From Sedimentisphaerales bacterium (GTDB lineage: Bacteria; Planctomycetota; Phycisphaerae; Sedimentisphaerales; SM23-30): a DNA stretch of 64,000 nt. Shown piece by piece: positions 1-64,000 of this stretch. The stretch is taken from NCBI GenBank assembly GCA_963666285.1, contig OY762711.1. One strand, given 5' to 3'. Both the position numbers and the translations under genes were made by a program. Under the pieces are notes generated by a model. The model was not told the DNA's origin, ran no database searches, and worked only from the letters and a program-made list of their open reading frames with translations. Each line of letters begins with the position of its first letter. Position 1 is the first letter of the stretch.

Positions 1-25
1 TCAGACTGAAACCGCATTTCATCAT
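1..25 (-). CDS. Possible 5' end of a prepilin-type N-terminal cleavage/methylation protein (runs off the window)
   Basis: Minus strand from 25 reads ATG ATG AAA TGC GGT TTC AGT CTG = MMKCGFSL, resembling the K-x-G|F-S/T-L-I-E prepilin motif. Only 8 codons are visible. Confidence 0.3.
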
Positions 26-364
26 ATCTACCAGTTTCAATAACAGAGCGAACAAAGCATATTTCACAAGAACGACAAACAGGACAGACAAATTCACATA
101 CATTTGTATTAGAATACTCTTTGGGATCAAGATTACTAGCGTACAATACAGACAGCTTTTCATCTATTATATATATCACTTCTGAATTCTTATTGCCCAT
201 ATTTTCAAATGCCGTACCCATAGATATTTCCTTGATATTATAGTCCTATAACACAGTCAGTCGTAAAAGACATACTATCATTTATGTATATTTTTATCGG
301 TTCAGAGAATATACTAATTAATTAGAAAACAGCTTCACAAACTGCCGACTCTAATAATCATTAG

Positions 365-400
365 TAAAAAAGGGTATCTGCCGAAAACGGATACCCTTTA
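365..400 (-). terminator. Rho-independent terminator after the porin-like gene
   Basis: Inverted repeat AAAGGGTATCTG...CGGATACCCTTT with a T-run on the minus strand, ~40 nt past the stop at 437. Confidence 0.8.
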
Positions 401-436
401 ATTAAGTCATGCTTATATATTTGAAACATATTCGGA

Positions 437-1627
437 CTAAAACGCCCAGGTTGTCTTAATAGAGAACATAGTGCTGTCACCACCATTTTGGGGATTTTTC
501 TTAGCAGGCCACTGCGATGTTCCATCGCCATCATTAAAGTCTATCTGAGCTTTAATTAGCCATGAATATGTAATATTATATTTTGCGAATATTGAATAAG
601 AGTGAATATCTGTCTCAATAATGTTTGTATTACCATCGGTAATATCAAGTTCAGTATAATAGCATCCGGCAGAGAATTTATCATTAAACTCATAATTTGC
701 ACCAATATACCATCCGGTACTCTGCTCAATACTGTCTTTTCTCTGCAAATTGTATTCATACATCAAGGTAAGCTGATCCACCATATATTCCAATGAATAT
801 ACATGATTGGCTCTATTATCCTGCGACTCCGGAGCATCAACACGAACAGGGTCGCCAGTAAGAGGATCATAACCGTCGATATAATCATACAAAGTCATCT
901 CAGCATCAATTCTGCGCCAGGTATAACCCGCCCGAAGACCATCAAGTGGAGTTTCCCATAAAAGTTGCAGATTAGAACTTTTCGCGTTATCAACTTCGAT
1001 ATCGGTAACACCAAAATATGACAGATTATAACCTACATCACCTGATGATGATTCAATCGCCACAACATTTCCGGTACCAATCTGATATTGCAGGTATCCT
1101 AAATCGCTTAAATTCAAAGTGCCATAGAGCGATACGCCATCACAAGCAGAAAAATAATCTCTGTATATTTCAGGGTAAATAGTTTGCGGGAGGAAAACAG
1201 AGGTACGAAGCATATCTACGTCCCTGGTTTCATTATAAAGACCCGTCGCAACACGGTAACGCCCGGCCCTTATTCCAATAGCATCATCAATACGCCAATC
1301 AATCAATCCATAGTGCAGCCCGATTTTATCATCTCCCTGCTCGTCTAAAGTATATCCCATCAATTGAGCTGCCAGCATTATATCCTCAGTTACGTTACCA
1401 GCAAAGTTGACACCAAACTCTCTCAAATCAAAAGTGCCATTTTTAGAACCAACTATAACATCATTATCACTACTTTTTATATAGCCCTGCGAGAAAAAAC
1501 CGTGCATATCTACTGTTTCAATTGGAAAACCAATTTCTTTAAGATCAAGTTCAACTGCTAAGCCTGTAGCCGAAACAGTTAAGACTAAAAACAGTACATA
1601 AGTTAGTTTTATGTTTATATTTATCAT
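437..1627 (-). CDS. Outer-membrane beta-barrel (porin-like) protein
   Basis: Signal peptide, HGFFSQGY first strand, alternating amphipathic strands, GLYNETRDVD loop and C-terminal aromatic WAF. Confidence 0.75.
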   Translation of the reverse strand: MININIKLTYVLFLVLTVSATGLAVELDLKEIGFPIETVDMHGFFSQGYIKSSDNDVIVGSKNGTFDLREFGVNFAGNVTEDIMLAAQLMGYTLDEQGDDKIGLHYGLIDWRIDDAIGIRAGRYRVATGLYNETRDVDMLRTSVFLPQTIYPEIYRDYFSACDGVSLYGTLNLSDLGYLQYQIGTGNVVAIESSSGDVGYNLSYFGVTDIEVDNAKSSNLQLLWETPLDGLRAGYTWRRIDAEMTLYDYIDGYDPLTGDPVRVDAPESQDNRANHVYSLEYMVDQLTLMYEYNLQRKDSIEQSTGWYIGANYEFNDKFSAGCYYTELDITDGNTNIIETDIHSYSIFAKYNITYSWLIKAQIDFNDGDGTSQWPAKKNPQNGGDSTMFSIKTTWAF

Positions 1628-1674
1628 TTTTCACTCCTGTTATTTAGGATGATGTCTTTTTTATTTTTGGTCGA

Positions 1675-2160
1675 TTACTCGATATCCTTTTTTTTCACAT
1701 TGATACAAAGTACTTTAACTGAATCATTTACTACAAACTTATCTTTCGAAGTCCTGATATGAATGTAACCGATTGACCCTTCTGTTTTGGCAACATGTTC
1801 AACAAGCTCTTTCTCAGTATTAAAAGCTTTCGGCATCTTAGCTTTTCCTGAAAAAACAAGTTTCTTCCAGAAATTCTTAAACTGATTTGCAGTCTTATTT
1901 ACATAATTTCTTACAAATGATTCATGGACAGCACCTTGCTTCAAAGTAGCAATATTAACCTTAACCTTCTTTTCACCAACAGAAGTAGTTCTACCTAAAA
2001 ATATTTCCTCAACTGTGGTTTTATCAATAGTTGTTAAAGGCACAGATTTATGACAAACAATAACAATCTGTTCCGGCTTGACCTCTTCAGCTAATGCTAT
2101 TGACTGGAAATATATCAGGCAGGAAGCTATAGCCAATAACACCAACAATGATTTCTTCAT
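1675..2160 (-). CDS. Small periplasmic binding protein-like (phosphate ABC substrate-binding-like) protein
   Basis: ATG at 2160 preceded by AGGAG, signal peptide, IFLG...FWKKLVFSGKAKMP...VAKTEGSIGYI pattern of the single-domain PBP family often paired with such porins. Confidence 0.7.
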   Translation of the reverse strand: MKKSLLVLLAIASCLIYFQSIALAEEVKPEQIVIVCHKSVPLTTIDKTTVEEIFLGRTTSVGEKKVKVNIATLKQGAVHESFVRNYVNKTANQFKNFWKKLVFSGKAKMPKAFNTEKELVEHVAKTEGSIGYIHIRTSKDKFVVNDSVKVLCINVKKKDIE

Positions 2161-2471
2161 ATTCAAACTCCTGTGGTATCTAAGTTTATCAATATTTGCC
2201 TGCAGTAGTAGATGCAGCAAACACTTACCAACAGCGACTTATTTAATCCATTTATATTTAGACATTTATGTTAATACAGACAATTTTTCGGCTATATATG
2301 AAGAGCTAAATAAGAAAATAAATATTATAATAATATTTTATTTGTTACTAAAATACATACAGCTTAAAAGTAAATTGAAAACAAGAATTATCAGTACTGA
2401 TAATTAGGGAAGATATGAAAAACAATCCAACAAAGAAAAATAACTTTAGAATATTATTTATTGGTCCAATA

Positions 2472-2706
2472 AATGTGCATTTTATGCTTCGCATCATATA
2501 CATGGCACACTTTTGACTGTTCAACATTATTCGCAAATGCCGGAACAGGACCAATTAAGAGATAAATTAAGGTATTCGACTATCCTTCGGCAAGCTCAGG
2601 ACAGGTCGTCTCACGTTTTGTTTAAATTCAGAGTGTTGCAGGAAGGCCTTTTAGGCGTTTTACCAAAGGCACTTCGTTATTGCATCTTAAAACTGCGAAA
2701 GTCAAC
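2472..2706. repeat. Dispersed structured intergenic repeat, copy A (with internal insertions)
   Basis: Shares the blocks CACTTTTGACTGTTCAACATTA..CGCAAA.GCCGGAACAGG, GTGTTGCAGGAAGGCC and TTAAAACTGCGAAAG with the copies at 36432 and 37941. Confidence 0.85.
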
Positions 2707-2710
2707 TAAA

Positions 2711-3940
2711 TTACAAACCAACAAAATCACCAAATTTAAATAAATTACCAATCGGCTCATCGGGAAAAGCGTTGGTTCTATTACTATCAATATGCAATGA
2801 AAACAATGCGAAACTTTCATGATTACCACTCACCTGGTAATGATGCTGACCTCTACCATCAAACATCAACCCCTGCCCCTGTGATAGATGATATTTTTGG
2901 TCGTCGATAAAAATAGTTTCTGAACCCTTGATTACAAATATAAATTTCTTTTCAGAGATATATACGTTTTTTACTGGAACATTAAGGCTCCGATCAGTTT
3001 CATTCTTTAAATAGCCAACACGAAATTGATCGGCCAAACTTTGCATAAGATTTAATTCATGTGTTTTTCCCTGGCTATCAAGAGAGTTCATTTTTACATT
3101 TTTGACATTACCCCGCTCACACCCTCCCTTGAAAGCAAACTTAAGAAATTCAATTAAATCCACTCCTAAACAATCAGTAAGCATATTTAGCGTAATCAAA
3201 GAAGGACATCTTTTATTTTGTTCAATACCAGATATCGTCGCAACAGTTACAGTTGATTCCCGAGCAAACATTTCTAAGCTATACCCCATTGTCGTACGAA
3301 GCATACGTAATGTGGAAAAATCAAATCTTCGCTTACAAGGTGAAAGTAACATATATTTATCAACTTTCTTTTGGAAATAATTTCCAGGCAGAAGAAATTC
3401 CGGCTGAGAAACTAATTTTGCGACATTATTATCATATGGTACTATCAATATTACGATTCTGGCCGGTCCGTCAATAACAGTAAACTTACCATTCGCCCCT
3501 CGGCAGGTAATAAATTTACCTTCTGAAATACTACAGTTTGTTGAATTGCAATCCAGACTGACTCCACCTTCTATCAGAAAAAAATGTTGTATAAAACACT
3601 TATTCATATAATATGAAAAACCGGTTTCCACTTCTAAATAAGCAACTGCCATACCAGGCAACTCATAAAACCAGCAATTGCCCATATTAGAGTCGAAATC
3701 AAATAAACAAGGTTTTACTGTTTGAGTTTGATGTCTTTTAGCGTATGTAATAAGATCCGGATAACTTACATCCAATGCTTCAGTAAGAGCCATAACGACC
3801 GGCATCGATGGTACAAATTTTCCATTTTCAATATTTGCAATAGTCTGCCTGGATACATCACAAAGTTTTGCGAGTTTATCACGACTAAGCGATTTTTGGC
3901 GACGAAGATATTTAATTATACTAAAATCAAATACAGCCAA
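2711..3940 (-). CDS. Tandem (XRE HTH + cupin) x2 transcriptional regulator
   Basis: Two XRE-type HTH segments (IKYLRRQKSLSRDKLAKLCDVSRQTIANIENG; LRMLRTTMGYSLEMFARESTVTVATISGIEQN), each followed by a cupin-like region. TTG start. Confidence 0.75.
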   Translation of the reverse strand: MAVFDFSIIKYLRRQKSLSRDKLAKLCDVSRQTIANIENGKFVPSMPVVMALTEALDVSYPDLITYAKRHQTQTVKPCLFDFDSNMGNCWFYELPGMAVAYLEVETGFSYYMNKCFIQHFFLIEGGVSLDCNSTNCSISEGKFITCRGANGKFTVIDGPARIVILIVPYDNNVAKLVSQPEFLLPGNYFQKKVDKYMLLSPCKRRFDFSTLRMLRTTMGYSLEMFARESTVTVATISGIEQNKRCPSLITLNMLTDCLGVDLIEFLKFAFKGGCERGNVKNVKMNSLDSQGKTHELNLMQSLADQFRVGYLKNETDRSLNVPVKNVYISEKKFIFVIKGSETIFIDDQKYHLSQGQGLMFDGRGQHHYQVSGNHESFALFSLHIDSNRTNAFPDEPIGNLFKFGDFVGL

Positions 3941-4462
3941 CGATTTAATGCCCTACAACAAGATAAATGATTTTTTATTAAAAAGAATATATATTTAATA
4001 TAGCTTTATATCAATCATAAGTAAAACTTTATTAAACTTATTTTTTAATAAACAAGAATTTCCTTGATGCAAAAGATATCACTCAACAGTCAAAACACCA
4101 TGCATCATATTACAAAACATAGGCTTATGAACGCAGAAACATTATTAAACAATCTCAACATATCATCATCTACACCTTATAAAATGCCACATTAAGAAAG
4201 AAAATATAATAAAATATGGTTAGCAGAATAATACGCAAAATGAACCAGACAGAAGAAATAATATAATCAAAAATGTCAGTTTCTCAAATTGGAAAAATCA
4301 CCCAGATAATAGCTGTTAGAGTAGAAGATTCCGCTAATTTCGCACAAAAACCAGCAGGCAAACTTAATCAATAGATGATGTCGTCAATGGTCTGGTTAAT
4401 CCAGTCGACAGCAAGTAACATTCCGATTAATCAATAAACATCCCAAAAAAGCTTATAGATTA

Positions 4463-5275
4463 TTAATTATTGTAATTATCACGTATTTTCTCAGTTTTTC
4501 TTTTAATACCTGGAATTATCTCTTTAATCCGTGTAATACGCTTGCTATCTGCAGGATGGGTGCTGAAAAAGTCTATTTCATCACCACCGGACTTTTCACT
4601 CATTGTTTGCCAGAAATCTATTGCAGCATCAGGGGCAAAACCAGCCAAAGTCGAAAGCTGAAGTCCAATTTCATCGGCTTCATATTCATGTTTTCTACTA
4701 AATGGCAACAACACTCCAACCTGGGAACCAAATGAAAACGCCGTCAGAAATGCCTGTCTTTTATTCTCTGACTCATCTTTTAACGTATAATCCACAGCCA
4801 TTGCGGTACCAGTAATTGCTAATTGTTGTGTCATTCGTTCTGCGCCATGCTTGGCAACAGCATGGGCTATCTCATGACCTATAACAATGGCAAGCTTGTC
4901 ATCGGTATCAGCGACCTCCAATAATCCTGTATAAACGACAATTTTCCCACCAGGCATACACCAGGCATTTACAGTTTTATCCTCAACCACTTGAATTTCC
5001 CAGTCAAAATCTGACGGATCAATACCTACTTTTTTGCCATATTTATCAACAGCCTTAGTAATGGTAGTACCAACCCGATTCACCATTGCGACCTTACTGG
5101 AATCTTTTGAAATTTTAGCCTCTTCCAGAAACTCTTTATATGATTCTCTGGCTAACTGATTTATTGTCGAGTCAGGAACCAGATTAAATTGCTGACGGCC
5201 AGTTATGGGTACATCCTGACAGCCGCCTATCATTAAAGCCAAAATAACAACAATATTTATAATATATTTCTTCAT
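4463..5275 (-). CDS. M48 family zinc metallopeptidase, lipoprotein
   Basis: Lipobox-like IGGC, NAWCMPGGKI, HEIAH (HExxH), EYEAD and STHP motifs. Confidence 0.93.
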   Translation of the reverse strand: MKKYIINIVVILALMIGGCQDVPITGRQQFNLVPDSTINQLARESYKEFLEEAKISKDSSKVAMVNRVGTTITKAVDKYGKKVGIDPSDFDWEIQVVEDKTVNAWCMPGGKIVVYTGLLEVADTDDKLAIVIGHEIAHAVAKHGAERMTQQLAITGTAMAVDYTLKDESENKRQAFLTAFSFGSQVGVLLPFSRKHEYEADEIGLQLSTLAGFAPDAAIDFWQTMSEKSGGDEIDFFSTHPADSKRITRIKEIIPGIKRKTEKIRDNYNN

Positions 5276-5530
5276 AGTTAGTTACCTCAATAAAAACCAG
5301 ACAAATAAGAAAAATGGACGAATATATATTATCTAATTCTAATACTTTTTCTAGAATAATACGATAAAAAGATATCAACATTTTTATCAATAGTGTATTA
5401 TTGATAACACAACAATGATTGTATGGGCAATTAATAAGTTATATCCAAAGCATAAATCACCAACTAAGGTTAAGATTTAACCATTTTACGCCTTTTTTTG
5501 GCATATTTTACTTTTGGTTTTCAAGTAATT

Positions 5531-5539
5531 TGATATAAT
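5531..5539 (+). promoter_or_regulatory. Extended -10 promoter candidate for the nqr operon
   Basis: TGATATAAT (TGn-TATAAT) about 100 nt upstream of the likely nqrA start. Confidence 0.45.
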
Positions 5540-5642
5540 TATACCCGAATGATCTATAAACGTAATGCTGGCTTTAACTGCGTTATTATTCGCTGCAGTT
5601 CTGCCATTTAGTCAATCCATAATAAACAAAAGTAGTATGTAT

Positions 5643-6968
5643 ATGAAATTTAGAGGCGGCTATAATATCGATTTAAGCAATAGTCCTGCTGCACGCGTCG
5701 ATACGGTTGATATACCTGACGAACTTTTCATCCCATTTTGCTATTCAACTTTTAATTTTTCTCAATTAAAAGTCGCTGATGGTCAAAAGGTGCAAAAAGG
5801 AGAAATACTGGCTATCGACCCGGAAAATTATAATCTGCCAATACTGGCATCAATGACCGGCATAGTAGAGCTAGGCGAAACATCAATCAAAATATCAAAT
5901 TTAAGCTCAAGCGGCCAGGCTGAGATACCAAACACAAGTGGCATCTCAAAACTTGTTCAAATGGGAGCCTGGCGGTATTTTACTGATGCTTTCAGTAAAA
6001 AAACCGCAAAAACGGAAAAGCCCGATGGAATTATTTTGAAGCTGGTTGACCTTGATAGCTATGTAATGACCAGCCAGTTGGAACTGATAGGGAATGTCGA
6101 CGACCTATGTAAAGGGATCGATTCGCTAGCAGAACTGGCTGAAAATGCCAAAATAATTATTGTTATATCTAATAAACAGGCAAAATCTGCCGAAATCAAG
6201 CCCAAAACTTTTGCTGGAAAAGGCAATATAGAACTAGTCACAATTCCAGATAAATATGGACAGGACAATTCAGCCCTCCTTGCCGACAAAGCCGGTTTTA
6301 CCCCCTACCAGAATATCTGGTCTGTTTCAACGCAAGGAGTATTTGCCGTTGATTCTGTAATCAATAAAGGCCAGTTCTGTGTTGATTTGATGTTTTCTTT
6401 TGCCGGTCCAGGCGTAAAAGAACCCAGATACATGAAAGCCCCTGTCGGTTACCCAATAGATAAGCTCTTAGATCAAGATAAAGTTATTGAAGAACCAGCA
6501 CGAATTATCAGTGGCGGAGTTTTAAGCGGAAGAACAATCGATATTTCAGAAAAAGGGCTGGCACACGATACTATTGGCGTTACCGTCTTGAGCGATAGTC
6601 CAAAACGTAAATTTCTAAAATTTGCTATGCTCGGCATGGATGATATGAGGTTTTCAAAGAAAATGACAACAGCCTTGGGAGGTGAAATCAGAGCCTGCAT
6701 CCAATGCGGTTACTGCCAGGAAGTATGTCCGGCAGGGCTAATGCCTGACTTGTTACATAAGATATTATATGCAAAAGACTTAGACAGAGCTGAAGTTTCA
6801 GGACTGCAAAAATGTGTTCGATGCGGACTGTGTTCCTATATTTGTGTTTCAAAAATTGATTTAACAGAAGAGTTTATTCAGGCTCAAGACCATATTGCTG
6901 CTGAACATGCAGAACACGCCGCTCACGAAGCTGCAAAAGCCAAAGAACAAGAACAGGAGGCGGTCTGA
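5643..6968 (+). CDS. nqrA: Na+-translocating NADH:quinone reductase subunit A-like protein with RnfC-type 2x[4Fe-4S] C-terminus
   Basis: NqrA-like start MKFRGGYNIDL (ATG 5643; ORF open from 5565), RIISGGVLSG, then CIQCGYCQEVCP and CVRCGLCSYIC. First gene of the six-gene operon. Confidence 0.75.
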   Translation: MKFRGGYNIDLSNSPAARVDTVDIPDELFIPFCYSTFNFSQLKVADGQKVQKGEILAIDPENYNLPILASMTGIVELGETSIKISNLSSSGQAEIPNTSGISKLVQMGAWRYFTDAFSKKTAKTEKPDGIILKLVDLDSYVMTSQLELIGNVDDLCKGIDSLAELAENAKIIIVISNKQAKSAEIKPKTFAGKGNIELVTIPDKYGQDNSALLADKAGFTPYQNIWSVSTQGVFAVDSVINKGQFCVDLMFSFAGPGVKEPRYMKAPVGYPIDKLLDQDKVIEEPARIISGGVLSGRTIDISEKGLAHDTIGVTVLSDSPKRKFLKFAMLGMDDMRFSKKMTTALGGEIRACIQCGYCQEVCPAGLMPDLLHKILYAKDLDRAEVSGLQKCVRCGLCSYICVSKIDLTEEFIQAQDHIAAEHAEHAAHEAAKAKEQEQEAV

Positions 6969-8098
6969 TGAAATTTATTAAGAATATATTCGACAAGGCC
7001 AGACCACACTTTGAAGAAAATGGAATTTTCAAGGTTTTCACACCTCTTTTTGAAGCGACAGAGAATTTCTTCTTCTCTCCTGATACCAAAACTATTGTCG
7101 GGCCACATGTTCGTAATTCCATGGAAATCAAACGCTATATGTCGATGGTGATTGTTTCGCTGATACCTTGCGTATTGGCAGCATTTTACTTTTTCGGCTG
7201 GCGTATTATCCCACTAATCATCACCTCATATGTTGTTGGCGGTATAGTCGAAGTAATTGTAGCCTGCTGTCGAAAAGAAGAAATCCAGGAAGGTTTCCTG
7301 GTCACAGGTTTACTATTCCCACTGGTACTACCACCTGACACACCTTTATGGGTATGTGCCGTTGGTGTGGCTTTCGGCGTATTTTTCGGAAAAGAGATAT
7401 TTGGCGGTACAGGCAGAAACCTGTTTAACCCGGCAATCCTTGGAAGATGTTTTGTCGGTCTTGCTTATGCCCCTGATATGGCGGGATGGGTAGAACCTGG
7501 TAGCGGCCCCTTAGGCAGAATGCTTGACTTCTGGCCTTTCAGCTTTTTCTGGGGAGCTTCGGCTCCGGAAGCAATCTCTACAGCAACTCCATTAGTTGCA
7601 TATGCTGATGGCAGTTCACCGAGCTACATGGAGATGTTTCTGGGCCAAACTACCGGATGCATTGGCGAGACATCAACCCTGGCAATCCTTATTGGAGCCG
7701 CAATTCTCATATTTTTCAAAATTTCAAACTGGCGTTCAACTGTTGCAACCCTGATATCATTTAGCGCCTTATCTGCTATAATGTATGCAATTGATCAGCG
7801 ATCAGCTGACCCCCAGAATTTTCCTCCTGTTCAGTACCATCTGCTGGCTGGCGGGATAATGTTTGGCTCAGTATTTATGGTAACAGACCCGGTAACCAGC
7901 CCGGCTACAAATGCAGGTCGAATTATCTACGGAATAATAATAGGAAGCGTAACCGTGCTAGTGAGAAATTTAGGCGGTTTTCCGGAAGGAATGATGTTTG
8001 CGATTCTTTTGGGTAACGTATGTGCTCCTCTTATTGATGAGGTTATCATTCGAATGCACGTAAAAAAATTCAGTGCAGTAAAAACTGCCGAAAACTAG
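6968..8098 (+). CDS. nqrB: Na+-NQR subunit B (NqrB/RnfD family)
   Basis: NqrB-type N-terminus (PHFEENG..FEATENFFFSP..PHVRNSMEIKR), GKEIFGGTGRNLFNPA, FMN-site-like STATPL, GCIGETS and TDPVTSP. Confidence 0.88.
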   Translation: MKFIKNIFDKARPHFEENGIFKVFTPLFEATENFFFSPDTKTIVGPHVRNSMEIKRYMSMVIVSLIPCVLAAFYFFGWRIIPLIITSYVVGGIVEVIVACCRKEEIQEGFLVTGLLFPLVLPPDTPLWVCAVGVAFGVFFGKEIFGGTGRNLFNPAILGRCFVGLAYAPDMAGWVEPGSGPLGRMLDFWPFSFFWGASAPEAISTATPLVAYADGSSPSYMEMFLGQTTGCIGETSTLAILIGAAILIFFKISNWRSTVATLISFSALSAIMYAIDQRSADPQNFPPVQYHLLAGGIMFGSVFMVTDPVTSPATNAGRIIYGIIIGSVTVLVRNLGGFPEGMMFAILLGNVCAPLIDEVIIRMHVKKFSAVKTAEN

Positions 8099-8179
8099 TA
8101 TTCAGCATTTTATTGATCAAATGCTGATATTTAGCAGCAATTTAACACTGGCTATATATGATCGGATATCAGATCTATC

Positions 8180-8779
8180 ATGAATGAAAATACAAAAACA
8201 ATTATATTTGCAGTTGTTCTGGCTATTGCGTGCGGAACACTACTTACCGGCATGAAGGAATTAACCAAAGATCGTCAGGAAGCCAATAAACTGGCTTTTA
8301 GAAGAGAAAATATCCTTCGAGTATTATCTGTTGAACTGCCGGAAAAACCAAATGCAAAATTGATCAATGAACTATATGAAGCTAATGTTTCACCTGAAAC
8401 CCAAAACGGCCTGGAATTCCATAAGCTAGTCAAAAATGAAGAAACCCTGGCTGTTGCAGTTCATTTTGAAGGCCCCGGGCTCTGGAATAAGATTAAAGGA
8501 TATCTTGCACTGGATTCAGAAATGAAGATCATCAAGGGTATCACTTTTTACGAACACGAAGAAACACCGGGACTTGGCGGTGAAATAGAAAAAGAATGGT
8601 TCAGAGAAAAATTTGTCGGGCTGCCATTGGCTGACGCTGAAGGTAAACTGGCAATTAATATAGTTAAACCAGGTGCATCAACACATGATACTGAAATTGA
8701 AGGTATCAGTGGCGCAACAATAACTTGTGAAAAAGTTGAAGACATGTTAAGAGTCCTCAACACAGAATTAAAGAAATAA
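8180..8779 (+). CDS. nqrC: Na+-NQR subunit C (FMN-binding, NqrC/RnfG family)
   Basis: N-terminal TM, GPGLW, HEETPGLGGEI and SGAT flavinylation motif. Confidence 0.88.
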   Translation: MNENTKTIIFAVVLAIACGTLLTGMKELTKDRQEANKLAFRRENILRVLSVELPEKPNAKLINELYEANVSPETQNGLEFHKLVKNEETLAVAVHFEGPGLWNKIKGYLALDSEMKIIKGITFYEHEETPGLGGEIEKEWFREKFVGLPLADAEGKLAINIVKPGASTHDTEIEGISGATITCEKVEDMLRVLNTELKK

Positions 8780-8811
8780 TATTATCAACCTAAACAATAC
8801 CAGGTTAAATT

Positions 8812-9465
8812 ATGGCTGAAGGAAAATGCAAATCCTGCGCATCAAAAATATGCAGCGGAAAATCTAAAGAGACGATGGAAGAAGGTTTATGGAAAAATAA
8901 CCCTATCTCCATCCAACTGCTCGGTATATGCTCTGCACTGGCAGTAACAAGCACTCTAAAAAATTCAATCGTCATGAGCATTGCCCTAACGATTGTCTCT
9001 ATAGGTACAAATATTGTAGTATCATACATAAGGCACATAATACCAAGAAGAATCAGGATGATAGCAGAAGTTGCCATTATCGCTGCTTTTGTTATTATGT
9101 TTGACCAGTATCTGAAGGCATTCAACTTCGAGATGAGCAGACAGCTAGGCCCTTATGTTGGTCTTATTATTACAAACTGTATTGTAATGGGAAGAGCCGA
9201 AGCTTTTGCCCTGCATAATCCTCCAACTTTAAGCGCTATTGACGGGCTGGCAAATGGAATTGGCTATTCGATTGCGATTTGCATGGTAGGAAGTGTACGA
9301 GAGATATTTGGTAAAGGACAGCTTCTCGGCTTCCAGGTACTGTCGGAAAACTGGTACACACCAAATGAAGTTATGGCTCAGGCTCCGGGAGCTTTTATTG
9401 TTCTTGGCGTGATTATTGCAATTGCAAACTTTATCGGAAAAACTAACCTGGAAGAAAAAGAATAG
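8812..9465 (+). CDS. nqrD: Na+-NQR subunit D
   Basis: NNPISIQLLGICSALAVT, VGLIITNCIVMGRAEAFA and APGAF. Confidence 0.9.
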   Translation: MAEGKCKSCASKICSGKSKETMEEGLWKNNPISIQLLGICSALAVTSTLKNSIVMSIALTIVSIGTNIVVSYIRHIIPRRIRMIAEVAIIAAFVIMFDQYLKAFNFEMSRQLGPYVGLIITNCIVMGRAEAFALHNPPTLSAIDGLANGIGYSIAICMVGSVREIFGKGQLLGFQVLSENWYTPNEVMAQAPGAFIVLGVIIAIANFIGKTNLEEKE

Positions 9466-9529
9466 AAACGGTTTATTGAATCAATTACATTAAACCTGTT
9501 AAAAATAATAATATATTAGGATTTGATTC

Positions 9530-10135
9530 ATGGAAACATCTGCATGGGTAATATTGATTGCTGCGATATTTACTAACAATATCCTTTTGAGCAACTTTTT
9601 GGGAATGTGTTCATTCCTGGCATGTTCAAAACAGTTGCCAACAGCATTTGGATTGGGAATTGCTGTAACATTTGTAACGACTCTGACTGTGATAATAAAC
9701 TACGGAATATATTATGGCATACTGGTTGAAGACGCACCGCTATGCCCGGCTGATATTACTCATCTTCAGTTTATAGTATTTATTGCGGTTATTGCCGGTT
9801 TTGTCCAATTTGTAGAGATGTTCATAGAAAGAGTCAGCCAGAAGCTATATTTTGCTCTTGGTGTATTCCTCCCACTAATTACAGTTAACTGCGCAATCCT
9901 TGGTGCCGGACTTTTGATTGTAATTCGCAACTATAGTTTTATCCAATCCGTTGGTTTTGGCTTTGGTGCAGGACTAGGCTGGGCTTTAGCAATCCTGCTT
10001 ATGGCAGGTTTGAGGCAAAAACTAAACTACAGTAATGTTCCTAAACCATTCCAAGGTGTTGCCGTTATTATGATAGTGACCGGCATAATGGCAATTGCAT
10101 TTTTTGGATTCAGCGGAATGGTTATTATCGGTTAA
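9530..10135 (+). CDS. nqrE: Na+-NQR subunit E
   Basis: NILLSNFLGMCSFLACSK and LGVFLPLITVNCAILG. Confidence 0.9.
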   Translation: METSAWVILIAAIFTNNILLSNFLGMCSFLACSKQLPTAFGLGIAVTFVTTLTVIINYGIYYGILVEDAPLCPADITHLQFIVFIAVIAGFVQFVEMFIERVSQKLYFALGVFLPLITVNCAILGAGLLIVIRNYSFIQSVGFGFGAGLGWALAILLMAGLRQKLNYSNVPKPFQGVAVIMIVTGIMAIAFFGFSGMVIIG

Positions 10136-10256
10136 CAAAAAACGCAATAATACAATATTTAATTGCATGGAACATCACATTTAATGATAAAACTGATCTA
10201 TGCAAAAGAAGGTGAATAACTAAGTACTAAGTATTGAGTACTGGGAACAAATTGAT

Positions 10257-11360
10257 ATGATTTACTTATTCTCTATATTAGTTTTTACAATAATTATTGT
10301 TATATTAACAGCTGCCTTAATCTTTGCCGAAAAAGTACTGGTAAACTATGGTGTATGCAAAATCAACATTAACGATGGTACTAAAGAATTGGAAGTTGAC
10401 GGCGGCCAGTCACTACTATCGGCTTTTTATTCAAACAAAATCTTTATACCATCAGCCTGCGGCGGCAAAGGTTCTTGCGGTTTCTGCAAAGTAACCGTTC
10501 CAAATGGTGGCGGTCCTGTTCTGCCGACAGAACTGCCCTACCTCAACCGAAGAGAGATTAAAACTAATATCAGACTGGCATGCCAGGTAAAAATACGTGA
10601 GGACATAATTGTCACAATGCCGGAAGAATACCTGGCGGTACAGGAATTTGAAGCAGAGGTTATCAGCACTATACCTTTGACCTCTGATATTAAAGAAGTT
10701 CAGTTTAAACTAATTTCACCGGAAATAATGAAGCAGAAAGCAGGCCAGTATATTCAGCTGATGTGCCCTGATGAAGATGACTTCGTTTACCGGGCATATT
10801 CTATAAGCTCACCTCCATCCAAACCTGATATAGTAGAAATCATTGTCAGGCTCGTTCCAGGCGGTATCGGATCTACTTATATCCATAACCTGGAAGTGGG
10901 CGACAAGGTAACCCTTACAGGTCCATATGGTGACTTTATCCTGAACGAAGAGCCTGACACCGAAATGATCTGTGTTGGCGGTGGTGCCGGCATGGCCCCA
11001 ATGAAAAATATCATCTATACAATATATGAAAAATGGCCTGACAGGAAATGCACCCTGTACTTTGGCTGTCGCAATACCTCCGATACAATCTATCTTGACA
11101 TGTTCAAAGAATTTAAAGAAGAACATCCTGCATTTAACTATGTCTATGCCCTTTCAGACCAGCTTGCCCCAGAAGAAGCTGCTTCCTGGGACGGTGAAAC
11201 CGGGTTTATCCATCTGTCTGTTGATAAATACCTGGAAGAAAATACCAAGAGTCAGGCATTCCTCTGCGGCCCGCCGCTAATGATTGATGCAGTCACAAAG
11301 ACATTGAAATCAAAAGGTCTGGAAGATGATGATATCTTCTTCGATGATTTTGGCGGATAA
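10257..11360 (+). CDS. nqrF: Na+-NQR subunit F (2Fe-2S, FAD and NAD-binding)
   Basis: N-terminal TM, SACGGKGSCGFC..RLACQ, RAYSIS, GGGAGMAP, LCGPP and terminal FDDFGG. Confidence 0.9.
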   Translation: MIYLFSILVFTIIIVILTAALIFAEKVLVNYGVCKININDGTKELEVDGGQSLLSAFYSNKIFIPSACGGKGSCGFCKVTVPNGGGPVLPTELPYLNRREIKTNIRLACQVKIREDIIVTMPEEYLAVQEFEAEVISTIPLTSDIKEVQFKLISPEIMKQKAGQYIQLMCPDEDDFVYRAYSISSPPSKPDIVEIIVRLVPGGIGSTYIHNLEVGDKVTLTGPYGDFILNEEPDTEMICVGGGAGMAPMKNIIYTIYEKWPDRKCTLYFGCRNTSDTIYLDMFKEFKEEHPAFNYVYALSDQLAPEEAASWDGETGFIHLSVDKYLEENTKSQAFLCGPPLMIDAVTKTLKSKGLEDDDIFFDDFGG

Positions 11361-11388
11361 AATATAAGAGCAATAAAACTGTTTAATA

Positions 11389-11805
11389 ATGAGTGTTACT
11401 ATGAAACGAGCTATTTCTCTACTTCTAACATGTTTAACTGTTGTGAGTTCCGGAACCGCAGCTCCTATGGAAGATATCATAGGTCGCCCTATTGTAATTG
11501 TTGATGCCCAAGTCACAGAACCTATTGACGATACAGATGATCGCAAACGGTACCTTATATACTCCATGGTCCTGATCCTGTTCTACATCATATTCCAGAA
11601 TAGCAATTTCTATGGTTTTCAACTGCTTTGTTTATATTTTTCAATTATCTTCTTATTATTAAGCATCAAAAAAGGAATAATAAAAAGTATAGCTGTCTGG
11701 ATTTTGCACATAATATCAAACCCAATCATCGCTGGTATCATATGGATAATAATAGCATTCATATCCTGTACAAATTGGGATAAGTTTATAAGGCATACGG
11801 TCTGA
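11389..11805 (+). CDS. Hypothetical small membrane protein
   Basis: 138-aa ORF with a signal-like N-terminus and about 3 hydrophobic segments; overlaps the 3' end of the convergent FtsK-like gene by 20 bp. Confidence 0.45.
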   Translation: MSVTMKRAISLLLTCLTVVSSGTAAPMEDIIGRPIVIVDAQVTEPIDDTDDRKRYLIYSMVLILFYIIFQNSNFYGFQLLCLYFSIIFLLLSIKKGIIKSIAVWILHIISNPIIAGIIWIIIAFISCTNWDKFIRHTV

Positions 11806-14800
11806 ATTTTTCCAATACCCCCTGTTCTTCACTATAAAATAAAGCCCTATGGAACCCCAGTTGATTAGCTGCCGGGGAATCGATCAGATTACTTGAGTCA
11901 GTCAAAGACATCTGGAACAGAACCCTGTTGTCAAATTCTCGCACCGTAGCCCTGTCACAGGCTCTCTCGAGTGATGATAAGGTATCTACCCAGACAATAG
12001 TATGAATACCAAATACAGGACCCTCTCGTAATAGTTCAGCAAACATTTTATCAGGTTTAGGCTTTTCCTCTGCATCCATTGAAAAGCTGAAATCATCTTC
12101 ACCCTTTCGCAAAACACGATAACGATGCAGTCCGTAAATCATTATAAATACCGGAGGTGCATCAACAACATCATTTTCTGTTCTTTCCTGCAGTTCCTCA
12201 GATAAGGCAGCAAAAGTCTCTTCGACAGCCTTTAGCGGCACATCAATATAGTCAATACCAAGCTCTTCAGCAAGAGCAGTCAGTTTGCCTTCGGTGGCAC
12301 TGCCAGCCGGGCTGCCGTCAAGGATAATATAGCGAGCATCCTTATTCTGGGCAGCAAGTGATTTGATTGCAGCGGCAGCTATTCCTAATGCAGCATCATC
12401 ACGCTGGCCGGTAATAAGCAGGTTAGTTCCACTCTGGCGCTGGAAAGTAACTGCAGTCGGCGACTTAATACTGACAGGCTCACCCAGCCAGGCAACCGGA
12501 GAATGAATATCCGCCTGAGTTTGGCCTGAGATAAAGTCCACCAGCAGTTTATTATCAACAATATGTGCCGGAGCATTTCCTTCAAACACAATCATCTTAG
12601 GTGGCTGATAATTATCTTTTGCTGCCTGAGATACCACTTTATCGATATTATTATCCCTGACCAATTCACTTATCCAGGCAGTCTGGAAAGGACTGTTTCC
12701 TGTAACCATTCCGCCTGCATCATTATAAATTGCCTCACCTGGCCTGTTAAGCAGTCGAGCCGCAGTATTATCATCATCCAGAATAAGCTGAGAATCAGCC
12801 TCAGAACATTGCATTGCAATCCTAACTGCCATCTGACCGATAGTACTTCGAGCCAGAGAAGCCGGACCGCCCAGAGTTTGCGAACCAAGTATCACATGTA
12901 TGCCAAATGCTCGCCCCTGACGGACAAGCTGTTCCAGCAGCAAAGCTGCATTCTGGGAAATCTGGTCATCTTCGCTGAAAAATATCTGGAACTCATCAAC
13001 TATCAGTATCGCACGCGGCAGCTTAATACCAGTTGCTTCTCGATATCCTGCGATATCCTGGACCCCGGCATTACGAAAATCGTTTCCCCGCCTGGTCATT
13101 TCATTGTCAAGCTTCTGCAGAACACTAAGACCAAATTCCCGATCAGATTCAATAGCAACTACCCGGGCGTGAGGCAGCTGTTTTTCGGCATATGCCTTGA
13201 ACTCAACACCTTTTTTAAAGTCTATCAAATACAGCTCAACCTGCTCAGGTGAATACCAGGAAGACATAGCTGCAATTATAACATGCAGCAAAGTAGATTT
13301 ACCGGAACCTGTCTTACCAGCTATAAGAATATGCTGCGACACTCCCCTGCCAAGCTTGAGATACTGCAAACGAGTAGCTCCTGTTCGGCCAATTGGAATT
13401 ACCAGTTCCCGGCCATTATCCTGAGACCAGTAATTCCCATCTTCGGGTACTACACAATCAAAAGGCACTTCCACCCGCAGCGAATCCTGACCGGCTTTGC
13501 CAACTTTATGCATTATATCTGTGATTACACTTTCAGCGGGCGGCATATCAAGAGAAAGAGGAAACTGTGACAAAATACTATCCTGCCAGACAAATGTTCC
13601 ATCTTCATACTTAAGCCAGGTGCTATTCGCCTTTAAATCATCAAGGTCGATACCATCCGGCAAAGGCTGGCGACTGTCAAAGGCTATCAAAGTATAAACT
13701 CCACATCTTGGCCCACTGTTAATTATACTCTTAAGATGCTTAACACTTTCTTCATTGAAATTCTGCGGAAAATCTGCTATCACCAGGAAACGATACGGTT
13801 CGGCGAGCTCGCCGGCCTGCTTGTTGTACTGCTCGATAGTACTGAACTCATTTCGAAGATATTTCTGGATAACATTTTCCATATGAGCAGTAAGGTCTTC
13901 CAGTTGAGACTTAATATGTGAGGGACTGGTCCAGATACGCCCGCCAATAAGAGCTTCTTCATAATCAGCAGCATGCATAAATCCGGCAAAGTTTTCACCA
14001 AGACCAACAGGGTCCACTATAGTAAAATGTACCCTTCCGGCAGGTAACGAAGTAAATAGACGTAACACTGCCGCTTTAAGAATATCAATTGCATCTTCAC
14101 GACCATCTCTTTTTGCCTGCAGCAGCATAGAACATTTATCTGGAAATGTTAATGCCGCAGACATATTCAATTGGTCAGGCAACTCAAGCGGTCCGGCTTC
14201 CAATGCTTTTGGTTCAATTATAGTAGTATCAACCAAAAACTCGCCAACACGAATTTTATCATGATTGGCCCCACTTTGCCAGTTATTCCAGCTTTCATCG
14301 TTCCAGTTTATTTTGAGCTCATTATTTAAACTTTCCACCTGAGAAACTGCAGCCCGGATAACTGCCGCACCTTCTCGCCATCGCTGCATTAGAAGTTCAA
14401 AGTCATTTTCATATCTTTCTGTATACTCACTTTCCTGCTCAACAAATCTCTTTCGGGCAGATGCAGTATTAAGTTCAAAATCTTTCTTTATTCTTTCACA
14501 CTTTTGCTTATTGTCATCCTCAAGCTCTTCAAGCTGTTCTTGCCGCTTCTGCTTCAACTCTAATAGTTTTTTACCGCTTTCGGCATCCAGCTTTTCATAA
14601 GTACTATTTACCTTGGCTTTTGCCTGAGCAACTGCCTGTTCCAGATTTTGTTTAAGCTCAGATTTTTTACTCTCAAGTTCAGCTTTTGCCTCTTCCTTTG
14701 CTTTCTTTAATTCAGCCATTGCCTTAGAGTAACGTATCTCAAGAATTACAAGAGAAGCTGAAAGATCCTGCATAATGCCCTGATATAACTTAACAGCTTT

Positions 14801-15661
14801 GACTTTTCCGCTTCGCCAGAACAGAAAAATACCTGCCAGAGAAACAACAATTGCTCCAAACCCGGCAACAACTCCTGCAATTTTAAACGGCGGTAGAGCC
14901 TGTCCCTGGCTCTCACATACAAACCATGCTCCCGCAACAGCAGCACCACAAACCAGGAGAACAATCATATATGGAACCACACCTGAGGCAATCTTACATC
15001 CGCTTATATTTCCCAGCCATGCAATATTTTCTTTAGCCCTGTCTAATACAACCTTGAATTCTTTATCCGGATTTTTAACTGCATTATTTTCAGGTTCCAG
15101 AACCGCTATTTTATCAGGAGTAATATGATAGCGTTTCATGATCCACTGAGCATATTCCTGCTGCTCGTGGACATGCTCTTTTGCCTTCGGCATAGCCTCA
15201 TCTGTTTCTCGTTTATCCTGAGAACACCGCTTTAGCACAGCTTCATATGCAGTATCTGCGGATAACTGCTCATATTCATTTCCTGCCTGAACATCCTTAA
15301 TTTTTAATTTGGCCTTTGCTTCAGCTTCGGCTTTTTCCTCGGCAATATAATCCTCTAATCGAGTAATATCGCTATCAAATTTGTCTGTAATTTCCTGAAG
15401 CTTCTGTTTGTATTCATTTTCATATTTGTTTACCAACTGATCATATTTAGTTTTTTGCTCTTTAGTAGCCTCTTCAAACTCTCTTTTAACTTCAGATTCA
15501 GAAGACTCTTTTGCCTGCTCTATCTGATCAATCACATCAACACATTTCTCTTTGCTAAGTTTAATTACTTCAGCAAGAGCAGCTTTCTGCAAATCTCTAT
15601 AATCCATCCCGCTAAAATCGGGAGCTTGTTCCTTTAAATAGTCAGCTAGATTATCTTTCAT
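11786..15661 (-). CDS. FtsK/SpoIIIE-domain membrane ATPase, EssC/EccC-like coupling protein
   Basis: Long K/E-rich coiled coil interrupted by two TMs, then three FtsK-like domains. The middle one has Walker A AGKTGSGKST, LIDFKKG, Walker B LIVDEFQ and QGRAFGIH; the flanking two are degenerate. Confidence 0.88.
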   Translation of the reverse strand: MKDNLADYLKEQAPDFSGMDYRDLQKAALAEVIKLSKEKCVDVIDQIEQAKESSESEVKREFEEATKEQKTKYDQLVNKYENEYKQKLQEITDKFDSDITRLEDYIAEEKAEAEAKAKLKIKDVQAGNEYEQLSADTAYEAVLKRCSQDKRETDEAMPKAKEHVHEQQEYAQWIMKRYHITPDKIAVLEPENNAVKNPDKEFKVVLDRAKENIAWLGNISGCKIASGVVPYMIVLLVCGAAVAGAWFVCESQGQALPPFKIAGVVAGFGAIVVSLAGIFLFWRSGKVKAVKLYQGIMQDLSASLVILEIRYSKAMAELKKAKEEAKAELESKKSELKQNLEQAVAQAKAKVNSTYEKLDAESGKKLLELKQKRQEQLEELEDDNKQKCERIKKDFELNTASARKRFVEQESEYTERYENDFELLMQRWREGAAVIRAAVSQVESLNNELKINWNDESWNNWQSGANHDKIRVGEFLVDTTIIEPKALEAGPLELPDQLNMSAALTFPDKCSMLLQAKRDGREDAIDILKAAVLRLFTSLPAGRVHFTIVDPVGLGENFAGFMHAADYEEALIGGRIWTSPSHIKSQLEDLTAHMENVIQKYLRNEFSTIEQYNKQAGELAEPYRFLVIADFPQNFNEESVKHLKSIINSGPRCGVYTLIAFDSRQPLPDGIDLDDLKANSTWLKYEDGTFVWQDSILSQFPLSLDMPPAESVITDIMHKVGKAGQDSLRVEVPFDCVVPEDGNYWSQDNGRELVIPIGRTGATRLQYLKLGRGVSQHILIAGKTGSGKSTLLHVIIAAMSSWYSPEQVELYLIDFKKGVEFKAYAEKQLPHARVVAIESDREFGLSVLQKLDNEMTRRGNDFRNAGVQDIAGYREATGIKLPRAILIVDEFQIFFSEDDQISQNAALLLEQLVRQGRAFGIHVILGSQTLGGPASLARSTIGQMAVRIAMQCSEADSQLILDDDNTAARLLNRPGEAIYNDAGGMVTGNSPFQTAWISELVRDNNIDKVVSQAAKDNYQPPKMIVFEGNAPAHIVDNKLLVDFISGQTQADIHSPVAWLGEPVSIKSPTAVTFQRQSGTNLLITGQRDDAALGIAAAAIKSLAAQNKDARYIILDGSPAGSATEGKLTALAEELGIDYIDVPLKAVEETFAALSEELQERTENDVVDAPPVFIMIYGLHRYRVLRKGEDDFSFSMDAEEKPKPDKMFAELLREGPVFGIHTIVWVDTLSSLERACDRATVREFDNRVLFQMSLTDSSNLIDSPAANQLGFHRALFYSEEQGVLEKFRPYAL

Positions 15662-15706
15662 TTTTGTAGTTTCTCCATGCCTGAAATCTAAATTTTATCA
15701 GGTGCC

Positions 15707-15919
15707 TTACAAACAGTCATTTTTTATCCTGCTTACCAGTGCATCAAGCTGTTCCATAGCGGATTTCGATTTCCTGAGTTCTGTTTCCAGTGGTTCAATA
15801 TATCTCTTTTCAAAATAATCAGCCATCTCATCTCGCCAGCTAAGCCTCAACTCACTCCAATCACGGCCAAGTTCTTTAGCGATAAGAGAAAGTCTTGCAT
15901 GTGCATCTTTAACGCTCAT
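15707..15919 (-). CDS. Small WXG100-like helical protein (70 aa)
   Basis: ATG at 15919, 1 nt after the upstream stop. MSVKDAHARL...ELRLSWRDEMADYF...: helix-W-x-D-helix. Confidence 0.7.
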   Translation of the reverse strand: MSVKDAHARLSLIAKELGRDWSELRLSWRDEMADYFEKRYIEPLETELRKSKSAMEQLDALVSRIKNDCL

Positions 15920-15920
15920 T

Positions 15921-16499
15921 TTACTGCCCCATTTCCTGTTTGTCTTTATCGTCAGAACCTTTGTCAAATTCCTGGTCTTGTTCAATCTCACCGTCACGCA
16001 TAAAATCAACCCCTTCCATGGAACTGTAATCGGCATATTTCTCTAGTGAAATAATCATTGATTCCAGGTTTCCGCATGCTTTGGGCAGACTTTCTTCTGT
16101 TATAGATGCCAGTCCCTGAACAGCACCTTTATAATTAAAGATTTCTTTCTCTAGGATACTGCTCCAACGCTTGATTGCCTTAAGCTTCTGCTCAGCTTCT
16201 TCCAGTTGAAACTTTGCCTTCTGATATGCTTTTTCCTCATCCACAAATGAACGCCGATTGCCTAACATTGTCTTTTCGTTTTTCTTTCGCTGCAGCTCTC
16301 GTCGTGCTGTCTGACACTGCTCATGACGTTTGCGATATATAGTCTCCCAATGTTTACGCTGATCCTGGACTAGCCAGTTTCTAAACCGCTGAATATCTGA
16401 CTCAGCCTCACTAAAAGAAGATTTAAGAGCATCCCTGGCTTTAATCAAACCTACCCTGAACTCTTTTAGATTATCTACTGAACTAATATTGGCTCGCAT
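15921..16499 (-). CDS. Helical/coiled-coil protein, putative extended WXG100-like substrate or chaperone
   Basis: 192 aa, essentially all predicted helix, with an acidic C-terminal tail. Lies between two WXG100-like genes; AAGGA SD upstream. Confidence 0.7.
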   Translation of the reverse strand: MRANISSVDNLKEFRVGLIKARDALKSSFSEAESDIQRFRNWLVQDQRKHWETIYRKRHEQCQTARRELQRKKNEKTMLGNRRSFVDEEKAYQKAKFQLEEAEQKLKAIKRWSSILEKEIFNYKGAVQGLASITEESLPKACGNLESMIISLEKYADYSSMEGVDFMRDGEIEQDQEFDKGSDDKDKQEMGQ

Positions 16500-16548
16500 T
16501 ATATCTTTCCTTTTTTCGACAAGTAATTAATACAAAGATATCTAATTT

Positions 16549-16821
16549 TTATCTCTGTCTTAGATACTCTTCAATATGATGAGCCTTTTTGAGCAGTGTT
16601 TTTGAATGCATTTCAGACATTTCAAGAAATCTGCTCAATGACTTTACCGTCAGGTCAAACTCTGACGAAAATTTCACCTGCTCCTGGTCGTTCCATGTTC
16701 GCTCAAGGGCACCCATTTTTGCCTTTAAACTGCCAAACAGCTTCTGCATCTCACCGTTAAATCTATTCAGCTCTTTAGCAAACCTTCTCAGTTCATCAGG
16801 ATCTACATTAACCTTGGCCAT
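16549..16821 (-). CDS. WXG100 family type VII secretion target-like protein (90 aa)
   Basis: MAKVNVDPDELRRFAKEL N-terminus typical of EsxA-like proteins, central TWNDQ (W-x-D in place of WxG), size of 90 aa. Confidence 0.85.
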   Translation of the reverse strand: MAKVNVDPDELRRFAKELNRFNGEMQKLFGSLKAKMGALERTWNDQEQVKFSSEFDLTVKSLSRFLEMSEMHSKTLLKKAHHIEEYLRQR

Positions 16822-17878
16822 TTTCGTCTCCTGTTTTTATCTCTTGCTTTTCATATAATTTAGGTTTATTTATAAATATCAGCATCAGGACAACACCAAG
16901 TACTATCGAAAAAATCGACAGATTTTGAGATATTGTCAACTTATCAAATTCAAGCGGACTATCTGCCCGTAATCCTTCGATAATAAATCGGCTTATTCCA
17001 TATAGGATCAAAAGGTAGGTAAAGGTTATTCCTTTATTCTTGCGTCTGGAGAAACTGAATAACAGCACCCCACATATTAATAACGCGTTTAAGGAAGAAT
17101 ATATTTGGGTAGGATGAATTTTTTTCATTGGATATTTATCAGAACGCAAATCTGCCACTAAATTTTCCGGTAATTCAGTTATCGGTCTAGGATATTTATA
17201 ATAATCCTCCCTTTTTTCTTTGGGAATGACTTCTTTGCTAACTACAAATTCTCCCTGATCATTCAAATATCCACCATAATATTCCAAAGGCAGCTCAATT
17301 TCCGGACCGGAATCCCTGTCAAAGTCTCGATGCAGCTGATGAGAGTATGGTAAGCTGTAACGTATTGTTTTACCTCCGTTTACCCCCATTTCGGTAATAT
17401 CGTTGACTGCTGGGAAAGTTATCCCCCATGAGTGATCGCAAACCTTTCCATAGCAGCAGCCGTTCATAAAACAGCCAATTCTGCCAAATGCCAGACCAAG
17501 CATAAGGGCTGGGGCCAGGATATCCATATAAACCCTGATTGGCATTTTTTTGATTCTTGCATATATCAGCATTGTAATAGAAGCCGTTATGAAACCTCCG
17601 ACAAACTCCAGGCCGCCACGCCAGATTTTTATGACATCAAAGAAATTATCCTGATAGTCGCTCCAAAAATGAACTACATGGAATATTCGGGCTCCAATAA
17701 CACCGCCAAGCATGGCATAAATTATCAAATTTGCTATATTATCGGGATTTTCACCGACTCTTTTAGCATTTCTACTGGCCAGCATGCCGCCAAAGATAAA
17801 TGCCAAAACCAGCATCAGGCCGTAACTCTGAACTGTAAGGTTTATACCGGGGATTGTAAATACTTCTGGTCTCATCAA
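16808..17878 (-). CDS. lgt: Prolipoprotein diacylglyceryl transferase
   Basis: SYGLM, GARIFHV, GGLEFVGG, GRIGCFMNGCCYG, HPTQIY and RFIIEGLR motifs; long hydrophilic insertion. Confidence 0.93.
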   Translation of the reverse strand: MMRPEVFTIPGINLTVQSYGLMLVLAFIFGGMLASRNAKRVGENPDNIANLIIYAMLGGVIGARIFHVVHFWSDYQDNFFDVIKIWRGGLEFVGGFITASITMLIYARIKKMPIRVYMDILAPALMLGLAFGRIGCFMNGCCYGKVCDHSWGITFPAVNDITEMGVNGGKTIRYSLPYSHQLHRDFDRDSGPEIELPLEYYGGYLNDQGEFVVSKEVIPKEKREDYYKYPRPITELPENLVADLRSDKYPMKKIHPTQIYSSLNALLICGVLLFSFSRRKNKGITFTYLLILYGISRFIIEGLRADSPLEFDKLTISQNLSIFSIVLGVVLMLIFINKPKLYEKQEIKTGDENGQG

Positions 17879-18019
17879 TTTTACTCTTCTGGGGTTAATA
17901 TCAATATATTTAAAGAATAAATGTCAAAGATGAGAAAGTAAAGACAAATTTATGCCTGTAAAGTATTTATGTATAGGTTATACGATTGAAAAATACCACA
18001 ATATGAGAAAAATGATAAT

Positions 18020-19084
18020 CTATTTAGGCTGATACAGGCAAAACGGCTCGGAACCCATATAATCGCCATCAGCAGCATAAGCTCTGGCCCGGCAGCCACC
18101 GCAAACTCTTCTGTATTCACAAATTCCGCACTTACCCGAATAGCAGTCAACATTACGAATTTCATTGAGAAACCGGCTGTTTTTCCATATTTCGACAAAA
18201 TTCAGATCATTATCTTTGAGTTCACCTGCTGAAATATCGAGAAACCCGCAAATCTGGACACTGCCGGTATGACTAATAAATGCAAAACTCTTACCTCCCA
18301 TGCACCCGGCACCATGCACTCCACTTGATGGCGGCATACCACCTCCGGAATTTTTCTTTAACTTCTCCGGCTGAGTCTGCCTCATAATCCTCTGAAAATG
18401 CGGGGCACATGTGACCCTAACTGACATATTGTCCTCAGGCAATCCCGCCAGCCAATGCAATGTCTGTTCATACTGCTCCGGCGTAAGTTCCTGTTCGGCA
18501 AGCTCTTTGCCTCTTCCGGTCGGCACCAGAAGAAAAGGATTAAATGTAACTGCACCCAAGTTCTCTGCAAGGTGCATAATATCTTTTAGCTCATTGATAT
18601 TGTGGCGTGTAATCGTCGTATTAACCTGAAAATCCAGACCACCAGACTTTGCAATTTTCGCAGCCTTGATAACGGTATTAAATGCCCCAGGGGTATTCCG
18701 AAAAGAATCATGAGTTCTGGCATTTGACCCATCAATAGATAGCGAAATGCAGCTAATCCCGGCATCTTTCATCTGCCTGACAGCTGCATCGTCAATCAAC
18801 ATCCCGCATGGCGCCATAACCATCCTCATACCAAGAGATGCTCCATAGGATGCTACCTGGTAGATATCATCCCGCATCATCGGTTCACCGCCGGTAAGAA
18901 TAATTATCGGTTTGGCAAAAGATGCTATATTGTCTAAAAGATTATAACATTCAGGAGTTGTCAGCTCTCCCGGATAGTCTATATCGCAAGCTCCTGCACG
19001 GCAATGAGTACACCTCATATTACATCGCCGGGTTATTTCCCAGGCAATCAGTTTTGGTACATATTTTTCTTCTGAATTGTTCAT
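18020..19084 (-). CDS. ahbD: Radical SAM/SPASM protein, AhbD/NirJ-like (putative heme b synthase)
   Basis: LIAWEITRRCNMRCTHCRA (CxxxCxxC), LTGGEP, FLLVPTGRG, TCAPHF and SPASM CGICEYRRVCGGCRARA. Confidence 0.75.
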   Translation of the reverse strand: MNNSEEKYVPKLIAWEITRRCNMRCTHCRAGACDIDYPGELTTPECYNLLDNIASFAKPIIILTGGEPMMRDDIYQVASYGASLGMRMVMAPCGMLIDDAAVRQMKDAGISCISLSIDGSNARTHDSFRNTPGAFNTVIKAAKIAKSGGLDFQVNTTITRHNINELKDIMHLAENLGAVTFNPFLLVPTGRGKELAEQELTPEQYEQTLHWLAGLPEDNMSVRVTCAPHFQRIMRQTQPEKLKKNSGGGMPPSSGVHGAGCMGGKSFAFISHTGSVQICGFLDISAGELKDNDLNFVEIWKNSRFLNEIRNVDCYSGKCGICEYRRVCGGCRARAYAADGDYMGSEPFCLYQPK

Positions 19085-19122
19085 AGGGGTATAAAAATAT
19101 CAAGCAACATTTCTCAGCCTGA

Positions 19123-20175
19123 TTATTGGATATTTTTTTCCATCAAGTCAACTATCTGACTAAATACCATATCGACAGAAAGATCTTTCATGCATTTGTG
19201 ATGCTCTAAAGGACATATTTTTTTCTGGCAGGGAGAACATTCTATATCCAACCTGATTGTTGCTGTTTTTTCCAGATTTGAAGCGGTCAGACCGGGGTCG
19301 GTAGAGCCAAAAATCACCGCTACCGGCTTATCAAACGCTACAGCATAATGGCGAGGACCGGTATCATTTGTCACCAGCATCTCGCATCTATTTATCAACG
19401 GCTTCAGCAATGCCAGATCCAGTCCTTCTTTACGCATCTCGATAATATCCGCTTTGGCATAACTCATTATTTCATCTGCAATTTGATCTTCACCAGGAGC
19501 AGTAAACATAAACAGCCTGCACTTATATTTATCCTGTAAACGTTTGGCAAGTTCGGCATAATATTCGGCAGGCCAGCATTTACTTGAGCCGAAACTCGCC
19601 CCGGGATTTAAACCAATAACTCTTTCATCTTTATCAATATTGTATTTAGAGTAGATTAAATTGGCCCTGGCCTGCAATTCCTGGTCAATATATAAATGCG
19701 GCATAAAACTGTCTGGAATCTTCAAGCCCAGAAAACTACACAGATCACGATAATAGTCGGTCGTCGGCATCGGTTTGATCCGGCCACCCTCTTTGATTGG
19801 TTTTGGACCTGCCCTTAATATAAGTCCGCGAAAATCACGGCGATATCCAAATATATTCCTACAACCGGCCTTCCAGATTGGCAATGCCGAACTCCATGAA
19901 TTAGGCAGAACAATTGCTATATCAGGAGCAAACTCTTTAATTAGTGCTACTTGACAAGACTTTCCAGCTTTTGAGCCGTCATCAATACCGGCGACCCTGT
20001 CAAACCAAGGTCCTCCACCAAGAATATCAACAGCATAGTTTCGTACAAGCCCTACTATTTCAGCGTCAGGCCAGGTAGCACGTACACTATCGTAAACCGG
20101 GGTGGCCATAACTATATCACCAACCCAGCTTGGACAGCGAACGATTATCTTTTTAACATTATCAGGGAACTTCAT
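19123..20175 (-). CDS. waaF: LPS heptosyltransferase II (GT9)
   Basis: PSWVGDIVMA, LNPGASFGSSKCWP, TNDTGPRHYA, FGST and CSPC motifs. Confidence 0.88.
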   Translation of the reverse strand: MKFPDNVKKIIVRCPSWVGDIVMATPVYDSVRATWPDAEIVGLVRNYAVDILGGGPWFDRVAGIDDGSKAGKSCQVALIKEFAPDIAIVLPNSWSSALPIWKAGCRNIFGYRRDFRGLILRAGPKPIKEGGRIKPMPTTDYYRDLCSFLGLKIPDSFMPHLYIDQELQARANLIYSKYNIDKDERVIGLNPGASFGSSKCWPAEYYAELAKRLQDKYKCRLFMFTAPGEDQIADEIMSYAKADIIEMRKEGLDLALLKPLINRCEMLVTNDTGPRHYAVAFDKPVAVIFGSTDPGLTASNLEKTATIRLDIECSPCQKKICPLEHHKCMKDLSVDMVFSQIVDLMEKNIQ

Positions 20176-20194
20176 TATTAAATTTACAATTTAC

Positions 20195-21577
20195 CTATTT
20201 CGCTTTTCTGTTATCCTGAAGAGACTTTTGGGTATCAAGCTCAACTCCGGGATCACCCTGAACAGCCATCCAGCGATCAAGTTCTTTAGATAGCTCAGAC
20301 TTTATTTTTGCATATTCAGGATTATTAGCCAAATTATCAAACTCGAAAGGGTCGGAATCAAGATCGTAAAGTTCTTCTGCCGGACGTCTCAAATATCTTT
20401 CAACCAGATTATAGGTACTGTCATTATCTCCGGAAGTAAATACCCAGGTATCCCAATAAGGATTATGTTGATCTACAGCCAGCAAATGCTTTTCGATATA
20501 TATTCTTTCCGGGCTAAGATTACGAATATAACTATATCCAGATGTTCTTACAGAACGTATCGGAAACGCCGGCCCTTCCGGAACGTTATTATGCATAGCA
20601 TACACATACTTGCGATGCTGATCCTTTTTACCTTGCAGAACCTGTAGAAAACTCATGCCGTCAAACTGGTCTTTCAGATATGAAATCCCTGCTGCATCCA
20701 TAAATGTTGGTAGAACATCGGCATACTGAACCAATGCATCTGTCCTGACACCTTGTTTTACTTTTCCTGGCCATCTAACAATCATACCCGTATGAACACC
20801 AAGTTCCCAGTTAGTCCATTTGCAACCGGGAATCTGTGCCCCCTGTTCAGAAGTAAACAGTACAAGAGTATTTTCAGCCTGTCCGGTCTTCTCTAAGGAT
20901 TTTAGAATTTCGCCTATCTGCATATCCATATATTCGATCTCAGCCAGATACTTGGCAAAATCTTTACGAGTCTGTGGTGTATGTGCCATATGAGGTGGCA
21001 ACTTTAGCTTGTCCAAGTCAAATTTAGTCGAATCGCCAACAGTCCAGACGACATGAGGTACTACCAGACAAACTGCCAGATAAAACGGTTGATCTTTATC
21101 TCTTGCCATAAATTCTTCGATACCGGCACAATCATAGTCAGCAGTAGGAGCAACACAATTTGATTCAAAACCTTTAACATCTTCAAAAGGGAAACACTTT
21201 TTGGGGGTAACGTGCACTTTTCCGGTAATACCTACACGATAACCTTCCTTACCGAAATAATGAGGTGCTGATTTAGTACCGGGTTTAGCTTTAGAGTGAT
21301 TCCAACATACTCCACTTTTTACAGGATACAAACCGGAATACATCTCAGCTCTGCAAGGAACACACATTGACATGCTTAAATATGCCTTATTGAATACCAT
21401 TCCTTCAGATGCAAATTTATCCAGGTTCGGAGTATCAATATTCTGTCCTCCATATAATGGGAGATCGTTATAAGTACAGTCATCACCCATAATAATCAAA
21501 AAATTTGGTCTATCAGCTGCTTGCAGATAAGCCGCAGATAAAATAATGAACAAAACAATCCTTTTCAATGTGATCAT
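20195..21577 (-). CDS. Sulfatase (Cys-type)
   Basis: Signal peptide, RPNFLIIMGDD, CVPCR (CxPxR), GKVH and ELYDLDSDPFE. Confidence 0.92.
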   Translation of the reverse strand: MITLKRIVLFIILSAAYLQAADRPNFLIIMGDDCTYNDLPLYGGQNIDTPNLDKFASEGMVFNKAYLSMSMCVPCRAEMYSGLYPVKSGVCWNHSKAKPGTKSAPHYFGKEGYRVGITGKVHVTPKKCFPFEDVKGFESNCVAPTADYDCAGIEEFMARDKDQPFYLAVCLVVPHVVWTVGDSTKFDLDKLKLPPHMAHTPQTRKDFAKYLAEIEYMDMQIGEILKSLEKTGQAENTLVLFTSEQGAQIPGCKWTNWELGVHTGMIVRWPGKVKQGVRTDALVQYADVLPTFMDAAGISYLKDQFDGMSFLQVLQGKKDQHRKYVYAMHNNVPEGPAFPIRSVRTSGYSYIRNLSPERIYIEKHLLAVDQHNPYWDTWVFTSGDNDSTYNLVERYLRRPAEELYDLDSDPFEFDNLANNPEYAKIKSELSKELDRWMAVQGDPGVELDTQKSLQDNRKAK

Positions 21578-21668
21578 TTTTGATTCCTCTCTTTCTGAGA
21601 TTTTGCAAACAAAACATACTTTTTTTCAAATTCATATATATAAAACACCAACAACACTATAAGAAAAG

Positions 21669-24191
21669 CTATGGTGCCATTCGAGTAAATTTTCTGCTTC
21701 CAATAGTAGCCTTATCATAATTATTCGGCCAGAAACTCATCTGGAACGACATTCCACTCCTGGTAGAATCCCATCCGGCACTAAACGCCGTTGTCCAGCC
21801 CGGCATCTTACGTAGAACAACAAGTCGACTAAAGGCTCCATCATCTGATTCGATATCATATTGTGTCGATACTGAAATTGCGTATTTCGGATTCAATTGA
21901 TAACTAACTCCAGCAGCTATATACTGGGCCGCCTGCTGTTCCAACGGATCACCATTATTCAAATAGCGATGGCCAAAATAGTACCTTACCAGAGACTCAT
22001 GCCTAAATGATATTACATTCTCAATAGCTGACATTTCTGAATCAGTCAGATTATAGTTAATACCACCGGCATAATCTGCTACGTCAGAAATATTCCAGCT
22101 CCAATCGCCAGTTGCATGGTTACTTAAACACTGGTTATATTGGCTGCGACCGGCCAGTCCCAAACTAACAAGGTCATGATTAACAAACGGGCTAAAACCA
22201 TATTGTGTATCAGGCCGGGAATAAATAAATCTACCCGGCAATTCAGCATCTTCAACCTCGTCACTTACATATGTCAAAGATGAATTAAAAGTAAAAACAT
22301 CTACAACCCGCTTATTATCTTTCGGGCCTCTCTTGGTCTGCCAACGCTGACGTAAAGCGAAATTATATACATCCTGAGTTAACAGGTCTCTATTTGTAGT
22401 ATCTGCCCAAAAGACATTAACTTCAGGCCGCACTATATGACGTATGCCGTCAATGTCAAACAATTCTGAACGTGTAGAACGATCAAGATGCCAGAACTGC
22501 ATTGAACTACGAAACCCAAATGAACCTTGCAGAAAATCATCATTTTTTCCAGACTCATAATCATATTCAGGATATAAGCTATCAGAATAATCAGAAAATA
22601 CATACGTTCCAATAGCAGTAGGAACAAAGCTGAAACTACCAAACTTTACCGGCAGCATAAGTTCATGACGACTGACCGCATAGGTTGTTGATTCTGGATT
22701 AATAATATCAGGAAACAGACTTTGCTCTTCCTTACCACCAAAACCAGGAACTAAACGATCACCCGCTATCTCTTGAAACTGTGAATAATAGCCATCATGC
22801 TGATAAACAAAAATATCCATTAAGTCTTGTCCGGCAAGATATAAACCAACTTTCGGCTCCTGGACATAAGAATAATCAAAGTCATCTAAATGAAAACCAT
22901 ACAAAAAATCCAAAGCCCAGTTATGGTCTGATTGTTTTAAGTATATAGAATTTTCTTTATATTGCTCGGAATCAAACTCACGCTCATACCAGCTTTCCAG
23001 GAAGTTTCTATCACTCTCATGGTTCAACATAACCGACATTTGCCAGTTATAAGGCAGATATTGGCGATGATTCCATTTAATTCTTCCACGAAACTCTTCA
23101 TCCGGCGCAACATTGTCACGAGAACCCAATCTGCCCAGCTCATCTTCACCACTATCATGAACCAGATAACTCTTGAATTCACCGAAAGATAGTTCGTTAG
23201 TGTATTCCGACTCAATACCAACTGCCGGCCCTCGTTTAGTATAACCATCCAAAAGAAGATTTGTCTTTGACTCACCTGACTGCTTCAAGCCAAGCAAAAG
23301 AGGTAAATCCCATTCAGATTCTATAGAAAAACCATATTCAGAATCCAAACCACCACTTAATCTTTTCAAAGGAGTAGGCGAACTTTTAAGATCACCCCTG
23401 GCATGAGGCCACCAGAAAACTGTCGGCAGCCCCTCAGCATTCAAAGTAAGCTCATCAATCTCCACCTGAGGTATGTTCTGATCATCTGAACTTGTCGAAT
23501 CATCCTGATATATATCAATCTGCCTGGCACCTATCCATAAATGAGGTTGATGAAATGAATCATTACTAAATTTAACCTTTTTTGCTCGAATATGGCTATC
23601 GGCATACTGTTTAATCTCCTCTGCCCTTATATAAATAGGCAGCTCGCTCTCATCTACCAGCTCGAACTTCAATACACCATCCAGAATCAGCATTTCACCG
23701 CTGTCAAAATTAAAATACACCTTTTCAGCAGTAAAAACATTATCTTTAACAGGCTTATTGTTATTAACAGCAAGATTATCAACAGCAATTCTTATATCAC
23801 CTTCAAGATAAACACCGATGGGAGAATTGATTTTGGCTTCACTGCCTCTGGCCAAAGACTGCAGCAACTCCTGCTGTCGGTAATATATAACCGCATTTTC
23901 AGCCTGGAATTCAATCGCCGGCTGACCAGCAATTCCAGGAAGACTGGCCCAAAAACCACCAGTACAGACAAAGACATCTCCACCATCAGGTAACTTCTTG
24001 GAAATAAACTCGTTCTGTAAAACAACATAAAGTGGGCGTGCCTTTTTATCCGGCAAATCAGAAGAACTCTCCTGAGAATACACTTTTGATGTCGGCAAAA
24101 TTACCAAAACAAGACAAATAACAGTATTGAGAATACCGCTTTTTTGGATAAGATTAAGAAATAAAGGATTAAACTTCATATATTCTGCCAT
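21669..24191 (-). CDS. lptD: LptD-like LPS-assembly outer-membrane protein
   Basis: 840 aa, N-terminal OstA-like region, large beta-barrel C-terminus with RHIVRPEV and LRQRWQTKRG. Upstream of waaF. Confidence 0.7.
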   Translation of the reverse strand: MAEYMKFNPLFLNLIQKSGILNTVICLVLVILPTSKVYSQESSSDLPDKKARPLYVVLQNEFISKKLPDGGDVFVCTGGFWASLPGIAGQPAIEFQAENAVIYYRQQELLQSLARGSEAKINSPIGVYLEGDIRIAVDNLAVNNNKPVKDNVFTAEKVYFNFDSGEMLILDGVLKFELVDESELPIYIRAEEIKQYADSHIRAKKVKFSNDSFHQPHLWIGARQIDIYQDDSTSSDDQNIPQVEIDELTLNAEGLPTVFWWPHARGDLKSSPTPLKRLSGGLDSEYGFSIESEWDLPLLLGLKQSGESKTNLLLDGYTKRGPAVGIESEYTNELSFGEFKSYLVHDSGEDELGRLGSRDNVAPDEEFRGRIKWNHRQYLPYNWQMSVMLNHESDRNFLESWYEREFDSEQYKENSIYLKQSDHNWALDFLYGFHLDDFDYSYVQEPKVGLYLAGQDLMDIFVYQHDGYYSQFQEIAGDRLVPGFGGKEEQSLFPDIINPESTTYAVSRHELMLPVKFGSFSFVPTAIGTYVFSDYSDSLYPEYDYESGKNDDFLQGSFGFRSSMQFWHLDRSTRSELFDIDGIRHIVRPEVNVFWADTTNRDLLTQDVYNFALRQRWQTKRGPKDNKRVVDVFTFNSSLTYVSDEVEDAELPGRFIYSRPDTQYGFSPFVNHDLVSLGLAGRSQYNQCLSNHATGDWSWNISDVADYAGGINYNLTDSEMSAIENVISFRHESLVRYYFGHRYLNNGDPLEQQAAQYIAAGVSYQLNPKYAISVSTQYDIESDDGAFSRLVVLRKMPGWTTAFSAGWDSTRSGMSFQMSFWPNNYDKATIGSRKFTRMAP

Positions 24192-24434
24192 TCGGATATA
24201 AATTAATACGGCATCTTGGTTTTGGTAGGGCCATATATGTGTAATACTAGCAATTTATGCTCACAAATTCATAGGACAACTGCAATTATATTAATAATAC
24301 GTATATTTTCCAGCAGAAAACCCTATTATCAATACTTAACACCCTGAATAATCATTACAATCGTTATTATTTTTACATATAGGACATTTAACCTGCTGTT
24401 TAACAAGCATTTATATAAAAATGCAAAAATTATG

Positions 24435-24463
24435 TGGACATAGATTTAGTTCTCTTGTATAAT
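24435..24463 (+). promoter_or_regulatory. Sigma70-type promoter for panD
   Basis: TGGACA-N17-TATAAT. Confidence 0.6.
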
Positions 24464-24524
24464 TCCTAGGCTAAACATGGGTATTTGGTAATGACTACTG
24501 CTTTAAGCAGCCCACCTTAAGAAA

Positions 24525-24887
24525 ATGCGAATTAGGGTATTAAAATCGAAGATTCACCGTGCAACGGTGACAGAAGCAAATCTGGACTATTACGGCAGTA
24601 TTACCATAGACCGCAGCCTGATGGAACAAGCAGGGCTCATAGAGGGCGAAGTAGTACTAGTAGCAAATATGTCCAGCGGCACCCGCCATGAAACCTATGT
24701 TATTCCAGGCCCGGCAGAAAGCGGTGTTATTTGCACCAATGGAGCCGCAGCTCACCTGGTCAGTGCCGGTGACGAAGTCATCATAATGGCATGGGCAGAA
24801 ATGGAAATAGAGCAAGCGAAAAATTTTAAACCAAATATTTTATTGGTTGATAAGAAAAATAAACCGATAGAACATATACCGGTATGA
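24525..24887 (+). CDS. panD: Aspartate 1-decarboxylase
   Basis: LKSKIHRATVT, YYGSITID (G|S cleavage site), TYVI and NGAAAH. Confidence 0.96.
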   Translation: MRIRVLKSKIHRATVTEANLDYYGSITIDRSLMEQAGLIEGEVVLVANMSSGTRHETYVIPGPAESGVICTNGAAAHLVSAGDEVIIMAWAEMEIEQAKNFKPNILLVDKKNKPIEHIPV

Positions 24888-24944
24888 TAAAGAGCTTGAA
24901 TCCTGGTGCTACCAGCTTATAATAAAAAAATAAAATTTATATTA

Positions 24945-24970
24945 GAACCTGCAAAAACAGCTTTCGTAAT
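24945..24970 (+). promoter_or_regulatory. ECF sigma-type promoter candidate 1
   Basis: GAAC-N16-CGTAAT; the same boxes and spacing recur at 25422. Confidence 0.5.
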
Positions 24971-24976
24971 ATAAAT

Positions 24977-25059
24977 AACGATATACCAAAAACGACCAGA
25001 CCTCCTTTTTCAAAAAGCCTTTCTGGAGCAAACTTTGCTTCAGAGGGCTTTTTTATTTT
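24977..25059 (+). ncRNA. Candidate ~80-nt small RNA
   Basis: Lies between the ECF-like promoter and a strong hairpin with U-tail; contains the CU-rich anti-SD-like GACCTCCTT; no ORF. Confidence 0.3.
25013..25059 (+). terminator. Rho-independent terminator
   Basis: AAAAGCCTTTCTGGAGCAAA-C-TTTGCTTCAGAGGGCTTTT long stem followed by a T-run. Confidence 0.8.
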
Positions 25060-25300
25060 AAACCATCATTTCACAGTCTATATCAATGAAACCGTTTTTT
25101 ACGGCTTTTAGTCCCATAATTAGGCAAATAGTTTCACAAAGAGGAATAATTGGGCTTTTTTCTAATTTAATTTCTTTTTCTGCCAGTTTCAATTACACCA
25201 TGTTATCACTCTAGCTCATACTCAATTATCGGGCTTGCTGCAATCGCCAGGCCCTATGGCAAATTGACACATTAATAATTATTGTTTAGCCTAAATCACG

Positions 25301-25327
25301 CAGGCCTCCTGTAAAACAGGAGGCCTG
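25301..25327. other. Perfect 12-bp intergenic hairpin
   Basis: CAGGCCTCCTGT-AAA-ACAGGAGGCCTG. Confidence 0.7.
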
Positions 25328-25421
25328 AAAAAGCCCTCTCAGGCGATTATTACAGCTTGAAAAGTAGAAAGTTAACTAAAGACACACCCATATTGTAAAC
25401 GATACTAATACGGGTAAACCT

Positions 25422-25447
25422 GAACATTAATTGTAACCTGTCGTAAT
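25422..25447 (+). promoter_or_regulatory. ECF sigma-type promoter candidate 2 (upstream of rhomboid gene)
   Basis: GAAC-N16-CGTAAT about 100 nt upstream of ATG 25545. Confidence 0.5.
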
Positions 25448-25544
25448 GTAGAGTGTTACAATATTGTAAGAAATTATCATTACACTGTGATAGGCTTAAA
25501 AAATCTAAAGCATCATATAAGAAAAGCTAAAAGGAACACATTTA

Positions 25545-26495
25545 ATGGGTTTTCAAGATAGAAATTATAATCAAACCGGCAACCAGGGCGGCTTCGGCAG
25601 CAGCTATGGCGGAGGTGGTTTTGGTGGCGGCGGAATGCATTTCAGCCTTGGAATACTAACCCCGGCAGTTAAAATGCTGCTAATCATAAACCTGGCAGCT
25701 TTTGTAGTACAGCATTTACTAGGTCCGCATCTGGCAGGTATTATCCCTGACGAATTGAAAGTAGAATTATTTGGAGGTCAACAAACAGATAGAGGCTGGA
25801 TATTTCCCATCATCAAGCCAAACGGCATTGAAGCATGGTTTTCGGTGATAGGCTTCAGTCCGAAATATGCTTTTCAGCTTTGGCGGCTGCTGACTTTTCA
25901 GTTTCTACATGCCGATGTAATGCATATTGTATTTAACATGCTTGGTGTCTTTTTCCTTGGCCCGGTACTGGAAAGGTCATGGGGCACTAAGAAATTTCTG
26001 ACTATGTACCTGGTTAGCGGTGCTGTCGGCGGCGCACTTTATTCTTTGGCATCACTATTTGGCATTTTTGGCCATTCAATGCTAATCGGAGCTTCCGGCG
26101 GCGTACTGGCACTGTTGGTAGCATGTGCTGTTCTGTTTCCACACTTCCAGGTAATATTGTTTATTTTCCCGGTACCAATAAGATTCGCCTGTGGATTGTT
26201 TACGTTATTATATATTCTAAATGTTATTGGCGGCGGTCATAATGCAGGCGGCGATTTGTGTCACCTTGGAGGGATGGCAACTGGTTTCCTATGGGTAATG
26301 GGCCGACCGAAGCTGGACCAGTTCAAAACTAACCTGGATTATAAAGTCAGCCAGAAACGAAAAGAAGAAGTTAAGAACCTGGAATACGAAGTTGACCGAA
26401 TACTGGCAAAAGTACACGAGCAAGGAATCCAGAGTTTGACAAAACGAGAACGGGAAATTCTCAAAAAGGCAACTGAAATGCAGAAGAAACACTAA
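25545..26495 (+). CDS. Rhomboid family intramembrane serine protease with C-terminal helical extension
   Basis: WRLLT, HIVFNM, GASGG and HLGG motifs; C-terminal VDRILAKVHEQGIQSLT (DUF6576-like). Confidence 0.92.
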   Translation: MGFQDRNYNQTGNQGGFGSSYGGGGFGGGGMHFSLGILTPAVKMLLIINLAAFVVQHLLGPHLAGIIPDELKVELFGGQQTDRGWIFPIIKPNGIEAWFSVIGFSPKYAFQLWRLLTFQFLHADVMHIVFNMLGVFFLGPVLERSWGTKKFLTMYLVSGAVGGALYSLASLFGIFGHSMLIGASGGVLALLVACAVLFPHFQVILFIFPVPIRFACGLFTLLYILNVIGGGHNAGGDLCHLGGMATGFLWVMGRPKLDQFKTNLDYKVSQKRKEEVKNLEYEVDRILAKVHEQGIQSLTKREREILKKATEMQKKH

Positions 26496-26534
26496 TAAAA
26501 CTGCAGAAAAGCTTGAGATAAAAACAGCAGATAT

Positions 26535-26954
26535 ATGGCGAAGAAGAAAGTTGATATCAAGATAGTAAATTTTGGAATTTACGATAAGTTCGATAAAGAC
26601 GATGAGCAGCTGCCGGAGATAATAGAGTTTTCTGACAAGATTCCTGCCCGGCTGGAGATAGAGTTCGGCATGATAGTTGAGATCACCAAGGCTCGCGGCG
26701 AGGTTATCAGCTGGCGGATAGGGCACCCGCCATTCAAAAACAGCAGAGGCTGTATGGCACCGCCCTTCACGGGGGAGTTTCATGTTAACAGCCCTGTATA
26801 TACCTTTTTCCTGGGCGATACTATATGGGAACCGATAGACGACAAGCTTGGCATATGGGATCTATCTATCAGTTGGAACGGAACTACCATGGCGAGAAAG
26901 AAACTCAAGGTTGTATCTGAAGACGAATATATGCAATCAACTCATCATCTGTAA
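26535..26954 (+). CDS. Conserved hypothetical protein (DUF3859-like)
   Basis: IPARLEIEFG, HPPF and FFLGDTIWEP patterns recognised from the family. Confidence 0.7.
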   Translation: MAKKKVDIKIVNFGIYDKFDKDDEQLPEIIEFSDKIPARLEIEFGMIVEITKARGEVISWRIGHPPFKNSRGCMAPPFTGEFHVNSPVYTFFLGDTIWEPIDDKLGIWDLSISWNGTTMARKKLKVVSEDEYMQSTHHL

Positions 26955-27152
26955 AAACTACCAGCTAACACATCAGCATTAGTAGTCAAACCTTACGCCA
27001 CATCTTAAAATTCAACAAAATGAACTAAAATCAAGTTAGATTCGTTATTTTCTCGCAATATATCAAATAACCGCAATTCTTCATACCGTCCTTTCCATCT
27101 TAACAGACTAAACACGAACATCAAATATTAAAATACTCTATAAAAGCTATGG

Positions 27153-27181
27153 TTGATTTTGGAGTAATTTACGTATATAAT
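27153..27181 (+). promoter_or_regulatory. Sigma70-type promoter for dapL
   Basis: TTGATT-N17-TATAAT. Confidence 0.6.
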
Positions 27182-27257
27182 GATTGGCTATTTTAGAGAT
27201 TAGAGAGCTTAGTAAACCATTATAAAAACATAATTTAGACAAAAATCGGAGTACGAC

Positions 27258-28481
27258 ATGATAAATATCAATGAAAATTACTTAAAGCTTAAGGCCGGCT
27301 ACTTATTCCCGGAGATTGGCCGCAGGGTAAATACTTTCTCAGAAGCCAACCCTAGTGCCAAAGTTATCAAGCTAGGCATTGGCGATGTTACCAGCCCTCT
27401 GCCGGCAAGCTTAATAGATGCATTCCACAAGGCAGTTGACGAAATGGGAACCGTAGAAGGCTTTCACGGCTACGGCCCGGAACAAGGATATGCCTTTCTG
27501 CGTGAAGCAATTGCAGAAAATGACTATAAGAGCCGTGGAGCCGATATTTCAGCAGATGAGATTTTCATATCAGACGGTTCCAAGTGTGATACCGGCAATA
27601 TTCAGGAAATATTCGGTCTGAATAATAAAATTGCGATAACAGACCCGGTTTACCCGGTATATGTCGATACCAATGTAATGGCAGGCCGAACAGGTGAAGC
27701 AGATGCCAACGGTCAATATGCCGGGCTGGTATATATGCCATGCGGACCGGATAATGATTTTACACCTGCCCTACCGGCAGAACCGGTTGACCTGATATAC
27801 TTGTGCTACCCGAACAACCCAACCGGTGCGGTTGCTACTAAGGAAGCATTAAAGGCTTGGGTTGACTATGCCCGCGAGAACAAGTCGCTTATTCTATTTG
27901 ATGCAGCATATGAAGCATTTATCACTGACCCGACTATCCCGCACAGTATTTATGAAATACCGGGAGCCAAGGAAGTAGCAATCGAATTCCGCAGCTTCAG
28001 TAAAAATGCCGGTTTTACCGGAACACGCTGTGCGTTTACAGTTGTACCAAAGGAACTGAAGGCATATAAGGCAAACGGAGAAGCTGTTGACGTCAAACCT
28101 ATCTGGAACCGCCGCCATTGCACCAAGTTTAACGGAGTATCTTACCCGGTACAGAAAGCGGCAGCAGCGGTTTACAGCGAACAAGGCAAGAAGGAAGTTC
28201 GCGGACTGATAGATTACTATATGAACAATGCCAAGACTATCCGTGAGAATCTGGAGAAAGCCGGTTATAAAGTTTATGGCGGCGTAAATGCTCCTTATAT
28301 CTGGCTGAAGACACCAGAAGGTATCGACAGCTGGGGATTCTTTGATAAACTGCTGAATGAATATAACGTTGTGGGTACACCTGGTGCCGGTTTTGGTGCT
28401 GCCGGTGAAGGATTCTTCCGTTTGAGCGCTTTCGGCAGTTATGAAAATGTGTGTGAGGCAATGGAACGCATTACCAAATAA
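27258..28481 (+). CDS. dapL: LL-diaminopimelate aminotransferase
   Basis: YLFPEI, LGIGDVT, GYGPEQG, SDGSKCD, PNNPTG and [12 protein letters not shown] (PLP lysine). Confidence 0.96.
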
Positions 28482-28512
28482 TTAAACTACACAGTTAAGC
28501 CATAACTCAGAG

Positions 28513-28548
28513 ATAAAAATGTTTCGTCATTAGGCGAAACATTTTTAT
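28513..28548 (+). terminator. Hairpin/terminator after dapL
   Basis: ATAAAAATGTTTCG...CGAAACATTTTTAT. Confidence 0.7.
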
Positions 28549-28572
28549 TAGTTGCGATCGGAAAATAAGGAA

Positions 28573-29895
28573 ATGACAAAGTTCAATTTTACAATAGACT
28601 CGCTGGGTGAATGCAATTATGAATCACCGTTAAAACTTTCAACGGTTAAAGGTGACCTTGTAGCTGATTTTGTTGACGATAAAGCAAGGCTCATTTACCA
28701 AAACGAGATCATGTCTGACCAGATTACAACCGGACTAAAAGATGATGCAGTATTAGAACTGGCCGGTCCGCGAGAGAAGCTGTATTTCGATCCTGAAACT
28801 ACCAAGGCAGGAATAGTTACCTGCGGCGGGTTGTGTCCGGGGCTGAACGATGTTATCCGTGCAGTAGTGCTGACGCTATGGGATAACTATGGTGTTCGAT
28901 ATATATTCGGGCTGCCATTTGGATATAAAGGTTTGATAGCTGAGTATGGAATTGAGCCGGTTGTGCTTAATCCGGAAGTAGTAAAAGATATCCACACCAA
29001 AGGCGGTACAATGCTGGGCTCATCTCGCGGCAACGGCAACCGAACATCTGAAATGGTGGATACAATCGAGAGACTGGGGCTAAATATATTGTTTACTATT
29101 GGCGGTGACGGCACCCAGAAAGGTGCACTGGCAATAAGTAAAGAAGTACGCAGCCGAGGGCTAAACTGTGTTGTTGTCGGAATTCCCAAGACCATCGATA
29201 ACGATCTTAGCTTTGTCGAAAGAACATTTGGCTTTGCCACGGCAGTATCGAAAGCGTGCGAATCGATATCTTCAGCTCATACCGAAGCATGCGGAGCCCA
29301 AGGCGGCATCGGTTTAGTAAAAGTAATGGGCCGTGAATCAGGATTTATCGCAGCTTGTACCGCATTGGCAATGAATGATGTTGATTTTGTGCTGATTCCT
29401 GAGATTAGCTTTGACCTTGAAGGGCCAAACGGCTTACTTGCAGCATTAAAAACAAGACTGCAGAATAATGGTCATGCCGTGGTGCTTGCGGCAGAAGGTG
29501 CAGGCCAGGATATGGCAGCTTCTGAAGGAACCGATGCGTCGGGTAATAAGAAGCTGGGCGATATCGGGCTAATACTCAAAGCCAGGATAAGCGAATATAT
29601 GAAAGCAGAGGGAATCGACCATACGGTAAAATATATCGACCCAAGCTATATCATTCGCAGTACACCGGCGATACCTGTTGATTCAATTTATTGTGCCAGA
29701 CTGGGAGCTAATGCTGTACATGCCGGGATGAGTGGTAAAACCGGGCTGCTGATAAGCATGATGCAGAACAGATATGTGCATGTGCCGATTGAACTATGTG
29801 TACAGAAAAGAAATATCGTTGACCTGGACGGACCGCTCTGGCGTGATGTGGTTCTGGCAACCGGCCAGCCGTATATATTGAAGAGCAAGGAATAG
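28573..29895 (+). CDS. pfkA: ATP-dependent 6-phosphofructokinase (group X type)
   Basis: AGPRE, TCGGLCPGLN, GGDGT, PKTIDND, MGRESG and YIDPSY. ATG at 28573 with SD. Confidence 0.92.
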   Translation: MTKFNFTIDSLGECNYESPLKLSTVKGDLVADFVDDKARLIYQNEIMSDQITTGLKDDAVLELAGPREKLYFDPETTKAGIVTCGGLCPGLNDVIRAVVLTLWDNYGVRYIFGLPFGYKGLIAEYGIEPVVLNPEVVKDIHTKGGTMLGSSRGNGNRTSEMVDTIERLGLNILFTIGGDGTQKGALAISKEVRSRGLNCVVVGIPKTIDNDLSFVERTFGFATAVSKACESISSAHTEACGAQGGIGLVKVMGRESGFIAACTALAMNDVDFVLIPEISFDLEGPNGLLAALKTRLQNNGHAVVLAAEGAGQDMAASEGTDASGNKKLGDIGLILKARISEYMKAEGIDHTVKYIDPSYIIRSTPAIPVDSIYCARLGANAVHAGMSGKTGLLISMMQNRYVHVPIELCVQKRNIVDLDGPLWRDVVLATGQPYILKSKE

Positions 29896-29932
29896 CCAGG
29901 ACCAAAGCTCGCTATCGCTCAGCAACCCAGGG

Positions 29933-31126
29933 TTATAATGACTCTCCGCAGGCATGACCGCTGGACCAGGCCCATTGCAGATTATAGCCGCCAAGCTGGC
30001 CGGCGACATTAACTACTTCGCCGATGAAGTACAAGCCAGGTACTTTTTTAGCTTCCATAGTCTTACTGGAGAGTTCATCAGTATCCACCCCGCCAATAGT
30101 TACCTCAGCTTTACGGAAGCCATCGTCACCATTGGGAATGAATTGCCAGTTGTTGAGACTGTCAGCCGCGGCTTCAATTTGAGGGATTGTCCAGTTAGCA
30201 ACAGCATCCATCGAGATATACCGCTTCTGCCAGATCCTGACAAACTTCTGAGAGAGATACGGCTGAAGTATTTTGCGAGCTGTCCAGGAGCCATTATTGG
30301 CACGGGCATCCAGAAATAGCTGACGGGCGTCAGTTTGCGGCAGCCAGTTGATAGATATCGCCTTGCCGGGAGAATATACACATGAAATTTGAAGTATAGC
30401 CGGGCCGCTAAGACTCCAATGGGTGAAAAGTACTTCCTCGGTAAACGATTTACCATCACACGAAACAGTCGCAACACAGGAATTGCCGGTAAGCTCACTG
30501 AGATATTTAACATCTTCTTTACCATAGACCAGCGGGACCAGGCCGGAACGAATCGGGATAAGTTTCATACCAAACTGTTCGGCGATATTATAGCCGTCCC
30601 TGGAAGCACCACATTGCGGCCAGGCAAAGCCACCCAAGGCAACAACCAGCTTTTCAGCAGTAAAATTTCCGTTTGTGGTGGAAACTTTAAATCCGGATTC
30701 TGTTTTGCCAACGTCCTTTACCTCACTATTGAGCTGAAACTGAACGCCGCTATCGCAACACAATTTTTCAAACATATTGACAATCTCACCGGCACTGTGC
30801 AGGCAAAACATACGACCATGTTCTCGCTCTTCAAATTCGATATTGTGGTCGCCAAGCATGCCGACAAAATCCCAGGGGGTAAAACGAGCCAAGGAGGATT
30901 TTACAAAATGTGGGTTTGAACAATAGAAATTGGCCGCAGCACAATCGACATTAGTGAAATTACACTTGCCGCCGCCGGAGATATGAATCTTACCGCCGAG
31001 TCGTTTGGCCTTATCGATAATGAGAACGGTTTTACCACGCCGCCCTGCCATATAAGCAGCCATGAGCCCTGCCGGGCCGCCACCGAGGATAATAATATCA
31101 AATTTGCTTAGTTTGCTATCTGCCAT
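29933..31126 (-). CDS. HI0933/YhiN/BaiN family flavoprotein
   Basis: GGGPAG, ISGGGKCNFTN, AEVTIGGV and GGYNLQWAWSSG. Confidence 0.92.
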   Translation of the reverse strand: MADSKLSKFDIIILGGGPAGLMAAYMAGRRGKTVLIIDKAKRLGGKIHISGGGKCNFTNVDCAAANFYCSNPHFVKSSLARFTPWDFVGMLGDHNIEFEEREHGRMFCLHSAGEIVNMFEKLCCDSGVQFQLNSEVKDVGKTESGFKVSTTNGNFTAEKLVVALGGFAWPQCGASRDGYNIAEQFGMKLIPIRSGLVPLVYGKEDVKYLSELTGNSCVATVSCDGKSFTEEVLFTHWSLSGPAILQISCVYSPGKAISINWLPQTDARQLFLDARANNGSWTARKILQPYLSQKFVRIWQKRYISMDAVANWTIPQIEAAADSLNNWQFIPNGDDGFRKAEVTIGGVDTDELSSKTMEAKKVPGLYFIGEVVNVAGQLGGYNLQWAWSSGHACGESL

Positions 31127-31262
31127 AGCGATAAATTGTAAGGTTTTACATGCCAGTAATCAATTGAAAATGGAAATGGGATATATAGAATAGCAGTAAA
31201 TATAAATGCCATAAGGCTATGAAAAAAATGAATCTTAATTTAATGGTTCTACAGTGCCTGTA

Positions 31263-33236
31263 TCAATTAAGCCATTTATCCAGAAGCCAGCTTATATCTG
31301 ACATATCAACAATCGAATCGCCAAAAGAAGGGAATATGTCAGCGGCAGTATCAGAACCAAGCCAGTTTGCTGCGATAACAGCAAAGTCGGCAATATTAAA
31401 CTCACCGTCAGTATTGAAATCGCCCGGCTGATTTTGAGTCTGGCCGGAAACCAAAAGAGAATATCGCTGCAAAGTATTTCTATCCATCTGGCTATAATTT
31501 ACAATAACCGTATACTGGCCCGGGACAGGATCAGAAATATAAACCTGCTCGACATTATCTCTAATATTTGTGCCGGCAGCAGCAAGTTCAGCCGGATTGG
31601 CCGGATCAAGCACATAGGGCAAATAAACAGAACTGTCAGGTGCTACAATCTGAAGATCAAGATCATTTACCAACCGCAAGGTTGTATTGTCAAGAGTTTC
31701 GGGGGAACCATACGAACCCGGTTTGTCGGTCCAGCATAGAGTAACCTTTACAGGTTCGGTACCATCACTTTCAAATGTAAAAGTATCTTCATCGTCAACA
31801 GCCTGAAATCTTCCCCGTTCCAGAGAATCTTCTACGATATTTAAAGAGTCCGGATTATATTTGTGCAGAACCAGCAGCTCGGCAGCTTCCAGGGCATTGA
31901 TAAGTCCCCAACCGTATTTGTAGTCCGGACCGGCATTACCCATATCATCAGCAGTGTGGATAATGAGCCCTTTTAACGTACTGCTAAGCATATATTCACC
32001 AGGGAAAAGTTTGAGATATAGACTCGCCAGCTGCCCGGCGGCACCGGCTGCACCAGGTGCTGCTAGACTGGTACCGTTAGAAGTTGTGTAAGAAGAATCA
32101 TTTGAATAAGAACAGGTGTAAACAAGGTATCCATTTGCGACTACATCAGGTTTGATCCTGCCGTCGTCGGTCGGCCCCCAGGCACTGTGAGTAGCCATAT
32201 TGGCATTTGCAATGTTTCTGACAAGTTCACCGTCAACTGTAGCAACAGCATCTGTAACCGAGCCAACAGTAAGAATATTTTTGGCACAGGCGAAAGTATC
32301 GACTGTATCAAAACCGCCATTATCCCAGTTGTCAGCCTTGGGACCAGACGAAGCGTCATAGGTCATCGGATTTTCGAGGTCAAAATCACCATACTCATAA
32401 TAAGTAGCTCCGTCAGATGGCTTACCGTCAGACCTGTCGTTACCGGCAGCCCATACCGGTAGATAATATGGTGAATCGTTGCAAATAACATCAAATGGAT
32501 AGGAATAATAGTAATTCCCGAAATAAGCGCATTCATCCTGACCAGAAATCCCACTCCAATACCAGATTCCATCCAGGCTTACCCAGCCGTTAACGACACC
32601 ATATGAATGATTTGAGATTGAAACTTTCCCAACCTGCCCGGAAGTAGCCATGGCATAATCTGCCATTTCCAGGTCGTCATCAGTCCAGTCAAAACAATTG
32701 AGCATTGCAGCAGGCAGCATCCCTTTAACGCGTTCATTAACACCACTGGCAGCCAATACACCTGCAACCATTGTAGAATGATAATGAACCGTTGCACCAT
32801 CGCTAGAAGAAACACGTCCTGTTAATTCCTGGTGAGTTTCTCTCGGCATGCCGGCATCCCACATGCCAACAGTAATACCATCACCATCTGCAAGGAAATA
32901 TGAGTTATCACGAGTTTCAGCTCCATTGATTGACATAACAGCATCAACAGTATGGGCATGATTAACAATAAAATGCCCGTTATGAATCTCTCTAAGCTGA
33001 AAATCGAACTTAGTAAAAAGATCAGCTGCCCGGCTATTATTATTGAGAAAATCACTTGCCGCCTTGCGTGCATTTACCCGATTTGATGACCAATTAGAAT
33101 TGAACCCTCTATTTTCGTACATTTGCCGTGTTGGAAACTCCAGATTATCATCCACCTGAGCAAATATATTAATTGGAATGCTCAAAACTGTTAAAATAGA
33201 TAAACAGATTCCTCTTTGCCTCAAATATCTCAACAT
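31263..33236 (-). CDS. Secreted S8 subtilisin-like serine protease with dockerin-like C-terminus
   Basis: VGMWDAG (Asp), HSTMVAG (His), AAGN, GTSLAAP (Ser), NDLDL and NVEQV; C-terminal GDFNTDGEFNIADF repeat. Start uncertain (ORF open to 33299). Confidence 0.9.
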   Translation of the reverse strand: MLRYLRQRGICLSILTVLSIPINIFAQVDDNLEFPTRQMYENRGFNSNWSSNRVNARKAASDFLNNNSRAADLFTKFDFQLREIHNGHFIVNHAHTVDAVMSINGAETRDNSYFLADGDGITVGMWDAGMPRETHQELTGRVSSSDGATVHYHSTMVAGVLAASGVNERVKGMLPAAMLNCFDWTDDDLEMADYAMATSGQVGKVSISNHSYGVVNGWVSLDGIWYWSGISGQDECAYFGNYYYSYPFDVICNDSPYYLPVWAAGNDRSDGKPSDGATYYEYGDFDLENPMTYDASSGPKADNWDNGGFDTVDTFACAKNILTVGSVTDAVATVDGELVRNIANANMATHSAWGPTDDGRIKPDVVANGYLVYTCSYSNDSSYTTSNGTSLAAPGAAGAAGQLASLYLKLFPGEYMLSSTLKGLIIHTADDMGNAGPDYKYGWGLINALEAAELLVLHKYNPDSLNIVEDSLERGRFQAVDDEDTFTFESDGTEPVKVTLCWTDKPGSYGSPETLDNTTLRLVNDLDLQIVAPDSSVYLPYVLDPANPAELAAAGTNIRDNVEQVYISDPVPGQYTVIVNYSQMDRNTLQRYSLLVSGQTQNQPGDFNTDGEFNIADFAVIAANWLGSDTAADIFPSFGDSIVDMSDISWLLDKWLN

Positions 33237-33603
33237 TATTTTTCTCGCCCTGTTATTTTGAGTAATTAAAACTTTATAAAGTAAGTAGTATTTTAGCAAA
33301 ACATTGCCAGAAACTGCAATAGCTTTATTGGCAACCTAAAAGAATACAACTTACACCACCACATAGTACTACCCATAAGACACTACAAACCAAATAGTTA
33401 TACCAAAAAACACCACATACAACAGAAAATAAACTGATACTGACTGTAAATTTATATTTAAATACGAATCAAGAAATCTCTATCCAATTAGCCCTATACT
33501 CTGTAAAACGTCATTGCCACAATAAACCATTTGGTTTAAATTAAATATAAGAAAAATTAACTTCCTTAAAAATCAGGAACTCCAAACAGAGAATAGAAAC
33601 AAC

Positions 33604-34971
33604 ATGAAACGAAGATATTCAATACTGTTAATGTTTGCCGCCGCTGTCTTTTTCTATTCAGAATGTCATGCAGGCGAAATAACCGTTCCGCCAGAAGGAT
33701 ATGACAGCTTCTATAAAAAATACCTCGATTGCGACGGTATTCCGGTAATCAGTTCTGAAAAAGTTGATGACCGGGCATTCTACAGGCTCAGGCTATTACT
33801 GGATAAAGTATTAGAGAATCGGCCGGACGTCAAGCAAGCTCTTATAGATGAAGGTTTTAAGTATATCATAATCGCCCAGGAAGAAGAAGTAACCGATGTA
33901 CCCGAATACGCTTATATGGAGCCAAAGGATTACTGGAATAAACGCGCGAGAGGGTTCGGCGGTAAAACCACCAGCTGCGGCGAAGAAAACCTGCTGATGC
34001 TGCCGGGCGACAGATATTTTAATGAAAGTATATTTATCCATGAGCTGGCCCACGGAGTACATTTGACGGGGCTGGTAAAATGCGAGCCCGGATTTCAGGC
34101 AGAACTGGACAGGCTGTATAAAAGTGCAATAGATAAGGGTCTGTATAAAGAGGATTATGCGGCAACAAATGCCGAAGAATACTGGGCGGAATCATTCCAG
34201 GCATTTTATGACTGTGATGCCGAAAACAATTTTGTACACAACCATGTAAACACCAGGGAAGAACTGATTGAATACGATAAAGATATATCGGATTTCATCG
34301 CAAAGGTAATGCGAATTAACAAAGACAATGACTGGCGTTATTATACGCTGATTGATGCAAACACTATTGAAACAGCCCCGGCAGAACTAAGTCAGAATGG
34401 CCAGTTCACCAGGTACATCTGGTGTGCAGGCTTTCCGATACTGGGAACCAGCGATGTTAATAATGACGAAATGCTGCTGATAAACAATCTGATAAGAAAT
34501 CTGTTTTACTACAGGCAAGATATCCTGGAGAAGATGACTGCTGCCGGTTATGCGATTATGATTAGCAGCCATGATGATGATAACATAATCAGTAAAGATG
34601 GAAACCATATTAAGATTAAGGCCGGCACATTACTGAGTACCAATGAAACCCTGAATGGCAACCCTGGAAAAGTAATTTACGAACTGGCGATGTCGGGGGC
34701 TGATTGCATTGAAGATAAAGGTTTTATGGAAAAGCTCAAAATCACATTCGATAATAACAAAGAAAAATGGTCTGAAAATTCTCAAAGGAATTTGAGTAAT
34801 GAAAAGATATATTTTGCAACCGGAGTACAGTTGTATTTTGATGCCGGAACCATATTGAATGTCAACAGTCGGGAAAAACTAAAGGAGTTCGATCCTGAAC
34901 TGGCAAAACTGGTCGAACAGGTATTCAAATATCCGAATAAGAAAAAATGGCGACTTTGCAATAGCAGATAA
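33604..34971 (+). CDS. Secreted zinc metallopeptidase-like protein with internal duplication
   Basis: Signal peptide, IHELAH and NAEEYWAE; the second half is a degenerate copy of the first. Confidence 0.75.
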   Translation: MKRRYSILLMFAAAVFFYSECHAGEITVPPEGYDSFYKKYLDCDGIPVISSEKVDDRAFYRLRLLLDKVLENRPDVKQALIDEGFKYIIIAQEEEVTDVPEYAYMEPKDYWNKRARGFGGKTTSCGEENLLMLPGDRYFNESIFIHELAHGVHLTGLVKCEPGFQAELDRLYKSAIDKGLYKEDYAATNAEEYWAESFQAFYDCDAENNFVHNHVNTREELIEYDKDISDFIAKVMRINKDNDWRYYTLIDANTIETAPAELSQNGQFTRYIWCAGFPILGTSDVNNDEMLLINNLIRNLFYYRQDILEKMTAAGYAIMISSHDDDNIISKDGNHIKIKAGTLLSTNETLNGNPGKVIYELAMSGADCIEDKGFMEKLKITFDNNKEKWSENSQRNLSNEKIYFATGVQLYFDAGTILNVNSREKLKEFDPELAKLVEQVFKYPNKKKWRLCNSR

Positions 34972-35017
34972 TAATATACGCTCCTGCAATGAAAGACGAA
35001 GTTTAAGTTTCAAGTAT

Positions 35018-35497
35018 TTACATATCGAACGGCTTGATAATATCATTAATAGCAAACTGACTGACAGCAGGCTGCGTTTCCGCAAACTTCACAATTTTAT
35101 TATCTTCAATTGTGATATGTTCAGACAGCCACATATTAATCAAAGCCAAAAGTTCATTTATTTCTGCCTTTTCATTATTCAACTTATCCAGCAAATCGTC
35201 AATCGAATCACACATTTGCTCATGTAATCGTTTATGTTCAAATATCTCTGGATAATCAATATAAAACATATAGTTTTCTTCACACTCAAAGTGTTTTTCT
35301 ACAAAAAATTTAAATTTCAGGAGAATCTCATAGGCAGACTCATAATTAAATGAATCACCTGTTATATGATGATAGAACTCATTAAGATCTTTAATTATTT
35401 CTTTATGCTGGTCATCAATTTCAGCTAAGCCAACCGAAAGCTTGTCATCCCATTCAAATACAGGCTGTTTTTGTTTTGTATTAATATTTTCTACCAT
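35018..35497 (-). CDS. Bacteriohemerythrin
   Basis: FEWDDKLSVG, IDDQH, HFECEE, HKRLH and WLSEHITIED iron-ligand pattern. Confidence 0.92.
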   Translation of the reverse strand: MVENINTKQKQPVFEWDDKLSVGLAEIDDQHKEIIKDLNEFYHHITGDSFNYESAYEILLKFKFFVEKHFECEENYMFYIDYPEIFEHKRLHEQMCDSIDDLLDKLNNEKAEINELLALINMWLSEHITIEDNKIVKFAETQPAVSQFAINDIIKPFDM

Positions 35498-36016
35498 AAT
35501 TATGCTATATACTGATTTTTAATAGCACCCATTATTAATTACCCATATATATTGTCCACTAGCCCATACCTCGTATATAAACCGATTTAGCTTGAATAAA
35601 TCACTTAATGACATATTTCCCATAACTTCAATGCTAAAAAAATATATTTTTTTATAGGCAAACCACAATAAACGCATAATTGACATATAAAGCTAAACTG
35701 TCAGGACCACCCTTGGAACAGGGATTATTAGTTACTACAATAAAGCCAGTTACAATTCAGAATTATAACCAACTTTATAATGCCAAACACACTTTATCCT
35801 TAAATTAATTCATAACAATTTGCACAAAATAATAAATAACAGGATTCAAAAAACATCATATCATTATTAAGAATTTCCAATATTATAGGACGTAGTATCA
35901 GAGATTGAACCATATTGGAGTTCAAATGCAGTAGAACAAATAGCGGGCAAAGCTTAATCCGTAAATTGGTTCAAGGGTACATCTGAAAAAAACAAAGACA
36001 AACAAGATACAAATCT

Positions 36017-36046
36017 TTGACAATGCTGGTTTTTTATTGATATTAT
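36017..36046 (+). promoter_or_regulatory. Sigma70-type promoter candidate
   Basis: TTGACA-N18-TATTAT upstream of the 36147 ORF. Confidence 0.45.
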
Positions 36047-36146
36047 TAAACCATAAGGTTAATATATATCGAGTATAATTGCGGATGGGCCTACCATAGC
36101 CGCCCTACCTGGATAAACCATATAACGCATTATTTGATAACGGTTT

Positions 36147-36425
36147 ATGTCGCTAGAAAGTAATAATAACACTACAGAAGCGCGAGTAACAGATTTTGTC
36201 TCCCGATTAAGCGGTGAAGAGGCTATGCTGGTCACACTCAAGAGAGAGCTGTACGAAGGCTGCTGGACTACAATGTTAAGGGATTTGCAGAACCGGCTGG
36301 AAGGCAAGCCGTACATTTTTAAACTGGCGAACCGCATTATGGATGATATCAAGCGAATTGAAAAGTTAAAGACCTTTGAAGATGAGCTACAGATAGATCT
36401 CGGCGACTTCGTAAAACGACAATAG
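36147..36425 (+). CDS. Hypothetical small protein
   Basis: 92-aa ORF with plausible helical composition (LKRELYEGCW..DLQNRLEGKPYIFKL) and an upstream promoter candidate. Confidence 0.75.
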   Translation: MSLESNNNTTEARVTDFVSRLSGEEAMLVTLKRELYEGCWTTMLRDLQNRLEGKPYIFKLANRIMDDIKRIEKLKTFEDELQIDLGDFVKRQ

Positions 36426-36431
36426 TATTTT

Positions 36432-36616
36432 AAGTGCGGTATCGCGCTTTTGACTGCTCAATATTACACGCAAAGGCCGGAACAGGCCATGTAAATAAAA
36501 GACATTACATTTTATTGTATTTCCGAGTTAATTCTCGAAAGTAAATTTAATTCAAAGCGTTGCAGGAAGGCCTTTAAGGCGATTTTTGCAACTTAAAACT
36601 GCGAAAGTAAACATAT
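36432..36616. repeat. Dispersed structured intergenic repeat, copy B
   Basis: Colinear and highly similar to copy C over about 185 nt. Confidence 0.9.
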
Positions 36617-36655
36617 AACAATCCGAAAATAATAATGGAATTTAAGGAAGTGGTA

Positions 36656-37831
36656 ATGAAAAACACAAGCAAGGCGATATGTATCCTGTCAGCTTTTACT
36701 TTTTTGATTTCTTTATGCAGCTGCGGCTTACTGCCAAGCAAAAAGCCAGAAGTTGTAAACAAGGATATCAGGCTGTCATCAGATATACTTGATAAAATAG
36801 GATTGGAAGAGAAATGGGTCATACAGGATCTTGGCGGTCCTCAGACCACAATCAAAGCCATGTTGAAAAAAGGTTCTGCACTGTACATATTCAACAGTAA
36901 CAGTTCATTTTACTGTATCAACATGCTGACAGGCGGAGTCAACTGGGAGGCTCGCTTTCCTCAAAAGCTCGGCAACCTTGCACAATTGAGCACATACAAC
37001 AACCGTGTACTGATAGCTCTGAGTAACGAGATTTTTGAGCTTAATGTTGAAAATGGCAATGAAACCAACCACTGGGTACTGCCATTTACCCCTACCACTT
37101 CTATTGCCCGCGATGAAGAGCTTCTTTTTGCCGGTGCCAGTGACGACAGATTCTACTGTATGAAACTTCCCCTTTTGACAACTGTATGGAAGAGTCTGCA
37201 GACAGAACAACCTAAAGATGTTATCTGGCTGGATACCCGTGAAGAAAAAGGCAAACGTGTCGGTAATGTATTCTTCACTTGTGATAACGGTACAATGTAT
37301 GCGGCAAAATACGATAAACGCCAGCTGGTATGGGAGTTGAAAACCTCGGGGTCAATTCCTGGCAGCGTATTTGATAAAGATCAATGTTTTGTACCATCTA
37401 CAGACACCGCTCTTTATTGTGTGAATAAAGAAAATGGAAATATTTTCTGGAAATATCTTGCCGGCGGCAAGCTATATGAAGTTCCAGCGGTAACAGAAAA
37501 ATTTGTATATCAGCCGATTTTGAACAAGTCCCTGGTATGTCTGGAAAGATATCCTGAAGGCAAAACTCCGGCAGAAGGCCATGAAAGACTTATCCCTAAG
37601 GTAAGATGGGAACTTAAAACAGGCACAAAAATGTTGAGCGAAGTCGGCGATAGAGTATTTACAGTAAATGAAGCCGGCCAGATGGTTGTAATGAACAATA
37701 AAACGGGTCAGAAAGAATACGCGTTTTATATGCCTAATGTTGATACCTTCTGTAGTAATACCGAAGATGATTTGCTGTTACTGGCAAATAAAACCGGTGA
37801 TATACTGGTATTACAGACCACTCAATACTAA
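36656..37831 (+). CDS. PQQ-like beta-propeller lipoprotein (BamB-like)
   Basis: Lipobox LCSC; repeated C-x-N/D-xxx-GxxxW propeller motifs. ATG 36656 with AAGGA SD. Confidence 0.78.
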   Translation: MKNTSKAICILSAFTFLISLCSCGLLPSKKPEVVNKDIRLSSDILDKIGLEEKWVIQDLGGPQTTIKAMLKKGSALYIFNSNSSFYCINMLTGGVNWEARFPQKLGNLAQLSTYNNRVLIALSNEIFELNVENGNETNHWVLPFTPTTSIARDEELLFAGASDDRFYCMKLPLLTTVWKSLQTEQPKDVIWLDTREEKGKRVGNVFFTCDNGTMYAAKYDKRQLVWELKTSGSIPGSVFDKDQCFVPSTDTALYCVNKENGNIFWKYLAGGKLYEVPAVTEKFVYQPILNKSLVCLERYPEGKTPAEGHERLIPKVRWELKTGTKMLSEVGDRVFTVNEAGQMVVMNNKTGQKEYAFYMPNVDTFCSNTEDDLLLLANKTGDILVLQTTQY

Positions 37832-37837
37832 AAGATT

Positions 37838-37871
37838 AAAGCTCTATAAGATAAACTTATAGAGCTTTTTT
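37838..37871 (+). terminator. Rho-independent terminator
   Basis: AAAGCTCTATAAG-ATAAA-CTTATAGAGCTTTTTT. Confidence 0.85.
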
Positions 37872-37940
37872 ATTCTAAATTATGTTTTTAGCAGGTATGG
37901 GGAAAAAGGGGAATATGCATTCAGCATAATCAAGACTGAT

Positions 37941-38129
37941 AAAGTGCGGTATCGCACTTTTGACTGTTCAACATTATACGCAAAGGCCGGAACAGGGGCC
38001 TTGTGAATGAAAACTTTACTTTTAATTGTATTTTCGAGTTAATTCTCGAATGTAAATTTAATTCATAGTGTTGCAGGAAGGCCCTTTTGGCGATTTTTGC
38101 AACATAAAAACAGCGAAAGCTAACATATA
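37941..38129. repeat. Dispersed structured intergenic repeat, copy C
   Basis: AAAGTGCG-GTAT-CGCACTTT hairpin followed by the same conserved blocks as copies A and B. Confidence 0.9.
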
Positions 38130-38167
38130 GAGAGTTTGTTTTTAATTTAATTCAATGACAGGAGCTA

Positions 38168-39790
38168 ATGAGTATGTCATCAATCAAGAGAGCACTTGTT
38201 TCGGTTTCGGACAAGAGCGGTATAGTAGAATTTGCCCGTGCACTAAGCAGCATGGAAGTTGAAATCATAAGTACCGGCGGCACAGCAAAGGCTTTGAAAG
38301 ATGCCGGGGTTAAAGTAATCAATATAGATGATGTAACCGGTTTTCCGGAGATGATGAACGGCCGAGTAAAAACACTCCACCCGAAAATTCACGGCGGATT
38401 ACTGGCTTTACGAGACAATACTGAACATGTCAAGGCAATGGAAGAAAACGGAATTAATGCTATCGACCTGGTATGTGTAAACCTGTATCCATTTGAACAA
38501 ACAGTAGCCAAGCCAGATTGCAGTTTTGAAGATGCAATCGAAAACATCGATATCGGCGGCCCGAGCATGGTGCGATCAGCAGCAAAAAATCACAAATTTG
38601 TTGCCATTGTAACATCTCCTGATCAATACGATACAATTATCGAAGAGATGAAGGCAAATGACGGAGCAGTAACAGATCAGACGAAACGAGAACTGGCAAG
38701 AAAGGCCTTTTCACTGACAGCGGCTTATGATTCTGCTATCAGTAACTGGCTAAACGGCCAGGCGGAAGATAATCTGCCGGAGAAAAAAACCATATCCCTT
38801 GTCCGCAGCAGCGAACTTCGCTACGGCGAGAACCCCCATCAACAGGCCGCGTTCTACCAGCTGGCAAGAAACAGCGGTGAACCTTGTGTCGCTAACGCCA
38901 GGCAACTGGAAGGCGGCAAGCAAATCAGCTTCAATAACCTTATGGATACAAACGCTGCCTTTGAGCTGGTCAAGGAATTTGATATGCCCGCGTCAGTAGT
39001 CGTAAAACACATGAACCCATGCGGCTGTGCGATAGACTCGGACAATATTGTAGAAGCATATCGAAAAGCATATTGTGCAGATGTAACCAGCGCATTCGGC
39101 GGTATCCTGGCATTTAACAGGCCGGTAACAGCTGAGCTGGCAGATGCCATATGCGAAAGCTACGGACGCTGGGGCAAAGATCTTGGCGCTGCCGGATTCT
39201 TTGCTGAAGTTATCATAGCGCCCGCATTTGATGCCGAAGCAGTTGAAATTATCCGTACCCGCAAACGCTGGGGACGTGAAGATGCCAGACTCCTGGAAAC
39301 CGGCCCTATCGATCGCAGCCTTATTGATTGCTGCGAACATGATGTAAGATGCATTGCCGGCGGTATATTATTACAGGAGCGTGACCTGATCGGCTGGGAA
39401 GAAGATCAGATAAAATGTGTTACCAAACGGCAGCCGGACGATCAGGAGCTAATCGACCTGAAACTGGCATGGATAGTAGCCAAGCATGTCAAGAGCAATA
39501 CAATTGTTCTGGCTAAGGATAATGCCGCGGTAGGAGTAGGAGCCGGCCAGATGAACCGGGTTGATTCCGGCATGCTGGCAATTCGTCAGGCAGGTGATAA
39601 GTCCCAGGGTTCGGTAATGGCATCAGATGCATTTTTCCCATTCCCGGACAATGTAACACAGGCAGCCAAAGCCGGCATAACCGCAATTGTTCAACCGGGC
39701 GGCTCGAAAAATGATCAGCTAAGTATTGATGAATGCGATAACCACGATATGGCAATGGTATTTACAGGTAAGAGACACTTTAAACACTGA
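38168..39790 (+). CDS. purH: Bifunctional AICAR transformylase/IMP cyclohydrolase
   Basis: ALVSVSDK, GRVKTLHP, ENIDIGGP, LRYGENPHQ, SDAFFP and terminal RHFKH. Confidence 0.97.
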   Translation: MSMSSIKRALVSVSDKSGIVEFARALSSMEVEIISTGGTAKALKDAGVKVINIDDVTGFPEMMNGRVKTLHPKIHGGLLALRDNTEHVKAMEENGINAIDLVCVNLYPFEQTVAKPDCSFEDAIENIDIGGPSMVRSAAKNHKFVAIVTSPDQYDTIIEEMKANDGAVTDQTKRELARKAFSLTAAYDSAISNWLNGQAEDNLPEKKTISLVRSSELRYGENPHQQAAFYQLARNSGEPCVANARQLEGGKQISFNNLMDTNAAFELVKEFDMPASVVVKHMNPCGCAIDSDNIVEAYRKAYCADVTSAFGGILAFNRPVTAELADAICESYGRWGKDLGAAGFFAEVIIAPAFDAEAVEIIRTRKRWGREDARLLETGPIDRSLIDCCEHDVRCIAGGILLQERDLIGWEEDQIKCVTKRQPDDQELIDLKLAWIVAKHVKSNTIVLAKDNAAVGVGAGQMNRVDSGMLAIRQAGDKSQGSVMASDAFFPFPDNVTQAAKAGITAIVQPGGSKNDQLSIDECDNHDMAMVFTGKRHFKH

Positions 39791-39852
39791 TCAGACAGGA
39801 CCTAATAACATTGGTATTACCATAATCAAGACTTTTAGGATAAACAAATAAA

Positions 39853-41766
39853 TTGGCTAAGACAGAAAACAAAACCGAACAAAACCGCCGCAGTTTATCT
39901 GCTGATGGTTTGATAAACTTTTCCGCCAGCAGATTATGGCTTACCGATGGTGCCCTTATGGTACACGATCGAGGGGTGTGTCTGCTCAGCTGGCTGTTTA
40001 ATATTGCCTTGTACCTGATATTGTGCAGTTTTTACAACCGCATAATGACCGGGCAATTCTGGATCGCCGGAGTAAACGCAGAGATAAGGTATATCATCCC
40101 CAATTTCCTGTCTCCGATCAACATATTTGAATTTCCGGCCTATATCCTGCTCTTTGGCGCATTTATGGCAATGATTATAGCGATTCCAATGCTGGTTTCT
40201 CAGCTGTATAACCTGTTTTATGCCCTGCCACTGGTTCTAGTCGGTCTGCTATTATGCCATGACCTGCCAATGTCTCTAAGCATATTTTTTGCCTGCGCGG
40301 CAGTAAGTTTCGATCCGCTACGTTTCAAATCCAAATTTGTCGCGGCGGTCTTATGTATGGCACCTGTCGTTTTTTACTGGGTCGTTTTTGCCGGGCCAAA
40401 TCCCTGGCAGGACAGCGATGCGTTAAGGTGGGCAATTGCTTACAGTCCCCTGGCATTTGCATATTTGAACTGCATACTGATATTTGGCATTACCTTGCTT
40501 ATCGGGCACTTTACCCGTTACAAACCATTTCTGATAGTGCTGGTTTTTCTGGCAACGCTGGGAGTTTCCATATGGCAGTTCTGTGATCGAATAGGCATTA
40601 ATGAACGTGATTTTCGTGCCGAGGTTGTTTCATTCAGTCCCAAGAACATGTCTGAGTTTCAAGACAGAAGCATCGTGCCTTTGATAGAAAAAGAGCGGGC
40701 TGCAATCAAACAGGAACAGCCATATCTAAGTGATGAAGCAATTGACAGCAAAATCAAATTCAGGTGGCGTTGGGCGTTTGCCCTGGAGCCAACTAATGTT
40801 ACGCCGGACTCAGAGGCCGCCAGGATAAGGATTAATATAGCAACAGCCAAAGAGCGGGCAATTGATTCGTTTAAGGGTTTTGTGGAACGTCATCCAAACA
40901 GTAAAAGGCTGGCTGAAGTGCTATACTATCGCGCCTTGACTATCGATATGATAGTTGACCAGCGAGCACTTCGATTTGAAGATTCCCTGAGGTTCACATC
41001 AGAATATACCTCTGAAGAATCTGAATTCCTGTGGCGGGCAATAAAAGAAAAATTCCCTGACAGCATATTTGCGATAGAAGCCAGACTCAGACTGGCACAT
41101 CTGCTGGCAGGTAAAAAACCAACTAATGTAACCGGCACATATAATTTCGACCAGGCAATACTGCTGCTGAAAGACAACCTGGAAACATGCAAAAACAGGA
41201 TAGAACTGATGCGAGCTGAGAGCGGTAAAGATCAACCGCTAGCCGAAACAATAGACGCAATCTTTTTGAAGCCGGAACCAGCTATTACACTGGCCGAGGC
41301 AGAGCAGCTGCAGAAAAGAATTGAAAAGCTAATCTCCCTGATCAGCCTGGAAAACCGGGCCGGCAACCTGAGACATGAGAAACGCCTGGCAGATTTTATC
41401 ATGCTGAACCCCAGTCAGCTGGGGTATGAAGATAAACTGAAAGAGCTGCTGCTGGATAGTCCCAAACCAGACCCACTCATTGACAATATCGAACTGGAGC
41501 TTGCCAGGATAACGCAGAATATCGATGAAAAAGATATCAAGCTAATGAATATTGTTAAGGAATACCCTGAAACTGACGGCGGTATTGCCGCAATGGTAGA
41601 ACTGTCTGACCTGCTGACAAAAAAGATATCACGGACTGACAAACCAGGCGAAAAAGAGATATACAGCAAACAGATAATAGAGCTGTTAAACAAAGTTATA
41701 AGTACGAGAGGTGACAGCTACCTGGCACGCCAAGCCCAAAAAATGCTGGAAACAATGAATAACTAA
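39853..41766 (+). CDS. Hypothetical multi-TM membrane protein with TPR-like helical C-terminal domain
   Basis: About 6-7 hydrophobic segments, then repeated F/Y-P-x-S-xxA helical motifs (HPNSKRL, FPDSIFA, YPETDGG). TTG start. Confidence 0.7.
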   Translation: MAKTENKTEQNRRSLSADGLINFSASRLWLTDGALMVHDRGVCLLSWLFNIALYLILCSFYNRIMTGQFWIAGVNAEIRYIIPNFLSPINIFEFPAYILLFGAFMAMIIAIPMLVSQLYNLFYALPLVLVGLLLCHDLPMSLSIFFACAAVSFDPLRFKSKFVAAVLCMAPVVFYWVVFAGPNPWQDSDALRWAIAYSPLAFAYLNCILIFGITLLIGHFTRYKPFLIVLVFLATLGVSIWQFCDRIGINERDFRAEVVSFSPKNMSEFQDRSIVPLIEKERAAIKQEQPYLSDEAIDSKIKFRWRWAFALEPTNVTPDSEAARIRINIATAKERAIDSFKGFVERHPNSKRLAEVLYYRALTIDMIVDQRALRFEDSLRFTSEYTSEESEFLWRAIKEKFPDSIFAIEARLRLAHLLAGKKPTNVTGTYNFDQAILLLKDNLETCKNRIELMRAESGKDQPLAETIDAIFLKPEPAITLAEAEQLQKRIEKLISLISLENRAGNLRHEKRLADFIMLNPSQLGYEDKLKELLLDSPKPDPLIDNIELELARITQNIDEKDIKLMNIVKEYPETDGGIAAMVELSDLLTKKISRTDKPGEKEIYSKQIIELLNKVISTRGDSYLARQAQKMLETMNN

Positions 41767-41842
41767 TATGCCGACAATAGTTGTAACGCAACAGCAGTTC
41801 ATCTAAACATGCCATTTCCAATTTTATTATCTAATCTTTTCT

Positions 41843-41894
41843 AAGTGCGATTTATGCTGCGTATCATATGCATGGCGCACTTTTGCATGTTCAA
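41843..41894. repeat. Truncated copy D of the dispersed repeat
   Basis: AAGTGCG-ATTTATGCTGCGTATCATATGCATGG-CGCACTTTTGCATGTTCAA matches the 5' part of copy A, including its expanded loop, then similarity stops. Confidence 0.8.
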
Positions 41895-42158
41895 GGGATC
41901 CGCAATAATGAAATCTGTTTAATAATTTCATTTATAAAAGATTTTGTCATTTTTGATGAAGTATTGAATAAGCTGCAAAAAAGAACCGTAGAAAATATAG
42001 AGCATTGTCAGAATTGCTTCTGCAAATATCATTGTGCCGGGGATTGCCTTACCAGGTCAACAGTTGGAATTACGTTGGATGTAATAACAGACAATACGCG
42101 ATGTATAATTAATCAATCTTTGACACTAGATAAAACTGTCGAGCAATTAGAAGAATAG
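41868..42158 (+). pseudogene. Remnant 3' end of a radical SAM/SPASM gene
   Basis: Only CQNCFCKYHCAGDC...C (SPASM-type) is present, with no radical SAM core; the ORF start lies inside repeat copy D. Confidence 0.65.
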
Positions 42159-42225
42159 TTTATATCTCAAATTAATTGATCTGGATAAAATAACCTGTTT
42201 CAAAACAATTCGTGCAAAATAAGTA

Positions 42226-42795
42226 TCAAAGCCTGGCAGGAAGATCTGAGCGGAAAGGACATCCTTTTCTCGGTTTTGCCTCGGCATTGACAAGGTCATC
42301 AGCCATTTTTTGAGTTAACCGCCATTCATCCTCAGAAATTCGGCTTTTTCTATTTTCGATAATGCCAATATCATCAGAAAGAAACTCGGCAATCAGAGGC
42401 CGAAAATTTGAATATTGTCTATAACTGCAAGGTCCCTGAATTATATCCCGAACAACTTCACTGCCAACAAAATAGGTGTTAACAGTTAAAAGTCTGGATC
42501 CTTTTGACAGTTCATAATCCCTAACAAAACGTTTAGGAAACTTCATATTGACAACGCAATCCAATTCGTCTGTATACGCTGCAACAATCAGGTCTGGCCG
42601 GGTACGGATTACAATTGCGGCCCTACTATCGCCATACAGTAAATGTTCATCAAAATATTCTTCAGGAATTCTATAGCGAATACTAAAAAAACTCCACCAG
42701 GGAAATTTTTTCCTGAAGATATCCAGCTTTTTCCTGCTAAGCCTTACTCCAACTGGGTCACTAGCTTTAGAATTATGGTCCAGATACTTTGCCAT
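42226..42795 (-). CDS. Hypothetical protein (possibly DUF3239-like)
   Basis: 189-aa ORF starting 5 nt after the metG stop; YGDSRAAIV..LIVAAYTD motif. Confidence 0.65.
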   Translation of the reverse strand: MAKYLDHNSKASDPVGVRLSRKKLDIFRKKFPWWSFFSIRYRIPEEYFDEHLLYGDSRAAIVIRTRPDLIVAAYTDELDCVVNMKFPKRFVRDYELSKGSRLLTVNTYFVGSEVVRDIIQGPCSYRQYSNFRPLIAEFLSDDIGIIENRKSRISEDEWRLTQKMADDLVNAEAKPRKGCPFRSDLPARL

Positions 42796-42800
42796 TATAT

Positions 42801-44792
42801 CTATAATTTCTCAGATACTTCCTTTTCGAAGAAGTCGAATTTAGGCGGTACCTCGATGAACTTATGCGATTGAAGGTCATTGACATAATCCTGAACCGGC
42901 GAGAAGATCATTTCCCAGTTCCAGAGCGATTTATCCAGATTGAGATATTCAGCGATGATCTCAGTACCCTTCGGAGCTATCGGATGCAGCAGTTTGGTCG
43001 CAACCAGTACCATATGGAAGACATCTGCCAGGGTCTGCTGACGCAGTTCTTCCTCGCAGCTGTCGTAGAACGGATTGGCGGCCGACCATCGTTTGTTCAT
43101 CTCGCGGATAAAGTTTGTCAGGAGCATAGTGGTCTTGTGGAACTCATGGCTCTGCATGTCGCGTTCGAACTGCAGGATAGTATCGTTACAGATAGTCATA
43201 ACTTCATCGGAAATTTCAGATGCCGGTAATTGGCAATCGTAGAATTTCTGCGAGGTATAGAAGCATGATCGAACGGCCTTATTGAAGGCATTACATAGCA
43301 GGTTGCCTTCCTTGAGGACAGGGTCGGGATCACGTTCGGTAGCTTTCGGGTTGTATGGTTTCGGCTGGAAACTGACGTTTTTCATGCCGAGGCCGAGGCT
43401 GTTGAAGTGCATACGAAGCTGATCGGAGGTATAATGCTCCAGCAGCTCAAAGGCCAGCGGAGGTTTGACCTTACTGGAAGAGCTGGCCTTGATATTCATA
43501 AACAGCAGATGATGGTTGGCAATAAGGGTCGGCAGCTGCAGCTGGCCTTCGACCGGCATCTGCGGATTCGGCCCTTGTGTACCAGTAAAAATGGCAAGTT
43601 CGGGCAGAGCATAGAAATAGATATTATCTTCGCCGATAAACTGATAGATAGCGGTATCAGGCGAGCACCACCAGTCCTGCCATTTATTATTATCTTTATG
43701 GGTATCGGTGTTTTCGAGGAATGTTTTGGTAAATGAGATCGGTGCCCAGAGCGATTCTGGCCATACCCAGAAAGTTAGTCCTGAAAGCGAGTCAATTTCC
43801 GGGACGGGCAGTCCCCAATCGAGATTACCTGTCAGGCGAAACGGTACGAGGCATTTTTCGCTGCGATATAGGACATCGTTATCTCGCAAAACGATTTTTG
43901 CGGTATCCCTGTCGGCGAGGTTATTGAAAAGCAGCCGCACTGAAGGTTTACCATCATCAATATATTCGTGCTCGGGCAATTTAGACAGAACCGGCTGTAG
44001 ATTTTCGACCTGCTTACGAGTGATATGCAGGGTCGGTTTGACCAGATACTCTTTAATAGTGCGAATAACGACTTCTCGGCATTTACCAGAGTTTTCCAGA
44101 TCACTAACCCATTGAGCAATAAGTTTCTCGAACTCCGGGGTTTTGATATACCAGTTAGTAACATCTTTCATAACCGGAGTTTCGCCGGTCACAGCACTTT
44201 TAGGAGCGATGAGGTCTTCCGGTTCATACTGATGACCGAGAGAACATTCATCGGCATAGGCATTTTCAGATTTACAGCCGTAAACCGGGCAGCGGCCAAT
44301 CACCTGGCGACCGTTAAGGAAAGTATCACTTTCGGGGTCGTAGAACTGCTTGGTAGTAAGCTTTTCCAGGTGGCCGTTTTCGTAGAGGGTCTTGATCAGA
44401 TACTCTGCGATGTCCTTATGGTTGGCATATGCCGGGTCGAGACTGGAGGCAGCAAACAAATTCAATTTGACATTATAATCAGAAATTGTTTCGCGCTGCT
44501 TTTTGTGGTTGCGTTTGATATAGTCATCTAGCGAACCCTGGAAGCTGCCGTCGGCGACGACCTTGTTGTAGTCATTAACAATCGGCGAGCCAAAACAGTC
44601 GGTACCGGAGACAAAGACAACATTGTCATATCCGATCCGGTCGCGTAGAAAGCGGGCATAGATATCAGCAGGGATAAAAACACCGCCGATATGTCCGAAA
44701 TGGAGGTCTTTGTTGCCGTATGGCATGCCTGCTGTTATAACTGCACGTTTAGGAAACTGTGGTCTGTTTGTATTATCAATTTTAACTGACAT
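42801..44792 (-). CDS. metG: Methionyl-tRNA synthetase (class I, atypical motifs)
   Basis: GMPYGN..LHFGH (HIGH-like), SGTDC, zinc knuckle CPVYGC..DECSLGH, IGEDNIYF and KASSS in the KMSKS position. Confidence 0.85.
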   Translation of the reverse strand: MSVKIDNTNRPQFPKRAVITAGMPYGNKDLHFGHIGGVFIPADIYARFLRDRIGYDNVVFVSGTDCFGSPIVNDYNKVVADGSFQGSLDDYIKRNHKKQRETISDYNVKLNLFAASSLDPAYANHKDIAEYLIKTLYENGHLEKLTTKQFYDPESDTFLNGRQVIGRCPVYGCKSENAYADECSLGHQYEPEDLIAPKSAVTGETPVMKDVTNWYIKTPEFEKLIAQWVSDLENSGKCREVVIRTIKEYLVKPTLHITRKQVENLQPVLSKLPEHEYIDDGKPSVRLLFNNLADRDTAKIVLRDNDVLYRSEKCLVPFRLTGNLDWGLPVPEIDSLSGLTFWVWPESLWAPISFTKTFLENTDTHKDNNKWQDWWCSPDTAIYQFIGEDNIYFYALPELAIFTGTQGPNPQMPVEGQLQLPTLIANHHLLFMNIKASSSSKVKPPLAFELLEHYTSDQLRMHFNSLGLGMKNVSFQPKPYNPKATERDPDPVLKEGNLLCNAFNKAVRSCFYTSQKFYDCQLPASEISDEVMTICNDTILQFERDMQSHEFHKTTMLLTNFIREMNKRWSAANPFYDSCEEELRQQTLADVFHMVLVATKLLHPIAPKGTEIIAEYLNLDKSLWNWEMIFSPVQDYVNDLQSHKFIEVPPKFDFFEKEVSEKL

Positions 44793-44822
44793 ACTTATTT
44801 CTCTTCAATTTAGAATGTGTAT

Positions 44823-46970
44823 TTATTCATTTTCTTTTTCAGCGTGGGCTCCGAACTGCATCTGGTACAGCTGTTTGTACAAAGGAGATTTCTCGAGCAG
44901 CTCGGTATGTGATCCGGTCGCGACAATACGTCCTTTTTCCATAACAACAATCACATCGGCATCAAGAATTGTACTAAGCCTGTGAGCGATAATAAACGAA
45001 GTACGGCCCTGGGAGAATTCTCTTAGAGCTGCCTGGATCTTGGCCTCACTGTCAGAATCGATCTGGCTGGTAGCCTCGTCGAAAATCAGGATAGCCGGAT
45101 CACGCAGAATGGCACGGGCAATCGCCAGACGCTGCAGCTGGCCGCCGGAAAGGGTTGAGCCCTGTTCGCCGATCATCTCATCATAGCGGTTAGCCTTTTC
45201 ATTTATAAATTCATCAGCGTAGGCATGTTTTGCCGCTTCCTGAATCTTTTCCAGCGGAGCATCGGGCATGCCGTAAGCAATATTGTTGGCAATAGTATCG
45301 TTAAATATAACCGTATTCTGGGTGACGATTCCAAGCTGGCCTCGAAGCGAGCTGAGGGTAGCTTTTGTAATATCGACGCCATCAATCATTATTCTACCGC
45401 TGTTAAGAGAAAAGAACCGTGGAATCATGCTAAGCAGCGTAGTCTTGCCGGAGCCGTTTGGCCCGACAACAGCAATAGTCTGACCTGCTTTAACAGAAAG
45501 GTTAATATCAACCAGGTTAGGCTCAGGGCTGCCGGGGTAAGTAAAGCTTACATCACGGAACTCGATCGATTCCCGGACAGGCGGGATCTCAACGGCATCC
45601 GGGTCGTCCTGCTCAATTTCCCTGTCAAATAGTTCATAAACCCGCTGGGCCGAGGCATTGGCTTCCTGGATAGAAGGGATAACATCGCCAAGCTTACGGC
45701 CGCTTTCACCTGCGGTAGCTAAAAGAGCTATCAAAGTGATAAAATTTTCAATTGTCATTTCGCTGCCTTCAAGCATACGAAGGGCAAAGAACATACCGAT
45801 GCAACCACCTGCAAAGGCAAGAGCTTCAATAGTCGGACTTGAAGAAGCCTCAACCTTGGCCTTTTTGAGCTGTTTTTTGAGGAGATTATTGTTAACTTTG
45901 ACAAAACGCTCGGTTTCCCACTCTTCCCGATGGTAGCCCTTGACAACTTTTATGCCAAAGAAAGCTTCCTGGAGTTTGCCGAGGAGTAAGGACCATCGCT
46001 TTAATGTCCTGGTAGTCGCTTTTTTGCTTTTTTTGCCAATTCGACCAATGACAATTAAAATAATCGGTCCGGCACACGCAGTAATAAGCGTTATCTTTGG
46101 CTCAATCTGGTAAGCCCCGATAAACAGAGCAATAACAGTCAGAGGTTCGCGGACAGCTTTACCAAACAAAATGGAAATACCACGCCTGACACGGTTACTA
46201 TCCTGGATAAAACGGCTGATAGTATCGCTAACACCTTCGTTGGTATAAAAACTGAGCGGCATACGAATAGTACGAGTAAAAGTTTCATTTCGTAAATTCT
46301 GTATAGCCACCAATGATATTTTCTTCACTATATACTCATGGGAAAATCTGGCAACACACCTGATAATAGCAATAACAAGTATGGTCCAAATGCAAACAGC
46401 TATACACCGGTACTTATAATCCTTACCAATACCTCGCGGAATTTTATCTACGACATATTTAGCTATATTAGAAAAACTAATTACCTTTTTGGCTTCTGGT
46501 TCGAGCTCGACAAGCTCTTCCGAACGATCACGATGCCTGACGAATACAAATACCTTTTCATCAGAATTGGCAATAGCGGCAATTGTATCAAGCGGATTTT
46601 TAACGGCAGGCTTATATGAATCCTGAGGAGCTTCAGTTAAAACTTCAAGAATTTCATCGCCAACCTTTAGATTATTATCTTCATCGTTCACTTCCAGCTT
46701 GGTAACCATAGGCGGGATGAAGCGAGAAATATTACCGTCACCAAACTCTTTCGGCTCTTCAATAAGTAAAGTGACACCGGTACGATCTTTAACAACAAAA
46801 CTGTCAACCCAGCCATGAAGCCCCTGATCGCTAAGCATCATTTTAAAAACAGGCAACATCATCGAGATATTTATTGCCATAAGGATACTTACAACAAAAG
46901 CCAGAATTACTGACGGGACCAGTAGTCCCTTTTGCTGGAAGACGTATTTTAGTATGCGTTTGAAATACAT
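44823..46970 (-). CDS. ABC exporter, fused TMD-NBD (MsbA-like) with a large periplasmic insertion
   Basis: GPNGSGKT, LSGGQ, DEATS and AHRLST motifs; TM helices; an extra soluble segment of over 100 aa after TM1. Confidence 0.9.
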   Translation of the reverse strand: MYFKRILKYVFQQKGLLVPSVILAFVVSILMAINISMMLPVFKMMLSDQGLHGWVDSFVVKDRTGVTLLIEEPKEFGDGNISRFIPPMVTKLEVNDEDNNLKVGDEILEVLTEAPQDSYKPAVKNPLDTIAAIANSDEKVFVFVRHRDRSEELVELEPEAKKVISFSNIAKYVVDKIPRGIGKDYKYRCIAVCIWTILVIAIIRCVARFSHEYIVKKISLVAIQNLRNETFTRTIRMPLSFYTNEGVSDTISRFIQDSNRVRRGISILFGKAVREPLTVIALFIGAYQIEPKITLITACAGPIILIVIGRIGKKSKKATTRTLKRWSLLLGKLQEAFFGIKVVKGYHREEWETERFVKVNNNLLKKQLKKAKVEASSSPTIEALAFAGGCIGMFFALRMLEGSEMTIENFITLIALLATAGESGRKLGDVIPSIQEANASAQRVYELFDREIEQDDPDAVEIPPVRESIEFRDVSFTYPGSPEPNLVDINLSVKAGQTIAVVGPNGSGKTTLLSMIPRFFSLNSGRIMIDGVDITKATLSSLRGQLGIVTQNTVIFNDTIANNIAYGMPDAPLEKIQEAAKHAYADEFINEKANRYDEMIGEQGSTLSGGQLQRLAIARAILRDPAILIFDEATSQIDSDSEAKIQAALREFSQGRTSFIIAHRLSTILDADVIVVMEKGRIVATGSHTELLEKSPLYKQLYQMQFGAHAEKENE

Positions 46971-47112
46971 ATATTGTTCAACTGACAGCTAATAGTTTAT
47001 AACTAATAGCTAAGGTGTCGCTGTGCGACGGTTTTAATAATCAGCGTGGGTATTTGTATGCTTTCGGTGCAAAACTTACCACACTACATATTTACAAGCC
47101 ACACAAATAAAC

Positions 47113-48240
47113 TTATGGCAGGAATTTTTTTATGTCTTTAAGTTTGTCCGGCAGATATTGCTTAACAACAAAATCGAGGCCATGCTTGGCAAATGCCTGC
47201 TGTTCGACACGGACGCCGGCCTTAAGCATCTGAGTAATAGCTTTCTGCCATAGCTTATGATGATGAACAAAGGGGTCGTTCTTCATAGCATCCTTGGCAC
47301 GTTTGATATCGACATCTTTGAGCTTATGGGTCGGCAGCTCATAATCGATAACATCCTGAGGAGTAACGCCGAGGAACCTGGCCTGGGGTACACAGAAAAA
47401 CTCATTAAGGTGAGCGGCATTACCGGAACCAACCTTTAACGTACGGTAAATATTGAAATAACCGTAAGGATCGCCATCGACAAAGGCATATACAGGGATT
47501 TTCAACTCATCACTAAGCCGACGGATAAAACGACGGCAGGCACGAGTCGGTACGCCCCCCATACTGACAAGAATACACTGGGCGGAATCCCAATAGCCGT
47601 ATTTAACCAGACGCTGGAACATACCGGCGGTTTCGATAGCAAGTATGAATTTCGCCTTGCTGCGGAATTCCAGGTGTTCAACATCAATAGGAATAGAATA
47701 TGAACCGGAGCCAAACTTTGTGCAATCGATTCTCAGTCGTTTGCCGTCAAGGTCGCGGTCAATAACTTCAAGACGACCGGCAACTTCTCCGCCCTTTTCT
47801 TCCGGTATGAATTTCAGTTTTTCCCGGATAACACCAAACATGGCTTCAATATCTTCCATGACGGTATCAGACTCGGGCTGTTCCTTAAAGGCGGCATCTT
47901 CCCAGTTTTTACTGATATAATATGCTTCCCTCTTGGTAGCCATATCGTCCATTTCGATAAGCTCTTTACTGAGAGCCATCATTTTCATAGTCTGGGCGAA
48001 AGTTTTGACCGTATTAACTGTGAAATTACGTTCCTTAACATTCCCTTTAAGCTCGAAACATCCTTTTCTTTCATCATAGGAAACATTTGTCAACGATCTG
48101 ACCGGAATCCTCATATTCGGGATAGCCAGCCGATTTATCTTGGAATGGATATCCTTAGCGGATTCCTTGATCATTTTGATCACATCGATCTTATTTGCAC
48201 TGGAAGTTTTTTTGGTAGTTTTAGCTTCGGCCTTTGCCAT
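47113..48240 (-). CDS. top6A: DNA topoisomerase VI subunit A (Spo11-like)
   Basis: TKREAYY (catalytic Tyr region), QPESD, TOPRIM AIETAG and DGDPYG, LKVGSGNAAH, EQQA. ATG 48240 with GGAG SD. Confidence 0.92.
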   Translation of the reverse strand: MAKAEAKTTKKTSSANKIDVIKMIKESAKDIHSKINRLAIPNMRIPVRSLTNVSYDERKGCFELKGNVKERNFTVNTVKTFAQTMKMMALSKELIEMDDMATKREAYYISKNWEDAAFKEQPESDTVMEDIEAMFGVIREKLKFIPEEKGGEVAGRLEVIDRDLDGKRLRIDCTKFGSGSYSIPIDVEHLEFRSKAKFILAIETAGMFQRLVKYGYWDSAQCILVSMGGVPTRACRRFIRRLSDELKIPVYAFVDGDPYGYFNIYRTLKVGSGNAAHLNEFFCVPQARFLGVTPQDVIDYELPTHKLKDVDIKRAKDAMKNDPFVHHHKLWQKAITQMLKAGVRVEQQAFAKHGLDFVVKQYLPDKLKDIKKFLP

Positions 48241-48753
48241 ATATTGCTCCATCAATAAAATATAGAGAAACCTCAAGAAGCCGGCGACTTTCAGGCAGTC
48301 TAACTTAGGCTTCCAAAATCATTTCTCTCATTCCGGCAAACCAAAAAATATTGATCTATGCCAGAACATGTTAATCCTTTATATATAATAAAATCTACAT
48401 ATATTATTGTCATAAAGGTATCTTTTTCAAGCGTTTATGCAAATAATACAACATAAACTTTATTATTATCGGACATTTTGCTCTAAATGCCACAATAATA
48501 AAACGAAATATGATAACCTCCGGGCAGTCATGCCGCAACCAAAAAAGCAACCTGCATAAAGATGCGAGTGACCGAATACAGAAGAAAAAGTATTTTGAGT
48601 GATGATATCAAAATCAAATCTAACAACAACATTAAGCTATATAGATTTGGGCCTACCACACATCAATTAAGTCATTTTAAGTCAAATCAGGGTTAATAGA
48701 TACGCATTGTCCATTTAAATTAGTATAGATAAGCAAACAAGGGCATAAAAATA

Positions 48754-48782
48754 TTGATGAAAATGCAAAAAAACTATATAAT
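48754..48782 (+). promoter_or_regulatory. Sigma70-type promoter candidate for hisF
   Basis: TTGATG-N17-TATAAT. Confidence 0.5.
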
Positions 48783-48984
48783 GGCTATTCTGACTTAAAG
48801 AAAGGCTGTAAATGATATTAACCTGATAATTACATATAGCTAAAGTAATTATTTACAGTGAGTTATAACAATATTTAGCAATAAGCCCACCAAAGATAGT
48901 TTATTCAGATATAAATGGTATTACCATGTTTCGCAAACAAGCATGAATCCCTATTTATCTATTGAAATAAGTTGAGACAATTAT

Positions 48985-49767
48985 ATGCTGGCAAAAAGAA
49001 TAATCCCCTGCCTGGATGTAGATAAAGGACGAGTAGTAAAAGGCGTAAAGTTTTTTGACCATGTTGATGCAGGCTCTGTATCAGAATGTGCAATACGCTA
49101 CGAACAGCAGGGAGCCGACGAGCTGGTGTTTTATGACATAACAGCCAGTCATGAGAAACGGGATTTGACCCTTGATGTTTTACGTGATGTTTCCGAGAAG
49201 GTATTTATGCCTTTGACAGTCGGAGGCGGCATAAGGACCATTGATGATGTTCGCATAATGTTAAACAATGGTGCAGATAAAGTCAGTATTAATTCAGCAG
49301 CGGTCCTCGATAAATCATTAATCAAAGAATCAGCCCTTCGTTTCGGCAGCCAGTGCATCGTTTTGGCTATTGATGCCAACCGGGTTATGAAAGACGGTAA
49401 AGAATTCTGGGAAGTATTTATTAACGGCGGTCGTAAAGGAACCGGAATAGGTGTTATGGAATGGGTACGCAAAGGTTATGCAGACGGAGCAGGAGAGATC
49501 GTTCTGAATGTTATGAACTCTGACGGAACCAAAGCGGGATATGACCTGGAAATGACCTCGGCAGTAGCCGAAGAAGTAAACATACCAGTAGTCGCCAGCG
49601 GCGGGGCCGGAACACTGGAGGACATGTACAAAGTATTAACAGAAGGCAAAGCCGAAGCTGCCCTGGCAGCAAGTATTTTCCACTTTGGCAACTATACGAT
49701 CCAGGAAGTAAAAGATTATTTAAGCGAAAAGGGAATAGTGGTGAGAAATATTGCAGCCATTTCCTGA
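48985..49767 (+). CDS. hisF: Imidazole glycerol phosphate synthase cyclase subunit
   Basis: [33 protein letters not shown] and ASIFH. Confidence 0.97.
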
Positions 49768-49824
49768 TTCATTATAATATTATTATATCTTGTTTTTATT
49801 GCAATTTAGTAGGAGTAATAAGTT

Positions 49825-50958
49825 TTGAAAGGCCAACCAATATCCAAGCAACTGGCATCAGATAAGAGTCCAGCTATCGATAAATTTTTCAAGGCAGTAA
49901 TAAAAGTCCAGGGAAGTGACCTGCATTTGAAAGGTGACTGCGTTCCCAGGATACGTTCCAAAGGAGCGGTAAGAGAAACCGACTCCTCTGCTATCCCGGA
50001 AAATAAACTTGAAGAAATGATATTTGAGATTTTGAGTCCGGATCAAAAAGAATTTTTCTTACAAAACGGTGCTCTTGACTTTGCCTATGACTTTGGCGCA
50101 ACTGACCGTTTTCGTGTAAACATTTTCCGCCAGCGTGGCAAGGTTTCACTGGTAGCACGTCGTATCAGTGCCAAGATACCAAAGTTTGAAACCCTTAACC
50201 TGCATCCAACAGTTTTGAAAATTGCCGATTTACACCAGGGTCTTATCCTGGTAACCGGTGCGACAGGTTCGGGAAAAAGTACCACAATCGCGTCGATGCT
50301 GGATAGAATTCTCCGTGCCCGTCCGTGCCATGTTATCACAATTGAAGATCCAATTGAATTTATCTTTCAGGATGCGGTAGGCCTGGTAAACCAGCGAGAA
50401 GTAGGTATCGATGTACCTAACTTCGATGACGCCCTTCGTTCAATGATGCGTGAAGACCCGGACGTTATTCTTGTTGGAGAAATTCGAGATTATGTAACGC
50501 TTAACGCAGCTATCAAAGCATCTGAAACCGGCCACCAGGTATTTGGAACACTGCACAGTACAGACGCATACCAGTCAATCACCCGTATGCTCGACCTTAC
50601 ACCAGAGGTTGAGCGTCATATGGTACGCCAGGCGATCGTAGGTAACCTGCAGGCATTGATAGCTCAGCGTCTGCTCCCAACAATTCGTGACGATATCCCG
50701 CGTGTACCGGCACTGGAAATCCTGCTGGTAAACGCTTCGGCCAGAAAGCTTATAGCTGACGGGCGGGAAGTTGAGCTCCCAACGGTTATTAAGAGCTCTT
50801 ATGCAGACGGCATGATCGACTTTAATGAATCGCTGAGACGCTTTATCAAGGAAGAATTTATCGATCTCAAGACCGCATATAATTATTCACCTAACCCTGA
50901 AGAATTAAAGATGGCTATGAAGGGTATCAGATCCTCAGCCGGCGGTATCATCGGATAA
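49825..50958 (+). CDS. pilT: PilT/PilU family type IV pilus retraction ATPase
   Basis: SDLH, RFRVN, GATGSGKST, TIEDPIE, REDPDVILVGEIRD and ETGHQVFGTLH. Confidence 0.88.
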   Translation: MKGQPISKQLASDKSPAIDKFFKAVIKVQGSDLHLKGDCVPRIRSKGAVRETDSSAIPENKLEEMIFEILSPDQKEFFLQNGALDFAYDFGATDRFRVNIFRQRGKVSLVARRISAKIPKFETLNLHPTVLKIADLHQGLILVTGATGSGKSTTIASMLDRILRARPCHVITIEDPIEFIFQDAVGLVNQREVGIDVPNFDDALRSMMREDPDVILVGEIRDYVTLNAAIKASETGHQVFGTLHSTDAYQSITRMLDLTPEVERHMVRQAIVGNLQALIAQRLLPTIRDDIPRVPALEILLVNASARKLIADGREVELPTVIKSSYADGMIDFNESLRRFIKEEFIDLKTAYNYSPNPEELKMAMKGIRSSAGGIIG

Positions 50959-51025
50959 TAATCAAATTCAAATACGAAATTTTAATTGTTAATAGACATA
51001 AATTAAAAAGTTACCAGGAAACACT

Positions 51026-52669
51026 ATGCTAAATCACATTTTATTGCAAACAGTTCAAGTCGGCGGTTATATTGCCGTATGGAAGGTACTGATATTTGTA
51101 TTTCTGTTTCTAATCTGGGCCGCAACAGGTCAATGGATAGACAAAGATGTTGTACAGGTAAGGAGTAACCGTACATTCTGGAACAACATATACCTGGGCT
51201 GCGGTTTGCTGATAATAATGATATGGTTTGTTCTGCCGGCCGCATTCTGGATATTACTGCTAATGTATTTCTTCGTATGGTGTACTGTAACAGTAGTATA
51301 TGTCATGCATCGTAATTCCAGAGTACCGAGCAACGAAACAATACTAACACCAGATCATATCAAATTTGTCCTGGCAAATTTATTCAGCGGTGACAAAGAG
51401 AAAAATTCAAAGCAGCGTCTGGTTTTCATATCAGTAAATGATAATGACCTGCCCGTGCCGCATAGAGAAGATGAAGAATACCTGGGCTACTCAGTCGCAG
51501 AAGATATGATCCACGATATGTGGTTCAGGCGTGTATCACATGCCGAACTGCTGCCAACCGGTCCTGAAGAATATAAGATCAAATACGTTATTGACGGTGT
51601 AGCTACAGTAGGTGACGAATTTGAAAAGGAAGATGCCCTGGAAGCAATAAAATATATCAAGGCAGTAGCCGGGCTGGACATAGGCGAACGCCGCAGACCG
51701 CAGGAAGGCAGCTTCTTTACAATTCGTACAGGAGACCATGAGACGGAATGGCGAATAACAACCAGCGGCTCCCGTCAGGGAGAACAGATAATATTCGACC
51801 GAAATGAAGAATTTGAAGATCTGCCGCTGGACGAGCTGGGCCTGCATTCAGACCAGATAAAGGTCATCCAGGAGATAATAGATAAGCCGTCCGGTGTGGT
51901 ACTGGTGGCCGGCGAACCAGGCAGCGGGGTAACATCGACACTTTACAGCCTGCTACGCAAACACGATGCTTTTATCCAGAATATATATTCATTAGAAAAA
52001 GATATAATGACAGATCTGGACAATATAACCCAGACAGAAATAGATGCATCTCCAGAGGCGCCAACACATACCCGCCAGATGCAAAGTATATTGCACTCTG
52101 ACCCTGACATTGTAATGGTTGACCCTTGTGATGAGCCGGGAATGGCCGAACTGGCAGCGAAATCATCCAAGATTGACGACAAGAAATTCTATCTTGGCAT
52201 GAAATGTGTTGACATGTTCTCAGCCTTGGAAGCATGGCTGAAATATGTTCCGGACAAGAAACTGGCAGCCCAGCAGCTGCAGGCAATAACCGGTCAGCGA
52301 CTTGTAAGAAAACTTTGCAAGGAATGTCACGAAGCTTATATCCCAGATGCAAATATCCTTAAAAAGCTGAATCTGTCAGCAGGCAAAGTTAAGCATCTAT
52401 ACAGACCGCCATCAGAAGTATTCTATGACAAGAAAGGCAACCCTATTCTTTGCGAAGACTGCCAGGGATCAGGTTACGTCGGCAGGACCGCCATATTTGA
52501 GATACTGATGGTAAGCGATGAGATTCGCAAGTTAATTGCCACCGGGGCACCGGTCAGCGAGATAAAGACTCAATGTCGCAAGGAAAAGATATTATACCTG
52601 CAGGAACAGGCTCTGCGAGCTGTTATATCAGGAGCTACAAGTATAAAAGAAGTACTAAGAGTAACCTGA
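51026..52669 (+). CDS. GspE/PilB-like protein with N-terminal TMs and a degenerate ATPase site
   Basis: Three N-terminal hydrophobic helices, ERRRPQEG, Walker A-like GEPGSGVTS (no Lys), QRLVRKLCKEC...CEDCQGSGYVGR zinc motif. Confidence 0.8.
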   Translation: MLNHILLQTVQVGGYIAVWKVLIFVFLFLIWAATGQWIDKDVVQVRSNRTFWNNIYLGCGLLIIMIWFVLPAAFWILLLMYFFVWCTVTVVYVMHRNSRVPSNETILTPDHIKFVLANLFSGDKEKNSKQRLVFISVNDNDLPVPHREDEEYLGYSVAEDMIHDMWFRRVSHAELLPTGPEEYKIKYVIDGVATVGDEFEKEDALEAIKYIKAVAGLDIGERRRPQEGSFFTIRTGDHETEWRITTSGSRQGEQIIFDRNEEFEDLPLDELGLHSDQIKVIQEIIDKPSGVVLVAGEPGSGVTSTLYSLLRKHDAFIQNIYSLEKDIMTDLDNITQTEIDASPEAPTHTRQMQSILHSDPDIVMVDPCDEPGMAELAAKSSKIDDKKFYLGMKCVDMFSALEAWLKYVPDKKLAAQQLQAITGQRLVRKLCKECHEAYIPDANILKKLNLSAGKVKHLYRPPSEVFYDKKGNPILCEDCQGSGYVGRTAIFEILMVSDEIRKLIATGAPVSEIKTQCRKEKILYLQEQALRAVISGATSIKEVLRVT

Positions 52670-52750
52670 TAGGGATAGTTAAGTAATCAAACAACCGCGG
52701 TAACAAAAGAGATAACAAAATAAAGATATATTATTCCCGGAGAATATAAA

Positions 52751-53866
52751 ATGATAGCAATAATAGTAACAATCTTAATATTAGCCGGCCTGGTATACTT
52801 CCAGGTATTTACACAAGGCATATTCAGTTGCTTTATTATGATGGTCTGGACAATAATTTCAGCAATGGTAGCGCTGAATTATCAAGATTACCTGGCCATG
52901 CTTATGATAGATAACGGCCTGGCATTCTTTCCAAAGGCAGTTGCCCTGCTAACCCCGTTCATAATTACCCTGTTTGTCCTCAGGGAGATCTCAGACAGAT
53001 TTATCCCGGGCAATATGAAGTTCCCTGAAATAATTGACCGTCTCGGCAGCTCACTGTTTGCAATCGTAACAAGCCTGATCATAACCGGTATGGTTTCTCT
53101 TTGTTTCCAGAATCTGCCGATGCCAACCAAAATTCTTGGCTTTGAACGGGTAAGCAGCCTGGAAGACCTTGACACCCAGAATACATGGTGGCCGGGCGGC
53201 GACTCTATGGTAGTAAAAGCATTAAACCAGGCAAGTGCTTATTGCTTTGCCGGTGACAGACCATACGAGCAGGTCCATCCTGAATACCTTCGCGAACTGC
53301 ATATGAACCGGATCGTACCTGAAGGCTATGAAGGGTCAAAACAATACGCTCCTTCCGGCAGTATTACAGTTAAGGAAGCAAAAGTCAGAACCGGCTCAAT
53401 CCAACTGGTGTCAATAACACCGCCAAGCGGTCGCAACCAGCAGGAAACACGAAAACCAGTTGGCAAACTGGAAAAAGGAGCGGGAGATCTGATTGCAATA
53501 ACCATAGATATCAATGCAAGACCATCGGAAAAAGAAAAGGTAACCTGCAAAGATGTTGACGGTAAAATTCGCTTTGCTCTGTCACAATTCCGCCTGGTAG
53601 GCCACAGCGAAAACGAAGTCATCGAATGCTTCCCTTCGACCGTAATGCTGGGCAGCAGTACCGGAGAAGAGATGGGACTGGACGATGGAAAAGTCTTTGC
53701 TACTGCCGAAGAGACCGTCCTGATATTCCAATGGCCAACCAGTGTAAAGAAAGTTGCACCTGAGTTTATCGAATTCAAGAATACCTGCCGTGCGCTTATT
53801 CGTATGGAAAACCAGAACAAGCCGGAATCAGCAGAAGAGCCAGGTTCAGATCAGACCGAACTATAG
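52751..53866 (+). CDS. CvpA-family membrane protein with soluble C-terminal extension
   Basis: Four N-terminal TMs with DRLGSSLFA (CvpA-like), then a hydrophilic domain. Confidence 0.6.
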   Translation: MIAIIVTILILAGLVYFQVFTQGIFSCFIMMVWTIISAMVALNYQDYLAMLMIDNGLAFFPKAVALLTPFIITLFVLREISDRFIPGNMKFPEIIDRLGSSLFAIVTSLIITGMVSLCFQNLPMPTKILGFERVSSLEDLDTQNTWWPGGDSMVVKALNQASAYCFAGDRPYEQVHPEYLRELHMNRIVPEGYEGSKQYAPSGSITVKEAKVRTGSIQLVSITPPSGRNQQETRKPVGKLEKGAGDLIAITIDINARPSEKEKVTCKDVDGKIRFALSQFRLVGHSENEVIECFPSTVMLGSSTGEEMGLDDGKVFATAEETVLIFQWPTSVKKVAPEFIEFKNTCRALIRMENQNKPESAEEPGSDQTEL

Positions 53867-53893
53867 CGGTATTTGAAATAAAATCAGACTACC

Positions 53894-53929
53894 AAGCCCT
53901 TCTGCTATCCGGCAGCGGGGCTTTTTTTT
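53894..53929 (+). terminator. Rho-independent terminator
   Basis: AAGCCCTTCTGCT-ATCC-GGCAGCGGGGCTTTTTTTT. Confidence 0.85.
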
Positions 53930-53940
53930 GGAGAATATAC

Positions 53941-54591
53941 ATGGAAAAAAGATCAATGTATCCGATGTTTGTTGACTTAACCGGCAAACCGGTATTGGTA
54001 GTAGGAGCAGGTAAAATAGCCGGCAGGAAAGTTGACTCGCTGCTGGAATCCGGTGCAGAGATAACAGTAGTCAGTCCGGAAGCTGACGAGCATTTGACAA
54101 AGCTTGGTGAAAGCGGTGTCATTAAGCTTGTTTCTGGCTGTTTCGATGAGCGATACCTGGACGATAAATGGCTGGTGATTGCAGCAACTGACGACTGCAA
54201 AGTCAACAAGATGGTATTTGACTGCTGCGAAGAGAGAAGGATATTCTGCAATGTCGTTGACGTGCCGGAATATTGCAGGTTTCATGTGCCGGCAAGAGTA
54301 CAGAGAGGCGGACTACAGATTGCGGTTTCGACCTCAGGTAAAAGCCCTGCCCTGGCGAAAAAAATCAAAAAAGAATTAGCGGATCAGTACGGACCTGAAT
54401 ACGAAAACCTGCTGGAAGTTTTAGACTATATACGCAACCGGATAAAAGAGCTTAAGCCGATATGCCAGTGCAGCAGAGCGGAACTGAACCAGAAAGTACT
54501 GGAATCGCCTAAACTCGATAGCTTAAAAATCGAAAACACTGACGGAATAGAATATTTTATAAACAGATTATTAACTCAAGCTGAAAGATAA
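53941..54591 (+). CDS. sirC: Precorrin-2 dehydrogenase/sirohydrochlorin ferrochelatase (Met8/SirC, CysG N-terminal type)
   Basis: YPMFVDL, VVGAGKIAGRK, AATDD, NVVD and STSGKSPALA. Confidence 0.9.
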   Translation: MEKRSMYPMFVDLTGKPVLVVGAGKIAGRKVDSLLESGAEITVVSPEADEHLTKLGESGVIKLVSGCFDERYLDDKWLVIAATDDCKVNKMVFDCCEERRIFCNVVDVPEYCRFHVPARVQRGGLQIAVSTSGKSPALAKKIKKELADQYGPEYENLLEVLDYIRNRIKELKPICQCSRAELNQKVLESPKLDSLKIENTDGIEYFINRLLTQAER

Positions 54592-54652
54592 AAAATTTGA
54601 CAGGTATAAGAAGCTGAGCATAAGATAATATTTTTTCAACAGCAGCACAAAG

Positions 54653-55042
54653 CTAACCAACAAGTTCTATCTGGTTGCCATCGGGGTCGAGAATAACACT
54701 TTCATAGAAGCCGTCGCCGGTTCTGCGCGGCTCACCCGCAATCGTAACACCATGTTTTTTTAGCAATTGGGTAAGCTCATCTACCTGCTGCTCTGAATCG
54801 AGTTTGAATGCGAAATGAGTTATACCTATATACTGATCGCCCGGATTGCCTGTGCGAGAGGAGATATCGGTTCTCTGCATGATTTCGAGCTGGGCACCGG
54901 AAGAAAAAGTCAGGAAATAAGATTCGAATCCCTTTTGAGAATTTATGTACTTATCGTTTGCCTTTGCCTCAAAAAAACGAATATAAAAGTCCTTGAGAAC
55001 CTCGATATCTTCCGACCATACTGCAATGTGATCAATTATCAT
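54653..55042 (-). CDS. VOC/glyoxalase family protein
   Basis: IDHIAVW, LEIM, HFAF and PRRTGDGFYESVILDPDGNQIE. Confidence 0.92.
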   Translation of the reverse strand: MIIDHIAVWSEDIEVLKDFYIRFFEAKANDKYINSQKGFESYFLTFSSGAQLEIMQRTDISSRTGNPGDQYIGITHFAFKLDSEQQVDELTQLLKKHGVTIAGEPRRTGDGFYESVILDPDGNQIELVG

Positions 55043-55046
55043 ATAT

Positions 55047-55463
55047 CTATTCCTGTAGAGCTTTTACAATATTGTCGGCAACCTGCTGCATTTTACCGTC
55101 GGGATACGGCAGCTGCTTGCCAAGCCGGATAATGGCATCATCTTCGGTCCTGGGAACGATATGATAATGAACATGGTCAACCAGCTGACCGGCAGGTCTG
55201 CCGTTATTCTGGAAGATGTTAAACGCGGCCTTGCCGGTCGCCTTACATATTGCTTTTGAAATTAATGGGAAGACTTCGGCTATTTTGGCAGAAATATCAG
55301 GAGTGACCTGATCCATGGTCTCAAAATGTTTTTTTGGAATTACCAGGGTATGGCCCTCGGCAAGCGGCGCGATGTCCAGAAATGCAAGCACATCATCATT
55401 TTCAAAGACTTTTGAACAAGGTATTTCACCTTTAACAATTTTACAGAAAATACAATCATTCAT
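55047..55463 (-). CDS. HIT family hydrolase
   Basis: DCIFCKI, GHTLVIPK and HVHYHIVPR histidine triad. ATG 55463 with SD. Confidence 0.93.
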   Translation of the reverse strand: MNDCIFCKIVKGEIPCSKVFENDDVLAFLDIAPLAEGHTLVIPKKHFETMDQVTPDISAKIAEVFPLISKAICKATGKAAFNIFQNNGRPAGQLVDHVHYHIVPRTEDDAIIRLGKQLPYPDGKMQQVADNIVKALQE

Positions 55464-55532
55464 ATTACTTCCCTCGTAAAACAGACGTTTCGATACTTGC
55501 AAAAAGTACAAATATTACACGGCGGCAAAGAG

Positions 55533-56519
55533 TTAATCAGATACTTTGTACTGATTATGCTTCTTGTAAACCGGACCGTCAAGAGCCTTGACAAAATTGG
55601 TCCAGTCGCTGCTATTGGTGTCTCGGGCAATTTCATCACGGGTAAGCTGAATCTTGGCATCGATATTATCGATATAATGTACCAGAAACGCTTCCGGAGT
55701 GGACGGCATAACCGGGCAGCCAAATTCACGCTGACCATGATGCGATACGATAATATGCTGCAAAACCTCGACAAGTCCATGAGGGATATCAATGCCATCT
55801 TTGACAAGTTTGTTGTACTTCTCCTCGATCATCATGGCACCTTTTACCAAATGCCCTATCATCCGTCCTTCATCGGTATATTTGAAGCTGATATCGTACG
55901 CAAGTTCAACGGTCTTGCCGATATCATGCAGGAACAGCCCGGCAAGGACGACATCATGGTCGAGGTCCTGATAAAGTGGCAGGATAACATTCCCCAGTCT
56001 CATCAGCCCGAGAGTATGTTCCAGCAGCCCGCCGATCCAGGCGTGATGCAGCATTGCAGCAGCCGGAGCAGTACAGAACTTATTCATTAGAGCTTCATCA
56101 TCGATAAAGGCCTTAATAATTTGACGCATGGCAGGATTTTTTATCTGGCGGAGAATCTCTTTGACTTCCTCAAACATCTCAGCAATATCATACTGCGAGG
56201 CAGGCAGAAACTCTTCCAGGTTAACTTTGTCTTCATCGATAGGTCGAATCTCTTCGACAACAATCTGCATATTGTTCTGATACATTTCAGAACGACCGCG
56301 AACAAAAACGAAACCTTCCTGCGGCAGAGAATTATAAACCGTTTCGGTAGCCTGCCACATCCGGGAATTTGCTTTCCCGGTTTTGTCGCTGAGAAAGGCT
56401 GCAATATATTTACTGCCGTTCGAGGTAGCACGCAGCTGCGGCTGAGAGATTAAGAAAACCTGAGACAGATTCTGTGCAGGCTGAAGTTCACTTATCGATA
56501 TCCTTTGTGATGATGACAT
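55533..56519 (-). CDS. yhaM: OB-fold + HD domain 3'-5' exoribonuclease (YhaM/Cbf1-like)
   Basis: N-terminal OB fold, HHAWIGGLLEH, LHDIGK, GH and SHHG motifs. Confidence 0.85.
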   Translation of the reverse strand: MSSSQRISISELQPAQNLSQVFLISQPQLRATSNGSKYIAAFLSDKTGKANSRMWQATETVYNSLPQEGFVFVRGRSEMYQNNMQIVVEEIRPIDEDKVNLEEFLPASQYDIAEMFEEVKEILRQIKNPAMRQIIKAFIDDEALMNKFCTAPAAAMLHHAWIGGLLEHTLGLMRLGNVILPLYQDLDHDVVLAGLFLHDIGKTVELAYDISFKYTDEGRMIGHLVKGAMMIEEKYNKLVKDGIDIPHGLVEVLQHIIVSHHGQREFGCPVMPSTPEAFLVHYIDNIDAKIQLTRDEIARDTNSSDWTNFVKALDGPVYKKHNQYKVSD

Positions 56520-56559
56520 TTTAACTTACTTTCTATTGTATTCTATCTTATTTGCTTAA

Positions 56560-57342
56560 TTATCCAAAATAGCGAACGGCATTATCAAATATAGTCATGC
56601 CGTCAGGATCGGTGATATTATCACGAGTCCACCTGGGATGATGGGTCTTATGGACAAATCTTTCCGGGTGAGGCATAAGTCCGAGTACCCTGCCGGTATC
56701 ATCGGTAAGCCCGGCGATATGGTCGGTCGAACCGTTCGGATTGACAGGGAAACCGCCAAAATTACCGTCGGCATCAACGTATCTGAACGCCACATATCCA
56801 TTGTCAAGCACAGACTTTTGCACCTGGTCGTCCATAAAGCATACCTTGCCCTCGCCATGAGCAATCGGGAGGTACAATCTGCGTTCCGGATCGACAAATA
56901 CACATTTACTGGTACCCGGTTCAAGGTAAATCCAGCGATCTTCAAACTTACCGCAGTCATTATGAGTGATGGTAACCTGCTGAACACCACAGTTAGGAGT
57001 TTCGACAGATTTACCAGGCAGCAAACCGGTCTTTACCAGAACCTGGAAACCGTTACATATGCCGATAACCAGCTTATCAGAATCGATAAACTTCCTGACA
57101 TTGTCACTAAAATGATGCAGCAGCTGGTTCGCCAGTATCTTACCGGCAGCAATATCATCACCATAACTGAAACCGCCGGGTAATGCCAAAACCTGATAAT
57201 CTTCCAGCAAAGCCGGATTTTCAATCAGGCGGTTGACATGCAGCTTCTCAGTAACAGCCCCAGCCAGTTCAAAAGCGTGGCAGGTCTCCTGGTCGCAGTT
57301 AGTACCTGCCGTTCTCAAAACTAAAACTTTTATTTTTGCCAT
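56560..57342 (-). CDS. purQ: Phosphoribosylformylglycinamidine synthase glutaminase subunit
   Basis: GTNCD, PGGFSYGD, GICNGFQ, AHGEG and MPHPER. Confidence 0.96.
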   Translation of the reverse strand: MAKIKVLVLRTAGTNCDQETCHAFELAGAVTEKLHVNRLIENPALLEDYQVLALPGGFSYGDDIAAGKILANQLLHHFSDNVRKFIDSDKLVIGICNGFQVLVKTGLLPGKSVETPNCGVQQVTITHNDCGKFEDRWIYLEPGTSKCVFVDPERRLYLPIAHGEGKVCFMDDQVQKSVLDNGYVAFRYVDADGNFGGFPVNPNGSTDHIAGLTDDTGRVLGLMPHPERFVHKTHHPRWTRDNITDPDGMTIFDNAVRYFG

Positions 57343-57406
57343 TTTGTTTCTCTTATATAGAAAATTAAACTTATATATCTTATTATTTAATGATTGCAGC
57401 CAAAAC

Positions 57407-60304
57407 TTACCATTTGAGCGGTTTCTGCCAGCTTTCTTTCAGACTTGAAGCTTCAACATTAACAACCTCAGAGCCATCCAAACCATTGATAACAACCCTG
57501 CCTGTATCAGTTACCTTGCCAATCTCGGCAAAAACAACATTTTTAAGAGCAGATTTAAGTTCAGCCAGCTTGCCAGGTTCAACTTCAAGAATATAGCGTG
57601 AAGGCGTCTCACTGAAGAGAGCCTGATCATTGCGATTAACATCTGCAGCTTTAGCAACCAGGCCAAGGTCAACACTTATACCAAGAGCTCCGGCAAAAGC
57701 CATCTCAGACAGAGCGACAGCCAGGCCGCCTTCGGAACAGTCATGACAAGACTTCACCAGCCCGCTGCTGATAGCCGAAGCTACGGCATTAGCATTGGCA
57801 GGCCCCTGCTTGAGGTCTACCTTAGGAACATTGCTGCCTGTCTGGCCGTTAATTTTGTATAGCAGACCGGCACCAAGTTCATCACGGGTTTCACCGACAA
57901 CGACAAGAGTATTACCGGCAGATTTCAGATCCATAGTAATACAGCCGGTAACATCATCTACAAGAGTCATTGCACTGATAAGCAACGTTCCCGGAATATT
58001 AATAGTTTCGCCGGTATCGGTCTGGAACTCATTATTCAAAGAATCCTTTCCGCTGATAAAAGGAGCCTGATAGGCAATAGCACCATCGTAGCAGCCCCTG
58101 GTAGCCAGTACCAGTCCGCCAAGACGGTCTGGCTTATTGCAGTTACCCCAGCAGAAATTATCCAGCAGAGCAACACGGTCCGGGCGGCCGCCGACAGAAA
58201 TAACATTTCGGACAGCTTCATCAATAGCCGCCAGTGACATCCAGTATGGGTCTATATCGCTATACTGCGGGCATATGCCGCAACCGATAGCAACACCTTT
58301 ATCTTTATCAAGTCGCGGACGAACAACCGAGGCATCACCGGGTGCATCGTTAGCAACACCAACCAAAGGCTTAACGGCAGAACCGCCCTGCACTTCATGG
58401 TCATACTGACGAATTACCCATTCCTTACTGGCAACATTATAATCGCCGAACATGGCGGTGAGTTCTTCGTTATAATTCTGCTTCTGAGCAAGTTCCGGTT
58501 CTTTATTGTCTGGAATCTGCCAGACTGCCTGGCGGGTATATTTCGGCAGGCCGTCATGCAGGAACTCCATATCAAGCTCACCGACGACAGTGCCATCATA
58601 TCGCAGTTCAAGCTTGCCGTTGTTACCAAAGGTTCCAATCACAACCGCCTCAACATTTTCACCAGAAAATATTTCCATGGCCCGGTCGATATTTTGGGGC
58701 GGTACGGCAAATACCATACGCTCCTGCGCTTCGGAGATCCACATTTCAGTATAAGTGAGTCCACCATATTTTAGCGGTATCTTTTCCAGGTCAACAATTA
58801 CACCTAGTTTTTCACCCATTTCGCCAACGGCACTGCTAAGACCACCGGCACCACAGTCGGTAACGGCAGTATAAAGCTCTTCATCACGAGCCTGCAGCAT
58901 AGTATCCAGTACTTTTTTCTCGGTAATCGCATTACCAATCTGAACGGCATGGCTGAACAGATCTTCATGCTCATGGGTCATCTCGCCACTGCTGAAAGTA
59001 GCACCGTGGATACCGTCACGACCGGTACGACCACCTACAACCAGCACAAGGTCACCGGGTTCAGCTGCACCAAAACATTTATCCTTAGGAATAATACCTA
59101 TATTACCGCAGAATACCAGCGGGTTACCAAGATAACGTTTATCAAAATGGATAGCACCATTCACAGTCGGAATACCCATCCTGTTGCCATAGTCACGAAC
59201 TCCGCCGACAACACCTTTCATAACGCGCCTTGGGTGCAAAACGCCGGCAGGCAGTTCTTCGAGCTTCATATCAGGTTCAGCAAAACAGAATACATCTGTA
59301 TTAGCGATAGGCTTGGCACCTTTGCCGGTACCCATCGGATCACGAATACATCCGCCAATACCTGTTGCCGCCCCGCCATAAGGCTCGATAGCTGAAGGAT
59401 GGTTATGGGTTTCAACCTTGAAACACACACCATATTCATCATCAAATTCAACAACACCGGAATTATCAACAAAAACTGAGATACACCATGGCTTGGCTAA
59501 TTCATTAGTAGCTTTGGCCAGGTAAGATTTCATCATATTTTCGATTACAGTTTTATTGAGCTCTTTACCATCGGCATCTTTTTCGGTAAGTTCGATTGTG
59601 CCGCGGAATGTTTTATGTACGCAATGTTCGGACCAGGTCTGGGCAATCATTTCCAGTTCGATATCGGTTGGATCTCGATCTATCGCCTTATAATAATCCT
59701 GGATGGTAAGCATTTCCCGCTCATCGAGAAACAGGTCGCTGCTTTTACTGAGTTCGACCAGCTCATCAGGTGAAAGATTACATAATGGAACTGTAATCTT
59801 TTCCAGTTTGTATGGTTCAACGTGCGGGCAAGGCGGCTCTTCTGAGTTATCGTAAATAACTTTTTCGATACAGTCATTAGCCAAAATACGCTGAGCAATG
59901 GTCTGCACTTCAGTACAAGAGAGACTGCCGCAGATAAAATATTTCCTGCCGGTACGCACGCTGCTAACATCCAGGTTCATATCCCTGATAGCCATCATAG
60001 CCGAAGAGGCAACCGGGTCGGTTACACCTGGCTGCAGGTGAACTTCAATTATCTTGACCGGTTGATCAGAAGAAGGCTTGTCAGAATTGCCTATATAATA
60101 CTGTTCGGTTACCGGATCAGTCAGCAGCTCCTTAGCAATTCGATCGAGATCAGCATTTTCAAGTTCAGACTCGATAAGAAACACTCGCATCGACTTCACT
60201 GATGCAGCTGAATCTATGCCAAGCTGTTTGATGTCGGCAAGTACCTCGCCGGCGTTAACATCCGGAAACTCCGGCTTGCTGAACACTTCTATCCTGTTTA
60301 TCAT
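57407..60304 (-). CDS. purL: Phosphoribosylformylglycinamidine synthase PurL with N-terminal PurS-like fusion
   Basis: WSEHCVHK, KVETHNHPS, DCGAGG, SEAQERM, SGKDS and HDCSEGG; N-terminal ~150 aa with DPV motifs. Confidence 0.95.
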   Translation of the reverse strand: MINRIEVFSKPEFPDVNAGEVLADIKQLGIDSAASVKSMRVFLIESELENADLDRIAKELLTDPVTEQYYIGNSDKPSSDQPVKIIEVHLQPGVTDPVASSAMMAIRDMNLDVSSVRTGRKYFICGSLSCTEVQTIAQRILANDCIEKVIYDNSEEPPCPHVEPYKLEKITVPLCNLSPDELVELSKSSDLFLDEREMLTIQDYYKAIDRDPTDIELEMIAQTWSEHCVHKTFRGTIELTEKDADGKELNKTVIENMMKSYLAKATNELAKPWCISVFVDNSGVVEFDDEYGVCFKVETHNHPSAIEPYGGAATGIGGCIRDPMGTGKGAKPIANTDVFCFAEPDMKLEELPAGVLHPRRVMKGVVGGVRDYGNRMGIPTVNGAIHFDKRYLGNPLVFCGNIGIIPKDKCFGAAEPGDLVLVVGGRTGRDGIHGATFSSGEMTHEHEDLFSHAVQIGNAITEKKVLDTMLQARDEELYTAVTDCGAGGLSSAVGEMGEKLGVIVDLEKIPLKYGGLTYTEMWISEAQERMVFAVPPQNIDRAMEIFSGENVEAVVIGTFGNNGKLELRYDGTVVGELDMEFLHDGLPKYTRQAVWQIPDNKEPELAQKQNYNEELTAMFGDYNVASKEWVIRQYDHEVQGGSAVKPLVGVANDAPGDASVVRPRLDKDKGVAIGCGICPQYSDIDPYWMSLAAIDEAVRNVISVGGRPDRVALLDNFCWGNCNKPDRLGGLVLATRGCYDGAIAYQAPFISGKDSLNNEFQTDTGETINIPGTLLISAMTLVDDVTGCITMDLKSAGNTLVVVGETRDELGAGLLYKINGQTGSNVPKVDLKQGPANANAVASAISSGLVKSCHDCSEGGLAVALSEMAFAGALGISVDLGLVAKAADVNRNDQALFSETPSRYILEVEPGKLAELKSALKNVVFAEIGKVTDTGRVVINGLDGSEVVNVEASSLKESWQKPLKW

Positions 60305-61182
60305 TCGGGTAGTTCCTTACGTTGCAATTTCATTTCTACTAATTTATTTCGTTTTTGACGCGCTTCCAAGAGCTTCTTTTCGATAGCATCGGCGTCTTTT
60401 CCTTTTAATATATCACGATAATGCGACAAATCCTTGATCAGCTTATCGATAGAACGGGCCGAATTAGCCGCGTTTGTCATTAAGATATCTCTCCAGACAT
60501 TTTCCGGCCCGGAGGCAATACGGGTAGTATCAAGAAAACCCTTGCCGCAATAGACAATCTGCTCCAGGTCTGAAATATTGACAAGAGAGGCGGCCAGAAT
60601 ATGCGGCAAATGACTAATCATGGCAACTGTCTGATCGTGCTGCTGAGGAGCCATTTCGATAACCTTCATTTCCAGGGCACGCCACATCTGTTTTATGGCA
60701 GTAACAGAAGATTCCTTACTCTTGGCAGTCGGAGTAACAAAGCAGAACGCCCCATCAAATAAATCGCCCCTGGCAAACTCGATCCCCTGCTGTTCAGAAC
60801 CTGCCATGGGATGAGAACCGACAAAATCGACTCGATCGGGCAAATATTTTTTGGCCCACGAAGCAATCTGTTTTTTGGTACTACCAACATCAGTTACAAT
60901 ACACTTATCAGGTAAGAAAGGAGCGATTTGCTTTAACTGGTCAGCAAAACAGCAAATTGGACCTGCCAAAACTACGACATTTGCATCTTTTACAGCTTCT
61001 TCGGGGGTATCAAACACGAAATCGACAACAGAATTATCTTTTGCGAAGTCACGGGTACTTTGAGACCTGCTCCATCCGGTCCGGATAACTTCAATTTCAG
61101 CACTTTCCAGCGATAAAGCCAGAGAACCGCCGATAAGGCCTAAACCTAGTATGCAAACGTTGTCTAAGTTTTTTATTTTCAA
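60301..61182 (-). CDS. tyrA: Prephenate/arogenate dehydrogenase
   Basis: GLGLIGGS, DVGSTK, HPMAGSE, HD..SHLPH and DTTRIA. TTG start. Confidence 0.92.
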   Translation of the reverse strand: MKIKNLDNVCILGLGLIGGSLALSLESAEIEVIRTGWSRSQSTRDFAKDNSVVDFVFDTPEEAVKDANVVVLAGPICCFADQLKQIAPFLPDKCIVTDVGSTKKQIASWAKKYLPDRVDFVGSHPMAGSEQQGIEFARGDLFDGAFCFVTPTAKSKESSVTAIKQMWRALEMKVIEMAPQQHDQTVAMISHLPHILAASLVNISDLEQIVYCGKGFLDTTRIASGPENVWRDILMTNAANSARSIDKLIKDLSHYRDILKGKDADAIEKKLLEARQKRNKLVEMKLQRKELPE

Positions 61183-61259
61183 AGTATTAAGTGTATTATG
61201 TTATGGGGTCATTAAAGCAGTAAGGATAGCCGAAACAGGGCCAAAAGTCAATTTTTTTC

Positions 61260-61288
61260 TTGCTTGAGAGGCGTTTTTAGTATATAAT
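61260..61288 (+). promoter_or_regulatory. Sigma70-type promoter for accA
   Basis: TTGCTT-N17-TATAAT. Confidence 0.55.
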
Positions 61289-61487
61289 TCTCAGCCTGAA
61301 AAGATAAATAACATATCAGCCCCCAGTTGGTTTTTAATCTCACTGGGGACTGTTAGTATATAGACGAAACGTCTAATAATGGTATGGTAAAAATAATGAT
61401 TGCGGAATTTATCGCAAAGCAGGATTTTGGGCTTTGCGTAACAGGATAAGAGGTAGAAATAGATATTCCGCTCCACATGAGGGTTAT

Positions 61488-62573
61488 ATGAAAAAAGATA
61501 AACAAGCCAATGGAGCTCAAATAATAAGCAATGTAAGCTATCTGGAATTTGAAAAACCACTTGCCGATCTCGACAAGCAGATAAACGAGTTGAGAAGCTT
61601 ACAAAAAAATCGTCAGGATACCGACTTCGGGCCAGAAATTAGAAAACTGGAAGCTAACCTGATTGCCCTGACATCAAAAATATATCAAAATCTCTCGCCA
61701 TGGGAAACTGTTCAGGTTGCCCGCCATCCAAATCGTCCACTACTCTCAGATTACCTTGATATGATTGTGAAAGATTTCTGTGAACTGCACGGTGACCGGT
61801 TCTTTGGCGATGATAAAGCTATCGTGTCAGGCTTCGGCCACATTGGTCGAGAAAAAGTAATGGTAATCGGTCATAATAAAGGCAGAGATACCAAGGAGAA
61901 AGTAGCCTGCAATTTTGGCTGTGCCCACCCAGAAGGATATCGCAAGGCAATGAAGAAGATGAAGCTGGCAGAGAAATTCGGCTTGCCGGTAGTCTGCTTT
62001 ATCGATACGCCGGGCGCATACCCTGGTATCGGTGCAGAAGAGCGAGGTCAGGCAGAAGCAATTGCATACAACCTGATGGAAATGTCTCGTCTGCGTACCC
62101 CGGTAATCTGTATTGTAATTGGCGAAGGCGGCAGCGGCGGAGCATTAGGAATAGGTGTTGGCGACAGATATGCAATGCTGCAGTATGCGTGGTATACAGT
62201 AGCATCGCCTGAGGCTTGTGCGGCAATTCTGTTCAAAGATGGTACCCGTGCCCCGGAAGCGGCAGAAGCACTAAACCTGACTGCAAAATGCATGACAAAA
62301 CTTGGCGTGATTGATGATACAATCTCCGAGCCATTTGGCGGCGCCCACCGCAATCCTCACGAAGCTGCTCATAACCTGGAAATGTACATTACCCGTACCA
62401 TTCGCCAGCTGAAACGCCTGGATATCGATACTTTACTGAATAATCGCTATCAGAGGCTGAGCCAGATAGGCCAATACGAATATGTCACAGCTGATAATAA
62501 TGCAGAAAAAGGGCTTTCCACTATCGATATCGTTACACCTGCAGCCTTACGCGGAACAAAAGTTATAAACTAA
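61488..62573 (+). CDS. accA: Acetyl-CoA carboxylase carboxyltransferase alpha subunit
   Basis: YLEFEKP, ARHPNRP, LHGDR, IDTPGAYPG, GEGGSGGA and GGAHR. Confidence 0.96.
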   Translation: MKKDKQANGAQIISNVSYLEFEKPLADLDKQINELRSLQKNRQDTDFGPEIRKLEANLIALTSKIYQNLSPWETVQVARHPNRPLLSDYLDMIVKDFCELHGDRFFGDDKAIVSGFGHIGREKVMVIGHNKGRDTKEKVACNFGCAHPEGYRKAMKKMKLAEKFGLPVVCFIDTPGAYPGIGAEERGQAEAIAYNLMEMSRLRTPVICIVIGEGGSGGALGIGVGDRYAMLQYAWYTVASPEACAAILFKDGTRAPEAAEALNLTAKCMTKLGVIDDTISEPFGGAHRNPHEAAHNLEMYITRTIRQLKRLDIDTLLNNRYQRLSQIGQYEYVTADNNAEKGLSTIDIVTPAALRGTKVIN

Positions 62574-62621
62574 GACGAACTAAGGCATAAGCGATTAAAC
62601 TACAAAACAGCAAGTATATCC

Positions 62622-62658
62622 AAGCAGGTTGCGGCAGAGTCGCAATCTGCTTTTTTTT
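62622..62658 (+). terminator. Rho-independent terminator after accA
   Basis: AAGCAGGTTGCGG...TCGCAATCTGCTTTTTTTT. Confidence 0.85.
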
Positions 62659-62663
62659 ATTAT

Positions 62664-63785
62664 ATGGAAATTTCAATAGATAACATAGACCTTCGCTCAC
62701 TTGATATTGACCAGCTCAACGAAGTAATAAAAGCTGCCAGAAAACAGGTCAAAAACCGCACCGGTAAGCCGGTATGCCAGGAAATATGGCCAGATAAGGA
62801 GTTGAGAGAAAAACTAGTTCACCGTAAAGGCGGGCTGGCCAGGGCCGTGTTTGAGCTGCTCCATAAAGACTTCATAGCTTCTGTAAATGATCTTGGGATT
62901 ATCCTGGAAAATGACATTATCTCAGAATTGACTAATAACGGATGTTTTGCCGCTAATCTTGCACTTGACGCAAAACTGGAAGATCCGGACGGAACTATAA
63001 AATATCGATTCAAAACATTCGACGGCCATTGCTTTGAATCTGTAATGATGTTTCTGCGTAACCGGACAACAGCATGCGTATCCAGCCAGATAGGCTGCAG
63101 AATGGGGTGTGCATTTTGTGCGACATCACATCTGAAGTTTGCCCGTAATCTAACGGCCGGAGAAATAGCCTGCCAGATATATCATTTGTCAAAAGAACAC
63201 GGAAAGATCGATAATGTGGTATATATGGGAATGGGTGAGCCGCTGGACAACTATGATGAAGTAATGAGATCGGTACAGATACTGACACATTATGCGGGGC
63301 AGTATATTCCACCCGGACGAATAACAGTATCTACGGCCGGACTGCCGGATAAGATAAGGCAGATGGCAGATGAAAACATACCGGCAAACCTGGCATTATC
63401 ACTGCACAGTGCAGACGAAAAGACACGCAGCCTGTTGATGGCATTATCGAATAAATATTCTATCAGTAAAGTAATAGAAGCTGCCCGCTATTTTTCAGAG
63501 AAATCCAATAAACGGGTATTGATAGAATACTGCATGATATCGGACATAAACGATAGCAACTCTGACTGTGAAAAGCTGCTCAAGTTACTTAATAAATCCA
63601 GGATGCAGGCAAGTGTAAACCTGATAGAGTTCAACTCACACCCGCTGTCTGATATGAAGCCATCATCACGCGAGCGAATCGATTATTTTTGCAACCAGTT
63701 AATGGAAGCCGGGATAGAAACTACAATTCGCTTCAAACGAGGAGAAAGCATAAAAGCTGCCTGCGGACAGTTGTGCAATAAATAA
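62664..63785 (+). CDS. rlmN: 23S rRNA m2A2503 methyltransferase (RlmN/Cfr family radical SAM)
   Basis: CVSSQIGCRMGCAFCAT, MGMGEPL, SLH and AACGQL. Confidence 0.85.
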   Translation: MEISIDNIDLRSLDIDQLNEVIKAARKQVKNRTGKPVCQEIWPDKELREKLVHRKGGLARAVFELLHKDFIASVNDLGIILENDIISELTNNGCFAANLALDAKLEDPDGTIKYRFKTFDGHCFESVMMFLRNRTTACVSSQIGCRMGCAFCATSHLKFARNLTAGEIACQIYHLSKEHGKIDNVVYMGMGEPLDNYDEVMRSVQILTHYAGQYIPPGRITVSTAGLPDKIRQMADENIPANLALSLHSADEKTRSLLMALSNKYSISKVIEAARYFSEKSNKRVLIEYCMISDINDSNSDCEKLLKLLNKSRMQASVNLIEFNSHPLSDMKPSSRERIDYFCNQLMEAGIETTIRFKRGESIKAACGQLCNK

Positions 63786-63819
63786 AAAAACACCCTGTGA
63801 ATCAATCAACAGGGTGTTT
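63784..63819. terminator. Terminator between convergent genes
   Basis: AAACACCCTGT...ACAGGGTGTTT with a flanking A-run (U-tail on the minus strand). Confidence 0.8.
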
Positions 63820-63855
63820 GAAATTCTATAGTCTCTTTAGAGCACTTCAATTCAG

Positions 63856-63999
63856 TTATTTTTGATTTTTGCTCTGGTCCAGAACCAAAGTACTTACTTT
63901 GGCACTTGGAAGTGAAAGGGAACCGTATGCCTGGCAAGCCAGATTTCTCAGCTTAGGATCAGCATCAAATGAGCTGGCTATCTTGTAAAGACCGCTAGT
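63856..63999 (-). CDS. 3' end of a helical (HEAT-repeat-like) protein entering from outside the window
   Basis: My translation: ...TSGLYKIASSFDADPKLRNLACQAYGSLSLPSAKVSTLVLDQSKNQK*, followed by the terminator. Confidence 0.55.
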   Translation of the reverse strand, partial: TSGLYKIASSFDADPKLRNLACQAYGSLSLPSAKVSTLVLDQSKNQK

Positions 64000-64000
64000 C

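Follow-up and report, generated by a model that had tools for sequence, protein, structure and literature searches.

Several type VII-like systems with reduced gene sets have been described. The closest class is given by Zhang 2012 (PMC3482391, Table 1 footnote 6): a solo WXG protein accompanied by a YueA-like ATPase that comprises three HerA/FtsK domains, the middle one alone active. Planctomycetes and verrucomicrobia are named there among the lineages, and the systems are termed 'mobile versions of T7SS'. The accessible text of Bell 2024 (PMC11090510) describes a TM-less, nuclease-bearing EssC-like form within the CoCoNuT/TerY-P group: its ATPase has three domains, of which the central one is active, and bears a long coiled coil at the N-terminus; the partners are a pair of WXG100-like proteins and a coiled-coil protein. 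The latter is fused to a nuclease and followed by a DNA-mimic-like gene, and the genes lie in defence loci. HP0062/HP0066 are presented as a minimal type VII set in the part available of Uchiyama et al. (2016). A 2024 survey of T7SS subtypes, in the portion available, covers Bacillota and Actinomycetota only. T7SSa EccC possesses a DUF and three ATPase domains; T7SSb EssC possesses N-terminal FHA domains and four ATPase-like domains; housekeeping FtsK has a single motor domain.

The locus described here lies in a window of 64,000 nt, the whole stretch of DNA analysed, from a Sedimentisphaerales bacterium (contig OY762711.1). Cassette of four genes, A to D (Table 1). The first-pass annotation had listed four tightly packed minus-strand open reading frames, and their coordinates and lengths were recovered exactly. 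The ATG of C stands 1 nt past the stop codon of B, the gap that had been reported, and C is probably translationally coupled to B. Pfam agrees with the labels proposed for A (WXG100, 42 bits, cut-off 27.3) and for D (membrane FtsK/SpoIIIE ATPase, 103 bits, cut-off 24, with two hydrophobic helices). B and C, labelled helical, are a two-helix hairpin in the AF2 model and a distant WXG100-like hairpin, respectively.

Table 1. Genes of the cassette and its neighbour (window nucleotides), and parts of protein D (residues).
Feature	Position	Strand	Basis or remark
Gene A, EsxA-like WXG100, 90 aa	16549..16821	-	PF06013
Gene B, long two-helix hairpin, 192 aa	15921..16499	-	AF2 model
Gene C, putative short distant WXG100-like hairpin, 70 aa	15707..15919	-	hhalign, profile search
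Gene D, EccC/EssC-like ATPase, 1291 aa	11786..15661	-	FtsK_SpoIIIE, structure matches
lgt (prolipoprotein diacylglyceryl transferase)	16808..17878	-	PF01790
D, N-terminal helical arm	to ~215
D, TM hairpin	224-281 (helices 224-242 and 263-281)		hydropathy
D, return helix	~160 residues after TM2
D, DUF-like domain	~440-725
D, active FtsK-type ATPase	~730-1020		GKTGSGKS at 782, DEFQ
D, D3-like degenerate domain	~1026-1290

Protein D is predicted as a long N-terminal helix, a hairpin, a continuous return helix and three alpha/beta domains (AF2 model of residues 92-1290, pLDDT 83). The inter-TM loop is about 20 residues long and basic residues follow TM2; loop size and these residues suggest a cytoplasmic location for both arms. 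Of 72 full-length D proteins, 68 have a TM signal. The Walker A motif occurs in the middle domain only and is intact in 61/61 rows. Among PDB sequences the best matches are EccC 4nh0 (E 7e-35), YukB (8e-27) and EccC5 (6e-26), with FtsK (9e-8) and TcpA (5e-7) weaker; EccC/EssC are also the top Foldseek matches of the model. The N-terminal domain corresponds to the EccC5 DUF 8rin (Z 15.4, rmsd 3.8, 224 residues aligned) and the C-terminal domain to EccC/EssC D3 (6j17, Z 21.3, rmsd 2.9, 228 aligned; 6tv1, Z 18.6). The middle domain corresponds to the FtsK/EccC active motor (Z 24-27) and, taken alone, fits FtsK best (Z 27, rmsd 2.8, 260 aligned). From the order of these matches and the single Walker A motif in the middle domain, the modelled layout is DUF-active-D3, D2 being absent.

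Shared with T7SSa EccC (4nh0, 7np7) and T7SSb EssC/YukB (4lya, 9qks) are the TM hairpin, the stalk, the DUF, one active ATPase, a D3-like end and WXG100 partners. D differs from both in the lack of D2 and FHA, the far longer stalk and the added N-terminal arm. Its model contains three RecA-type domains in all, against a DUF plus three ATPase domains in EccC, and it has neither the FHA domains nor the four ATPase-like domains of EssC. No FHA domain is matched in D by Pfam, and the N-terminus is helical in the model. The best NCBIfam families are EccCa, EssC and EccCb (E about 1e-25 to 1e-30), far under their cut-offs: 107 bits against 509 for TIGR03924 and 103 against 778 for TIGR03928, thus about one fifth or less for the EccCa/EssC families. 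With the FtsK family PRK10263 the score is 30 bits against 1566.

In a quick single-domain tree of 62 rows, housekeeping FtsK falls on one side of a branch with support 95, apart from D, and EssC/EccC, TcpA-like proteins and the D clade form a polytomy with long branches. D and its plasmid-borne versions constitute one branch of this tree (SH-aLRT 99). The grouping of D with EssC/EccC rather than FtsK, which the annotation had proposed, is upheld by the best sequence and structure matches and by the separation from FtsK; in the tree, TcpA-like proteins share the same polytomy, though they differ from D in architecture and gene context.

Variants of the membrane anchor occur. In four D proteins (L081, L084, L087, L090; three labelled Prosthecobacter) the TM hairpin is missing, about 60 residues having been deleted; a short basic-hydrophobic tip stands in its place, and the order A-B-C-D is kept. 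The hairpin has been lost in one verrucomicrobial lineage. In two further genomes (G008, G176) a gene of its own, 119-124 aa long, encodes the TM part.

The closest solved relative of A is H. pylori HP0062 (3fx7, E 2e-13, profile against PDB), with EsxB and EsxA structures next. HP0062 resembles A in its WRD turn; it is a homodimer from an LPS diderm host. The turn of A is W-x-D, not W-x-G, with W43, D45 and Y86 invariant in 64/64 sequences, and the C-terminal end is a conserved EEYLxQR. A literal W-x-G turn with C-terminal YxxxD/E is absent: W-x-D is found in 64/64 A and 64/64 C sequences, and the position four residues after Y86 of A is R in 56/64 rows. In C the turn is formed by W28 and D30 (64/64), and a C-terminal Cys (C69) is present in 60/64. 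The C protein of the window has no Pfam match. A and C align by hhalign (prob 85, E 6.6e-6), and the C profile matches S. aureus EsxA 2vs0 (E 0.005); C may be a distant, shortened WXG100 protein, its homology being weak. The genome that carries the cassette has one copy each of A, B and C and contains no fused or paralogous forms. Longer A fusions were found in 0/77 candidates, in a weak test.

Protein B is modelled with helices at ~8-79 and 86-162 and a disordered tail (AF2, pLDDT 82); the tail is acidic and variable. No meaningful Pfam match and no nuclease were found in B. Its family is large (3225 representatives at E<=0.001). An Imm33-like tail is carried by five B proteins among the best 80 of at least 582 relatives, four of them at or over the cut-off, and by 64% of a 433-member Atlas cluster; both longer fusions found in 8000 scored candidates, in a weak test, are Imm33-like. 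An assignment of B to PspA/ESCRT-III was dropped because the fold search matched nothing beyond generic coiled coils (best Z 11.7), among which the ESCRT-III/Snf7 matches lie (Z ~9), and because the PDB sequence matches (MHC) are spurious. As a faint lead, B might be a WXG100 protein divided by an insertion: two fragments align by hhalign with prob 11 (B1-55) and prob 40 (B105-160, in another register), both scores exceeding those of 20/20 column shuffles.

Plasmid relatives carry toxins in the position of B. On a Helicobacter plasmid (L145) the order is WXG100, a coiled coil with WHH nuclease, SUKH immunity, a 77-aa helical protein and an ATPase; the nuclease, the immunity gene and the shorter, 823-aa ATPase set it apart from the PVC cassette. 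The same order occurs on a Caballeronia plasmid (L143) inside a TerY-P/CARF cluster, with a coiled-coil protein in the B slot; this is the plasmid compared here with the form of Bell 2024. With the B profile, the N-terminal half of a protein from a Rhodococcus plasmid is picked up at 25.9 bits (shuffle maximum 4.3) and that of a Deinococcus protein at 17.3 bits (above shuffles); the best other ORF in the genome of the cassette scores 12.9. The same profile gives 6.5 bits with the Caballeronia protein (marginal) and 1.5 bits with the Helicobacter nuclease protein (not detected), so these two are positional analogues of B only. ATPases of the nuclease-bearing plasmid relatives have no TM segment or one marginal one. 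Given the nuclease in the B slot and the TM-poor ATPases of these relatives, the PVC form is the unarmed, anchored version, and B is the cargo-less counterpart of the coiled-coil-plus-nuclease proteins in the same slot.

Relatives of the cassette were taken as the best 80 of at least 582 confirmed loci, with Planctomycetota and Verrucomicrobiota labels and one Bacteroidetes label. WXG100 systems of other phyla were reportedly surveyed by Sutcliffe in 2011. The order A-B-C-D is kept in 64 of the 80 (one with A cut), so the block is conserved and the four-gene set is not a chance arrangement; contig ends truncate 13 others, and three (L059, L077, L102) are without some small genes nearby. Among the matches listed, the closest relatives of D are Sedimentisphaerales records. 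No conserved neighbours were found around these best 80 of at least 582 loci, the largest clusters (antisense shadows removed) spanning 8 loci and consisting of common gene families. Toxin, immunity, defence, relaxase and mating-pair genes do not recur near them either, in line with the annotation, which saw no recognisable toxin or immunity genes on the flanks.

Among 301 genomes of the phylum, A is present in 36, B in 34, C in 34 and D in 35, and all four, single-copy, in 33. D orthologues were accepted at E<=1e-165; the best match in the remaining genomes is 1e-18 or weaker, with two candidates scored per genome. The distribution is patchy (about 12% of the sampled genomes). C is at a contig end in one genome (G067); B and C are missing with these profiles in the two genomes with a split D (G008, G176), where A and D only are found. 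In one family (f8) the genes are scattered round the chromosome and still retained, as in a one-contig genome (G156: A at 0.71, B 2.66, C 1.94, D 0.23 Mb) and in G043 (A 2.50, B 4.30, C 4.30, D 5.92 Mb). Of nine f8 genomes with dispersed genes, five keep B-C adjacent, one keeps A-B-C and three have B alone. A FastTree of D (75 rows; 5/80 loci left out with too little sequence) contains 2 phylum changes, which is the minimum, and 7 changes of class, where at least 4 are needed and the shuffled mean is 28.9. No confirmed relative was found in viral contigs. The minimal phylum changes, the retention despite dispersal and the lack of viral relatives together point to mostly vertical inheritance of the PVC form, apparently with frequent loss; the patchiness could conceal some transfer.

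An LPS outer membrane had been proposed for the host in the annotation, and LPS synthesis is confirmed: LpxC and LpxB score far above cut-off in its genome, and the window encodes a GT9 heptosyltransferase, an ABC exporter and a PQQ/BamB-like propeller; the label 'LptD-like barrel' was not sustained, as the ORF at 21669-24191 has no Pfam match at E<=0.1. T7SS partners had been reported missing beside the cassette, EssA and MycP included; for EssB, EsaA, EccB and EccD this holds throughout the 97%-complete genome. EccB and EccD were not found there (C. glutamicum control positive), nor were EssB/YukC, EsaB/YukD, EsaA and LXG (B. subtilis control positive). PADLOC gives no match for A, B or C. 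An ordinary FtsK is encoded separately in the same genome.

The cassette belongs to the Zhang 2012 class and is neither T7SSa nor T7SSb. It shares with that class the ATPase of three HerA/FtsK domains with the middle one active and the solo WXG protein. It differs in that the footnote calls the class mobile, whereas the D tree of the PVC clade tracks phylum and the genes outlast dispersal; B, C, the TM anchor and the missing cargo are not described in that footnote. From the module of Bell 2024, to which it is alike in identical gene order and the composition given above, it is distinguished by the TM hairpin of D, B without nuclease and a housekeeping context, as far as the text available of that paper goes. 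The class is thus already in print, for planctomycetes and verrucomicrobia in the Zhang footnote and as a TM-less form in Bell 2024. New here is a form that is unarmed, anchored and mostly inherited vertically, together with its natural TM-less and dispersed variants; it is not described in the literature found. The module had been annotated as a stripped-down, uncharacterised T7SS-like one in an LPS diderm; the conserved block and the WXG100-like A and C agree with this. The literature found, with most subscription papers and bioRxiv supplements outside its coverage, contains no experimental work or functional test on the PVC cassette.

With composition, domain layout, conservation and co-inheritance directly observed, the best explanation is that the cassette is a domesticated, toxin-less member of the Zhang class, working like a minimal type VII machine. 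By analogy with EccC/EssC, A and a B:C rod would be exported by ATP hydrolysis across the inner membrane to the periplasm, a reading to which a probability of about 0.5 is assigned. D would assemble as a hexamer, fixed in the inner membrane by the TM hairpin and exposing only about 20 residues to the periplasm; a helical stalk roughly 24 nm long would carry the motor. A, probably as a homodimer, would be bound by the D3-like domain through its conserved C-terminal helix. B and C would pair as a rod resembling LXG-Lap or PE-PPE, lacking a toxin tip; LXG domains and small helical partners form such a rod in the system described in the text available of PMC10801868. The single active ring may then move the helical bundles as far as the inner membrane or through it to the periplasm. 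There the effect could be exerted by the bundles themselves or by the Imm33-like domain on some B proteins. An outer-membrane step would not be part of the cassette.

In favour of export are EccC/EssC as top matches in sequence and fold, the intact middle Walker A motif, the retained TM signal and the co-occurrence of the four genes. In T7SSb the Walker motifs of D1 alone are needed for translocation, according to the text available of PMC13355648. Against export, D contributes two TM helices only and the other T7SS membrane components looked for were not found; the four TM-less D proteins keep A-B-C-D and the nuclease-bearing relatives are TM-poor; A is without the literal WXG and YxxxD/E motifs; D2 is missing, whereas S. 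intermedius EssC needs all four of its ATPase domains (PMC13355648); and cargo of known activity is not linked. No demonstration of export by this class is contained in the literature found. A bolder form of the export reading, speculative and rather improbable, is a type VII machine with one membrane protein: six copies of D, with 12 long helices between them, would by themselves make a conduit of ~24 nm, a toxin element would have been tamed to vertically inherited housekeeping, the rods would act in the periplasm or on membranes, and the Imm33-like domain would be delivered in some lineages.

Non-secretory action is less likely, yet is a serious rival because no channel partners were found and armed relatives are TM-less. 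Here D would remodel at the cytoplasmic face, assembling, disassembling or threading bundles of A, B and C, for example to stabilise membranes or to signal stress. The TM hairpin would then serve as a tether only, and the same motor, in relatives that are armed, would release the nuclease within the cell. Consistent with this are the replacement of the hairpin by a basic-hydrophobic tip in four D proteins that keep the full cassette, the separate TM gene in G008 and G176, the TM-poor armed relatives with the Caballeronia one in a TerY-P/CARF locus, the stalk, which holds the motor far from the membrane, and the failure to find the channel partners EssB, EsaB, EsaA, EccB and EccD in the own genome. 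However, the TM signal is kept in 68/72, the DUF-D1-D3 layout and WXG100 partners are traits of export systems, and the resemblance of B to ESCRT-III/Snf7 is that of generic coiled coils.

A role in antagonism or defence is unlikely: a toxin cargo encoded elsewhere would ride on B:C, or B would be a decoy or immunity carrier. The B slot of the plasmid relatives, with WHH nuclease and SUKH in Helicobacter and a coiled-coil protein in the TerY-P locus of Caballeronia, speaks for it, as do the Imm33-like tails on five B proteins among the best 80 of at least 582 loci and the patchy spread. It is opposed by the single-copy state of A, B and C, free of fusions and paralogues, by the failure to find LXG in the own genome, by the lack of conserved neighbours and of recurring toxin, immunity or defence genes near the same best 80 loci, by the absence of PADLOC matches for A-C and by a D tree that follows phylum. 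A role of D in DNA translocation or conjugative coupling, with accessory small genes, might be suggested by the FtsK-like superposition of its active domain alone (Z 27) and by the polytomy with TcpA-like proteins. It is very improbable in view of the separate ordinary FtsK and the FtsK group across the 95-support branch, the three RecA domains in tandem with their DUF and D3 matches, the lack of recurring relaxase or mating-pair genes and the tight WXG100 linkage.

The cassette bears on whether EccC/EssC alone can form a translocation path and on the role of WXG100 proteins beyond toxin carriage. As a toxin-free system of four genes and one membrane protein, with natural TM-less and split variants, it would permit a direct test of both questions. 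Should the export reading be true, type VII-like function would extend to bacteria with an LPS outer membrane.

Gene A starts within lgt, sharing 14 nt with the 3' end of that gene. Linkage to lgt is seen only in L032 and L033 among the best 80 of at least 582 loci; lgt is local context and lies outside the conserved module. The GC content of the cassette is 0.424, that of the genome 0.411.

The transmembrane hairpin of the ATPase D (two hydrophobic helices) is missing from the D proteins of loci L081, L084, L087 and L090 (and L100), with about 60 residues deleted and a short basic-hydrophobic tip in its place. The complete A-B-C-D set is kept at these loci, which offer a naturally occurring control on the requirement for the anchor. 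A variant cassette is found in genomes G008 and G176, comprising A, a separate membrane gene of 119–124 aa, an ATPase shortened to ~960 aa, and a membrane protein with HEAT repeats (~980 aa). Neither B nor C was detected in these two genomes by the B and C profiles used here.

The four genes are dispersed over three or four far-apart chromosomal sites in genomes G156 and G043 (L113, L119, L164–L167); despite dispersal, each is retained in single copy. The D proteins of L105 and L102, from records labelled Bacteroidetes and Kuenenia, are nested among those of Verrucomicrobiota and Planctomycetaceae, owing either to mis-binning or to transfer.

A C-terminal Imm33-like domain (PF24719) is fused to the helical hairpin protein B in L040, L044, L046, L052 and L111. 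Plasmid relatives possess a nuclease at the place where these proteins have the immunity-type domain. In the coiled-coil proteins of the plasmid versions, two paired Cys residues lie where the tip of the hairpin is predicted; B of the window lacks this pair. The hairpin protein C has a C-terminal Cys (window 15707–15715), kept in 60 of 64 homologues; as a guess, it might form a periplasmic disulfide or serve as a modification site.

Coordinates of cassette relatives and of other genes of the window.
Feature	Location	Strand	Remarks
Plasmid coiled-coil protein, tip Cys pair	L142:9453-10397
Plasmid coiled-coil protein, tip Cys pair	L143:4575-5885
Plasmid coiled-coil protein, tip Cys pair	L144:10168-11148
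Variant cassette, G008	L162:4086-10671
Variant cassette, G176	L163:7042-13566
Na+-NQR-like operon	window 5565-11360	+	six genes
Hydrophobic ORF, 138 aa	window 11389-11805	+	converges on D; 20-nt overlap with D end
Putative LptD-like outer-membrane protein, 840 aa	window 21669-24191	-
455-aa protein	window 33604-34971	+	weak Pfam ATLF (zinc-metallopeptidase-like) match, E 4.6e-6, below cut-off
Topoisomerase VI subunit A (Spo11-like)	window 47113-48276	-

The ORF converging on D has no Pfam match and no homologue in its own genome or the fetched loci. A Pfam search at E<=0.1 returned nothing for the putative LptD-like protein. The first gene of the NQR-like operon encodes NqrA/RnfC-type domains joined to a C-terminal 4Fe-4S dicluster. 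Window 1–6000 is low in GC (33–36% vs 41% for the genome); besides two ORFs without Pfam match, it encodes an HTH protein and an M48 peptidase.
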